Of a stretch of 57,173 nt of DNA, positions 1 through 57,173 are shown piece after piece. The stretch lies in the IMG/VR virus record IMGVR_UViG_3300012347_000287, positions 1-57,173 of that record, one strand, 5' to 3'. The DNA comes from a virus (Duplodnaviria > Caudoviricetes). The first letter of the stretch is position 1, and each line of letters starts with the position of its first letter. The translations under genes and the position numbers were made by a program. The notes beneath the pieces are model-generated. The model was not told the origin of the DNA and made no database searches. It saw nothing but the letters and a program-made list of their open reading frames with translations.

Positions 1-1
1 C

Positions 2-3000
2 GCCGCTGTAGCCAGGAATTGTTCCATCGATCATTCCAGAAATAAGTGGAGCATACTTCTTTGACATCTTTGTAGGTATTACAGACTCGCCTGGAGATAG
101 CATTGCAGGAACAACATCTCCTGCACCCTTTGGGCCAGGAACAGACACTACTCCATTTGCATATCTTCTTCCAAATAGCTTAGAGATAAGGCTTGTCTTG
201 CCCCTGCTAGCTGTTCTTTGGTTATTGTCGATACCATTGTCTAGAATAGACTTCAGGGATATTTCCTGAGCAATCTGCTTTTTCTTAGCGTCCATAGATG
301 AAGTAGACATTTTCTTAGGTGGGCGAGGTACGGCCTTTTCAGCAGGAGCCTTGCCACCCATAACCTTATCAGCGTATCTCTGAGCTTCATCTCTATCTCT
401 GTCAAGGATCTTTAGAATTTTTGGATCAATCTTCTTTACAGCTTTTTGTCTAGCCAAAAGAGCTTCTGAGGCAGCACCAAAGTAGCTCTTGATTCCAGGA
501 GACAGGTTTAGCTTTTCTCCACGAGATATAGCTGAGTCTATTGCAGCATAGGCTGTCTGAAGTCTTCCCCAGTCCTTGTTGTCTGGGCTTACTCCATTAG
601 AGATTTTTTGCATTATGGCATTTGCACGTGACTCTGTGGATCCAGTCTTTATCAAGAATTCTTTAATCGTTGCAGCATTTCTTGGAGACTCCTTGACCTT
701 CTGAACCATTATGTTATTAAATAGTCCAAGCTCTCTCTTGGTTGTCTCAATGCCCCACAGTCTTGGGTCAGGAATGCTCTTGTCTACCTGGGCAACGTGT
801 GATCTGTCTACCTGTAGTGCAGAAGTTATTTGCTTGTCACTTAGGCCCTTAGCCTTTAGTGCTGCATGTGCAGCATCGATTTCTGCTCGTAGGATAGCCT
901 CTTCAGCCTTGAAGATCTTTCCACCCTCGACGACACCATACTTCTTGTCGTACTCTTTCGAGAACTGAGATATTGCAGATTCTTTAATTCCTGCTGCTGC
1001 GGCATTGTATCTAACATTTGCTTTTTTACCATCGCTGTGTTCTGCGATGCTTCCATCTATCATGCCATTGATTAGACCAGAATACTTGGTAGCCATCTTT
1101 GCTGGGATGACTGCCTCTCCTGGAGAGAGCATTGCAGGGACTACGTCGCCAGCACCCTTTGGGCCTGGAACAGATACTACACCAGAAGCATACTTCTTTG
1201 GAGTCTTTGACTTAGCAGCAACTGCACCAATGTTTATTCCAGCAAGCTTTGATTGTGCAACCACGGCTCTTGCATACGCATCGGCAAGCTTGTTTACAGC
1301 ACCTGCCTCTGAGTTAAAGGTTTGAATTAGTTTTCCATGTGTCTGATCAAGGGAAGCGGCTACAGCTGCTGCCTCTAGCTGCTGCTGTGTCATGTACTCT
1401 GTTTGAGAGCCTAGTGTTTGTGAACCCTTTCCAGTACGCTGGAAAATTTTGCTAACTCCAAGGAAGAGTTTAATTAAGTTTGCAGCACCGTTAGCAATAA
1501 GACCGAATGTCATCAGCAGGACTGGTCCAATACCTGCAATTACTGTTGTTGCAATAACAGCAAACTGCTTAGCCCCATCGCCCATAGAGTTAAACTTGTC
1601 AAGGAAGCCCTTAACAAACTCTGCAATTGGAGTAACTGCCTTCAGGAATGCCTCTCCTAGTGGAACAAGAGAAACCTTGAGGTCCTCAATGACCTTCTTA
1701 AACTTGTACATAGGGGAGTCTTGAACACGCTTTAGTTCTCGCTCTGATAGAATGGCTAGCTCTTGGCTAGTAGAATTTGCTAGACCAAGTACCTTGGTTG
1801 CCTGGCTACCCTCGGCAATTACGTTCTGGAACAATGTTGATAGACGTGAGAACTGGAACTTTCCAAATAGTTGCTCGATTGCACGTGCACGGTTAAGTGG
1901 ATCTAGAGTGTCTAGAGCCTTTGCAAACTCGACAACGGTTCCCTTTACGTCGCCCTTGTTAGCTTCTACAATTCCCTTTAGGTTTACCCCAAAGCCAGCA
2001 AGGAACTCTGATGCCTTTGCTGTTGGATTAATCAATGATGCAAGACCAGACTTAAGTGCGTTAGCACCTTCTGATGCATTGATGCCACCTTCCTTCATGG
2101 CTGTCAGGAAGAAAGCTAGGTCTTCTACGTCTCCACCGAGCTGCTGGATAACTGGTCCAGCCTTTGGAACTGCAATAGTTAGGTCCTCGATAGAGGTAAC
2201 GGTCTGGTTTTCAACTGCGTTAAGGAAGTTTATCTTACCAGCAAGGTTTTCTGCTGCTATACCAAAAGCATTTGTAAGTGAGATGGTAGTCTCAAGAGCT
2301 TGCTCCTGTTCTACACCACCAAGAACTGCTAGCCTGGTTGCCTGATTAATCTGAGCGAGTAGGTCTGCACCCTGCTTACCCATAGCTGCTGCATTTGCAG
2401 CCATCTTCATTGTTTCTTCTACGGCTACGCCATACTTAGTAAATTCACCAGCAAGTCTCTTGACTTGGTCAAGCATCTTGTCAGTTTCTTCGTTTGAGGT
2501 AAAGGCTTCTCCATAAACACGCTTAAATCTAATAGCCTGCTCTTCCATCTTCATGAAAGTTTTTGCTGCGGCAGTTCCAAGATATGCTAGCGGAATAGAG
2601 AAACCAACCATAAGCTGACGACCAGCCCATTGAGTATTCTTACCAAAGTTTAGAAGATTTGTAGAACCCTGCTTTAGAAGCTGATTCATCAGTTGCTGCT
2701 TTTGAGCAGCCATAGCAGTTTTGGTTGCTAGATCTTCCATGTCTAAAGCTAAAGGTCGTACCGAAATAGACTTTAAAGCACCATTTGCGTCACGACCCAG
2801 CTTTATGTACTGTGTTTGAAGTGTTTTTACTCTTTCACGAGCAACCTTTTCAATTGTATCGAATTCAGACCTGAACAGCCTTCCAAAAGTCTTTGTTGAT
2901 GCTCCAGCATATCTGAAGTATTCACCCATACCAAGCTTGTTCTTTTCAAGTCTTGTGGTGAAGGTCTCAGTTGTGCTTGCAATCGTTTTGACTCTTGCTG

Positions 3001-3193
3001 CAAACTGTCCAGTTGCATTAATATTATTTAATAGATTACGCTGTATATTCTGTGCAGACTTTGCTTGTGCTGCACCGCTTTGCATTAACTGCGTATTAAG
3101 GGAAGATATCTGCCTTTGAAGATTCTTAATCTCTGCGATACCAACAGCGGTATCAACATTTATAATTATGTCTGAATGTACATTTTCAGCCAT
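2..3193 (-). CDS. Tape measure protein (3' end runs out of window)
   Basis: Not in the ORF track. ATG at 3193 (MAENVHSDIIINVDTAVG) is in frame with the coding sequence at the window start. Ala/Gly-rich helical sequence, directly downstream of tail tube and chaperones. Confidence 0.9.
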   Translation of the reverse strand, partial: MAENVHSDIIINVDTAVGIAEIKNLQRQISSLNTQLMQSGAAQAKSAQNIQRNLLNNINATGQFAARVKTIASTTETFTTRLEKNKLGMGEYFRYAGASTKTFGRLFRSEFDTIEKVARERVKTLQTQYIKLGRDANGALKSISVRPLALDMEDLATKTAMAAQKQQLMNQLLKQGSTNLLNFGKNTQWAGRQLMVGFSIPLAYLGTAAAKTFMKMEEQAIRFKRVYGEAFTSNEETDKMLDQVKRLAGEFTKYGVAVEETMKMAANAAAMGKQGADLLAQINQATRLAVLGGVEQEQALETTISLTNAFGIAAENLAGKINFLNAVENQTVTSIEDLTIAVPKAGPVIQQLGGDVEDLAFFLTAMKEGGINASEGANALKSGLASLINPTAKASEFLAGFGVNLKGIVEANKGDVKGTVVEFAKALDTLDPLNRARAIEQLFGKFQFSRLSTLFQNVIAEGSQATKVLGLANSTSQELAILSERELKRVQDSPMYKFKKVIEDLKVSLVPLGEAFLKAVTPIAEFVKGFLDKFNSMGDGAKQFAVIATTVIAGIGPVLLMTFGLIANGAANLIKLFLGVSKIFQRTGKGSQTLGSQTEYMTQQQLEAAAVAASLDQTHGKLIQTFNSEAGAVNKLADAYARAVVAQSKLAGINIGAVAAKSKTPKKYASGVVSVPGPKGAGDVVPAMLSPGEAVIPAKMATKYSGLINGMIDGSIAEHSDGKKANVRYNAAAAGIKESAISQFSKEYDKKYGVVEGGKIFKAEEAILRAEIDAAHAALKAKGLSDKQITSALQVDRSHVAQVDKSIPDPRLWGIETTKRELGLFNNIMVQKVKESPRNAATIKEFLIKTGSTESRANAIMQKISNGVSPDNKDWGRLQTAYAAIDSAISRGEKLNLSPGIKSYFGAASEALLARQKAVKKIDPKILKILDRDRDEAQRYADKVMGGKAPAEKAVPRPPKKMSTSSMDAKKKQIAQEISLKSILDNGIDNNQRTASRGKTSLISKLFGRRYANGVVSVPGPKGAGDVVPAMLSPGESVIPTKMSKKYAPLISGMIDGTIPGYSG

Positions 3194-3218
3194 ATGGTAG
3201 CACTTCCCTTTTTATTTA

Positions 3219-3527
3219 TTAAATGCTTGTTGGGAGAATTGCAGCGTTACCCGATGCTTCTCCAACAATCTTATATACTGTCGGAAGATCTAAAATATCT
3301 TCCAGTCTTGCTCTATCCTTTGCCAATTCTGGGTCAAACTGCTGTAGAGCAATTACTACACAATCAAGAAGTAGCTCCATAGACTTGTCGTCATCTTCTG
3401 CGACTTCCTGAATCTTTGCAAACTCTTTTAGGAATGGTTTTAGTAGAGATATCTTTAGTGGTCTTATTGTGATCTCTGTGCCATCTAGTAGCTTTATTGC
3501 TGTCTCTTCACTAACTGTAATTGACAT
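3219..3527 (-). CDS. Tail assembly chaperone, short form
   Basis: Lies just before the tape measure gene; aligns by eye with the N-terminal half of 3581..4264. Confidence 0.7.
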   Translation of the reverse strand: MSITVSEETAIKLLDGTEITIRPLKISLLKPFLKEFAKIQEVAEDDDKSMELLLDCVVIALQQFDPELAKDRARLEDILDLPTVYKIVGEASGNAAILPTSI

Positions 3528-3580
3528 TTTTCCTCTTTCGTTTTTAGTAGGTTAGATAATTATACCATAAAGGGTATTGG

Positions 3581-4264
3581 CTAATTTACCTTTTCGTAAC
3601 TCAGCCCCATACCGATTCCAAATCCAGCCTTCTGTGCACTCACTCCCTGAAGCGACACTATGTCATTTGCGTCTGCGGCATTACCGCCAGAGAATACCCT
3701 AGCCTTCATTTCTTCCCATGCATCTTTTTTGCCAGTATTCTTATCTAGATCTATACCCTGAATTGATGCATGAAACTTTTTATCAGAGTAGTCCAACTCT
3801 CTTTTCGCAGTAAGCGTAGCTGTTAGTTCTGACATAGACATAGATGTCTCGAGCTCTTCGTAGTCTTTCCAGATTCCAAGAAGAAATACTTCCGACTCCA
3901 GCTTGGCAAGATCTAGCGTCTCCCAAGTCGATCCACTATCCGTAGCCTGCTTCTTTACAGTCTCTTCTTCATTATCTTTATTTATCTTAATTCCAGCAGC
4001 AATATTAATTATCTTATAAATAGTATTTAGGTCAAAGTTATCTTCGAGATCTTCTACCGTCTTAAACTCTGGGAAGTATTGCTTCATAGCAATTACTGAA
4101 CACTTTGTAAGTTTGTCTATAGCTTCACTGTCATCTTTTGCAGTTTTTACGTTATCAAATTCTTCTAGAAATTCCCTGAGATATTTAATCTTTAGTGGGG
4201 TTAGGTAGATGGCAATTCCGTCTACAGTATAGACTGTGTCCGACTCATATATTTTAGTTGCCAT
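3581..4264 (-). CDS. Tail assembly chaperone, long (G-T-like) form
   Basis: Between tail tube and TMP; N-terminal half is a paralog of 3219..3527, with an extra C-terminal domain. Confidence 0.7.
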   Translation of the reverse strand: MATKIYESDTVYTVDGIAIYLTPLKIKYLREFLEEFDNVKTAKDDSEAIDKLTKCSVIAMKQYFPEFKTVEDLEDNFDLNTIYKIINIAAGIKINKDNEEETVKKQATDSGSTWETLDLAKLESEVFLLGIWKDYEELETSMSMSELTATLTAKRELDYSDKKFHASIQGIDLDKNTGKKDAWEEMKARVFSGGNAADANDIVSLQGVSAQKAGFGIGMGLSYEKVN

Positions 4265-4282
4265 CCTACAAGTATACCAAAT

Positions 4283-4317
4283 GCAAAACCGCCCAGTCGT
4301 TAAACTGGACGGTTTGC
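4283..4317 (-). terminator. Intrinsic terminator after tail tube gene
   Basis: Hairpin GCAAACCGTCCAGT...ACTGGGCGGTTTTGC just after the stop codon. Confidence 0.6.
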
Positions 4318-4338
4318 TATTTAATTATTATTAAATTA

Positions 4339-4983
4339 TTACGATACTAGCGATAGGGTACGATCTACGATCTTACCGTATGATGCTGAGTCGTTTGGTA
4401 GTAGACGGAATGAGACCTCAAACATTGTTGCCTCATCACGCTTTGCTGATACTGTAACGCTTTCGATTGAAAGTGCACGGTATGCAACATAGATACGCTC
4501 TAGCGAGCTTCCTACTGCACAGTCACCTGTACCAGGACCAACAGCGACTAGACCACGCTCAACTGGACATTCTCCAATGTCACCAGCTGAAAGGTTTAGG
4601 GCTGGGTTACCAGCACCCCAAGAACCGCTTGCGACGTTTCCTAGGTCTGCGTCCTTACCTGCAAGAGAGAACAGCAAGTTCTCTAGTGTAGATTCAGCAA
4701 ATGTGGTATTTAGGTTTACCTGCATACCTTGCTTGTAAAGCTTAGCTACGTCAAGTACCTGGTCAACAGATACCTCACCAAAATCAGGCTGGAATTGAAT
4801 TTCCAGGCCGTTCATGGTGTAACCAACGTTACGGAAGTCAGCGTCTGCAGAGAGAGTCTCCTTGAACGATGTATCTTCGACTAGTGCTGGAAGGTCTGCG
4901 TCTGTTAGCGTACCTGCCTCATATGTCCATAGTGCTGCTGCTCCAACAATAATGTTAGAACTTGAACCACGTGTATATGCCAT
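4339..4983 (-). CDS. Major tail (tube) protein
   Basis: 214 aa; NIIVGAA, VGYTMNGLE and ERIYVAYRALSIE are siphovirus tube-like motifs; GAGGTG RBS; synteny. Confidence 0.8.
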   Translation of the reverse strand: MAYTRGSSSNIIVGAAALWTYEAGTLTDADLPALVEDTSFKETLSADADFRNVGYTMNGLEIQFQPDFGEVSVDQVLDVAKLYKQGMQVNLNTTFAESTLENLLFSLAGKDADLGNVASGSWGAGNPALNLSAGDIGECPVERGLVAVGPGTGDCAVGSSLERIYVAYRALSIESVTVSAKRDEATMFEVSFRLLPNDSASYGKIVDRTLSLVS

Positions 4984-5063
4984 AATTATTTCACCTCTTT
5001 TTCTTTAGAATAATAGGCGTGTTTCCTCAAGTCTAAGTATACCAGCCTATTTTAAAAATTGTG

Positions 5064-5642
5064 TTATAGAGGTGTTCCGTTATAGCTGGTATTCCCAGCT
5101 GAATAGCCTACGCTATGATAGCAGTAGTCGATGATCATCTTATTTCCAGCAAATGTTCTAGCTGTACCGAAATCAATGATGTCTCTGGTCTCTTCTAGCT
5201 GATATATCTTAATGTCGTGGAAATATACTAATGGGTAGAGATCTCCATTATCATCAACTAGTGGGTTGCTGGATGCTTGCTTATCTCTAGCCCAGGCGTT
5301 AATGTCTTGTGCAGACTCATCTCCACGGTCTAGCAAATCTTGTACAATTTGTGATGTAAGGATTAGGTTTACTGGATCTCCATGCATCTTGTAGAAGTAG
5401 TAAAGCAACTGTTCGTCTTTAATGTGTGGGAAGGCTCTTCTACGCATTTTAAACATTCTATCGTATACCGCAAAAACATCGTTAGCCACCTCTGGAAATG
5501 TCTCTGTTAACGAGTTAATGTCTGTTGGTAGAGTTGGGAAGAACCTAAGCGTGTCTCTTGAGAATCTTCCAGGGCCTATGGCTGCTGGAACCTTTTCTGC
5601 TAAGTATGCGTTGATAAAAATTGGTGGATATGAAATTGCCAT
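5064..5642 (-). CDS. Putative tail terminator
   Basis: Synteny (precedes tail tube), 192 aa. Confidence 0.5.
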   Translation of the reverse strand: MAISYPPIFINAYLAEKVPAAIGPGRFSRDTLRFFPTLPTDINSLTETFPEVANDVFAVYDRMFKMRRRAFPHIKDEQLLYYFYKMHGDPVNLILTSQIVQDLLDRGDESAQDINAWARDKQASSNPLVDDNGDLYPLVYFHDIKIYQLEETRDIIDFGTARTFAGNKMIIDYCYHSVGYSAGNTSYNGTPL

Positions 5643-5643
5643 G

Positions 5644-6312
5644 TTAAATTATACCAGCCTTTGCTATCCACTGTTTTCCAGTTGCAATACCTATGTTATA
5701 TCCACCAGTCTTACCCTGAGAAAAGTTTTTCTTAAAGTCAATCGGGTTTTCTAGATACGACAGTATTCCTGTAGCTGCCAGAAAAGATTGCTTAAAGTAA
5801 AGCTTAAAGAAACTATCAAAAACCTTTTCATACTGGCCTTCTACGTTTCCTCCAGGATTCTGAACCTTAACTGGCTGACTAGTAAAAACTTCTTCTCCGT
5901 CAACAGTAAATGCTAGAACCTTATTCTTAGGGGCAATTACTACTGGTATGCCATTCTCCATGATTCTAGCCTTATCATAGAATGGGACCTTTGATCCATT
6001 CTTTATTGATGTAGACTGACTAAACTTTGAGTCTACAGATAATCCAACTCCAGTAACCGTGTACCCTATGTCAAACAGTCTGGCCTCTGGAGATCCAGTC
6101 TGGTTCCACTCATACACGTGGTGCAATAACTGAGGAGCTACTCTGGCATTAGAGTCTATGTATTCTTTTAATGCTTCTATTACGGTAACCCCAAAGCCCT
6201 TTAGAAATACCCCCTGGCCCCTCTGTACGCCTATTAGGAAGCCTATGCTGTAGCCCATGAGATTATCCATCTCTTTTTTAAATTTCTTATTATTTATCTT
6301 TACAGAGATCAT
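5644..6312 (-). CDS. Putative neck/tail completion protein
   Basis: Synteny within the head-tail joining block. Confidence 0.45.
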   Translation of the reverse strand: MISVKINNKKFKKEMDNLMGYSIGFLIGVQRGQGVFLKGFGVTVIEALKEYIDSNARVAPQLLHHVYEWNQTGSPEARLFDIGYTVTGVGLSVDSKFSQSTSIKNGSKVPFYDKARIMENGIPVVIAPKNKVLAFTVDGEEVFTSQPVKVQNPGGNVEGQYEKVFDSFFKLYFKQSFLAATGILSYLENPIDFKKNFSQGKTGGYNIGIATGKQWIAKAGII

Positions 6313-6761
6313 TATACATCTGCCGCCTGGTTCTCTGATCTGCGAAGAACAATTTTGTAATACTCTACACTTCCGAATGGGCCAACAAATGGCTCTATTG
6401 TTGCTACCTCAAATATGGTAGCTTTTCCAGCTCTAGGGCCTGAAGTCTCTACATATACCTGCTTTGAATTTCTATCCTTGATGTTACTAACCACAATGTT
6501 GGTGATTGCATTATTAGCATCTTTAGATGATATTCTGATGTCTGTTCTTAGCCTTCCAAGTAGAATAGACTCCTGGGTTATGTTTACATTTGGGGTCACT
6601 TCTTCTTTAAAGGCAGAGCCTGCAGGAGTAATTGAGCAGGCAATAGTCCTATCGTGAATCCACTGCTTTTTAATATTTCCTAGCGATCCCTGCTCTATAA
6701 TTGGATAGAACACATCCGCACACATTGGAAATGTAAAGTCTGTGGTTTCGCAAATAGTCAT
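6312..6761 (-). CDS. Putative head-to-tail stopper
   Basis: 149 aa, beta-rich, follows the adaptor. Confidence 0.5.
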   Translation of the reverse strand: MTICETTDFTFPMCADVFYPIIEQGSLGNIKKQWIHDRTIACSITPAGSAFKEEVTPNVNITQESILLGRLRTDIRISSKDANNAITNIVVSNIKDRNSKQVYVETSGPRAGKATIFEVATIEPFVGPFGSVEYYKIVLRRSENQAADV

Positions 6762-6763
6762 TG

Positions 6764-7672
6764 TTATAGAACTCCGACTTTAGTAATAGACTTCATATAC
6801 TTGTCAAGCATCTTGTCTACTATCATGTTACCTGTTCCCTCTAGCATCTTCTTGTCAAACTGAATTCTAAACTGATCTGTATTGTATGAAGTAACATACT
6901 TCTGGTAATAGTCAAGTCTTCCGCACTTAAGATCATCTATAAGCATGATTGTAGCTTTCTCGACATCTGCTGGAATTGCTCGATACCCTTCGTCTAGAAC
7001 AAATAGGTAGTCGTATCTCTCTGGGAATGTACCATAATTAAATATTCCAGTAGCAATATCTCCCCTGGATGCTGGTAGCTTTATGGTTGGCGAAGCAATT
7101 CTGTTTGCCTCACCTGATTCAATTCTATATATGGCAGAGTTGTCTAGGGTAACTCTAAATTCATCTGCATAAGCGGTTGGGTCATCGATGTCGTAAATCA
7201 GAACATTGTTCTCGTACACCTTTAGCACACGGTTTGCATCTCTCCATACTGGTAAGTAGTCTGCGTTAGATCCCTTGGTCTGAAGTATAGACTTGTGATT
7301 GTAGAAGCCTATACCAGTATAAGTATCTATGATTGATCTAGCGATCAGTTCCCATCTTTTAAAGTCTGCTATTTCTGATGCAGTTGTTCCAAGATCACTT
7401 GGGTTTGTATATGGTCTAACAATGTCTAGGTTAGACTCGTAAATAATGTGTTCGTGCTCAGTATCATAGAATCTGATTAGGAACTGTCTGTCGAACTGAA
7501 CTTTTGATGCTGGCAAAGTGTAGGTCACTACCCCCGTAGAATCTGAAGCAATGGTTGCTTCTTCTATTGAGTGGTCCACCAAATCCTCAACATAGACAAT
7601 GTAGTCATAGTTGGCATCTGGCAAATTCCATTTACTTACAATAGGATATGGTGGAACCCTCAAAATTTCCAT
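6764..7672 (-). CDS. Head-to-tail adaptor
   Basis: ARSIIDTYTG and GYRAIPADVEKATIML adaptor-like motifs; TGNMIVDKMLDKY C-terminus. Confidence 0.65.
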   Translation of the reverse strand: MEILRVPPYPIVSKWNLPDANYDYIVYVEDLVDHSIEEATIASDSTGVVTYTLPASKVQFDRQFLIRFYDTEHEHIIYESNLDIVRPYTNPSDLGTTASEIADFKRWELIARSIIDTYTGIGFYNHKSILQTKGSNADYLPVWRDANRVLKVYENNVLIYDIDDPTAYADEFRVTLDNSAIYRIESGEANRIASPTIKLPASRGDIATGIFNYGTFPERYDYLFVLDEGYRAIPADVEKATIMLIDDLKCGRLDYYQKYVTSYNTDQFRIQFDKKMLEGTGNMIVDKMLDKYMKSITKVGVL

Positions 7673-8146
7673 TTACTTGCCGTACTCCCTGGCAACCTCT
7701 TCTGGAGTTGCTAGACGAATGTGGTCACGCTTTACCCACTGGTCTGCAGCACTCTTAGATACAATGTTGTATCCAGTGTATACTTTACCAACACCATTCC
7801 AGGTTACATTTCTAGAAGAATATACTGCAACAGTCTCTTCTTTCTTTGCAGCCTTCTTTACTACTGGCTTTGGCTCTGACTTAGCTACCTTGGTTGATCC
7901 AAGGACTCCGTTTGCAACATACGCAAGACCAGGCTTTTCTGCTGCTGGCTCTGGAGTTACGATAGCTTGTGCTTGAGGCTTTGCCTCTTCAACTTTAACA
8001 TTTTCAATCTTTTCAGATATTTCATCATCTTCAGATTCTTCGACATCTTCAACAGACTCTTCAACAACTTTTGTAGACTCTTCGATATCTTTAACATCAT
8101 CGATTAACAATGACTCTTCTTTTTCGTTATTTGTATTTTCAGACAT
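7673..8146 (-). CDS. Hypothetical virion/assembly protein with acidic N-terminus
   Basis: GGAGG RBS; between MCP and adaptor. Confidence 0.6.
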   Translation of the reverse strand: MSENTNNEKEESLLIDDVKDIEESTKVVEESVEDVEESEDDEISEKIENVKVEEAKPQAQAIVTPEPAAEKPGLAYVANGVLGSTKVAKSEPKPVVKKAAKKEETVAVYSSRNVTWNGVGKVYTGYNIVSKSAADQWVKRDHIRLATPEEVAREYGK

Positions 8147-8179
8147 AATAACCTCCTAAACTATAATTATAACAGATAT

Positions 8180-8220
8180 TAAAAAAGAGGACAGGAGCCG
8201 AAACTCCTGCCCCCTCTTAA
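8180..8220 (-). terminator. Intrinsic terminator after major capsid gene
   Basis: Minus strand AGAGGGGGCAGGAGT-TTCG-GCTCCTGTCCTCT followed by a T-run. Confidence 0.85.
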
Positions 8221-8236
8221 AGGTTTCAGTTACAGA

Positions 8237-9379
8237 CTAGCTGTCTGCTCCTGCGTCAGCGAATGCAATGGCATCCTCTTCCTCCCACTGAATACCGAAA
8301 CGTACGAATACGGTGTACTCAATGGTGTCCTTCTTTGGCTTGTACTCACGGTTTACGGTGATGTCACGCTGGAATCCCCATACACGGTTCTGAGGGAATG
8401 TAAGGTCTACATAACCTGCAGGGTAGTAAGGAACTTCCTGAACATCGACACCTAGAACACGTGTTGTACGTGCTCCACCGAATGTCTGAGCTGCACCATC
8501 TAGGTAGTTCTGACGGTTTGCAGCAGTACCTGCTGGAGTACCAGCAAATGCTTCAGCAATAGCGTCAGCTAGAGTACCGTTGTTCTTGATGATACCCTGG
8601 AACGCATCGGTTCCAGCGTAGAACTTCAAGTTGCTCTTTAGAGCACGGTACTTACGAGGCATAGCCAAGATAATGTTCTGCATTACCTCAGTTGTCCATG
8701 CGTTGTCAGTTACGGTTACAACTGACTCGTGAGCATCTCCAGTCTTAGCCTTGTTTACGAAACCATCCATGATAGATAGGAATGCATCTGAACCTGTACC
8801 AGTACCGTTGATCGCTAGATCTTCGATGTCATTAGCAAAAGCGTTTGTCATCAAACGTACTAGGTGGTCTTCAAGTGCACCTCCTTCAATTCCGTCTTCA
8901 AGTGCTTCAGCAGATACTTCCCAGTCCAAGCGAATCTTCTTGGTAGTAAGCTCCACCTTTGTGAACTGAGCACCAGCGTTAGTGTAGTCACCAACAGCCT
9001 GTGCAGCCGCACGAATTACACGCTCTCCGACGTTAACCTTCTCGAGCTCCATTGTGTTGGCTCTCATAGTTACACGACGACCATCCTTGGCGAGAATAGT
9101 TGCATCCCATACGTAGTCAATAAAACGACGTGCCTGTTCAGGGCGTAGGATACCACTGCCTGCATCACCTGAAGGGTTAACAGCGTTTGGACCAGATGTA
9201 ATACCTAGCTCAGCGTTTGGAATATTGTTGATAGCACCTACTGTTGAGTAGTTACCTGGAACATTTGCACCAGCTTCTGAACCAGATGCAAAAGCACCCT
9301 GTCCTTGGTAAAGACCAGGAGTTGTTCCTCCTAGTTCGCCAGTTTCACCTGGCTGATTCTTAATAATTTCTTCCGACAT
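8237..9379 (-). CDS. Major capsid protein (HK97 fold)
   Basis: GILRPEQARRFID, ELTTKKIRLDWEVSAEALED and FANDIEDLAINGTG motifs; GGAGGTG RBS favours ATG at 9379. Confidence 0.9.
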   Translation of the reverse strand: MSEEIIKNQPGETGELGGTTPGLYQGQGAFASGSEAGANVPGNYSTVGAINNIPNAELGITSGPNAVNPSGDAGSGILRPEQARRFIDYVWDATILAKDGRRVTMRANTMELEKVNVGERVIRAAAQAVGDYTNAGAQFTKVELTTKKIRLDWEVSAEALEDGIEGGALEDHLVRLMTNAFANDIEDLAINGTGTGSDAFLSIMDGFVNKAKTGDAHESVVTVTDNAWTTEVMQNIILAMPRKYRALKSNLKFYAGTDAFQGIIKNNGTLADAIAEAFAGTPAGTAANRQNYLDGAAQTFGGARTTRVLGVDVQEVPYYPAGYVDLTFPQNRVWGFQRDITVNREYKPKKDTIEYTVFVRFGIQWEEEDAIAFADAGADS

Positions 9380-9406
9380 AATTGTCACCTCCTAAGTGAT
9401 TTTTGT

Positions 9407-10735
9407 TTATTTGAATAAATCGGCAGTTTTGAGGAAACGTCCGCCCCATAGGGATTTCTCAACCTGTTCTGGTTGAGTTTCCTGAATGATCTCGCCTAGA
9501 TCACCAGATTTACGGAAAGCAGTATCAGCCTCTACAGCGTCAACTCTCTTTCCAAACTCATTAAATACGTCCTTGCTTGCAGTTACCTCATTCTTTACTG
9601 TGGCAATGGACTTGTGTAGTTCTGCAATCTGCTCAGCTTGTGCTTGAACAACTGCAGTTAGATCGCTAAAGGCTTTTGTAACAACGTCTTTAACATCTGC
9701 AATAGATGCCTCGAGAACGCTGTCTGACTTAGCTACAACGTCTTCAGTCTTCTCAGTGTCATCAGACTTCTTGGTCTCTTCCATGTCATCTTCTTCACCA
9801 GATGCATCATCTGATTCTTCAGGAACTGTTGAGCCAGGCTTGTCATCTTCATCAGCATCTGCTGACTTTTCTACTGATACGTCTGCAGACTCAACTGCTG
9901 TATCTGCCTCTGGAGCGACCTGTGATTCTTCAACTACATCATCAGACTTTTCTGTGATGTCATTTGTTGTTTCAGTCATAGGACCTACCTCCTTGTTAAT
10001 CTCAGTCTTAATGCCTCTAGCACTGTCAACTAAGAACTTTATCATTTCTGTTTTTTCGTTATCTGATTTTTCAACGAAACCTATATTCTGCATTGGGGCT
10101 CCTGAAGCAGGGCTAAGCTCTACCTCTTTTTCAGAAAGCATGATGATCTGTGACTCTGCATCCCAGAATACATTTTCAATTTCTGTGTTTACGCCTTCGC
10201 CCTTTACAACGTCTACGCCATCTACCTTCTCTACAGAAAGGATGTTTGCAAACTGATTTGCTGGAGTATCTACTAGAGATAGCTCTACTAAGTCATACTC
10301 TTTAATAATACGAATTGGAGAATCCATCTTCTCATCATAAGCGTCGTCCCACTTATTCATTCTACCGCCAATAGAAAAACCTGAAAGGGTTCCATCAAGA
10401 ACCTTTTCCCATGTATCCTGAGCACCCTTTGAAACGTATGCTGATACATAAACACCTGAATAGAACTTCTTTGTCTCAGGGTCGAAATACTTGTCTTCCT
10501 TAAACGCTACCATCTTGCCTACTGCTAGTGGCTGGTGCATTTCACGAATGTTACCACGGAACTTTGAGAATGCCTTTACGGATGCTTCAGAAGTAACAAT
10601 ATCCTTCTGGCGATCAACGTTGTCTAGGGTGGCAAAGCCAGAAACGATACGACGTTCCTTATCTACTTTAGAGAAGGGCATTGAGAGACGAACGTTCTCG
10701 CCTTCTGAATCCCAGTGTGCTTTTGCAATAGTCAT
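9407..10735 (-). CDS. Prohead protease with acidic scaffold-like C-terminus
   Basis: REMH, GFSIGG and ELSLVDTPAN protease motifs, followed by a D/E-rich and coiled-coil tail. Confidence 0.85.
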   Translation of the reverse strand: MTIAKAHWDSEGENVRLSMPFSKVDKERRIVSGFATLDNVDRQKDIVTSEASVKAFSKFRGNIREMHQPLAVGKMVAFKEDKYFDPETKKFYSGVYVSAYVSKGAQDTWEKVLDGTLSGFSIGGRMNKWDDAYDEKMDSPIRIIKEYDLVELSLVDTPANQFANILSVEKVDGVDVVKGEGVNTEIENVFWDAESQIIMLSEKEVELSPASGAPMQNIGFVEKSDNEKTEMIKFLVDSARGIKTEINKEVGPMTETTNDITEKSDDVVEESQVAPEADTAVESADVSVEKSADADEDDKPGSTVPEESDDASGEEDDMEETKKSDDTEKTEDVVAKSDSVLEASIADVKDVVTKAFSDLTAVVQAQAEQIAELHKSIATVKNEVTASKDVFNEFGKRVDAVEADTAFRKSGDLGEIIQETQPEQVEKSLWGGRFLKTADLFK

Positions 10736-10792
10736 GGTAGTTTAATTATACCCCCTTTTTATACAATATGTTAATAACTATGTTAATAACTT

Positions 10793-12427
10793 TTATTGTG
10801 AGGATCTTCCCTCTCCCTGAGCATTACGCCCAGCGATGGTGGCAGAATTATCTGATGAGTTATTTGCTCTCTCAGCGTCTCTAGTCTTATTCCCAGCCAT
10901 ATTACCCTTGGCGTCTGCTGCGGCTCTTGCTGTAAGCTCAAGCGGCTCGTCGCCATCTGGTCTCTGTGGCAATCCAAGAATTGTTCTTGCCTCATTAGGT
11001 ACCATGATCTGGTTCTTTACGTAACGCTCGAGAATTTGAGACTGAGCAATTTCATCTGTAAGTGTAAGCTCGTTGAACTTGAGCTCGAGAAGATCTGTCT
11101 TCTCCTTAATGATCTTGCTTAGAAGCTTTTCAATATTTCTCTGGGCTGGTCTGGCTACCTGCTCCTTAAATGTACGGTCTTGAGCCAGGGCAGCAGCAAT
11201 AGCAGAAGAATCTCCTCCACCAATCTTAGACAGTGGAACCTGGTGTGCAACTAGAATGTCATCACGGTTTCTGATTCTATACTCATTAAATGATGCCTCT
11301 TGTACACCATTCTCAATTGGCTCCATCTTAAACTCAACCTTGTTGGTGTCTGAGTCTGCTGGAAGCGGAATGTATAGAGTTCTGTGGCTTGAGCCCTTTA
11401 AGCTTGTCTGTAGAAAGCGGAACATCTTGTCTTCTGCTTCCTCAGATAGCTTGGCACCCTTTAAGGTTACAACATAACGAGGGACCGCCTTGTTTCCAAA
11501 GTAGTCAATATTGTACTGTGAGGCCAGCTGGTCTCCGTGCAGTGAAGAGATTGCAGACATAATGTCTGGAACTCCATAAAAAGTATTTAGAGGAGAGTAT
11601 TGCTTAAAGTGAATAATCTCATTTGGACGTGGATCGGTGGTTAGTGGGTTTGGATTCTTTGCCCCAAAGTTGCGGAAGTAAACTACCTTCTGGCCAATGA
11701 TCTGAACGTATCCATCACGAAGTCTACGCACACGCATAGTTGTAGATGGAATGTGTCCTAGGTAGCCGATCTCATTCTTTGTGGTTCTACCAATTTCAAG
11801 ATACCCGTTTCCAGTTGCCTGAACATCGGTATAAACCTTTTCCATTGTTAGATTAAAGGAGTCATCATCGTTGAGGCTCTCTAGCCAATCCTTTAGCTCT
11901 ACCTTTGCACGTTCGATACGCTTACGTGCCTTATCAGTGGCTGACTCATTTGTAGATGCTTCTAGTGCCATCAGAGTTCTCTGTGTTGCCTGGAACTCGT
12001 ATCCAAGACCAACAATATTTTCTACCTTAGCGTCAATGGCTGCGTGGTTAGCGAACGATGTGTCGTAATAGTTTGCTAGCTCGTAAAGGTTCCATGGTGG
12101 AGTAATGACGTCGAACATTCCATAACCATTACGGTATACAATACCAGGATTGATCTCCTTCGAGTATGCCCCGTCAATACCACGATTAGTCGCTAAAGCA
12201 CTATCCTGATATGCTGGTCTAGTTGTGTCTACGTTGTTGCCAATTGCAGAAACATCTGCCTTTGCCATTCTTTCTGATCTACGCTTAAAGTTCTTTTCTA
12301 GACCAGACAGACCCTTTAGCATGTCCCAGTTTTTAGAGAATGGATCCTGTTCTTTGAAGAGGTCCTTCTCTGACTCTATTTCTGGTAAGCCGATGTCTCT
12401 AATATAATATTCGTTTGATTCACTCAT
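10793..12427 (-). CDS. Portal protein
   Basis: GNGYLE, EIIHFK..YGVP, ILVAHQVP and PNEARTILGL portal motifs. Confidence 0.9.
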   Translation of the reverse strand: MSESNEYYIRDIGLPEIESEKDLFKEQDPFSKNWDMLKGLSGLEKNFKRRSERMAKADVSAIGNNVDTTRPAYQDSALATNRGIDGAYSKEINPGIVYRNGYGMFDVITPPWNLYELANYYDTSFANHAAIDAKVENIVGLGYEFQATQRTLMALEASTNESATDKARKRIERAKVELKDWLESLNDDDSFNLTMEKVYTDVQATGNGYLEIGRTTKNEIGYLGHIPSTTMRVRRLRDGYVQIIGQKVVYFRNFGAKNPNPLTTDPRPNEIIHFKQYSPLNTFYGVPDIMSAISSLHGDQLASQYNIDYFGNKAVPRYVVTLKGAKLSEEAEDKMFRFLQTSLKGSSHRTLYIPLPADSDTNKVEFKMEPIENGVQEASFNEYRIRNRDDILVAHQVPLSKIGGGDSSAIAAALAQDRTFKEQVARPAQRNIEKLLSKIIKEKTDLLELKFNELTLTDEIAQSQILERYVKNQIMVPNEARTILGLPQRPDGDEPLELTARAAADAKGNMAGNKTRDAERANNSSDNSATIAGRNAQGEGRSSQ

Positions 12428-12804
12428 TAGTCATCGCTTCCGTACATGGCTAATGTTTGCTTTGCAGCCATGACAGCACCAAGGTCGTTCATGTTTGGGA
12501 TAAGACCTTGCTTCATTCTGTCTAGCTGTTCGCTGTACTCTTCATCAGAGATTCTCTCCACGCCTGGCATGAACTCGTATGAGCCATCGCCCTGGCCAAG
12601 AGCCTTAGCTTCTTGTTCTAACTTACGAATCTGAAGTGCGTCACCCCTATGGGACGGAACGTTTAGTACGTTGCCATTTCCATCTGTAAAAGGCTTGCCG
12701 TTAGCCTTTTTCCAGAAGTAGATTCCCCAATCGTATTGCTTGTCCAAAACTGTAAGCTTTGATTCACCAACTTGACCAGGAACTCTAAATTTTTCAGCAT
12801 TCAT
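12427..12804 (-). CDS. Hypothetical protein translationally coupled to portal
   Basis: TAATG overlap with portal; TGGTATACT promoter just upstream of the start. Confidence 0.7.
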   Translation of the reverse strand: MNAEKFRVPGQVGESKLTVLDKQYDWGIYFWKKANGKPFTDGNGNVLNVPSHRGDALQIRKLEQEAKALGQGDGSYEFMPGVERISDEEYSEQLDRMKQGLIPNMNDLGAVMAAKQTLAMYGSDD

Positions 12805-12822
12805 AACCACTAGTATACCACA

Positions 12823-15800
12823 TTATACTGCGGAGAGTGTTTGTGTTTGCCAAGAAATATCTTTTAATATCTTATGTTGCTGATACTTTATCGTCAGAGG
12901 GGTGGTGTCGTCTACAATTATTTTGTTAGTTCCAGTATATGTCTTGTAAACATCCGATGGATCTACGCCATAATAACTTCTAGATGCCAGTACCAGAACT
13001 CCGTTCCAGATGTATGACATGTCCCAGTACTGCCAATCAAACTCCAGTGAGCCAGACTCTCTTACCTTTAGCCATGGTCTTGTAGTTACTTGCTGAACCT
13101 CTTGTAGGTTAGTAGACTGATAATGAGAAAGCATATTTACTAGGATTGGTCCAGTTATTCTAAAGGCACCGAGATAGTTGTTGAGGATTAGGGTGTTGGA
13201 AAAGCTTATTCCTAGCATGCCCCACTGCTTTATGGTAATGTTTGGATCTTTTACGATCTTCCCATTCCAGTAGAAGGCAATTCCATTCTCTAACTTTCCA
13301 GTTTTAGCATCGACCGCATAGATTCTTGCTCTCTTGCCGCTTGGGTGATTAGCTACCAGATAAAACTTTAGGAGTGAGTTTCTTGACTCAATCTGGAATA
13401 TTTCTGTTGGTGCGAATGGGAAGAAGTCTTCATCATAGCGAATGGCTAGCTGGGAGGCAATGATTTTATAGCTTGATGACAGTCCCTCATTTAATGGGAT
13501 AGATAGTCCTCTATTTACTAATGGGTCGTAGGTTCCTCGCATCTGAATCCCACTTGTTCTTGTCAGATAAAGGTACGGTGAGCTACCCTTATAGATGCTA
13601 AATGGATTTCTACTCTTGTAGTCGTAGTAAACTCCAGTCTTTTTATATGGATATATCTTAGTTCCAAATCTAGTTCCAACGCCAACTGGAGTTGTGTCAT
13701 TAAGAGCTTGGGAGGCATACTGAAGTTTTTTAATCTTAATCGGATTATACTTTAGTCCATCTACCTTAAATTCTATGTGTGTAACCAAAGCAAGCTCGCT
13801 GAAGTTTACACCAGATGGTGGATAGATTATCATGTTATCTACAACTTCATACCTGGTCCTGCTCCAGTCTTCAGACAGGCTACCAGGAATAACTATGCCG
13901 TCTTTTGGTGCAGAAACGGTGTTTGTAAAATACTCTAAAGATTCATTCGCACCACTCTTTAGATATTGAAAAGTTATGTATGTTTTTACCAAAGATGATG
14001 AGGTGTCGTACTTATAAGACTTTTCAGCCTTATTCTTTAGATCTAGGTAATCCTGATACCCCGTGAATAGTTGATTATCTAATGACTCGTAAGTTCTTTG
14101 TACTGGAACGGAATACTGTTCTTGCAGTTGCTCGTATGTCCAAGAGCCATTTGACTGTTCCTCGGTGAATCTAGATGGTGCTGGGTAGTTAATATTGAAC
14201 TGAATAAAGTCAAGATCGTATCTAGTGTCATTGTTGGCATCGGTTATATACTTAGCAAAATAACTTAATGGAATATAGTCTTCCCAGTATGAGTCTGCCA
14301 AGATATCTATTACAAAATTTCCAAAATATGACTTTGGAGATATTGTATAGCTAGCAATGTGTGGTTGAAGATTTGCTGTTGCAACTGTCGCTGGTGAACC
14401 ACCGTTATATAGCACTGACCAGAATGCTGTAGATGCTTCTCCACCATCTAGTTCTATTCCGTCAATCAGGGATGCGAAATCCTGCTCGTCTACTACAACA
14501 CCATTGCTATTAAACAGGTGGGATATTTTCTTTAAGTTTCTTTTTGTACAAAAGCCAATGTTGTAGATGTGGCCTAGGAACGTATTCTCAAAGCTTTTGT
14601 TTCCTCCAATAGATACGCTCAGCAGAGATTTCTTGCCAAAGAAAGAGGCTGTGTTGCCACCGAAATGACTAACAAATGCCTGTATGTCTAATCCAATAGA
14701 GAAGTCTTCTCCAGGATAGTGCTTTTGAGCTGTATAGATAGTTTCTTGTTGCGAGTTAAAATAAAGAACATAGTCAATTGAATCTAGTCCAAGTTTAATT
14801 TGAAAGTAGTTAGAGCTAGAAACATCGTCTATCTGAAATAGTATTTGCTCTCTATCAGCTGGCTCAAGCTCCCGAAAGACTCCGTAGAAACCCTTCACAT
14901 CTTCAGAAAGTACGCTTAGTCGATCGACCACAATATATCCCTGGGTACTGTTCCACTGTGAATTTGGGTACATTGATATAAAGGTTTCAGACATTTCTGA
15001 TTGTGCCGAAGCTATGTCGGTATCCCACTGACCTCTTGTCTTATTGTTAAATATAATTCTAGGCTCTACCAAGGTAGGAGATGATAAAATTCCATTGTCG
15101 GTAGACAGGTTCTCAACTATAGCCTGGCTCCACTTTCCAATATCTGGATAGCTGTAGCTATTAGCATAATTGGCAAAGGGATAATCTATAAACACTGAAG
15201 TTCCGCTATATGCAGTGTTGATATTTTCTGGAAACTCTACTGCCTGGCCATAAACCCATCTACGCTTTAGCATTATCTGAGATGCCCTATATGGATATAT
15301 CGCAACACAATCCACATCTATTGGAGATGCATCCTCATAGGCGTAGAATGCTATCCAGTCCTGATCATTATTCTGAGTGTTTAGTTTATCTGGAAAGTCT
15401 AGGACTTCTCCAGAAATATCTAGAGAGATAACCTCTTCGCCATTGATCAGTAGGCTTATGCTGGATCTAGAATATGTTATGTTAACAAGCATTGGTCTTT
15501 GCCATTCACCAACGAAGTAAGACCCGAACAGATTTCCGACTTTAAGAATTATTAGAGGTCCGTGGACATATATGCCATCTAGCGAAGATATTGGCCCCAA
15601 TATTCTTTTTTCTATAGTTGTATCAGAGCTTATCTTGAGCCAGGCTTCGAAGGTGTAGTCACGATATTCTCCAGACGCATTTAAAAATCCGTATCCAGGA
15701 ACTATTAGGGAGGGTCCACTATTTGGAGAAATTGTAGTTAGATTAGATGCCCCATAGACCATAGGGATACCTGTATTTTTGGCTAATAGAGCATTGTCTT

Positions 15801-16527
15801 TTACGAAGTAATACCCAGGGGATTCCTGAATGCCGTAAGCACTAGCCTCTATCACCTTGGAGGGATCTAGGGCTATGGATGATGGTAGGTCTATTTGAGT
15901 TACCCCCAAAGAGACTGAGTTAAACTCTTCTGACCATTGGCCTAGAGATAGTCCATTAACTAGAAACTTGTAGTCGTCGGTAGTTGGTGCCCCACCAACA
16001 TAATTTACTTTTAAGACTAGCCTCATTGTGCTGTTGTCTGCTGGTATGTTGAATGTTTCAGAAACAAACATCCATTTTTCAGAAATTGAAGTTTCAAACT
16101 TTTTTACTTTTTGCACATTGGCTGCAGAAACCGAGTCATAGTACTCATAGCCAATTTCTATACTTTCTAGATATGAGCTTGAAGTATAAAAGTATGCACC
16201 TATTGCAAAGGTAGCAAGGTCGGAATTTAGAGATGTAAAGTTTATCCCAGACAGTCCACCGATTGTGTCTGGACTAATGCATTCGATTTGTCCGATTGGG
16301 TCACTGGTAAGGCTACCTGTTAGCTCTGTTGTGTGACTAGAGCTGAATGGCTCATCCACTACGTTTAACTTAGTTTGTGCGGTACCGCCAGAAATTGTCC
16401 AGCCTGAAACATCTCTATCCGACTCTCTAATCAGGGAGACGTAGTCTGCTGTATCATCTAGTGCCCAAAGAGCTAGTGGGTGTTCACTAAAAATTTTTTC
16501 CGCATAGAGGTTTGATGGGCTAGACAT
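12823..16527 (-). CDS. Large minor virion/tail protein (LamG/concanavalin-like N-terminus)
   Basis: 1234 aa, beta-rich; YAEKIFSEHPLALWALDD and YTFEAWLK LamG-like motifs. Confidence 0.55.
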   Translation of the reverse strand: MSSPSNLYAEKIFSEHPLALWALDDTADYVSLIRESDRDVSGWTISGGTAQTKLNVVDEPFSSSHTTELTGSLTSDPIGQIECISPDTIGGLSGINFTSLNSDLATFAIGAYFYTSSSYLESIEIGYEYYDSVSAANVQKVKKFETSISEKWMFVSETFNIPADNSTMRLVLKVNYVGGAPTTDDYKFLVNGLSLGQWSEEFNSVSLGVTQIDLPSSIALDPSKVIEASAYGIQESPGYYFVKDNALLAKNTGIPMVYGASNLTTISPNSGPSLIVPGYGFLNASGEYRDYTFEAWLKISSDTTIEKRILGPISSLDGIYVHGPLIILKVGNLFGSYFVGEWQRPMLVNITYSRSSISLLINGEEVISLDISGEVLDFPDKLNTQNNDQDWIAFYAYEDASPIDVDCVAIYPYRASQIMLKRRWVYGQAVEFPENINTAYSGTSVFIDYPFANYANSYSYPDIGKWSQAIVENLSTDNGILSSPTLVEPRIIFNNKTRGQWDTDIASAQSEMSETFISMYPNSQWNSTQGYIVVDRLSVLSEDVKGFYGVFRELEPADREQILFQIDDVSSSNYFQIKLGLDSIDYVLYFNSQQETIYTAQKHYPGEDFSIGLDIQAFVSHFGGNTASFFGKKSLLSVSIGGNKSFENTFLGHIYNIGFCTKRNLKKISHLFNSNGVVVDEQDFASLIDGIELDGGEASTAFWSVLYNGGSPATVATANLQPHIASYTISPKSYFGNFVIDILADSYWEDYIPLSYFAKYITDANNDTRYDLDFIQFNINYPAPSRFTEEQSNGSWTYEQLQEQYSVPVQRTYESLDNQLFTGYQDYLDLKNKAEKSYKYDTSSSLVKTYITFQYLKSGANESLEYFTNTVSAPKDGIVIPGSLSEDWSRTRYEVVDNMIIYPPSGVNFSELALVTHIEFKVDGLKYNPIKIKKLQYASQALNDTTPVGVGTRFGTKIYPYKKTGVYYDYKSRNPFSIYKGSSPYLYLTRTSGIQMRGTYDPLVNRGLSIPLNEGLSSSYKIIASQLAIRYDEDFFPFAPTEIFQIESRNSLLKFYLVANHPSGKRARIYAVDAKTGKLENGIAFYWNGKIVKDPNITIKQWGMLGISFSNTLILNNYLGAFRITGPILVNMLSHYQSTNLQEVQQVTTRPWLKVRESGSLEFDWQYWDMSYIWNGVLVLASRSYYGVDPSDVYKTYTGTNKIIVDDTTPLTIKYQQHKILKDISWQTQTLSAV

Positions 16528-16546
16528 GATAGTCTATTTTACCACA

Positions 16547-17152
16547 CTAAAAGCCTTTAATTTCCCAGTTATCCCATTCAACTTCTTCGTAGGGAATTGA
16601 GTTTGGCATCCATAGCTGCCCCTCGTGACCCATCCAAGCTTCTGACATGTAAAGATCTCCATCAGATATTTCTTTAATGCCCACCTTGTTTTCTTCGCAC
16701 TCTATAAAATAAATCAAATCTCCTGGATTTGGTTTAATAGAATATCCGAGATTAGAGAAGGTTAGTTCTCCCCCATTGAAGTCATCATTCCAAAAAATCA
16801 ATGACCTGTAGGTTCTGTCTGGCTTTGTTCCGTCCAGCTGTGGATCTACAGACTTTCCGCTAGTGTACCTAGCTATATAATGCTTTGAAAACATTGGTGG
16901 AAGATATTTTTCTTTTTCTTCTAGTTGAACCAGATCATAAAGACCTTTTGAATATTTAGAAAATATATCAAGTATTTCTTTTGGCATCTCTCCACGTGTA
17001 TGAATGTCAAAACTTGCATTATATTTAGAGTATAGGTTATCGTGCAGAGGGACGTGGTCTTCTTTAGTATTAAACTTAATAGTTTTTACATAGTCCTGTA
17101 TTATCAAAACATCGTCTTTAGACATAAAGTTTTTTGCTATATGAATGCTCAC
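16547..17152 (-). CDS. 2OG-Fe(II) oxygenase-fold protein, apparently lacking catalytic residues
   Basis: FWNDDFNGGELTF...KPNPGDLIYF P4H-like motifs, but QLD replaces HxD. Confidence 0.7.
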   Translation of the reverse strand: MSIHIAKNFMSKDDVLIIQDYVKTIKFNTKEDHVPLHDNLYSKYNASFDIHTRGEMPKEILDIFSKYSKGLYDLVQLEEKEKYLPPMFSKHYIARYTSGKSVDPQLDGTKPDRTYRSLIFWNDDFNGGELTFSNLGYSIKPNPGDLIYFIECEENKVGIKEISDGDLYMSEAWMGHEGQLWMPNSIPYEEVEWDNWEIKGF

Positions 17153-17160
17153 TGTTTCTC

Positions 17161-17310
17161 CTATGTGAATGTTGGTCTAGAATGACTATTTTTATTCTTA
17201 TTGCATCTAGAGCAATAAACCATCTCCGCTTTTGAAAATGGACATACCTCTTTATGAACCTTATGCCCCACAAGAAAGCACACGAGCTTCTGCACTTTTC
17301 TGAACCTCAT
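17161..17310 (-). CDS. Small Cys/His (Zn-ribbon-like) protein, 49 aa
   Basis: Hand translation MRFRKVQKLVCFLVGHK...CPF...CSRC; TAATG coupling to the upstream gene. Confidence 0.65.
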   Translation of the reverse strand: MRFRKVQKLVCFLVGHKVHKEVCPFSKAEMVYCSRCNKNKNSHSRPTFT

Positions 17311-17972
17311 TAGTTAAGTGGTATCCAGTGCTGCTCTTGGTGCATCCCAAAAGATTTTAGTTCTTCTAGTGGAAGCACATCGTAAGCTACTGTAATTCTT
17401 GGGCCATCCCAGTTCCAGTCGCCCATTGCGTGTGGATGTCCCATTTCTGACAATACTGCACGGTTATTCTTATTAATATTTTGAACCTGCTTGTCAAAAG
17501 TTATGTAGTGTGTTACAGAGGGCTCGGCAGAAACTGAATAGTAGCCGTGGAATAGTGGTGCCCCAATAGGTCCGTGATCATGCCAGTCTAGCTTTCCATT
17601 GCCAGAATGATTAATATTGAACCATCCCTGCATCATGAATTGCTGAGAGTCGAAGTCTACCCCGTAATATTCACAGGCTTCTCTTACCATTGACGATATG
17701 CCGTCATATAGCTTTCTTATTCCATCGATGTGGAACTGGAACACATTGTATTCTCTCCACTTTATGGTAGATGCACTATTAGAAGATTCCCATAGCTCAT
17801 TCTCTCCCATTGGATCTACCCCAAAGAGTTTAGCCTGTTCGATCTTTTCATATCGATCTTGCAGCTCTTTTGTAAGCAGGTCCAGATCATTATCTAAAAA
17901 TCGCTCGAAGAATTTATGTGGTTGTTTAGATTGACTAACGCTCTTCATGTATGTGTCAAAGTCTGAATTCAT
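17310..17972 (-). CDS. Putative 2OG-Fe(II) oxygenase
   Basis: WFNIN...WHDH...HGYY...HPH...RITVAYD double-stranded beta-helix pattern. Confidence 0.7.
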   Translation of the reverse strand: MNSDFDTYMKSVSQSKQPHKFFERFLDNDLDLLTKELQDRYEKIEQAKLFGVDPMGENELWESSNSASTIKWREYNVFQFHIDGIRKLYDGISSMVREACEYYGVDFDSQQFMMQGWFNINHSGNGKLDWHDHGPIGAPLFHGYYSVSAEPSVTHYITFDKQVQNINKNNRAVLSEMGHPHAMGDWNWDGPRITVAYDVLPLEELKSFGMHQEQHWIPLN

Positions 17973-18019
17973 AACTGTAGCTCCTAAGTGTGTGTATAAA
18001 AATTATACACCATAGACGA

Positions 18020-19228
18020 CTACTTGTTGTGAGAAATTATAGATCCAGCAATGAATGTGTCGATGCCGTCAATACTTATCTGATAAACAGTAACATCAGA
18101 CTCGACAATCTCGACGCTGGTGATTTCTGTTTCTACATAAGACTTTGACTCAAAGTTGTATTCCCAGACAATATCTCCAACAGAAAGCTCTCCAGAGAAT
18201 TCCCAGGCATCCTTCTGGCCAGTCTTTCTAGCAAGTAGTGGCTGCGTTAGAGAAAAGTGCTTTCCTGCATCTCCGTTAAAGATGACCGATTTATCTACAA
18301 CCTTGCCAGAAACTGAAGAGACTTCTCCAAAGCCAATTCTCTTGCTAGTTAGGGCATCGTATTCGATTCTAGAAGAATATGGGCTAGGGGTTCCATCGAA
18401 CTCATCCCATACTGGAGAAAGAACTGCGGCCCCAACCTTTAAGTCTTTTGCCTTTACGAAAACGACTTCCCCAGCTTCTCCTGGTGTAGCTATTTCGGTA
18501 TTTTCTGCAACACATCTAAATGGTGAGAACCCAAAAGCTCCAAATGGTGAAAAGCCAAACGCTCCAAATGGGGAGAATCCGAATGCACCAAATGGTGAGA
18601 ATCCAAAAGCTCCGAATGGTGCGAACGAGAATGTGGTTGTAACAGAGTTCGATGCTGCAGAAGTGCCAGATGAACCATTTGCATTGTCTGCACGAACCGT
18701 ATATGTCTGTGCTGTACCCTGCTCTTGACCAAGATCGACAGTTGTTGACGAAGTGTTTCCAGACTTACCATCACTCGAAGCCCAGAAATAGTTGGTAATT
18801 GCTTTTCCACCGTTTGCTGGTGCAGACCAGGTAATTCTGTCTACTCCTGCCGATGGGGTTGATGCCGATGGTGCTGATGGTGTTGCAGGAACCGTAGTAG
18901 CAGTAATAGCTGTAGAAGCAGATGATGCAGCAGATGTTCCATATGCATTAGTTGCTGTTACAGTAAAAGTGTAGCTAGTTTCTGACTGTAGTCCCTGAAC
19001 AACGATTGGAGAGGATGCTCCAGTAGCCGTATATCCACCAGGAGATGATGTTACGGTGTATGAAGAGGCAGCGTTTGGGCCTTGTGCAGTAAATGCAACT
19101 GAAGCTGCCCCATTGTTAAAGGCTCTTCCAGTACCTATATCTGTGGCAGTACCAATTAATGGTGCTGCTGGAAATAGATTGTCATTCTGTGCTAGGGACT
19201 TTTTACCCACTCTTTTATTTGCTGCCAT
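18020..19228 (-). CDS. Fibronectin-III protein with PFGAFGFS repeats and C-terminal Hint domain
   Basis: Two FN3-like domains (YTFTVTATNAYG, YTVRADNANG); CVAENT...AKDLKVG...VYQISIDGIDTFIAGSIISHNK*. Confidence 0.8.
   Translation of the reverse strand: MAANKRVGKKSLAQNDNLFPAAPLIGTATDIGTGRAFNNGAASVAFTAQGPNAASSYTVTSSPGGYTATGASSPIVVQGLQSETSYTFTVTATNAYGTSAASSASTAITATTVPATPSAPSASTPSAGVDRITWSAPANGGKAITNYFWASSDGKSGNTSSTTVDLGQEQGTAQTYTVRADNANGSSGTSAASNSVTTTFSFAPFGAFGFSPFGAFGFSPFGAFGFSPFGAFGFSPFRCVAENTEIATPGEAGEVVFVKAKDLKVGAAVLSPVWDEFDGTPSPYSSRIEYDALTSKRIGFGEVSSVSGKVVDKSVIFNGDAGKHFSLTQPLLARKTGQKDAWEFSGELSVGDIVWEYNFESKSYVETEITSVEIVESDVTVYQISIDGIDTFIAGSIISHNK
18518..18631 (-). repeat. Tandem 24-nt coding repeat, (PFGAFGFS)x4
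   Basis: Identical peptide units written with synonymous codon variation. Confidence 0.95.
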
Positions 19229-19251
19229 TTAATTCAATTCCCCTTCTAGGA

Positions 19252-20841
19252 TTAAGCTGATAGATCTCCGAAGACAACCCAAGTATCGGTTGCTCGCTTG
19301 AATAGTGTTGCTGATGACCACTGTGTACGTAGCTTTAGTCCAGGAGTAGCGTTAACCGTAACTCCACCTGCACCTGCGATAGTAACCTGTCCAGCACCTG
19401 TCTGTAGGATGTCAATAGATGTTCCTACTGGATATGAAACTGATGAGTTTGCTGGGATGGTGAGTGTAACACCTGAAGCTGAAGATACCTCTACAAGCTT
19501 GTCACGGTCTGCTAGAGCTACTGTGTAAGCTCCTGCTTGCTGATTAATAGCTGTAAGCGATGGGACCCCCTGCTTAACCTGTACTCCATCAGCATACTCG
19601 ATTCCGCCAACCTTTAGGGTGTCGTAAACTGCCTGAGAGAAGTTAACTGTAGTAGTTGGCTCGTCCTCAACGCTTGAGAATAGCTTCCATACGCCATCAG
19701 TGGCGTCACGAACGATGCCTGCATGCTGATATGCTCCATCGTTGAACGATGAGACAAGACCAAGGTCAACAATGTTTGCAGAGTTTCCCTCACCAATGTA
19801 AATTAGTGGGTCAGTGACTGAAAGGTCGGTAGCGTTAACGGTTGTAGTTGTTCCTCCAACGGTCAGGTTTCCAGTTATAGATAGATCACCAGTGCTTACT
19901 GTACCAGTAAATGTTGGGTTTGCTGTTGGTGCCTTTGAGTCTAGCTGTGTCTGAATGCTTGACGTGACTCCATCAACATAGTTTAGCTCTGTAACTGTTA
20001 GAGTTGCACCATCAAGGATGTTTACTTCTGATGCTGATGCGGTTACGTCAGCTACATCTGCTAGATTAACTGTTACAGTGTTATCTGCTGCAGAAATAGT
20101 CTTGCCAGTAAGAGTCTGAGTTCCAGTAAGAGTTACAAGTGCTGAAGTGTCTGAGATGCCGTGAACGTTTGTGGTATCTGATCCGTGAGTATCTAGTTCT
20201 GACTGTGCAGCAGAAATAGCGGCTGCCTGAGCTGCGTCTGCCTTTGTTGTAGCATCTGCGGCTGCGGTAGCAAGAACAGATGTCGCTGATGCAGCAATTG
20301 CCGTGTTTCTGTCAGTGACTTCGCTAGCAACAGCAGAAGTAATTGCGTTATCTCTTGCAAGAACCTCGTCTGAAATTGCTGCATTAATAGCAGCAGCTCT
20401 TGCTGTTACCTCGTCGCCAATCGCTGTGTCTAGTGCTGCTGAGAAGGCTACTTCATTAGCGGTAAGTCCAGCATCAATTCTTGTATTTACTGCAGTGCTA
20501 GAGTCGTTGAGGACTGCTGCAATCTCATCTAGGGTATCTAGAATAGCTGGAGCGTCGCCAAGAATATTCCCTAGCTGGGTAACTGGAATGTATCCATTGG
20601 CATCTAGAGTAGCTACACCGTTTGCAGCATCTCTCTGTGTTAGAGGAATGTAGTCATCTAGAGTTCCACCAAGGTCTTCTAGGTTCTTGAAGTATGAAAG
20701 ATCTGCCCAGTGATTAGTACCGTCACCGATCTTAAACTGGCTAGTATCTGTTTCAAAACCAATTTCACCAGCTGCCAAAATTGGGTCTGCTGAAGTCCAC
20801 TGAGCCGCAGTTCCTCTGCGTTGCTGCATTCTTGTTGCCAT
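19252..20841 (-). CDS. Tail fibre protein with Mtd-like N-terminal domain
   Basis: QRRGTAAQWTSADPILAAGEIGFETDT..KIGDG..W..L N-terminus, Ala-rich coiled coil, C-terminal domain ending WVVFGDLSA. Confidence 0.75.
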   Translation of the reverse strand: MATRMQQRRGTAAQWTSADPILAAGEIGFETDTSQFKIGDGTNHWADLSYFKNLEDLGGTLDDYIPLTQRDAANGVATLDANGYIPVTQLGNILGDAPAILDTLDEIAAVLNDSSTAVNTRIDAGLTANEVAFSAALDTAIGDEVTARAAAINAAISDEVLARDNAITSAVASEVTDRNTAIAASATSVLATAAADATTKADAAQAAAISAAQSELDTHGSDTTNVHGISDTSALVTLTGTQTLTGKTISAADNTVTVNLADVADVTASASEVNILDGATLTVTELNYVDGVTSSIQTQLDSKAPTANPTFTGTVSTGDLSITGNLTVGGTTTTVNATDLSVTDPLIYIGEGNSANIVDLGLVSSFNDGAYQHAGIVRDATDGVWKLFSSVEDEPTTTVNFSQAVYDTLKVGGIEYADGVQVKQGVPSLTAINQQAGAYTVALADRDKLVEVSSASGVTLTIPANSSVSYPVGTSIDILQTGAGQVTIAGAGGVTVNATPGLKLRTQWSSATLFKRATDTWVVFGDLSA

Positions 20842-20902
20842 GTAAGTATCTCCTAATTGGTGGGGTTAACCCAAGTATCTATTACTAATTATAACATTAG
20901 TT

Positions 20903-21358
20903 TTATGCAAAGTTGCTTTCAGCGTTTCCGCCGTCAAGAACTAGCTGCCATTCTGTTGTTGCTGGTCCACCACCATCAAGTGCGTTAATTGGTGTATCGT
21001 TAGATCCTCCACCTTCGGTAAAGTAGCTAACAATCAGACCGCTTCCGCCGATTGATGTGTCGTGAATGTGCTGAGGTATGTTTTGTGCATCTTCGTATGA
21101 CGCCATAACATACCAAGTTCCATCGTAATAGATTTTTAGTCTATTTATAGATGAATCAAACCATTGTGCTCCATTTGCTGGCGAAAGTGGCTCTGTAGAT
21201 CCAGCAGTCGCAATTCCAGCTAGCGAGTCAACATACGACTTAGTAGCTGCGTGAGTAGACTCTGTCGGGTCAGAAACAACTACAGTTCCTCCAAATGTAC
21301 CACCGCTATTAACGATTAGGCCATTTTTGACCTTAAAATCTTTCTCTACTGTTGTCAT
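20903..21358 (-). CDS. Small fibre/adaptor protein
   Basis: KDFKVKNGL N-terminus shared with 21428..23104; AATKSYVD fibre motif; LDGG motifs at the C-terminus. Confidence 0.6.
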   Translation of the reverse strand: MTTVEKDFKVKNGLIVNSGGTFGGTVVVSDPTESTHAATKSYVDSLAGIATAGSTEPLSPANGAQWFDSSINRLKIYYDGTWYVMASYEDAQNIPQHIHDTSIGGSGLIVSYFTEGGGSNDTPINALDGGGPATTEWQLVLDGGNAESNFA

Positions 21359-21385
21359 ATAGTTTCTCCTATTTAAAACTTTAGT

Positions 21386-21412
21386 GTGGGGGGTTTTTAA
21401 GGAACCCCCCGA
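21386..21412 (-). terminator. Hairpin/terminator after long fibre gene
   Basis: GGGGGGTT...AACCCCCC inverted repeat. Confidence 0.45.
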
Positions 21413-21427
21413 AACCTTTACTGTTTA

Positions 21428-23104
21428 TTAGACTAGCAATGTTCCAACAGCAGTAACTGTTGAGTTGTTGTTAGCGGTTGTTACTAGTAACTGTACATCA
21501 GTTCCTGAGATACCTGCCGATACTGTCATTCCAGAACCGTTGGTTCCGATAATTCCGTACTCTGTGATTGCAATGTTGTCATTTACATCAAGAGTTAGAA
21601 GTACCTTTGAAATTTCAGTGTGGTCTCCGTAAGCAACCTTTACAAGGAACTCTGCTGAGCGGTAGTCAGCCTTTGCAAAAGCAGTTGCAACGTGGATTCC
21701 AGCGGTTGTTGCTGAAAGTGTTGCCGCTACCTGCTTGGCTACGTTATCGATGATTACAGCATTTGGATAAATGTCTGCATTAGATACTGCATCGATTGCA
21801 CGTTCGTCGCTGAAGTATAGGTTGTTGTCACCCTCTGCTAGATCGTCAGTTGTTGAATCTGCTACGCCATTCTCTGCAATGATGTTTAGTCCACCAAAAG
21901 CATTTTGTGAAATCTGAATGTTTGTAAGAGATGTGTTTACGCTGGTTAGCATATCCATTGCTGACTGCTGTGCACGGTTATCTGTAAAGTATAGGTTGCC
22001 AGCACCCTCTTCGATGTCGTCAGTGTCTAGTGCATTGATTGAGTTATCTGTGTAAACGTTTGCATTCGACTCTGCTGTTGAAGCAGCACCTGCCGCATCG
22101 TAGTTAACAGCAAGACCATCTGCATATGACTTAGCAGCAGCCTCTGCAGAAGCAGCAGAACCAGAGGTGTCCCATAGACCAGTATTTGCAGAAACTGCAG
22201 CGGTGTCGAAGTCAGAGATGTCTGCTGAGTCGAGACCAGTTACAGATACTACGTTGCCTGTGATGTCAATGTTTGTACCAGCGGTGTAGGTGGTAGTAGA
22301 GATTGCGTTAGCAATTTCGTCATCTACGTATGTGGTGTCAGCCTTTGTTGCAACTAGGTTAGCAACGTCAGTTGCGTAGTTCGGGTTGTCAGCAATTGCT
22401 GCAGCCAACTCGTTAAGTGTGTCGAGAAGTGCTGGTGCACCATCTACAAGGGCTGCAACCTCTAGGTCTGTGTATGCCTTTGCATCTACAAGGGCAGCGT
22501 TTGCCTTTGTAGTGGCATCCGATGAAGCAGTAGAGATAGCCTCTGACTTTGCAGTTGCAATGTCTGTGGTTACTGTTCCATACAGAGTAGTGTCAGCATT
22601 TGTTGCAAAAGTTTCTGCAGCTGACTGAGCTGCATCTGCCTTTGAGGTAGCGTCTAGTGCAGCGGCTGCAATAGCTGCGGCTTCTGCGGCGTCTGCCTTT
22701 GAGGTTGCATCTAGTGCTGCTGCTGCGATTGCATCTGACTCTGCAGTGTCTGCATAGCCCTGAGCGATAACTCCTGCTTCTGACTTTGCAGTTGCAATGT
22801 CAGTGGTTACGGTACCGTAAAGAGCGGTGTCAGCGTTGGTGGCGAATGTCTCTGCTGCTGCCTGGGCATCCGCTGCTGCACCTGCAGCGTCAAATACGTT
22901 AGCCTTAACATTTAGCTCACCAGCGACAACCTCTAGCTGAGTTGACTCAACTGATGTGATTAGAGTTTCTCCACCAACAATGTCAATGATGTGCTGTGTT
23001 GATGCTGCTGAAGTGGTAAGGATATCCTCACCGTTAATGGTACCTGTGGTACCTTCTACAATAAGACCAGATTTAATCTTGAAGTCTTTATTTACTGTTG
23101 CCAT
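21428..23104 (-). CDS. Long tail fibre-like protein
   Basis: Ala-rich internal repeats, LVDGAPALLDTLNELAAA, two TDD(I/L)xEG..NLYF motifs. Confidence 0.7.
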   Translation of the reverse strand: MATVNKDFKIKSGLIVEGTTGTINGEDILTTSAASTQHIIDIVGGETLITSVESTQLEVVAGELNVKANVFDAAGAAADAQAAAETFATNADTALYGTVTTDIATAKSEAGVIAQGYADTAESDAIAAAALDATSKADAAEAAAIAAAALDATSKADAAQSAAETFATNADTTLYGTVTTDIATAKSEAISTASSDATTKANAALVDAKAYTDLEVAALVDGAPALLDTLNELAAAIADNPNYATDVANLVATKADTTYVDDEIANAISTTTYTAGTNIDITGNVVSVTGLDSADISDFDTAAVSANTGLWDTSGSAASAEAAAKSYADGLAVNYDAAGAASTAESNANVYTDNSINALDTDDIEEGAGNLYFTDNRAQQSAMDMLTSVNTSLTNIQISQNAFGGLNIIAENGVADSTTDDLAEGDNNLYFSDERAIDAVSNADIYPNAVIIDNVAKQVAATLSATTAGIHVATAFAKADYRSAEFLVKVAYGDHTEISKVLLTLDVNDNIAITEYGIIGTNGSGMTVSAGISGTDVQLLVTTANNNSTVTAVGTLLV

Positions 23105-23124
23105 TTTTATCTCCTAGGGGGTAG

Positions 23125-23571
23125 TTAGGCCTTAAGACCGATACGAGCGAATCGTACGGTAATAGGCTTGATATTTGCATCTGGGGTAACAGTTAAAGCA
23201 ACTGTACTTCCAGATCTAGAGACATTAACGGTGCCAATATTCCCATCATTGTCTATTGTTCCATACTCAGAAACATTTACGTCTGTTCCATCTACAAGTA
23301 TGGTAAGTTCTGTTGCATAGAAGAAGTTATCTCCTGCTGAGGTCTTAGAAATTGACACAATGTATTTGACCATACGCCAAACTGTTGCGTCAAAGGAATC
23401 TACCACTGTTGGGTTCTCGATGCCCGTAATGGTGTTCTCGTTATTACCAAAGGTACCCAGATCGGTGGACTGGGCTGAGGTAGTATCAATGAGATCTACA
23501 TAATCCTGTTCTTCAGGCTTATCACCAGTCTCAAATCTGGTCTTTACGTACGGTAGGGTTGTTCTAGACAT
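23125..23571 (-). CDS. Virion structural protein
   Basis: RFETGDKPEEQDYVDLID N-terminus; C-terminal domain (VSEYG) resembles that of 21428..23104 (ITEYG). Confidence 0.55.
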   Translation of the reverse strand: MSRTTLPYVKTRFETGDKPEEQDYVDLIDTTSAQSTDLGTFGNNENTITGIENPTVVDSFDATVWRMVKYIVSISKTSAGDNFFYATELTILVDGTDVNVSEYGTIDNDGNIGTVNVSRSGSTVALTVTPDANIKPITVRFARIGLKA

Positions 23572-23608
23572 GTAATAATTATAGCATCGTTTATTTTAGT
23601 TTATATAA

Positions 23609-23833
23609 TTACATTACGTAATTGTTAACGCCAATGACAGCAATACCAATAGGTGCAGCGTTATCTCTACCATATGTTTGGAGACCGACGCTAATAAACT
23701 TTACTCTAAATGGTAGCGTATGATTTATCTTTACGTTACCGCTTTTATGAGTAATCTTTGATCTAGAGAAGTCTGAATTTTTAACTGATTTAGTTATGTT
23801 AGCTGGCTTAGATACAATAACTGCCTTAGCCAT
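23609..23833 (-). CDS. Small virion-associated protein
   Basis: TAATG-coupled to 23833..24219. Confidence 0.55.
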   Translation of the reverse strand: MAKAVIVSKPANITKSVKNSDFSRSKITHKSGNVKINHTLPFRVKFISVGLQTYGRDNAAPIGIAVIGVNNYVM

Positions 23834-24219
23834 TAGTCTGTCACATCTTCGATAACAATTACCTTACCCTGAGCAACTGTCCAAACAGTTCCTGGCTGAC
23901 TTAATTGAATATCGAAAATATCGCCAGTCTGCAAAAGCTCTGACTCACTTGAGGCTAAAGCCACGGTAAACTCTCCAGCAAGATCATTGTCATCTGGTGC
24001 TGGGCTTAGGGTAAGAACTAGCTCTGCGTCATCTGTAATGACACCAAGGTTTTTTGCTAGATTTGGACGCTTTATCTTCATAGAGATTGTCCACTCAGAA
24101 ATGGTCAGTGCTACCTTCGAGTCGTCAGTGACGTATACCTTGAATGCTGCAGTATCTCCACGGACCAATGTCCATGCTACCTGTGGCGGTACGTTGCCAA
24201 CGCTATATCCTCTAGCCAT
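23833..24219 (-). CDS. BppU-N-like baseplate/fibre adaptor (paralog 1)
   Basis: LVRGDT...FDIQL...TVAQGKVIVIEDVT pattern. Confidence 0.55.
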   Translation of the reverse strand: MARGYSVGNVPPQVAWTLVRGDTAAFKVYVTDDSKVALTISEWTISMKIKRPNLAKNLGVITDDAELVLTLSPAPDDNDLAGEFTVALASSESELLQTGDIFDIQLSQPGTVWTVAQGKVIVIEDVTD

Positions 24220-24237
24220 TTTATAATTATATCACTA

Positions 24238-24741
24238 TTAGCTTAGTCCAGCTTTTAGTGCCCCCCAAGTTCCATTTCCCTTTGCATCAACTGACACAAT
24301 TCCATTTTCTGCTGCATACACAACTACAGCTACGGCCCCACCGTGGTGAAGAATGTTAGTCAGTCCGCCAGTTTCACCAGAGTATAGAATATCTCCTGCT
24401 GCATATCCAGAAGTATTAATGTTTTGAACTACTCCAGACACAACAACTATTCCGCTAGCGTTATTCAGGATAGTTGCTTTTACTAAGCCCAGGATTGGAG
24501 CAGTTGTATCGTGAACTGCCTTTGCTACTGTCGTAGAGGTAGTGTATCCAGTAACATAAACTGGATCTCCAGCGTTTAGGGTGACTCCACTATTATTTAA
24601 AACGTTTACCTGTGAATAAGATGCAAGAGGAAGAACAGCCTCTAGCTTTTCAACTAGTTGCTTGATGTCTCCATGAACATTAACATTATCTTCTGCTAAT
24701 GGGTAAGGTAAGTCGTAAGAGTCTGATTGTCCTGTGGCCAT
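24238..24741 (-). CDS. Virion structural protein
   Basis: YDLPYPLAEDNVNVHGDI fibre-type N-terminus; NNSGVTLNAGDPVY domain. Confidence 0.55.
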   Translation of the reverse strand: MATGQSDSYDLPYPLAEDNVNVHGDIKQLVEKLEAVLPLASYSQVNVLNNSGVTLNAGDPVYVTGYTTSTTVAKAVHDTTAPILGLVKATILNNASGIVVVSGVVQNINTSGYAAGDILYSGETGGLTNILHHGGAVAVVVYAAENGIVSVDAKGNGTWGALKAGLS

Positions 24742-24767
24742 TTAATAATTATACCACGCTAAAAAGT

Positions 24768-24826
24768 TGAACACAGGGTAAAAAACTGGTATAATTGTAT
24801 GTAACTTCCTGCAAAGGAAGTTTTTG
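24768..24826 (+). promoter_or_regulatory. Sigma70-type promoter plus 5' hairpin for the NlpC/P60 unit
   Basis: TGGTATAAT at 24787-24795 followed by AACTTCCT-GCAA-AGGAAGTT-TTT. Confidence 0.6.
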
Positions 24827-24841
24827 TTCTAAGGAGGACAA

Positions 24842-24919
24842 ATGACTAAACAAAGTGACAACAATGTTGAAATCGTGACTAACTCTCAACAACAGACATA
24901 TTTATTGCTATCGCACTAA
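24842..24919 (+). CDS. 25-aa upstream ORF
   Basis: AAGGAGG RBS; MTKQSDNNVEIVTNSQQQTYLLLSH*. Confidence 0.4.
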   Translation: MTKQSDNNVEIVTNSQQQTYLLLSH

Positions 24920-24988
24920 TAAAAATATTGTCGCCAAGACCGTGACAGGGTCGTAACAACGAAAAGAATAAAAAGGAGGTAGTAATTT

Positions 24989-25564
24989 ATGAAAGAATTA
25001 TTGCTAATAGGAACCACAGTACTTGCTATAACATCTGGAAGTCTGACAGCTGCATCTAATGTAGAATACCCCAAAAGACCTGAACGTGGAAATCACGTTT
25101 CAGTAGCAACCCTTCAAAGGCTTGAAATCAAAGCACAGGATGCTATTGATCAGGCAAAAATGCAAAAGCTTAGAGAAGCCACTATTGAAGTTGATAAGGC
25201 AATCGATAAGCTATCTATGCACGTCGATAAAACCTGGTATGTATTTTCTGGAAATACCCCGAGAGGCTGGGACTGTTCTGGACTGACAATGTGGTTTTAT
25301 GAACAGCTTGGCATTGAGCTAGAGCATCGTGCATCTATCCAGGGTAAAACTGGACAAAGCACAGCCGATCCAAAACGAGGAGATCTTGTAGTTTTCAAAT
25401 ATAATGGAAATAAGTCCGCATACCATGTTGGCATTTATATTGGAAATGGAAAAATGATTCATGCCCCTAAGCACGGACACGTTACAAGAATAGAGAACAT
25501 TGAATCTTTTGGTGGAGAATATTCTAAAATAAGCTATAGAAGATTAGTTAATACCATTGGATAG
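24989..25564 (+). CDS. Secreted NlpC/P60 cell-wall endopeptidase
   Basis: Signal-like N-terminus; WDCSG, GDLVVF and HVGIYIGNGKMIHAP motifs; AAGGAGGT RBS. Confidence 0.9.
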   Translation: MKELLLIGTTVLAITSGSLTAASNVEYPKRPERGNHVSVATLQRLEIKAQDAIDQAKMQKLREATIEVDKAIDKLSMHVDKTWYVFSGNTPRGWDCSGLTMWFYEQLGIELEHRASIQGKTGQSTADPKRGDLVVFKYNGNKSAYHVGIYIGNGKMIHAPKHGHVTRIENIESFGGEYSKISYRRLVNTIG

Positions 25565-26119
25565 TCGCCACTGGTCTTCTGTTAACTGGCCCCTTATTAC
25601 TGAAAGGTATGAGGGGCCTTTTGTAAACCACCAGTGATCTGCTTCTGCAAAGTGAAAAAATATCATCGCTACCTGATTATTTTCTTTATCTGGGAACTGC
25701 TGACGCCAATGTAGCTGATCATTTCCATAGTAGGCAAGGGCTTCATTTTCGCTCAGCATGTACTCTTTATTTTCTACCCACAGGCCCCAAGGTGTTTTTT
25801 GATAAAGGCATAGATCTATTGTGTAGGTACATGCATTGTCATCTATGTGTTTATGCAGTCTTGCATTCTTGCCCTCATAGTGTGAAAAAAGAGCGTAAGT
25901 TGGTAATAGCGTTTTGCTATTAAATGTTTTTCTGGCTAGATCTGTTAGATTAATAAAGACTTCGTCTAAGACCTTGTTTGTTTCATTGTTGACTGTGTAT
26001 CTAGAGAACCAGTCATCAAATGGTAAATCTTTATAGTTTACTACTGAGGACCTTATTCTATCAAGTTGCTCTGGTGAAAGAACGTTGTCTAAGATCTTTG
26101 GCTCGTAGTCTCTGGGCAA
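25544..26119 (-). CDS. 2OG-Fe(II) oxygenase
   Basis: LHKHID..CTYT...HWR...FFHF motif pattern. Confidence 0.7.
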   Translation of the reverse strand: MPRDYEPKILDNVLSPEQLDRIRSSVVNYKDLPFDDWFSRYTVNNETNKVLDEVFINLTDLARKTFNSKTLLPTYALFSHYEGKNARLHKHIDDNACTYTIDLCLYQKTPWGLWVENKEYMLSENEALAYYGNDQLHWRQQFPDKENNQVAMIFFHFAEADHWWFTKGPSYLSVIRGQLTEDQWRLSNGIN

Positions 26120-26121
26120 TT

Positions 26122-26715
26122 TTACCTACCCCAGGAAACAACGCAGTACCTAGTTCCATTAGTTACCTCTGATACTGAGTGATTATAAATGTAGTTTGAT
26201 GGGAACATGATTAGCTGGTTTGCCTTTGGCTTATGCTTTATTCCAAATCTAGGAAAGCTTATCTCCCCACCAGAATAATTGTCATTTAGGTAATAGACCA
26301 GAGATATAGTTCGTGGATAGTTTCTATGATCATCAATGTGGTTAATAAATTTTTGACCAACACCATATCTCAAAACAGAATATACTTCGTGTCTATAAAC
26401 TTCGATGTTGTAAAAGTTGCAATACTCTTTTTCTTTTGGGTTGAAAGAGTCGTAGAATATTTTACTTAGTGTGCTGTCAAAAGCTGTTCTTGGGTTTAGA
26501 TCATTCTCTACTGGGTTCTCTACATATGGAACTGTCAGGGTATCGGTATTTCTGCTTTCAGTATTAATCACTGGGTTATGGGTTGAATTAATTACATAAG
26601 CCTGCGACCAATTGACTACTCCATTTTTTACTGAGTCCTCAATGTCTTGTATAAGTGTTTCATAGCCATCTATAACATCGTCAAATATAATTATTCCAGG
26701 AGCTAGCTCTTTCAT
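26122..26715 (-). CDS. Prolyl-4-hydroxylase-like 2OG-Fe(II) oxygenase
   Basis: HID, YLNDNYSGGEISF, HSV and GTRY; start moved to MKELAPG. Confidence 0.85.
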   Translation of the reverse strand: MKELAPGIIIFDDVIDGYETLIQDIEDSVKNGVVNWSQAYVINSTHNPVINTESRNTDTLTVPYVENPVENDLNPRTAFDSTLSKIFYDSFNPKEKEYCNFYNIEVYRHEVYSVLRYGVGQKFINHIDDHRNYPRTISLVYYLNDNYSGGEISFPRFGIKHKPKANQLIMFPSNYIYNHSVSEVTNGTRYCVVSWGR

Positions 26716-26716
26716 T

Positions 26717-26974
26717 CTACCACTTTCCAATTGGGCAAGAAGCCTTTTCAAGCTTGGTCTTTGCGGCCATGAAGCATCCACAGTTTCTACACTGCTTTGT
26801 TAGCTTAATTAATTCTGGACAAGACTTGCAAATGTCAAATCTTCTAGCTGCCTCTTCATCAGAGGTCCTTTGCTCTTGTGGATTTATCATGTCCCATGGC
26901 TTTACGTCGCCATTAACTAATGAGCCTCCAGTATTCTTAATTAAGTCTTTTAGTTTTTCAACTTTATCATTCAT
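26717..26974 (-). CDS. Small Cys-rich protein (DUF6171-like)
   Basis: ICKSCP...CRNCGCFM..K..L..ASCPIGKW. Confidence 0.75.
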   Translation of the reverse strand: MNDKVEKLKDLIKNTGGSLVNGDVKPWDMINPQEQRTSDEEAARRFDICKSCPELIKLTKQCRNCGCFMAAKTKLEKASCPIGKW

Positions 26975-27015
26975 AGCTTGCCCAAATCTATTAGATAAAA
27001 ATTATACCATATAGG

Positions 27016-28212
27016 CTACTTGTTGTGAACTAGGATATTTCCAGCAAAGAATGTGTCGGTATCTTCACAGTTAAATGAGTATACATCTCTCATTTCTGAA
27101 ATGTAATCTACAGAAGTTACCTCTACTTCAACTACCTGATCTTCAGATACGTACTGAATAAACTTATCTCCAATATAGATGTCTCCAGTGTGCTTCCACT
27201 GCCAGATGCCGTCACGGCTTACAAGCATTGGCTGCTCTAGAGACATTCTGGTGCTAATGTCACCATTGATATACATGGTGGTTGGCTTTTCATATTCATA
27301 CTTTGCAACTACTAGGGTAGCAAGGGTATCTATATTAGTTAGGTTACTAGATGTAGCAGACATGAAGGTTTGAATGTTTTGATCTACAAGCTCATCCCAT
27401 GTCATAGCTAGGACATAGTCTCCAACCTGAACATCCTTTGCCTTGACATATGTTTTTTGTCCCTCGGCTGTAACAACGATTATCTCAGTGTCCCCGTCGA
27501 CACACTGGTTAGCAGGTGTTCCTGGAGGCCAATTTTCTGATGGAGTAACTGGCACTGGTGTAGTTGGAGTAGTAGGTGTGGTTGGAGTAGTGGGTGTAGT
27601 GGGTGCTGGTGCCGTTCCACAGTCTCTATATCCGCTAAGAACTGATGATGTAGTCTCGGTGCAGTTAGAATATGTGGTAGTTGTTGTAGTGTAGCATTCT
27701 CTTAGCCCATACCCACCAGAGCAAGAGTCGCAGGTAGTTGAGCTTGTAGAAGAGGTCTGAACGCATCCAGCAGTTCCCCCACAAAGACTTTGGTTTGTTC
27801 TGGTTACTTCGATCGAGCTGCTTTCCATGGCACAATTTGAATAAGAAATTTCTGTAAGCTGTGTACCTGTTTCTAATCCGTTAACGCATGATCCAGACCA
27901 GTCAGTAAAGACTTCACGACTTATTTCAACACAAACTACTGGAGTTCCTCCTCCGCCGCCAGGAGATGGGGCAACGTAAGTATAATACATAAAATTTACG
28001 CTGGTTTCATAATCCACAACCTGTCCAGAGGCAATTGATTGTGAACCAATAAGGTTGTCTTGAGAAGATATTGATGATCCAGTTGGGGTTGAGGTGCCTA
28101 TAGTAAGTCCTGCTGCAGTTATGGCTGCCTCGGCGGCGGTTCTAGAGAGTCCAGAAAGATTTGGAACAGTTGTCATTCCCCTAGATGCAAAAAATCCAAA
28201 TGATCCTAACAT
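27016..28212 (-). CDS. PASTA-like, Cys-rich, PTT-repeat protein with C-terminal Hint domain
   Basis: VPNLSGLSRTAAEAAITAAGL...SQSIASG PASTA-like N-terminus; CVDGDT...AKDVQVGD...VYSFNCEDTDTFFAGNILVHNK*. Confidence 0.8.
   Translation of the reverse strand: MLGSFGFFASRGMTTVPNLSGLSRTAAEAAITAAGLTIGTSTPTGSSISSQDNLIGSQSIASGQVVDYETSVNFMYYTYVAPSPGGGGGTPVVCVEISREVFTDWSGSCVNGLETGTQLTEISYSNCAMESSSIEVTRTNQSLCGGTAGCVQTSSTSSTTCDSCSGGYGLRECYTTTTTTYSNCTETTSSVLSGYRDCGTAPAPTTPTTPTTPTTPTTPVPVTPSENWPPGTPANQCVDGDTEIIVVTAEGQKTYVKAKDVQVGDYVLAMTWDELVDQNIQTFMSATSSNLTNIDTLATLVVAKYEYEKPTTMYINGDISTRMSLEQPMLVSRDGIWQWKHTGDIYIGDKFIQYVSEDQVVEVEVTSVDYISEMRDVYSFNCEDTDTFFAGNILVHNK
27541..27612 (-). repeat. Pro/Thr linker, (PTT)x5 plus PVPVTP
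   Basis: Direct translation. Confidence 0.9.
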
Positions 28213-28220
28213 CTATAGAC

Positions 28221-36248: not shown

Positions 36249-36397
36249 TAGGTAAAAGAAACGAAGCGAGACGCAAGGCTGAGTCGCAAGCCTTATTCCA
36301 CTCTATGCTAAAGGCAGGTAAGAAACAAATTGTTGTGCCTAAGAAATACAAGGGGACACGACAAGAAAAGTTTCGCAAAGCCCTTGACAATGAGTAA
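36245..36397 (+). CDS. Basic 50-aa protein
   Basis: MIGKRNEARRKAESQALFHSMLK...KKYKGTRQEKFRKALDNE*. Confidence 0.55.
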   Translation: MIGKRNEARRKAESQALFHSMLKAGKKQIVVPKKYKGTRQEKFRKALDNE

Positions 36398-36438
36398 CTA
36401 ATCCTGTAGACTTATTTTATAACCCCAAAGGAGATAAC

Positions 36439-36534
36439 ATGTTCGAAAACGTAATCAACGAAGAAGCCATCGCAAGGCTAAGCAAAGATGAACTTGATAC
36501 CGTATTAGCAATTCTAGAGAAGGCAGGATACTAA
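36439..36534 (+). CDS. Hypothetical 31-aa protein
   Basis: AAGGAG RBS; TTGACA promoter upstream. Confidence 0.55.
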   Translation: MFENVINEEAIARLSKDELDTVLAILEKAGY

Positions 36535-36701
36535 TGAACGAACAACCTATTGCAGTAGATATCTATGAGCGTCAAGAGATGAATGCTAATGGTGAAGGTG
36601 GCAATGTATACAATGACTTGTATGGTGACCGTGATGACCTTCCTACCTTTGCAGAATTCGAAGACTACTTTGGCGATCAAGATCCATTCGAGTTTCTATA
36701 A
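36534..36701 (+). CDS. Acidic 55-aa protein
   Basis: TAATG coupling. Confidence 0.55.
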   Translation: MNEQPIAVDIYERQEMNANGEGGNVYNDLYGDRDDLPTFAEFEDYFGDQDPFEFL

Positions 36702-36751
36702 TGTCTGATGGCCCTGTTACACTACTAATAACCCCAATAGAAAGAGATAAC

Positions 36752-37153
36752 ATGCTAGCAGTAGAAGAAGTTAAGGCAACCCTTGAGTCTAACTGTACTT
36801 GTGAGTACTATGATGAAGATGATAACCTAGTACCTTCCTATGACGACTGTTTCGGTTGTTGGGAAGACTCTAAAGAGTATTTCAATGAAGCTATCATGTA
36901 CCCTTGGATGGCAGCGAATGACTACCACGACAAGACGCCTATCAAAATTGTTTCCCCTAACCTAGGCTGGATGAGACGAGCAGGGTATAAGGATACCTAT
37001 GTTGACGATATCGTTAATAGTCTAACTATCAATGGTGACTTTACCTTGCGTTTCACCTTGACTGGTGATAAACTTGAGTGTGTCCGTTCTAGCCACGACG
37101 AGATGGGTGCTTACTTTGAGTTTGAGTTGAGAGAGGAAGAGGAATGGAACTAG
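36752..37153 (+). CDS. Hypothetical early protein
   Basis: Start moved to MLAVEE after the promoter and GAAAGAG RBS. Confidence 0.65.
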   Translation: MLAVEEVKATLESNCTCEYYDEDDNLVPSYDDCFGCWEDSKEYFNEAIMYPWMAANDYHDKTPIKIVSPNLGWMRRAGYKDTYVDDIVNSLTINGDFTLRFTLTGDKLECVRSSHDEMGAYFEFELREEEEWN

Positions 37154-37295
37154 TAATCTTTGGTATCGTAATCTTTGTAATGGTTGCTTGGGTGGCAGGG
37201 CAATAATGTTATTCGGACCAGACTTAGGAATAGCCCTAATGATTATCCTAGGCCCAATTATCATATCTATTATCAATAGCAAGCTTGACAAGTGA
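37144..37295 (+). other. Two coupled hydrophobic micro-ORFs (20 aa 37144..37206; 29 aa 37206..37295)
   Basis: MELVIFGIVIFVMVAWVAGQ* and MLFGPDLGIALMIILGPIIISIINSKLDK*. Confidence 0.4.
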
Positions 37296-37435
37296 CCCCG
37301 AAAGGGGCGGCCCATTCTCAACGATCTGTCAAGTCCTTTTAAGATCTTTGTTAAGAACCTCCAAAAAACTCCCCAAAACTTTGTAGAAAAAAGATTGCCA
37401 AATGGCTTGACAATGTAGCGTTTATGCCCCATAAT
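37285..37435 (+). repeat. Composite early regulatory module, copy 5
   Basis: TTGACA..CCCCGAAAGGGGCGGCCC..TGTCAA, TTAAGA..CCCCAAAA, TTGACA-17-CATAAT. Confidence 0.8.
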
Positions 37436-37498
37436 AGTAATACAACAAAAGTTGGAAATAAATAAATAAGAAGACTACCCAGTCGGAAAGAAGCAAAA

Positions 37499-37651
37499 AT
37501 GTCGAATGTATCACTAACTGTTGGCTCACAGTTCACCACCGCTAAGTCTGGCGTTGTTGGCACTATTCAGGAAATCGTAAAGAACAAGTCAGGCTCTGCC
37601 CGTGTTCGTCTAGATGTAAATGGTCAGCCACGCTGGACTACCGTAAAGTAA
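37499..37651 (+). CDS. 50-aa beta-rich (SH3/KOW-like) protein
   Basis: LTVGSQFTTAKSGVVGTIQEI...VRLDVNGQPRWTTVK. Confidence 0.6.
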   Translation: MSNVSLTVGSQFTTAKSGVVGTIQEIVKNKSGSARVRLDVNGQPRWTTVK

Positions 37652-37788
37652 TAAACTAAATAAACATTGTAGGTCTAGCACTAGATAAGACTGAGCATAC
37701 TGGAGTGCGGTGAACTCTCGCCTATAATGTCTGAACCCCCTGCTACAATAGTAATACAAATCAAACCCCTAAAGAAAGAAGTCCTATA

Positions 37789-38238
37789 ATGGCTCGCACT
37801 ATCTCTGTAAAAGTTCCTGTGTCATCTGTAATCGCTGAGGTTGAGAAGAAGATTGCTGAGATTGACAAGGCTATCGCTTCATACCCTGCTGATGTTGAGA
37901 AGTATGACAAGGCTGTCGAAGTCTACAAGAAGAAGATTGCTAAGTTTGTTTCTGACTTTGTAGCAAAGAACGCTACCAAGATTGGCTATGAACACGACTC
38001 TGTAATCCGTCTATCAACTTCCTATACTGGTCGTTTGGAACTACACTTTGACTCATCTAAGATTGAGGGCTTCCCTGAGCGACCAACTGAGGTGGCACGA
38101 CCTAATCAGTCTGAGTGGATTGGCAACAAGCACCTAAACCGCAAGGAACTTCTTGAGAAGAACCTAAAGGTATTGCGTATGACTACTCAGGAAGAAGTAA
38201 ACGCTTCAACCTATTCCGCTGTGCTTGACCTTATCTAA
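37789..38238 (+). CDS. Hypothetical early protein
   Basis: 149 aa; own promoter. Confidence 0.75.
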   Translation: MARTISVKVPVSSVIAEVEKKIAEIDKAIASYPADVEKYDKAVEVYKKKIAKFVSDFVAKNATKIGYEHDSVIRLSTSYTGRLELHFDSSKIEGFPERPTEVARPNQSEWIGNKHLNRKELLEKNLKVLRMTTQEEVNASTYSAVLDLI

Positions 38239-38244
38239 ATAGAT

Positions 38245-38460
38245 AAACTTAGGGAACAAGTCTTGCTCGACAAGAACAACGCCCGAAGAAACCTGAGTAA
38301 GTTTTGAAACTGCTCACCATAAACCTCTTGTAAGTGTCCTAGGCAACGGCTTACAAGCGTGAGGGCTAACACGATAACGAAGCAAGTCTTAGACAACCGC
38401 AAGGCTCTAAGGCGAAACTAATCCCCCTGTGAAATCCATTGTGGTAAGTAGCAGGGGGAT
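38245..38460 (+). ncRNA. Candidate structured RNA (multi-hairpin, pseudoknot)
   Basis: Intergenic stretch with five consecutive stem-loops, a GCAA tetraloop, a possible H-type pseudoknot and a GAA/AGUA internal loop. Confidence 0.45.
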
Positions 38461-38558
38461 TTGACATTCGATCAACTTTGGGGCGGCCCTCGCTGAATAG
38501 CTGTTATTTAAGACACGCCGTATTAAATCCCCAAAATGTCTGACCCCTGTCGTATAGT
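38461..38558 (+). repeat. Composite early regulatory module, copy 6
   Basis: TTGACA..GGGGCGGCCC, TTAAGACACGCC..CCCCAAAA, ATGTC-box promoter. Confidence 0.7.
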
Positions 38559-38584
38559 TATAGTAATCAAAGAAAGGAAGACTG

Positions 38585-38812
38585 ATGGCTCACGAGATTC
38601 ACGATGGACTGTACTTCTCAGAGGATGGCAACTATGGAGGTGGCAAGATTATTATTGCTGACCATGATGCCTTTACTGAGGAGCAGATTGAGATTCTAAG
38701 TTGCCTTGGTGACAACTCTCGCTATGACTATGCCTATGCCGTTCTAAATGGCAAGGACACTACTGAGTGGGAAGATGAAGCAGACGAAAACTATGGCGTG
38801 TTGCTAGACTAA
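38585..38812 (+). CDS. Acidic hypothetical protein
   Basis: GAAAGGA RBS. Confidence 0.65.
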   Translation: MAHEIHDGLYFSEDGNYGGGKIIIADHDAFTEEQIEILSCLGDNSRYDYAYAVLNGKDTTEWEDEADENYGVLLD

Positions 38813-38861
38813 AATGTCTGACCCTACCCCTATAATGGAAACACAACGAAAGGATACCCCA

Positions 38862-38990
38862 ATGATTCTAAGCCAAAAAGACACCGTATACTTCTGTGAG
38901 TCGTGTGAGGGCTATGCTCTTGTCCATGAAGATAAGGGTATGATTCGTGTCACACCTTGCCTATGCCAGTTCGAAGAAGAGGATAACTAA
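38862..38990 (+). CDS. 42-aa Cys-containing protein
   Basis: GAAAGGA RBS; CESC...CLC. Confidence 0.55.
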   Translation: MILSQKDTVYFCESCEGYALVHEDKGMIRVTPCLCQFEEEDN

Positions 38991-39148
38991 TGGGATACCG
39001 CTACGAAGTTGAATACTCTGCTTGGTATGAAGTTGAGTCAGATGAGAAACTAACTGAAGAACAAGTGCTTGAGATTGCTATGGACCAGCACAGGGATTTC
39101 CCTAATGGTGATTGGTCTGTTGAGTTGGAGGAAGAAACTAATGACTAA
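38990..39148 (+). CDS. Acidic 52-aa protein
   Basis: TAATG coupling. Confidence 0.55.
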   Translation: MGYRYEVEYSAWYEVESDEKLTEEQVLEIAMDQHRDFPNGDWSVELEEETND

Positions 39149-39338
39149 GCCAATGAGTAATGAAGCGATTATCAACTATCTACTTAGTGATACCGCAATG
39201 TTCATCGATGAGAAAGAGGGACTAGACATCAATGATTCTTTTGGTGACTACCTTGAGGGACTTATTAACAGAAGCCAGTCTGTCCTAAGAATGATGGGTG
39301 TGCCAGAAGAACAGATTCCTACCGATGGGAGTTGCTAA
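39141..39338 (+). CDS. Hypothetical protein
   Basis: GGAGG RBS before MTKPMSNE. Confidence 0.6.
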   Translation: MTKPMSNEAIINYLLSDTAMFIDEKEGLDINDSFGDYLEGLINRSQSVLRMMGVPEEQIPTDGSC

Positions 39339-39369
39339 AATGTCAGAGGCTACTGATAGAGTAGTGGGT

Positions 39370-39576
39370 ATGAAACTTGAATGCCCAAACCACGAAGGTG
39401 GATTCGACTGTAATCCTTTCTGCAATGTATGCGAGGGTGACCAAGAGTATGAATACACAGATACAAGACCTTGTATCTATTGCCACATAGGAGTTGAGCA
39501 CGACATCTGGTTCACAGAACTAGGAATGTGTGTTGACTGTTCAAACAAATACTACGACCACGAGGAGATGGACTAA
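39370..39576 (+). CDS. Cys/His-rich Zn-binding hypothetical protein
   Basis: CPNHEGGFDCNPFCNVC...CIYC...CVDC; leaderless start after an ATGTC-box promoter. Confidence 0.6.
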   Translation: MKLECPNHEGGFDCNPFCNVCEGDQEYEYTDTRPCIYCHIGVEHDIWFTELGMCVDCSNKYYDHEEMD

Positions 39577-39770
39577 TGCCTAGATACTATGTAGAAATGC
39601 TAATTGGATTTGCTGGAGAGATTGAGGCAGATAGCAAGGAAGACGCAGAAACAAAAGCTTGGACTTCATGGGGAGACACCATGGATAGCGATATCACCTA
39701 CAGCAATGTTGACTCTATTGAGGTAGAAGAGATTGAAGAGGATGAAGATGACGAAGAAACAGCTGAGTAA
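39576..39770 (+). CDS. Acidic hypothetical protein
   Basis: EIEADSKEDAE motif; coupled. Confidence 0.6.
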   Translation: MPRYYVEMLIGFAGEIEADSKEDAETKAWTSWGDTMDSDITYSNVDSIEVEEIEEDEDDEETAE

Positions 39771-39930
39771 TATTCTTACAGAGTGGAGCGATGAGTTTCA
39801 CAAAGACTATATGGATAGTTATAATAAGGACCTGCGAGCAGGCGACTATAGGGACCTACTAGACGAAGTAATCACACGCATTGACGCATTGAATGCAACA
39901 GCTAAGCGTAAGTGGTATAAGTTTTCATAG
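39748..39930 (+). CDS. Hypothetical protein
   Basis: Overlapping ORF in the operon. Confidence 0.5.
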   Translation: MTKKQLSNILTEWSDEFHKDYMDSYNKDLRAGDYRDLLDEVITRIDALNATAKRKWYKFS

Positions 39931-39951
39931 GGGTATGAGACGTCCTTGGCC

Positions 39952-40079
39952 ATGACGTAAAACTGGCCACCATCTGGGCCCGCCCTTTTTCGATCAGATG
40001 TCAAGTTACGACACAGCTTTAAGATCCCCAAAAATGTTTCCCAAAATCTATTGACATTGTCTGTGTTTTCCTGTATAGT
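39952..40079 (+). repeat. Composite early regulatory module, copy 7
   Basis: GGGCCCGCCC..TGTCAAG, TTACGACAC..CCCCAAAA, TTGACA-TTGTC..-TATAGT. Confidence 0.65.
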
Positions 40080-40119
40080 TATCTTATTAGCAATTCACCC
40101 CTAAAGAAAGTTGGCTCTC

Positions 40120-41133
40120 ATGGCTCACGACCTAGAATCAGTAAACGGACAGACTGCCTTTGCATCTCTTCGACAGCCTGCATGGCATGGACTTGGCACT
40201 GTATTCACTGATGAAGTAAACACTAACGAGATGTTGAAACTCGCACACCTAAACGACTGGAATGTTCGCCTTGAAGATGTAGAGACCCCAGAAGGTTTCA
40301 ACTCAGACAAGAACTATTCTTTCGTTACTCGCACTAACCCATTCGACCGTAGCACCAATGACATTCTTGGTGTAGTTGGTGAACGTTATGTTCCGTTGCA
40401 GAACGAGGACTTGTTCTCATTCGGTGATAACCTGCTAGACGGTGGTGGACGCTGGGAGACTGCTGGCTCAATCAAGGGTGGACGAGTTGTCTTTGGTTCG
40501 ATTGCCCTAACCGATTCAATCACTCTTGACCCAAAGGGCATTGCAGACAAGATTGACAACTATCTTCTAATCAACACCTCTCACGATGGTTCGATTGCTA
40601 TTCAGGCTTCAATCACACCTGTTCGTGTTGTTTGTGCTAACACTCTAAACTTGGCTCTCTCTTCATTCAAGGGCAAGAAAGATGTAAAGCAAACTTTCAA
40701 GATTCGACACACCCAGACCGCTGAGGGCAAGATTGCCGTAGCACGTGAGGCTCTTGGACTTGCTCACAAATACATTGACGAGTTCTCAACCATTGCTAAC
40801 GAGATGATTCAGACTGAGATAACCAAGGCTCAGTTCGATAAGATTGTTGAACTTGCCTACCCTGCCCCGACTAAGGACGCTAAGGGTTCACAGAAAAAGT
40901 ATGACAGCAAGATTGACCTGCTTCAGGGTATCTATGTTGGTGACTACAACAACACCATTAGCGGAACAGCGTGGGGTGCTTTCAATGCTCTAACAGAGCG
41001 TCTAGATTGGTATCGTAACTCACGAGGCGGAAACAACGAATCAATCTTGGCTTCTGCTTCAGGCTTCGACCCAATGATAAACGCTGAGAAAAACCGTCTG
41101 ATGAAAGTTGTTCGCCAAGCCGTAATGGCGTAG
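40120..41133 (+). CDS. DUF932 (phage/plasmid-like) protein
   Basis: PAWHGLG, WETAGSIKGGRVVF, NTSHDGS, TPVRVVCANTL, GTAWGAFNALTE. Confidence 0.9.
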   Translation: MAHDLESVNGQTAFASLRQPAWHGLGTVFTDEVNTNEMLKLAHLNDWNVRLEDVETPEGFNSDKNYSFVTRTNPFDRSTNDILGVVGERYVPLQNEDLFSFGDNLLDGGGRWETAGSIKGGRVVFGSIALTDSITLDPKGIADKIDNYLLINTSHDGSIAIQASITPVRVVCANTLNLALSSFKGKKDVKQTFKIRHTQTAEGKIAVAREALGLAHKYIDEFSTIANEMIQTEITKAQFDKIVELAYPAPTKDAKGSQKKYDSKIDLLQGIYVGDYNNTISGTAWGAFNALTERLDWYRNSRGGNNESILASASGFDPMINAEKNRLMKVVRQAVMA

Positions 41134-41153
41134 CAACTCACCTGGATTCCCTC

Positions 41154-41262
41154 TTGACAAAGGAGGGGATCTGGGGCGGCCATCAAAGCTAAATAATATA
41201 TACTCTCATTAAGAATTCAATTACGAAACGCTTGACATTTCCCCAGATTCATGAGAGAATAG
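41154..41262 (+). repeat. Composite early regulatory module, copy 8
   Basis: TTGACA..GGGGCGGCC, TTACGA..CCCC, TTGACA promoter. Confidence 0.6.
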
Positions 41263-41295
41263 AGTATTCGATAAACCCCAACGAAAGGATTCCCC

Positions 41296-41631
41296 ATGGG
41301 AGCCAGAACAAACTTTGAACTAAGAGACGCTAAAGGCAGTGTATGGTTGTATTCACACTGGGGTGGAGATAGCAAAGTTGCTGACCTACAGGCTGCCCTC
41401 GAAAAAGCAAAGCCTCGCTGGGATGACCCTTCCTACGCAATGCGTATCGTAGTATCGCAGCTGATTGGTAGCGATTGGGATTCAGAAACAGGCTTTGGCC
41501 TATCTAGTTACGAATCAGGCGAAGAGTCTTATGACCCTATCGTCGTAGATTTTCCTGGTTGGATTGTTACCTATCAAGATAAAGATTATTCTTTTCAAGG
41601 ATTTTTGCTAAAAGACTTGACAAATGCCTAA
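41296..41631 (+). CDS. Hypothetical phage protein (LYSHWGG type)
   Basis: GAAAGGA RBS; RWDDPSYAMRI. Confidence 0.75.
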   Translation: MGARTNFELRDAKGSVWLYSHWGGDSKVADLQAALEKAKPRWDDPSYAMRIVVSQLIGSDWDSETGFGLSSYESGEESYDPIVVDFPGWIVTYQDKDYSFQGFLLKDLTNA

Positions 41632-41674
41632 TCACCTGTCATAATAGATATACACCCCAAAAGAAAGAACCCCA

Positions 41675-42184
41675 ATGCACGTATTACAATACATAGCAGT
41701 TCAAGCAGATGACGAAGACATGGCAATGCGAACTGTCGAAGATACCTTGAACAGTGAACTAGGTGGCAACGAGTATGCAACCAACGCTTGGTACGATTGG
41801 TTCGTTATTGGTGGCGGTAGATTTGTAGACGGTGACCCGTATAAGTCATCTACTGAGCATATCATTGGCTATAAAGACAAGCCAGATGAGTATGTGGCTA
41901 TGATTGATAGGATGATTATCAATCGTCTAGTAGAGTTTGGTGGATACAAGAAACGTTTCCTAGAGAAGAACATTGATATCAATAGTTATCTAGATAAGTA
42001 TGACGGTAACACCAACTACTCATTCGAACTATACGAGCTGAACATGATGATTGAAATGTTTCAGGGTGTATGGAATTACAATGCTTACTTCTATGACATG
42101 CATAATGCTACAACTAATCCTAAATATACCCTTGACAATCTAAACGATTCATGGTATATTGTACCTGTAGACTTCCACTTCTAA
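41675..42184 (+). CDS. Hypothetical phage protein (WYDWFVIGGGR...VDFH type)
   Basis: Own TTGACA/CATAAT promoter. Confidence 0.75.
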   Translation: MHVLQYIAVQADDEDMAMRTVEDTLNSELGGNEYATNAWYDWFVIGGGRFVDGDPYKSSTEHIIGYKDKPDEYVAMIDRMIINRLVEFGGYKKRFLEKNIDINSYLDKYDGNTNYSFELYELNMMIEMFQGVWNYNAYFYDMHNATTNPKYTLDNLNDSWYIVPVDFHF

Positions 42185-42193
42185 GGAGACCCC

Positions 42194-42367
42194 ATGTTTG
42201 ACCTACATAGTTTTGAACGTATTGCCAAAGCCCTAGCAGACGACCTTGTTCAAATGCACAAAGATACTGCCATTGAGTTGGAGTATTGGGAGAACGCACG
42301 ATTGCTTGTTGAGAAGTTTTATGATGTAAAGACTCTTGTTCTGATTGGAGATAAGAAGATTGTCTGA
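42194..42367 (+). CDS. Hypothetical 57-aa protein
   Basis: AAGGAG RBS; hand translation. Confidence 0.6.
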   Translation: MFDLHSFERIAKALADDLVQMHKDTAIELEYWENARLLVEKFYDVKTLVLIGDKKIV

Positions 42368-42779
42368 GTTATATACGTATGATAGTTGGGTAGATACCTT
42401 CAAGCCTATCACTAATAAGTTTAGTAAAGACCCAAACAGCATTACCTTCGAAACCTACGGGGAAGAGCAGGAGTTGGTTCGCAACACTGACCCTAAGTTT
42501 ATCTGGACTGAAGTAGATGGCGAGGGTGGTACTTACATCACCGCAGGCTACAACTTTGTGAATCGTATTCAGTACTACATCACTACTAATCCTTGGACTG
42601 ATGAGTACACAGAGGTTCCTACTTGGGTATTCCGTGACTGTGACTGCCGTACGGAAGAAACAGATTGGGAAGCAGACCCTGAGTGTACAGAATGTGACGA
42701 GGGTATGATTGACATTGACTGTGACACTGTGGTAGCATTGAAGGACATCTACGGAGAAGAGGCAAACATTGTCAGTTAG
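42360..42779 (+). CDS. Hypothetical phage protein (FETYG...GY.FVNRI.YYIT type)
   Basis: ORF; probable TTG start. Confidence 0.7.
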   Translation: MSELYTYDSWVDTFKPITNKFSKDPNSITFETYGEEQELVRNTDPKFIWTEVDGEGGTYITAGYNFVNRIQYYITTNPWTDEYTEVPTWVFRDCDCRTEETDWEADPECTECDEGMIDIDCDTVVALKDIYGEEANIVS

Positions 42780-43044
42780 TAATCAGTTAGTCACTAATAA
42801 GGTAACTTTACTTATCGATGACCTATGGCTAAAGTTCATTCTTGAGCAGGCAGTGCCGTTTGTTGAAGACGGAGAGATTCTAGAGATACTTGATAAGCGT
42901 GAAGTAGAAATCTGTGGGGACTGTCAGAAGTATGAATCTTCAGATAAAGAAGTAATCATGGACGTGTACAAGTGCTACTACCAGCAAGAGTATTGTTTGA
43001 ACTGCTGTGGCTGTGAAGAGCACAATGGGGAGAAGTGGTACTAA
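42769..43044 (+). CDS. Cys-rich hypothetical protein
   Basis: ORF in operon. Confidence 0.55.
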   Translation: MSVSNQLVTNKVTLLIDDLWLKFILEQAVPFVEDGEILEILDKREVEICGDCQKYESSDKEVIMDVYKCYYQQEYCLNCCGCEEHNGEKWY

Positions 43045-43394
43045 TGACTAATGAGATTGACTATGACCTAAACATCTTCCAACGTGAGTTGGAGGTACCA
43101 GACATAAGTCTAGAGGACCCAACGCAGGGTACCGTCTTTGAGTATGGTGGCCCATGGTACATCCACATCTACGAGTGCGAACCACATAATCATTGGGAAC
43201 TCGGGGAACCGATCGAACTAACACCTACAGAGACTAATAATCTTATTCTTAATGACTCATACTTCCAGGACCACGAACCAGACCTATGGTATGGCCTGAA
43301 GGGGTTCCTAGCTGACAAAGATAGTCTACTTAGTGATAGACTACGAAGCATCTTCTATGGCCTACCAGTATATAAAGAAGAAGTTTTGTTCTAA
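43044..43394 (+). CDS. Hypothetical protein
   Basis: TAATG coupling. Confidence 0.6.
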   Translation: MTNEIDYDLNIFQRELEVPDISLEDPTQGTVFEYGGPWYIHIYECEPHNHWELGEPIELTPTETNNLILNDSYFQDHEPDLWYGLKGFLADKDSLLSDRLRSIFYGLPVYKEEVLF

Positions 43395-43480
43395 AGCTTG
43401 ACAACTGAATGCAGATACAGTACAATTGAATAGCAAGACCCTAAACTAAATATATAACCCAAAACATAAGGAGCAACATC

Positions 43481-43690
43481 ATGGCAGTATTTCCACCAGC
43501 ACGTAAGGCACAGCCAAAGCGTCTAACCAAGGTAACCAAGAAGGCCAAGGCACAGGGAGACGTCATTCCTTACCTAGAAGTATGGAACACCCGATACGGT
43601 ACCTCAGAGCGTGTAGTATACCGAAAGAACGGTAAGTTTATTGATTCTATTAGTCTTGACTCATTGCGTAAGGCAAAGTCTCTAGCCTAA
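43481..43690 (+). CDS. Basic 69-aa protein
   Basis: TTGACA-17-TACAAT promoter; AAGGAG RBS. Confidence 0.7.
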   Translation: MAVFPPARKAQPKRLTKVTKKAKAQGDVIPYLEVWNTRYGTSERVVYRKNGKFIDSISLDSLRKAKSLA

Positions 43691-43699
43691 TAAGATAGT

Positions 43700-43808
43700 T
43701 TGGCATGTTGAGATTACTCCATGTCAACAGTGATAGCACAACGGTCTAAGGGGTTGGACTGGCTGTCACGGGGGGAGGTTAATATTCTCGCAGGTATTGA
43801 CTTCCCCC
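43700..43808 (+). other. Three back-to-back RNA hairpins
   Basis: TTGGCATG/CATGTCAA, GTGATAGC/GCTGTCAC and GGGGGAGGTTAATAT/GTATTGACTTCCCCC, with G.U pairs. Confidence 0.55.
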
Positions 43809-43853
43809 ACAAACTTTGATACAATAAGCAAGTATAACTGAATAAGGAACATA

Positions 43854-44045
43854 ATGCTAAAACGAGAATCAGTAGAAGAAAAACTGGCTGACCGAATAGG
43901 CAAACTGATAAACGATTTGACCATTGACTTAGAACAACTGGGAATGTATTTTGCCAGAACTAATAATGTGACCTATCGTAGACTAATCGAGATTGCTGAA
44001 TCGGCAAAGTATGAGAAAGAGAATAAGAATGACTACCACTATTGA
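43854..44045 (+). CDS. Hypothetical protein
   Basis: AAGGA RBS. Confidence 0.6.
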   Translation: MLKRESVEEKLADRIGKLINDLTIDLEQLGMYFARTNNVTYRRLIEIAESAKYEKENKNDYHY

Positions 44046-44301
44046 GAACCAAACTGTTATCCTTGCTGACCTATGGTTGAACTACCGTCAAGATGAAGAG
44101 TTCGCAGACTTCATTGAATACAACGACATTGGCTTGCCACTTGCTTATGTAGTTGCTAATGACATTGTAAAGCCAACTGACCTATCTAATCGCTTCATTG
44201 AGGAAACATTCGCCTTGTTGCTTGCTGGTCTAGAGATTGAGGATACTGACGAGGGCTTTGAGAGCATTGATGATGTCTTTGCTCTAGCCGAAGAAAAGTA
44301 G
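44029..44301 (+). CDS. Acidic hypothetical protein
   Basis: ILADLWLNYR...FIEYNDIGLPLAY. Confidence 0.65.
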   Translation: MTTTIENQTVILADLWLNYRQDEEFADFIEYNDIGLPLAYVVANDIVKPTDLSNRFIEETFALLLAGLEIEDTDEGFESIDDVFALAEEK

Positions 44302-44325
44302 TCTAAAACTAATTCGTGTCCCTAC

Positions 44326-44500
44326 TTGACAAGGGGCACGGATTGGGCCGACCACACTTATTTACATTTGTCAATAGCTGGTTTACGAAAAGACATTACG
44401 ATCTCCCAAATATTTTCCCCAAAAGTTGGACATTCTTGTATATCATAAGATATCCTATTTGTCAAATAAGATTACGATAGATCAATATTTTTCCCCAAAT
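44326..44500 (+). repeat. Composite regulatory module, copy 9
   Basis: TTGACA..GGGCCGACC..TTGTCAA, then two ATTACGA-N15-CCCCAAA units. Confidence 0.65.
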
Positions 44501-44517
44501 CAAGGTATAATGTATAT

Positions 44518-44718
44518 ATGAGTCCAAGACATTTCTCAAAGCTAATGGCTAACCCTGTATATAACAAAGAGGTTAATAAGATCATAGCTAATCAACCTAA
44601 TCTATGGTATGCCTTTACTGCTGTTACTGGTATAGCTAAGCTATTCTCATATACCCCAGAAGTAATCAAAGATAATCCTGTTAAGGATTCGCAAAGCGGT
44701 ACAGATAACATCTCTTGA
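44518..44718 (+). CDS. Hypothetical protein (leaderless)
   Basis: GGTATAAT just upstream of the ATG. Confidence 0.55.
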   Translation: MSPRHFSKLMANPVYNKEVNKIIANQPNLWYAFTAVTGIAKLFSYTPEVIKDNPVKDSQSGTDNIS

Positions 44719-44740
44719 TAACAATTCTCCCTAGTATATA

Positions 44741-44773
44741 AAACACCCCTAGTAGAAATACATAGGGGTTTTT
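44741..44773 (+). terminator. Intrinsic terminator ending the early island
   Basis: ACCCCTA...TAGGGGT-TTTT. Confidence 0.55.
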
Positions 44774-44774
44774 A

Positions 44775-45412
44775 GCTATCTGAGATATGTGGATAAAAGA
44801 TATATGTTTATATAAATAACATTACGATATCGTCTAAAAAATCCCCAAAAGATATATGTTTTAATAAATTATTCTATATAAAAACACTTGACAAATGGGG
44901 CTATGTGTGGTAGGGGATATGTTCGATATTATATAAATAGACCGAAGAATCTGCGGAAAAACATTACGAAAGCCGCATAATATACGCTCCATTCATCATA
45001 TATTTTTACCAAATCCATCATTACATCATATCAGAATACATACAGTAAGATCTTTATGCACAATATGTGTATAAAATGTGTATAACTTTGTGTAAATCTT
45101 AAGACTAATTTAAAGAATTTCATAAGATTAGTTTTAAGAATTTCAGGGTATTCAGCATCTCTGATACGTGGTTATGTGGTATATTTAAGCTATGAATTTA
45201 TTAAAGATTAGAGTGGCTATCAGGATGTTCACCATAACCTACTTCTGGCGTATCTATGCTTTGAGAGCAAAGATCAGATGCTCAAGAGGTAAACACTTCT
45301 TCGTAGGTATATGGAAGACCGATAAGGGTTTCTGCCTTTATTGCAATATAGACTTAAATAGGTAAGTGTTCTTACTAGGGTGTTTTCTATTAGTTATATC
45401 TTATACTAGGGA
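44775..45412. other. AT-rich non-coding convergence region with DnaA-type boxes
   Basis: TGTGGATAA at 44788; TGTGTATAA at 45066 and 45077; ATTACGA motifs. Confidence 0.45.
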
Positions 45413-45577
45413 TTACGAAGCTTCTTCTTGATTCCCCGAAAAAAATCCAAGAACATAGGCTGTACGCCATGCTAGGTGTTGTTCGTTGTGTTCTTTAATT
45501 GCATACTCCATAAAGGCTTCATTATCCATATGCTCTGCTGATATACCAAAGCCACAGTTACATTTGAAATCATTCAT
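45413..45577 (-). CDS. Hypothetical 54-aa protein
   Basis: Hand translation MNDFKCNCGF... Confidence 0.45.
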   Translation of the reverse strand: MNDFKCNCGFGISAEHMDNEAFMEYAIKEHNEQHLAWRTAYVLGFFSGNQEEAS

Positions 45578-45818
45578 GCTGAGGGCATTTCCATTTGCCT
45601 ATGCAATAGCATTTATTAATCTTACATACCTCTTGGTTATACTCATCAAAGAAGTATGCCATCCCAGCTGCCATGGTTGGGGTAATTTCTACTTCTTCAT
45701 CATTTACTACTAGATAGTATTTAATTACCTTATCTAGCTTTATGTCATGCAATAGCTCACCAAAGCTAGCATATTCATTCTGTTGCATTTCAGTTCTAAT
45801 TAGCATCTTATTATGCAT
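45570..45818 (-). CDS. Hypothetical protein
   Basis: AAGGA RBS. Confidence 0.55.
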   Translation of the reverse strand: MHNKMLIRTEMQQNEYASFGELLHDIKLDKVIKYYLVVNDEEVEITPTMAAGMAYFFDEYNQEVCKINKCYCIGKWKCPQHE

Positions 45819-45884
45819 TGTTTTCCTTATATTAGAGAATGGTGCTACGGAGTAGCCTAGGACCTCTTATTTACCGCCGAACTT

Positions 45885-46133
45885 TTAGTCGCTAAATTTG
45901 CCCGACTTTATAACCTTAATTAAATCATCAGAGTCGAAGTGGTCACGGACAACATTAATACCAGCCTCAACCTCAGTGACTGTACGATGTCTTTCAATCC
46001 AGTCAATAATCTCAGCATTACGAAAGCCTTTGCCCTTTGTCCAGCCATTCCAGTAGTGTTCACAATTCTTCTGGTGTCCACCACACTCATCGCAATAGCG
46101 TAGTGAGTAGTATAGCTCGTCAATATCAGTCAT
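45885..46133 (-). CDS. Hypothetical protein
   Basis: ORF in minus-strand operon. Confidence 0.6.
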   Translation of the reverse strand: MTDIDELYYSLRYCDECGGHQKNCEHYWNGWTKGKGFRNAEIIDWIERHRTVTEVEAGINVVRDHFDSDDLIKVIKSGKFSD

Positions 46134-46347
46134 GGATACCTTCTCTTATTTCGGTGACAGCCTTACAGAACCAGCAGTTTATACCAACATAGTGTGTCTT
46201 GCCATTATGTCCAGTAGCCTCATTAAATATATCAATAGCGTGGTCCTTGCCATCCTCATAAGCTGACCATATATTCCTGTCATACATCATGGCCTTAAAC
46301 ATAGGGTCCATAGATTTGTTTACCCAATAGTCGTCTGGATCAATCAT
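46126..46347 (-). CDS. Hypothetical protein
   Basis: Overlapping operon ORF. Confidence 0.6.
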   Translation of the reverse strand: MIDPDDYWVNKSMDPMFKAMMYDRNIWSAYEDGKDHAIDIFNEATGHNGKTHYVGINCWFCKAVTEIREGIHD

Positions 46348-46547
46348 AATTCCCTGTTTTCAATTCGTTCTAGTAGATGATCCATAGGAGTTTCACATTG
46401 GCATTCAAATCTTTCTACCTGCCATGCGATTTCAATTCGCTTTTGTTCCCATGCAATACCCTCACGATACCCCTCATTGCCAGCGTGTTCTATATCGCAA
46501 TGGATACACGCAAGGTATTCGCCTTCTTGGCTGTGGTTACAACTCAT
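46344..46547 (-). CDS. Hypothetical protein
   Basis: Start MSCNH by TAATG coupling. Confidence 0.55.
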   Translation of the reverse strand: MSCNHSQEGEYLACIHCDIEHAGNEGYREGIAWEQKRIEIAWQVERFECQCETPMDHLLERIENREL

Positions 46548-46642
46548 TACTTCTCTCCCTCGATAAGAGCAATGCGATTTTCGATTGCAGCACATACTTT
46601 ACAATTTGCACTGTCCTTGTAAAAGCAATACATACGATTCAT
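46547..46642 (-). CDS. Hypothetical 31-aa protein
   Basis: TAATG coupling at both ends. Confidence 0.45.
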   Translation of the reverse strand: MNRMYCFYKDSANCKVCAAIENRIALIEGEK

Positions 46643-46845
46643 TACTTCTTATCCTTCTTAGTTTCTAGTGCGTGTAGACGCTTCTTAATATCTCTAAGTT
46701 CATTACCAATCTTAGCTGTGTTATGGTCTGCCAGGTCTCCACGATCTTTTAGTTCACCATTAACCCAGACAATCCACATGCCAGCAGCCATGAATGTAAA
46801 TACGCCAAGAACTGTTAGTAGTCCCGCAATTGGAATCTCAATCAT
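46642..46845 (-). CDS. Small membrane protein
   Basis: N-terminal TM helix plus coiled coil. Confidence 0.6.
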   Translation of the reverse strand: MIEIPIAGLLTVLGVFTFMAAGMWIVWVNGELKDRGDLADHNTAKIGNELRDIKKRLHALETKKDKK

Positions 46846-47173
46846 TGTCTTTACCTTCGTGTGTACCGAATAGTCGTCTTAGTCCTTCTACTATCCTAGG
46901 GTCTGGTGGATCATTATAAGCCTTATTAAGCTGGTCCCACTCTTCCTGGCTTACTTTGAATGTGTATGGATTGATGGTGTTATGTTCATCAATAGCAGAA
47001 TAAGTAGGATTAAGTCCAGGCTTGTCAAACTCATCAATGCCCCACCACTTAAGCTTAAGTAGCTTAGTAAAGTCAGTAGCAAATAGGTATGCCTCTTTGG
47101 TGCTTAGCTTAGTCTCTGCTTTGAGCAATGGCCCTAGGTTGCTAGAAATCCAGTGCATCTCTTCTTCAGTCAT
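46838..47173 (-). CDS. Hypothetical protein
   Basis: Start moved to MTEEEM. Confidence 0.6.
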   Translation of the reverse strand: MTEEEMHWISSNLGPLLKAETKLSTKEAYLFATDFTKLLKLKWWGIDEFDKPGLNPTYSAIDEHNTINPYTFKVSQEEWDQLNKAYNDPPDPRIVEGLRRLFGTHEGKDND

Positions 47174-47411
47174 TGTTCCTCTTATTGGCGTCAAACAACG
47201 CCCACTCGTTATATTCGTAGTTGTTGTGCTTATCTCCACCTACAATAATACTATAGGCTATGTCAGATACCCCAGCAAAACTGGGAGCAGTTCCTCCGCC
47301 AATCTCTTCGCCACCTTGCTCTACAGTCACATCCCAGCCAGTTGGCTCACCATCGTACTTTACCTTGGTAATGGTAATAATTACCTGGTCTGTAAAATCT
47401 AGCTCACTCAT
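47166..47411 (-). CDS. Hypothetical protein
   Basis: Operon ORF. Confidence 0.6.
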   Translation of the reverse strand: MSELDFTDQVIITITKVKYDGEPTGWDVTVEQGGEEIGGGTAPSFAGVSDIAYSIIVGGDKHNNYEYNEWALFDANKRNND

Positions 47412-47587
47412 TTAACTTCCCTAGGATAATCAGCCATCCAGTAAAAGATAGCGTCTAACTGTGTTGTGGTATTTGATAGTAGATCGACAATGTGTCCACC
47501 CTGTTCACCAAAGTCTCTGGTAAGGGTATTACGAAGGTGCTTTGTTAGATACTCTAGATAGTCTTCTAGGTCAAATTGTGTCTTCAT
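47408..47587 (-). CDS. Hypothetical 59-aa protein
   Basis: Hand translation; coupled at both ends. Confidence 0.55.
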   Translation of the reverse strand: MKTQFDLEDYLEYLTKHLRNTLTRDFGEQGGHIVDLLSNTTTQLDAIFYWMADYPREVK

Positions 47588-47682
47588 TACACCCTCTTGT
47601 TTATGATTACAATTACTATTGCTAAGACAATGCCAACCATAAATCCCCAGCCACTGCCAAGGGTTTCTCTCATAATGTCCAT
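47587..47682 (-). CDS. 31-aa membrane peptide
   Basis: AAGGA RBS; hydrophobic. Confidence 0.5.
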   Translation of the reverse strand: MDIMRETLGSGWGFMVGIVLAIVIVIINKRV

Positions 47683-47735
47683 ATTGTTTCCTTAAAAGTA
47701 TTTTATGTTTATACTAAAGTATAGCGTTACTTAGG

Positions 47736-47957
47736 CTATTTGTCAATAGGGTATCTCTTAGCATTGTCTAGCTGAGTCTCTGCCCAGCCAAAAAGCATAC
47801 CAAAACCAACAAGCACTACAAGGCCACACAGGATGGCAAGAAAGAATGGGATTGTGGTTATGACAAACCAAGTAAGTGCTACAAGCATTCCAATGCTAAA
47901 TCCAATAAAGGCTACAATGCCTGTATAATAAATAATCTTAGCTAGTATTAGTTTCAT
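47736..47957 (-). CDS. Two-TM membrane protein
   Basis: Hydrophobic segments. Confidence 0.65.
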   Translation of the reverse strand: MKLILAKIIYYTGIVAFIGFSIGMLVALTWFVITTIPFFLAILCGLVVLVGFGMLFGWAETQLDNAKRYPIDK

Positions 47958-48121
47958 TCCACTACCTTAATCTGTCTACTCATTACTTCATGGTATAACA
48001 ACCATAGCTCACGCATTTCGTGATCTTCCCAATCATCTAGGTCAGAGTCAAGCCACTTGATAAAAAGAAACTTCTCAATCTCCTTTTGCATTTGGCTAAT
48101 TGTATAATTAGTTAGTTTCAT
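47954..48121 (-). CDS. Hypothetical 55-aa protein
   Basis: Hand translation; coupled at both ends. Confidence 0.5.
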   Translation of the reverse strand: MKLTNYTISQMQKEIEKFLFIKWLDSDLDDWEDHEMRELWLLYHEVMSRQIKVVE

Positions 48122-48405
48122 TAGTTATTAGCCTCACGCTTTTGAAATTCAATGCCTGCCTCAAATGCAACCCAGTAACCGTTGCTTACGCCAGAATCAT
48201 ATGCTATCTTTTCAATGTCAGTGGCCTCACGCCATTCAAGTACTGGTCCACCACCGTTACACGAATGTAGGTGGTCTGAAGTTACTTCTACTTCACAGGT
48301 GCAGTCAATAAAGCTTTCGCTAATCTCTTCATAGTATTCTCCACAGCAAGCAGGATCCCCACATCCCCAAACGGTGTTATCTTGTTTTACATAATATAGA
48401 GTCAT
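48121..48405 (-). CDS. Cys-rich hypothetical protein
   Basis: CGDPACCG motif. Confidence 0.6.
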   Translation of the reverse strand: MTLYYVKQDNTVWGCGDPACCGEYYEEISESFIDCTCEVEVTSDHLHSCNGGGPVLEWREATDIEKIAYDSGVSNGYWVAFEAGIEFQKREANN

Positions 48406-48406
48406 T

Positions 48407-48817
48407 CTATCCCTCAGTAGTTATTGAAATATCTGGAATAATGTTTTCTGGATGGAAATTAACCTGATAGTGGAAAGCCTTTACATTATTTGCTTCAAGC
48501 TGTTCAACAAAGTAAGACACATTGTCACTTAGACCAAGGTAATGCTTCTTATACTTATTTGGTCCAGTCATACAGGTTACTTCTAATGCCCCTGCCAATG
48601 CGGAGTTGTCTCCAGTATCTACAGCACAATATCCCTGCAACTCAAGTAGGTACTTGTCGGTAATGCCATTAAAGAATACGATCCTACGCAATACCTGGAA
48701 CTTCTCAGCCTCTTGTGATAGGTTATAAGATACGCCATCTGCCTGAGTTGCACACCCAGTTAGTGATGCAGTTGCTACCAAGGCAATCAATGTTACTGCA
48801 ATTAGCTTCTTGTTCAT
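48407..48817 (-). CDS. Lipoprotein
   Basis: Lipobox LTGC after a signal peptide; RRIVFFNGITDKYLL. Confidence 0.8.
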   Translation of the reverse strand: MNKKLIAVTLIALVATASLTGCATQADGVSYNLSQEAEKFQVLRRIVFFNGITDKYLLELQGYCAVDTGDNSALAGALEVTCMTGPNKYKKHYLGLSDNVSYFVEQLEANNVKAFHYQVNFHPENIIPDISITTEG

Positions 48818-48820
48818 TAA

Positions 48821-49987
48821 CTAGTCTCCTTTTACGTTAATAATCTGGTGTAGTACGTGTCTAATCTTTACTAAATCTTTAGCGTCTTCCATTACAACGT
48901 CAATATCTTTGTATGCATTTGGATGTTCATCAATGAATGCGTCAGAGTGTGACCATTCAATACCTCTCATCATATCATCCAAAGACTCTTTTGTAAAGAC
49001 CTTTCGTGCTTCATTACGAGAGTATTCACGCCCAGCACCATGTGGTGCAGTGCAGAATGAAAGCTTATTGCCAAGCCCCTCAACTACATACGATGCAGTA
49101 CCCATTGATCCTGGAATAAGGCCCATCTGTCCTTCATTAGCAGAGATAGCACCCTTACGAGTTATCCACAGATTCTTTCCCCAGTGATTCTCAGGCTGAG
49201 TAAAGTTGTGATGACAGTTAATCTCTTCAATGATTTCAAAATCACCTACGTGGTGCTTGAATGCCTTCTTGACACGATTCATCATTACTTCACGATTCTT
49301 AAATGCAAACTTCTGTGCCCAGGTCATCTCAGCAATGTAGCGATCAAATTCTGTAGTGCCCTCTACAAGGTATGCCAGATCTGGATCTGCTAGAGTAATG
49401 AAGTTCTTCTTTGCATACTCCTGTGCAACAGCAATGTGATGTGTAGCAATCTTGTTACCAACTCCACGTGAACCTGAGTGCAAGAATAGCCAAATAGAAT
49501 TTTCCTCATCTACTGTAATCTCAATAAAGTGATTACCAGAACCAAGAGATCCAAGCTGGTGTGTCCAGTTGCTTGCGTAGTCCGATGGATTAAACCCTGC
49601 GTCTAGGGCAGCATCAAGTAGTTCCTCTGCTGCATCAAGTGCGTCTGGCTTAACAGTTTGGTTATGCTTGAATGCTGACAATGGAATAGCAGACTCAATT
49701 GACTCACGCAACTCCTTAAGATTTACACCTTCCATGTCGTGTACATTCTTGTTAGTCTTAATAGCCATCATTCCACAGCCAATGTCTACCCCAATCGCAG
49801 CAGGCATAATGGCTCCCTGTGTAGGAATAACTGATCCAACGGTTGACCCCTTGCCAAGGTGTGCATCTGGCATTAGTGCTAGGTGAGGAAAGATGAATGG
49901 CATTGACGAAGTTGTCTTAGCCTGTTCAAGTGTCTTCTCGTCTAGGATGGATGCCCAGTTAAGTAGCTTATTGGTTACTTGTTCCAT
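48821..49987 (-). CDS. rtcB: RtcB family RNA ligase
   Basis: MPDAHLG, GVDIGCG, GSLGSGNHF, HSGSRG, HHN, IPGSMG, HGAGR, DEHPNAYK, VKG. Confidence 0.95.
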   Translation of the reverse strand: MEQVTNKLLNWASILDEKTLEQAKTTSSMPFIFPHLALMPDAHLGKGSTVGSVIPTQGAIMPAAIGVDIGCGMMAIKTNKNVHDMEGVNLKELRESIESAIPLSAFKHNQTVKPDALDAAEELLDAALDAGFNPSDYASNWTHQLGSLGSGNHFIEITVDEENSIWLFLHSGSRGVGNKIATHHIAVAQEYAKKNFITLADPDLAYLVEGTTEFDRYIAEMTWAQKFAFKNREVMMNRVKKAFKHHVGDFEIIEEINCHHNFTQPENHWGKNLWITRKGAISANEGQMGLIPGSMGTASYVVEGLGNKLSFCTAPHGAGREYSRNEARKVFTKESLDDMMRGIEWSHSDAFIDEHPNAYKDIDVVMEDAKDLVKIRHVLHQIINVKGD

Positions 49988-50460
49988 TATTTTATCCTCA
50001 TTATTTCATCAAATGCTATTGGTGTGTAACTAATTTGTTCTACGCTTACATTGGTATACCACGGATCTGATAGATTCTTTTCGTGTAGGTGTCCGTGAAT
50101 ATTTCCTTTATACCGCAACTTTTGAGTATCGCTAACTGGAATGTGAGTTAGTACAAAATTGTCTAGCTCGTGGCTACCACGTATATCGTAGAAGTGTGGA
50201 GTATAAAACTTTAGCTTCTGGATATCGTGATTGCCTTTGATCAATACCTTACGTCCATTCAAGCGTGACAAGATATCTAATGATTTAGAGTTCATAGTGA
50301 CATCTCCTAGGTGATATACCTTATCGCCCTGTTTAACAACACTATTCCAGTTCTCAACCATTACTTCGTTCATTTCTTCAACGGTACTAAATGGGCGTTC
50401 TGCATACTTAATAATATTAGCGTGACCAAAGTGGGTATCGCTAATTAGAAATACATTCAA
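49987..50460 (-). CDS. Calcineurin-like metallophosphoesterase
   Basis: SDTHFGH, LGD, GNHD, HGHLH. Confidence 0.9.
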   Translation of the reverse strand: MNVFLISDTHFGHANIIKYAERPFSTVEEMNEVMVENWNSVVKQGDKVYHLGDVTMNSKSLDILSRLNGRKVLIKGNHDIQKLKFYTPHFYDIRGSHELDNFVLTHIPVSDTQKLRYKGNIHGHLHEKNLSDPWYTNVSVEQISYTPIAFDEIMRIK

Positions 50461-50708
50461 AACATCTCCAATTCATCAAAGTCTTCTTTACGTGCAATAA
50501 AAGTAGTCTGGAAGTCTAGTTGCTTACCCCATACGATAATCTCTGGTACTAGTGGGTGCATACGGTAGCCTATAGAGTCTAGCTCTTTAAGAATCTTGTC
50601 GTCATGCTCTACCAAGAAGATTGGCTCATCGCTGTCCCAATCCATTTCGTGCTCTGGATTTCCAGTACAGATGAGGGTAGTTGGCTTGTTTCTCTGCAAT
50701 AGCTGCAT
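50457..50708 (-). CDS. Hypothetical protein
   Basis: Operon ORF. Confidence 0.6.
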   Translation of the reverse strand: MQLLQRNKPTTLICTGNPEHEMDWDSDEPIFLVEHDDKILKELDSIGYRMHPLVPEIIVWGKQLDFQTTFIARKEDFDELEMF

Positions 50709-50724
50709 ATAAATCCTAAACTTA

Positions 50725-50856
50725 TTAGTTATTACGAATTTGCTTAATTAGTGAATTTAGTTTACGATCAAGATTCTTAATCATACTGTCTGCTACCTGA
50801 AGGCTAATCTCTGCCATCATTAGTCTTGTCTCTAAGTCTATCTCTTTTTCATCCAT
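50725..50856 (-). CDS. Hypothetical 43-aa coiled-coil protein
   Basis: TAATG coupling. Confidence 0.45.
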   Translation of the reverse strand: MDEKEIDLETRLMMAEISLQVADSMIKNLDRKLNSLIKQIRNN

Positions 50857-51080
50857 TAGTCAAGGTTTCTCTTTACCGCTTCTAATCCCTCTGCTAATTC
50901 ATTTAGGGTAGAACACTTATCGTGTTCGCACGTACCATCTGCGTTATAGTCCTCGCAGATTTGGTTGCCAAGTAGTTTAACTACCGTTGAAAGGGCAGCA
51001 CCAAACCCTTTATTATACTGGTCCTTGCCGATGTTTTCAAAGTCTGATAGCTTCATGTTTGCTAAGTTATTAATGTCCAT
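50856..51080 (-). CDS. Hypothetical protein
   Basis: Leaderless, after TTGACA-17-TACAAT. Confidence 0.6.
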   Translation of the reverse strand: MDINNLANMKLSDFENIGKDQYNKGFGAALSTVVKLLGNQICEDYNADGTCEHDKCSTLNELAEGLEAVKRNLD

Positions 51081-51138
51081 GTATAGATTGTATCAGTGCA
51101 AAAGCTATATGTCAATAGCTGTCTGGTATAATTGTGCT

Positions 51139-51702
51139 ATGAATAATGAGCCAGTAAAATTTGTATACTTCCCCCGATCATCGGGAACATTTCTTTCTAA
51201 AAATTATTTAAATATGACTGGTGTCGAGGTAGAGCATTCCCACGACTTAAACATTTTGGATGGTCTTCGCTCAGTTGTGATACTCAGAAACCCGTTTGAT
51301 TGCATACTGTCCACAGCCATAGACCAATACATAAAAAACTATGATAGCAACAAAACAACGGCTGAGTACTTGAGAGAGGCCACAAACTACTATAATGATT
51401 TTCATAAGACAGTAGAGAAGCATGGTTGGCCAGTGCTAATCACCTTCGAGATGTCAGTATTCTCCACTCATGCGACCTGCAGAATGTTATCCAATATATT
51501 TAATAATAACTATAATGAAGGGGTGGGCATAATATTAGCGGATAAGCCAGAAAATACCTTTATCCCAACAGCGACAGCCAGTCCAGCCTATGAAATATTT
51601 AGAGATGAATTGTCCAGGTTAGACCTTTCTCGTAGCTTTGAGATATACTCCAGACTACTCAAGAGAGTCACCTACAATAATTCTGATACAATATCTATAT
51701 GA
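51139..51702 (+). CDS. Sulfotransferase-fold (P-loop-like) protein
   Basis: FPRSSGTFL 5'-PSB-like and RNPFDCILS 3'-PB-like motifs; start after TGGTATAAT. Confidence 0.65.
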   Translation: MNNEPVKFVYFPRSSGTFLSKNYLNMTGVEVEHSHDLNILDGLRSVVILRNPFDCILSTAIDQYIKNYDSNKTTAEYLREATNYYNDFHKTVEKHGWPVLITFEMSVFSTHATCRMLSNIFNNNYNEGVGIILADKPENTFIPTATASPAYEIFRDELSRLDLSRSFEIYSRLLKRVTYNNSDTISI

Positions 51703-52277
51703 ATAAATTTGTAGATATCCTTGGGGATAGTGTAGATAATATAAAGGTTGTTGAAGACTTTATGGACCCAGCCGATCTGGATAAGATAGTTTCTTTCCTT
51801 AGAACTATAAACAAGGATGGCATTACCAATAAGTTTCTTCATGTCTCGTATGACTATGACGTGCCCTCGGAAATATACGACCTTATGACTAAGTATACTG
51901 AAATAGTTAATGACCTGTCTACTAAAATGTTCAACCATAACTTCGATGGCTATGACAGACTAACCATGAGAATTGGAACTCCAGGTATGTATTACATCCC
52001 TCACGTAGACAGTCCGTGTATAGGCAAGGTTCATGAAGAGGGTGTCAACAATCCAGACTGGAGAGATTCCTGGGCAGGGGAGCTGGCAATCCTTATTTAT
52101 CTTAATGATGACTATGAAGGTGGAGAATTGTATTTTCCAGAAAGAGGCTTAGAGTTTAAGCCAAAGGCTAATACCCTAGTTATGTTTCCAGGCAACAAGA
52201 ACTTTGTCCACGGAGTAAGGACCATTGAAAAGTCTGAACGCTTTACTCTAGTTAAGTGGTCACTGTTCATTGACTAA
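51699..52277 (+). CDS. Prolyl-4-hydroxylase-like 2OG-Fe(II) oxygenase
   Basis: HVD, YLNDDYEGGELYF, HGV, ERF. Confidence 0.85.
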   Translation: MNKFVDILGDSVDNIKVVEDFMDPADLDKIVSFLRTINKDGITNKFLHVSYDYDVPSEIYDLMTKYTEIVNDLSTKMFNHNFDGYDRLTMRIGTPGMYYIPHVDSPCIGKVHEEGVNNPDWRDSWAGELAILIYLNDDYEGGELYFPERGLEFKPKANTLVMFPGNKNFVHGVRTIEKSERFTLVKWSLFID

Positions 52278-52803
52278 TCTAATAATAACCTGCTATCCAA
52301 GATCTGGATCCACCTTTTTGGACTTTTACTTCCAGCTAAGATTTGGAAAGAACATAGCCCGTGACCATGTCTATAGAAAGAAGAAGAACTATAGCATCAT
52401 TGGAATTGTGAGAGATCCACTCGAATCAATATCGTCATGCATTGCTATGCAGGAACACTATTACGAAGACTATGTGGTAGACGAGAACTCTATAAGAAAA
52501 GAAATCAGTGAGTACATTGAGGCATCTAGATTTCTAATCAACAAGGCAGCAATAGTAATAGATTGCGAGAGGCTGTCCGCAGACCCAGAAAAAGAAATGG
52601 TGAGAATATCTGAAAAGTTTAACATTGATATTGTCTCGAACGATCCATATCAAATAAACTTAGTAGAGAACTCTGACTGGAGCTTCTTGCCATCTAGCAA
52701 AGATCTTCCAAGACATTCCGAGATAAAGAATATGTTGTCTAATTACGATTTGTCTGGATGCTATGAGCTTTACAACACCCTCAATAGGCTATCAGCTATT
52801 TAG
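52270..52803 (+). CDS. Sulfotransferase-fold protein
   Basis: YPRSGSTFL and RDPLESISS motifs. Confidence 0.7.
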   Translation: MTNLIITCYPRSGSTFLDFYFQLRFGKNIARDHVYRKKKNYSIIGIVRDPLESISSCIAMQEHYYEDYVVDENSIRKEISEYIEASRFLINKAAIVIDCERLSADPEKEMVRISEKFNIDIVSNDPYQINLVENSDWSFLPSSKDLPRHSEIKNMLSNYDLSGCYELYNTLNRLSAI

Positions 52804-52967
52804 AAAGTTTCGTTACAGCCGTAGCAATATAGGGTAGGCTTGCCTGGCTCTGCTAGGCATCCACCTAGGGCTATGTCTTCTGCCTTAGCCATCTCAATTA
52901 GTTTTAGTCCAGGCATTCCATAAACGATGTTTACCAGATCGTGACCACAGTTTGTACAATTATTCAT
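52800..52967 (-). CDS. 55-aa Zn-ribbon protein
   Basis: CTNC..IVYGMP..LGGC..CYGC. Confidence 0.6.
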   Translation of the reverse strand: MNNCTNCGHDLVNIVYGMPGLKLIEMAKAEDIALGGCLAEPGKPTLYCYGCNETF

Positions 52968-53005
52968 ATGTTTAGTATACCATAACGAATGGTATAATAA
53001 TAGTT

Positions 53006-53284
53006 ATGGCTACTATACATAATCTATATACCCTCAGCAATACTGAGGCTACACGACTTACCCCACTAGGAATGCACTCTGGAATGGATATTACCCTTCA
53101 GAACGTGCACGATACAGCATATGTTTATGTTGGTGCAGAAGGTGTTACTAGTACTAACTATGGATACCGTATTGCTCCTGGACATGCCATCTCTTGGGAA
53201 CTACCAGAAAAAGATTCTCTTTATGCTATCACTGACACCGATAACTCTAAGCTTGCAGTGCTTAAGACTAGTTTGGAGAAGTAA
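53006..53284 (+). CDS. Small beta-sandwich, possible virion protein
   Basis: ITLQN...VYVG..GVT..NYGYRI pattern. Confidence 0.55.
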   Translation: MATIHNLYTLSNTEATRLTPLGMHSGMDITLQNVHDTAYVYVGAEGVTSTNYGYRIAPGHAISWELPEKDSLYAITDTDNSKLAVLKTSLEK

Positions 53285-53835
53285 TGTCTAGATTTACTAA
53301 CCACACTGACGGACTTCCTGGTCCACAAGGACCAAAGGGTGATCCTGGAGACGATGCTCTAGGTATTTTAGCAATGCAGTATGGATCTTTCTCTAGCCTA
53401 ATTACCCAAACTGGAACAGTCAATTCTATTCAGCCAGTATCCTGTGAAGTAACAGAATTCAACAAGGGCATTGTTATGGAAAACTCTTCTGGAGGAACAA
53501 CGAATGCTTCTAGAATAAAGATTCTTAATATTGGTAGATACAACATTCAGTTTTCATTACAGGTGCATCAGGGGAATAGCTCTGGAATAGTAAATCTTTG
53601 GCTTCGTAAAAATGGCATAGATGTTCCCAACTCAAATACAAAGTTTGACGTTACAGCAAACAATCCATATTACGTAGCTGCCTGGAACTTCTTTGTTGAG
53701 GCTAATCCGAATGACTATTACGAACTAGTCTGGTCATCTACCAGTGCCCATACCCACATTGAGTATGTAGATACTATTGCTGGGCATCCTGCAGTACCAT
53801 CAGTTATTTTGACAGTTCACCAAATAGGTCTGTAA
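53284..53835 (+). CDS. Short collagen-like protein with C1q/BclA-like head
   Basis: GLPGPQGPKGDPGD; GRYNIQFSLQ...WLRKNG...DYYEL. Confidence 0.65.
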   Translation: MSRFTNHTDGLPGPQGPKGDPGDDALGILAMQYGSFSSLITQTGTVNSIQPVSCEVTEFNKGIVMENSSGGTTNASRIKILNIGRYNIQFSLQVHQGNSSGIVNLWLRKNGIDVPNSNTKFDVTANNPYYVAAWNFFVEANPNDYYELVWSSTSAHTHIEYVDTIAGHPAVPSVILTVHQIGL

Positions 53836-53966
53836 TGACAAAGAACGCATTATACTATAAGTGTCCATGCGGTAATTGGCATCAGATATCTTGGAAGATT
53901 TATAAAAACTTATTAGATAATATATCTGAATGCTACTGCGATAAGATATCTGGTATGATAAACTAA
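53835..53966 (+). CDS. 43-aa Cys-containing protein
   Basis: TAATG coupling; CPCG...CYC. Confidence 0.4.
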   Translation: MTKNALYYKCPCGNWHQISWKIYKNLLDNISECYCDKISGMIN

Positions 53967-53970
53967 GTTA

Positions 53971-54669
53971 ATGGACTTAGTTTATATATGTAGATCTGGT
54001 GACAACGAAGAGCTTAGATACTCTATTCGATCTGCCGTTGCTAACCTACCCCACTCAAAAATCTGGATAGTTGGGGATAAGCCAGACTGGTATGCTGGTA
54101 ATTTTATTCCAGTAAAACAAACAAACAGCAAGTATTCTAATGTAAGAAAAATGCTTGAGGTTATTCAAAACAGTAATGAGATATCTAATAATTTTATTTT
54201 AATGAACGATGACTTCTTTATTATTAATCCAGTTAAGAAGCTAAAGAACTTACATGGTGGATCGCTACTATCTAAGGTGCACCAATACCAGGATTTAGCT
54301 ATGGGGTCTAGCTATACCAGGATGCTAGAGCAAACATACTTCAGGCTGACCAAAATGGGCATAGAGAACCCTTTAGACTACGACATACATGTTCCAATGG
54401 CAATGTCTCGTAAGGGGCTCAGGGAGGCTCTCAAGGGCCAAACACTGTGGAGATCTACATATGGCAATGTCTTCAAGGTTGGTGGCACCAAGATGTCTGA
54501 TGTAAAGGTGTATGCTGATGGACCGCTGAAATATAAAAGCTATGACTTTAACAATCTTAAGTATGATTATCTGTCTACTGATGACAGTTCTTTTGAAATG
54601 GTAAAAGAGGCCCTACTTGAGGACCTCTTTCCAGAACCAACTGTTTACGAACTATACACGAAAGACTGA
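53971..54669 (+). CDS. Stealth-like sugar(-phosphate) transferase
   Basis: MDLVY, ELRYSIRS, PDW and FILMNDDFF motifs. Confidence 0.65.
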   Translation: MDLVYICRSGDNEELRYSIRSAVANLPHSKIWIVGDKPDWYAGNFIPVKQTNSKYSNVRKMLEVIQNSNEISNNFILMNDDFFIINPVKKLKNLHGGSLLSKVHQYQDLAMGSSYTRMLEQTYFRLTKMGIENPLDYDIHVPMAMSRKGLREALKGQTLWRSTYGNVFKVGGTKMSDVKVYADGPLKYKSYDFNNLKYDYLSTDDSSFEMVKEALLEDLFPEPTVYELYTKD

Positions 54670-55623
54670 CTCAATTAGTCTTTTCTCTAAGTCTTCCATC
54701 TGCTCTGCAAATGCTGCAGCAACTTCTTTAGAACGCTTCTTGCCAAGCTTAGAATACTTCTCATAGATCTTTTCATCATCTAGCATTCGGATTGCCTCTA
54801 CATACCCTGCAAGATCGTCTATCTCTGCAAAGATACCAGCATAATCAAGCGATTCCTTTAGACCAGGCGTTGGTGCTGCAATTACTGGGATGCCTGAGCA
54901 AGATGCTTCCATAGCTACCCTACCCCAACTTTCATAAGATGAGGGCATCAGAACAATTCTAGCCTTCTTGTAAACTTCCTGGATGTCTGGAGTGTTATCT
55001 AAGATAGTTACATTGGGCAAATCTTTTTCGTATTCAACCTGATTACCGTATGCACCACGAACACCCAAGAAGTTATACTCTGGCAGGATTCTAGCTAGTT
55101 GCCAAAAAATCCTTCCACCCTTTGCCTCGTTCATGTTGATGAGGGTGATGTATTCCTTGCTAGTCTTAACAGAATATCTCTCTGGAATGGTTGGAGGGTA
55201 TACAACTGTAGATGGAATACCACGCCTAACAGTCTTACGAATCCAATCAGAATTGGCTACAGCCAGGGTAGCTGATCCAGTATCAAATACCTTATTATAG
55301 GCTAACTGCTTATCATTATGCACAAGGTGAACAACAGGCTTCTTGTATCTCTTACCATGCTGAACAGCAAATCTAGTCTTATCTAAATGAGTAATGATAA
55401 GGTTAGACCACTGCAAGACCTCTATTTCTTTTTTGCCATGAATCTCATGCAGTGGGATACCTTCGTATTCATCTGCACCTGGATCTCCAGTAAGAACCTT
55501 TACCTCATGCCCCTTACTAATTAGATCAACAAGTATCTGATGAAGCATTGCTTCTGCACCAGCATTATGATTTGGGAAATAGCCGTGCACGTATGCAGCA
55601 ATCTTTAATTTTTCATCGTTCAT
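54652..55623 (-). CDS. GT-B (GT4-like) glycosyltransferase
   Basis: AGAE N-terminal motif; PSSYESWGRVAMEASCSGIPVI. Confidence 0.9.
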   Translation of the reverse strand: MNDEKLKIAAYVHGYFPNHNAGAEAMLHQILVDLISKGHEVKVLTGDPGADEYEGIPLHEIHGKKEIEVLQWSNLIITHLDKTRFAVQHGKRYKKPVVHLVHNDKQLAYNKVFDTGSATLAVANSDWIRKTVRRGIPSTVVYPPTIPERYSVKTSKEYITLINMNEAKGGRIFWQLARILPEYNFLGVRGAYGNQVEYEKDLPNVTILDNTPDIQEVYKKARIVLMPSSYESWGRVAMEASCSGIPVIAAPTPGLKESLDYAGIFAEIDDLAGYVEAIRMLDDEKIYEKYSKLGKKRSKEVAAAFAEQMEDLEKRLIESVFRV

Positions 55624-55635
55624 TATAATCTCTTT

Positions 55636-56211
55636 CTATATTGCAAAGCTTTTATCTGAGGTTATCCACATTGGAATGGTGTAACGCTCTTCTGGAATTT
55701 CTGGGACCATGTGTCTACCAGTAGTTTGTGACTCAAAGACGATTAGGTCTCCTGCCTTTGGCTTGCAGGTATAGTCCAGGTCCGTGAATATAAGTTCTCC
55801 ACCCTTAGAGAGGGTGTTTAGATATATGATACAACTATACTTAAAGTGTGTATTTACTCCGCCATCAGTGTCTTCATGTATCTCCACCTCTGCCCCTGGA
55901 GTTTGCTTAGCAATCCAAAGAGAACACACATAAAGATCTTCGTGGTCGTTAAAGACTTCTTTTATCTTATTAGTGACATTAGAGAATAACTCTCTAATCT
56001 CTTTCTCTTTATCTTTAACTATCTCGAGAGTCAGGTGCGACCTTTCTTTGTGAAACAGATCTTTACCGAATGAAAGTACTGGCCTCTTGCCCTCATAGAA
56101 CTTAATAAAACTATCATAGTTATTGTCTAACAGGTAATCGTTATAGTCTCTAAAGAATTTCATTTCGTCTTCCGACAAAAAGTTTTCTATCACTTTAATT
56201 TTTGATCTCAT
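55636..56211 (-). CDS. Prolyl-4-hydroxylase-like 2OG-Fe(II) oxygenase
   Basis: HED, IYLN..GGELIF, HMV, ERY. Confidence 0.85.
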   Translation of the reverse strand: MRSKIKVIENFLSEDEMKFFRDYNDYLLDNNYDSFIKFYEGKRPVLSFGKDLFHKERSHLTLEIVKDKEKEIRELFSNVTNKIKEVFNDHEDLYVCSLWIAKQTPGAEVEIHEDTDGGVNTHFKYSCIIYLNTLSKGGELIFTDLDYTCKPKAGDLIVFESQTTGRHMVPEIPEERYTIPMWITSDKSFAI

Positions 56212-57100
56212 TATTACCCTTATCGTTTAAGTATTTAAAGTAGTCAATGCTGCCCATATACGACCAAAAATCTTCTACAGACCTGCGACTGACAATTTTT
56301 GTCTCATTCGCAAACCCGTTTACAATTATATCACTTACAAATTTTCTTTCTAAGTACGGCCAATATTCTGTGTCGCCATGCCACCTAGGACTCTTATCAA
56401 GGAGATGCCTGACAGAATTGTATTCTGAGTCATCGTGAACTACAGGATTGTTTGGTATGGCAAATATGTCCCAGCCAGAAATAAAGGCACAGAAGGAGAG
56501 AAAAGTTTGCTCGCCGTTGGCCCAATGTAAAGAATCATTAAATAAGTTATCTAAGACAAAACGCCTATCTGCAAAAATCATATTGCATATAAACATATTA
56601 ATCTTCACAGGCTTTGATGCAGATATTCTAGTTAGCTTGGACTCTCTAAGCATCCAGTCAAACTCATCATCATCGCCTAATAGGTCTATAAACATGTTGG
56701 GCATCTGTATACTATTTTCTTTGTTGGTAGTCCTAGCAACTGATATAGCAACCCGATCATTATAAACACTAAGGTCCGTAAGTGTTTTAATGAGTCGCTG
56801 ATCCCAGTTTTTTGAGAACACAGTATGCGAATCTATTTGCAGGAAGTAGTCCTGGTCTGTCATTAGCATGGATAGCTCAGATCTTACCTTATAAATTCCT
56901 GGCCTTGTTTTTGGATGATACCTAATGATTTTAACTCTTTCTGAAGAGACAAAGCTTAGGTCTGGCTCTGCAATGCTTTCATACTGCAAGCATAAACCAA
57001 AAAATATCTTATCTGGATATTTTGCATTTTCTATAGCTAACCTCATAGTTTTTGGTAGGCTAGGATCTTCATATGAAGCTATTGAAATAAAAATACTCAT
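56195..57100 (-). CDS. GT60-like (Skp1 hydroxyproline GlcNAc-transferase-like) glycosyltransferase
   Basis: IFISIASYED...A.YP....GLCLQ, YFLQIDSH..F..NWD, GEQ...GWD. Confidence 0.75.
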   Translation of the reverse strand: MSIFISIASYEDPSLPKTMRLAIENAKYPDKIFFGLCLQYESIAEPDLSFVSSERVKIIRYHPKTRPGIYKVRSELSMLMTDQDYFLQIDSHTVFSKNWDQRLIKTLTDLSVYNDRVAISVARTTNKENSIQMPNMFIDLLGDDDEFDWMLRESKLTRISASKPVKINMFICNMIFADRRFVLDNLFNDSLHWANGEQTFLSFCAFISGWDIFAIPNNPVVHDDSEYNSVRHLLDKSPRWHGDTEYWPYLERKFVSDIIVNGFANETKIVSRRSVEDFWSYMGSIDYFKYLNDKGNNEIKN

Positions 57101-57119
57101 GTATATATCCTATCATAAG

Positions 57120-57173
57120 TCCCCCATGAGAGATTCGAACTCCCGACCTGTGGTGTAGAAAACCATTGCTCTT
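57120..57173 (-). tRNA. tRNA-Arg(UCU), 5' end outside window
   Basis: Minus strand GAGC-A-ATGGT-TTTCTAC-ACCAC-AGGTC-GGGAG-TTCGAAT-CTCTC-ATGGGGG-A; no encoded CCA. Confidence 0.85.

What the first reader, a model, noticed from the sequence alone, without database searches (positions are those of the whole stretch)
18023..18514. Atypical Hint domains: block-B TxxH replaced by SxxQ, and a single Lys as C-extein
Seen: both Hint domains (18023..18514 and 27019..27504) start with Cys, share a WDE insert, have SLTQP or SLEQP where inteins have TxxHP, lack the block-F Asp (VYQ, VYS) and end HN-K-stop. Known: the block-B His promotes the N-S acyl shift, and splicing needs a +1 Cys/Ser/Thr. Inference: canonical splicing is impossible; the shared substitutions point to a distinct Hint subfamily with triggered cleavage or amine ligation, possibly involving the terminal Lys.
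Basis: partly seen in the sequence, partly recalled or inferred. Interest (0 to 1): 0.75.

Follow-up and report, generated by a model that had tools for sequence, protein, structure and literature searches.

The report
Lysine-tailed Hint cap on phage fibre partners
Two proteins encoded next to the tail-fibre genes of an uncultured phage end in a genuine intein-like (Hint) domain followed by a single lysine. It is most likely a cap that cuts itself off after the protein is made, and it belongs to a large phage family that I did not find described in print.

Summary
ORFs 18020..19228 (P0001) and 27016..28212 (P0002) each end in a roughly 163-residue domain. It starts with Cys, carries WDE, has SLTQP or SLEQP where inteins have TxxHP, has VYQ or VYS at block F, and ends His-Asn-Lys-stop.

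An AlphaFold model (pLDDT 85) has a Hint fold. [quoted passage not shown] All 37 sequences examined (the window's two proteins and 35 orthologues) keep these motifs.

In the wider family (825 representatives), the hallmark is the lysine tail rather than the glutamine. Lys sits at +1 or +2 in 94 of 107 terminal His-Asn domains. Block B varies: Gln 53, His 37, Glu 14.

Homologues of the P0001 cargo (two FN3 domains plus FGxFGFSP repeats) carry this Hint, other Hints, the self-cleaving Peptidase_S74 chaperone, or no cap. Nearly all follow a fibre gene with a shared C-terminal domain.

Best reading: a BIL-like, single-turnover, self-removing C-terminal cap. Whether lysine resolves the thioester is inferred, not shown. 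I rate it a new variant of a known kind.

The parts
18020..19228 (-). Gene for P0001 (402 aa): two FN3 domains, an FGAFGFSP repeat linker, a Hint domain, Lys, then stop
   Evidence: ORF and translation. Pfam fn3 scores 28 bits against a cutoff of 25. In the full-length AF2 model the FN3 domains have pLDDT above 90, residues 201-236 are below 50, and the Hint is confident.
18515..18631 (-). N-extein end: FSFAP(FGAFGFSP)x4 FR, a Phe/Gly/Pro octapeptide repeat with no confident predicted structure
   Evidence: Sequence. pLDDT is below 50 for residues 201-236. The repeat number varies among orthologues.
18023..18514 (-). Hint domain C239..N401 plus the one-residue C-extein K402 (the flagged feature)
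   Evidence: AF2 pLDDT 85, pTM 0.80. Foldseek PDB: BIL2 6y75 E 6.9e-8, RadA intein 4e2u, BIL 2lwy, Hedgehog 1at0. Profile against PDB: 4e2u at E 2.4e-6.
18512..18514 (-). Cys1 (C239), the predicted nucleophile for the N-S acyl shift
   Evidence: Invariant in all 24 sequences of the P0001 group. Cys in 54 of 54 family domains whose N-terminus aligned.
18239..18253 (-). Block B SLTQP, with Gln329 in place of the catalytic His
   Evidence: HMMER alignments to 4e2u and 2lwy. Coordinates.
18023..18031 (-). Block G His400-Asn401 and Lys402; the TAG stop is at 18020..18022
   Evidence: HNK-end in 24 of 24 sequences.
27016..28212 (-). Gene for P0002 (398 aa): PASTA domain, Cys-rich region, Pro/Thr linker, Hint, Lys, then stop
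   Evidence: Pfam PASTA scores 29.4 bits against a cutoff of 23.2.
27019..27504 (-). Paralogous Hint domain C237..N397 plus K398. Block B SLEQP is at 27229..27243.
   Evidence: 31% identity to the P0001 Hint, E 3e-22. The 13 orthologues keep all motifs. Coordinates.
19252..20841 (-). Upstream tail-fibre gene (529 aa; Mtd_N N-terminus). Its conserved C-terminal domain (residues 435-527) is at 19261..19539.
   Evidence: Pfam Mtd_N at 54.8 bits. PHROG tail-fibre families. The C-terminal domain is 40% identical to that of 28221..28859, E 3e-18.
28221..28859 (-). Upstream 212-aa gene with the same C-terminal domain (residues 120-210; 28230..28502), paired with P0002

Best explanation
Each Hint domain is an active, single-turnover, self-removing C-terminal cap on a tail-fibre partner protein.

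The precursor has three parts: an adhesin-like module (two FN3 domains in P0001; PASTA plus a Cys-rich region in P0002), a flexible linker, and Hint-Lys.

Proposed steps:
1. After translation, Cys1 attacks the preceding peptide bond (N-S acyl shift). Ser and Gln of block B stand in for Thr and His.
2. The resulting thioester is resolved, and the cargo is released ending in ...SPFR.

Because His-Asn and the Lys tail are conserved together, I think the most likely resolution is BIL-like. Asn401 cyclises, and an amine of the Lys tail (epsilon, or alpha after release) takes the acyl group, which would leave cargo-Lys. Plain hydrolysis is nearly as likely.

Shown here: the fold, conservation of the catalytic positions, interchange of the cap with a known self-cleaving cap and with no cap, and the conserved gene pairing.

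Inferred: that cleavage happens at all, which nucleophile acts, and when.

My odds: self-removing cap 0.65. Within that, lysine-amine resolution about 0.3 overall and hydrolysis about 0.3 overall.
For: (1) The fold is a real Hint fold, with Cys1 and His-Asn in register.

(2) The catalytic positions are among the invariant columns at 25-34% identity: C4, S91, Q94, P95, H165, N166 and K167 of alignment A2. They hold in all 37 sequences examined, namely the window's two proteins and 35 orthologues.

(3) Cap interchange. I took the 120 best homologues of the P0001 cargo, out of 2476 at E<=1e-5 among the 8000 candidates scored. By C-terminal end they split as follows:
- 26 end in a Hint with HN-(x)K.
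- 35 end in other Hint types.
- 4 carry Peptidase_S74, the self-cleaving 'chaperone of endosialidase', directly after the repeat (41.5-49.3 bits against a cutoff of 22).
- 52 have no cap.
- 3 are unclear.

(4) Some uncapped forms end ...GFFR...GGGFR or ...FGVFGFR. This matches the ...SPFR end that N-terminal cleavage of P0001 would leave.

(5) The cargo gene follows a fibre gene with the shared C-terminal domain in 98 of 102 distinct IMG/VR proteins, whatever the cap: Hint 56 of 58, uncapped 42 of 44. The same holds for both window genes and 6 of 6 loci found with the Hint profile.

(6) Lys goes with His-Asn. Lys is at +1 or +2 in 94 of 107 His-Asn termini, but in the last 8 residues of only 5 of 25 family termini without His-Asn.

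(7) Precedent. BIL domains mainly cleave (PMC7664689 passages). Tetrahymena BIL2, the top fold hit, is reported to form a Lys epsilon-amine isopeptide (PMC8616854 section 2.4).
Against: - No chemistry was measured.
- The block-B His and the block-F Asp and His are all replaced (Gln; Gln or Ser; Asp), so the domain could be slow or inactive.
- 25 of 132 terminal family members lack His-Asn. The C-terminal step is therefore dispensable in some lineages, and the Lys could simply be part of a clade-specific block G motif: internal tandem Hints also have +1 Lys in 34 of 53 domains.
- Uncapped homologues end in many different ways, not only in R or K.
- No model coordinates were available, so I could not measure the distance from the Lys to Cys1.
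Confidence: 0.62

Rival explanations
1. Trans-ligation. The Cys1 thioester is attacked by an outside amine, such as a Lys of the fibre C-terminal domain, another virion protein, or a cell-wall amine. The FN3 or PASTA module would become covalently tethered through its C-terminus. This would be Hedgehog-like, BUBL-like or sortase-like.
For: The gene pairing with a fibre carrying a conserved C-terminal domain is tight: 98 of 102 IMG/VR proteins and 8 of 8 Hint genes, namely the two in the window and six loci found with the Hint profile. That domain has invariant lysines: K503 and K515 are invariant in 5 of 5 sequences. The top fold hit, BIL2, is reported to conjugate a ubiquitin-like domain to lysines (PMC8616854). 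A long flexible linker precedes the junction.
Against: Uncapped and S74-capped homologues keep the same fibre pairing (42 of 44 uncapped), so partnership does not need a thioester. The conserved intramolecular Lys and Asn would be unnecessary. No positive evidence of contact was obtained.
Confidence: 0.13
2. Catalytically dead Hint fold, retained in the mature protein as a structural or binding tip domain.
For: Three catalytic residues of canonical inteins are replaced: the block-B His, the block-F Asp and the block-F His. The Pfam Hint models score below their cutoffs.
Against: Cys1, His-Asn and the block-B Ser stay invariant at low overall identity, which a dead domain would not require. The same position in homologues holds a known self-cleaving cap or nothing at all.
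Confidence: 0.12
3. Triggered cleavage. The cap stays on the virion, and the weakened active site (Gln for His) fires only on a cue at the host surface, such as thiols, pH or a ligand. The cargo would then be released or anchored during adsorption.
For: The His-to-Gln or His-to-Glu change could slow the acyl shift (inference from the passages of PMC6333167). The cargo domains (PASTA, FN3) are of types that bind cell envelopes; this rests on general knowledge of these domains, not on a test here.
Against: Close relatives with the same architecture keep His (37 of 107). No sensor element is evident, since the tail after His-Asn is one residue long.
Confidence: 0.08
4. Artefact: a decayed intein, or a stop codon that is read through so that a longer C-extein exists.
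For: Both genes end in TAG.
Against: Read-through adds only 11 or 14 codons before the next stop. The downstream similarity is a promoter-like DNA motif. HNK-end is conserved in all 37 sequences examined. The domain sits after a linker, not inside a conserved host protein.
Confidence: 0.02

Closest known systems
A-type bacterial intein-like (BIL) domains, e.g. the Clostridium thermocellum BIL (PDB 2lwy)
   Same: Hint fold (Foldseek E 7.9e-7, TM 0.65/0.78). N-terminal Cys, C-terminal His-Asn and no +1 Cys/Ser/Thr. BIL domains are reported to give mainly N- and C-terminal cleavage (PMC7664689 passages) and sit on variable surface proteins. The A/B typing and the host-protein context are recalled from Amitai 2003 and Dassa 2004, which I did not read here.
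   Different: Sequence similarity is weak (profile E 0.0065). The block-B His is replaced by Gln. The domain lies at the extreme C-terminus with a 1-6 residue Lys tail rather than inside a protein. The hosts are phage fibre-partner proteins.
BIL2 of the Tetrahymena thermophila BUBL1 polyubiquitin-like locus (PDB 6y75, 6tmm)
   Same: Best structural match (E 6.9e-8). No canonical +1 nucleophile. It is reported to end in a Lys epsilon-amine isopeptide (PMC8616854 section 2.4), the chemistry proposed here for the Lys tail.
   Different: BIL2 keeps the block-B His (H69) and is flanked by ubiquitin-like domains, and its lysine comes from a folded C-extein. Identity is 14-15%. It is eukaryotic.
Hedgehog/Hog autoprocessing domain (PDB 1at0)
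   Same: A C-terminal Hint that releases an N-terminal cargo through a Cys1 thioester. Fold match E 5.4e-6.
   Different: Hedgehog has a sterol- or adduct-recognition region after the Hint and no conserved terminal His-Asn (recalled). Here the tail is a single Lys and His-Asn is conserved. Pfam Hint PF01079 scores 12.8 bits against a cutoff of 29.7.
Peptidase_S74 intramolecular chaperone of phage tailspikes and fibres (PF13884)
   Same: It occupies exactly the same position on four cargo homologues: after the FG repeat, at the C-terminus. It is known as a self-cleaving, discarded C-terminal assembly cap (Pfam description; the mechanism is recalled).
   Different: Unrelated fold and chemistry (a Ser-Lys dyad, recalled). 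This is a functional analogue only, not a relative.
Class 1 inteins that naturally lack the block-B His (Tko CDC21-1 group)
   Same: They show that the N-S acyl shift can proceed without the block-B His through compensation (PMC6333167 passages).
   Different: Those are true inteins inserted in conserved host proteins, with a +1 nucleophile.

Membership tests
Hint (Hedgehog/intein) superfamily | Hint beta-fold | tested here: met
   AF2 pLDDT 85, pTM 0.80. 59 PDB matches at E<=0.001; the 49 rows the call printed are BIL, intein or Hedgehog chains.
Class 1 intein | N-terminal Cys or Ser nucleophile | tested here: met
   C239 and C237. Cys in 54 of 54 aligned family domains.
Class 1 intein | Block B TxxH | tested here: not met
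   SLTQP and SLEQP align on TPSHP and TFDHP.
Class 1 intein | Cys, Ser or Thr at +1 of the C-extein | tested here: not met
   +1 is Lys followed by stop. Only 7 of 107 family termini have Cys, Ser or Thr at +1.
Class 1 intein | Inserted within a host protein whose two exteins form one functional protein | tested here: not met
   The domain is terminal, and the C-extein is one residue. Cargo homologues exist without any insert or cap (52 of 120).
Class 1 intein | Terminal His-Asn (block G) | tested here: met
   H400-N401 and H396-N397.
Pfam Intein_splicing (PF14890), PT-HINT (PF07591), Hint (PF01079) | Score at or above the curated gathering cutoff | tested here: not met
   P0001 scores 18.7 and P0002 28.9 against 35.8. 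PT-HINT scores 18.1 against 27.7, and Hint 12.8 against 29.7. None of the 70 family members scanned reaches a cutoff; the best is 32.7.
A-type BIL domain | Hint domain with Cys1 and His-Asn but no +1 nucleophile | tested here: met
   The definition is taken from PMC7664689 passages and from recall of Amitai 2003.
A-type BIL domain | Conserved block-B His and significant sequence relationship to BIL profiles | tested here: inconclusive
   The His is replaced by Gln. The only BIL sequence available, 2lwy, matches at E 0.0065 (profile) and 0.069 (single sequence). No BIL profile library was available.
Hedgehog/Hog | Adduct- or sterol-recognition region after the Hint | tested here: not met
   Only one residue follows the Hint.
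PT-HINT (pretoxin Hint) | A toxin domain downstream of the Hint | tested here: not met
   A stop codon follows the Lys.
Any autoprocessing Hint | Demonstrated self-cleavage | not testable with these tools
   Needs expression and mass spectrometry.

The most novel reading that the evidence does not exclude
The Lys tail is the built-in acceptor of a minimal protein-splicing reaction. The epsilon-amine of Lys at +1 or +2 attacks the Cys1 thioester, and Asn cyclisation then frees the Hint. The fibre-partner protein would end in an isopeptide-linked lysine. Alternatively, the same thioester is passed to a lysine of the fibre's C-terminal domain. Either way, this would be a phage-encoded, enzyme-free amide ligation. 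The only description of such chemistry that I found is for a ciliate BIL domain.
Probability: 0.3. Interest if true: 0.8.

Novelty: new variant of a known kind. Interest (0 to 1): 0.58.

Why it matters
If the cap is active, many uncultured phages use Hint chemistry to mature or arm the proteins that sit beside their tail fibres. That role is so far assigned in phages to the unrelated S74 chaperone cap.

The family is also a natural experiment on intein catalysis. The 'essential' block-B His is swapped freely for Gln or Glu, while a one-residue Lys C-extein is kept.

If the Lys proves to be the acyl acceptor, these 160-residue domains would be compact, self-contained tools for C-terminal cleavage or lysine ligation. 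They would also extend isopeptide-forming Hint chemistry from one ciliate locus to viruses.

Tried and rejected
- Complex prediction of full-length P0001 with the fibre C-terminal domain (residues 400-529 of 19252..20841) returned no verdict: ipSAE 0.00 in two runs, controls not run. I draw nothing from it.
- tblastn of P0001 and megablast of 12000..30000 against 50,697 phage records found no match.
- The search for related loci with P0002 alone in viral contigs found none. The profile found six.
- The genome-contig scan with the Hint profile confirmed none of 70 pattern hits. No prophage copy was found, but that scan depends on two short peptide patterns.
- PHROGs has no family for either protein. 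NCBIfam gave only weak FN3 or PASTA-type hits.
- The ESM Atlas gave only viral 'hypothetical' or Hint clusters.
- The downstream gene 17310..17972 shows no similarity to the 2OG oxygenases.
- I considered an internal Cys-Gln thioester, as in Gram-positive thioester adhesins (mechanism recalled). I rejected it because the Gln is His or Glu in 51 of the 104 close relatives with a residue at that column.
- I considered that the Lys compensates for the lost His. I rejected it because Lys is kept in 31 of 37 His-bearing members.
- I considered stop-codon read-through and rejected it.
- Four literature searches listed no paper describing Hint caps on phage fibre-partner proteins.
- Supplements were closed and could hold such annotations.
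- No model coordinates were available, so I could not measure active-site distances.

Full report
**What is there**

The window is an IMG/VR virus record of 57,173 bases, with CheckV completeness of 49. Bases 1-31,400 hold a minus-strand structural module:
- tape-measure-like protein
- head-tail adaptor
- major capsid protein
- prohead protease
- portal
- several fibre genes
- an NlpC/P60 peptidase

The portal is 45-48% identical to those of 120-134 kb Streptomyces phages. I found no close relative among 50,697 deposited phage records.

The flagged intervals lie on the minus strand. They are the C-terminal 164 and 162 codons of two ORFs: 18020..19228 (P0001, 402 aa) and 27016..28212 (P0002, 398 aa).

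Both domains share the following:
- They begin with Cys (C239, C237).
- They carry WDE.
- They have SLTQP or SLEQP.
- They have VYQ or VYS.
- They end His-Asn-Lys-TAG.

They are paralogues: 31% identity, E 3e-22.

- Gln falls on the block-B His.
- Gln or Ser falls on the block-F Asp.
- The Asp of DTF falls on the block-F His.

An AlphaFold2 model of the P0001 domain is confident (pLDDT 85, pTM 0.80). Foldseek matches it to Tetrahymena BIL2 (E 6.9e-8), the RadA intein, BIL 2lwy, DnaB and RecA inteins, and Hedgehog 1at0.

P0001 and its 23 orthologues (24 of 24), and P0002 with its 13 orthologues, keep every motif and the Lys-stop ending. Reading through the TAG adds only 11 or 14 codons. The similarity downstream of the two stops is a shared TGnTATAAT-like motif.

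**The family**

A profile of eight Hint-only sequences, searched against 1.84 billion representative proteins, found 825 proteins at E<=1e-3 and 153 at E<=1e-10. I analysed the 150 best, realigned to the profile:
- 132 have the Hint within 25 residues of the protein end.
- 107 of those end in His-Asn plus a tail. The tail is 1 residue in 41 and 2-6 residues in 52.
- Lys is at +1 or +2 in 94 of 107. Cys, Ser or Thr is at +1 in only 7.
- Of the 25 terminal members without His-Asn, only 5 have a Lys in the last eight residues. Lys and His-Asn therefore travel together.
- Block B varies: Gln 53, His 37, Glu 14, gap 3. Lys is kept with each (48/53, 31/37, 14/14).

So the hallmark is the lysine tail, not the glutamine.

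Of 70 members scanned against Pfam, 27 start with FN3 and 12 with PASTA. None reaches a curated cutoff of any Hint family. In BFVD the nearest models are unnamed or auto-named proteins of uncultured Caudovirales.

**Context and the key comparison**

Each Hint gene lies 8-35 bp downstream of a gene whose product ends in a shared domain of about 94 residues:
- The 529-aa fibre (Mtd_N N-terminus) precedes P0001, and a 212-aa protein precedes P0002. Their C-terminal domains are 40% identical, E 3e-18.
- The same pairing holds in 6 of 6 loci found with the Hint profile.

Searching with the P0001 cargo alone (residues 1-238) gave 2476 homologues at E<=1e-5, among the 8000 candidates scored. The 120 best differ only in what follows the FGxFGFSP repeat:

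| C-terminal end | Number of 120 |
|---|---|
| Hint ending HN-(x)K | 26 |
| Other Hint types | 35 |
| Peptidase_S74, the self-cleaving endosialidase chaperone (41.5-49.3 bits, cutoff 22) | 4 |
| No cap | 52 |
| Unclear, apparently frameshifted | 3 |

In 102 distinct cargo proteins from IMG/VR loci, 58 carry a Hint and 44 do not. The fibre gene with the shared C-terminal domain is immediately upstream in 98 of them: 56 of 58 with a Hint and 42 of 44 without. Three of the four exceptions sit near the start of their locus.

Some uncapped forms end ...GFFR...GGGFR or ...FGVFGFR, like the ...SPFR that precedes Cys1 in P0001. In the full-length model the two FN3 domains and the Hint are confident, and the repeat (residues 201-236) is not.

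**How it most likely works**

The Hint is an optional module at the end of a conserved fibre-partner protein. It is exchangeable with a known self-cleaving cap, yet its catalytic Cys, Ser and His-Asn are held invariant. The simplest reading is a self-removing cap:
1. An N-S acyl shift at Cys1.
2. Release of the cargo.

Because His-Asn and Lys are conserved together, I favour a BIL-like resolution. In that scheme Asn cyclises and an amine of the Lys tail accepts the acyl group. Plain hydrolysis is almost as likely.

Precedents come from papers I read only in part:
- BIL domains lack the +1 nucleophile and mainly cleave (PMC7664689).
- BIL2 is reported to form a Lys epsilon-amine isopeptide (PMC8616854 section 2.4).
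- A few natural inteins work without the block-B His (PMC6333167).

None of the chemistry is shown here.

**Rivals**

- Trans-ligation to the fibre or the cell wall (0.13).
- A dead structural domain (0.12).
- Cleavage triggered at the host surface (0.08).
- Artefact or stop-codon read-through (0.02).

**Novelty**

This is a new variant of a known kind: BIL-like Hint autoprocessing. Four literature searches listed nothing on Hint caps of phage fibre partners, and supplements were closed.

Earlier notes of this scan describe the same family in other genomes. They reached similar readings independently of my first statement. They are leads, not evidence.

New here:
- The cap interchange with S74 and with uncapped forms.
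- The separation of the Lys hallmark from the Gln substitution.
- The link between Lys and His-Asn.

Noticed in passing
window 50965..57100: A cluster of modification-type genes. It holds two 2OG-FeII_Oxy_3 (prolyl-hydroxylase-type) genes (51699..52277, 55636..56211) and a PF11397 'GlcNAc' glycosyltransferase (56195..57100, 72.9 bits). It also holds a GT4 glycosyltransferase, a Stealth CR2-like gene and a sulfotransferase-like gene. Together with the oxygenases beside the Hint genes (26122..26781; a sub-threshold match at 16547..17152), this suggests hydroxyproline glycosylation of Pro-rich linkers or of the collagen-like fibre. This is speculation.
   Followed up: no
window 17985..18019 and 26975..27015 (minus strand): Both Hint genes use identical last codons (CAC AAC AAG TAG). 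Within about 12 nt, each is followed by a shared CTAT..TG(G)TATAATTTTTAT motif, which looks like an extended -10 promoter for the next gene.
   Followed up: partly
proteins P0072, P0116, P0132, P0141, P0150, P0156, P0181, P0187: More distant hits are proteins made of 3-5 tandem Hint domains joined by ...HNK-GG(G)C... These Hints have a canonical block B (TxxHP) and Lys at +1. Each short KGGG linker would lie between an Asn-cleavage site and a Cys1 site. Their purpose is unknown.
   Followed up: no
proteins P0016-P0019: Proteins of about 600 aa with two Hints in tandem. The first aligns without a Cys1 and has Gln at the block-B column. It ends HN-IPPGKC and runs directly into a second, canonical Hint (TDDHPF).
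   Followed up: no
IMG/VR loci L044, L046, L049, L050, L052, L077, L085, L086, L126: Uncapped cargo homologues end in short, conserved tips. Some are Cys-rich (...WQACPACCGGNCGC...CPECTKGCPC) and others are not (...NWYNCPGPC...PIRGPK...FYPFRGV). The end of the FG repeat seems to be a functional tip with many designs.
   Followed up: partly
proteins P0044, P0048, P0056: Close relatives with a canonical block B (SPTHP, TQSHP, TPTHP) have lost the terminal Asn and end ...SHR...CHR or ...CHK. Within this clade, keeping the His in block B goes with losing the Asn in these three.
   Followed up: no
window 17310..17972 (-) and paralogues in L004, L005, L007, L008: The gene just downstream of P0001 (220 aa, phrog_2696, ends ...EQHWIPLN) has 1-4 tandem paralogues after the Hint gene in related loci. 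It has no Pfam or NCBIfam match and no similarity to the 2OG oxygenases.
   Followed up: partly
window 48407..50460 (-): An RtcB RNA ligase (393.7 bits), a Phage_VG64 family protein and a metallophosphoesterase lie side by side. This may be an RNA-repair set. ARAGORN found no tRNA genes in the window.
   Followed up: no
window 12823..16527 (-): A 1234-aa ORF between the portal region and the fibre cassette has no PHROG or Pfam match. It is conserved in L003 and L005.
   Followed up: no
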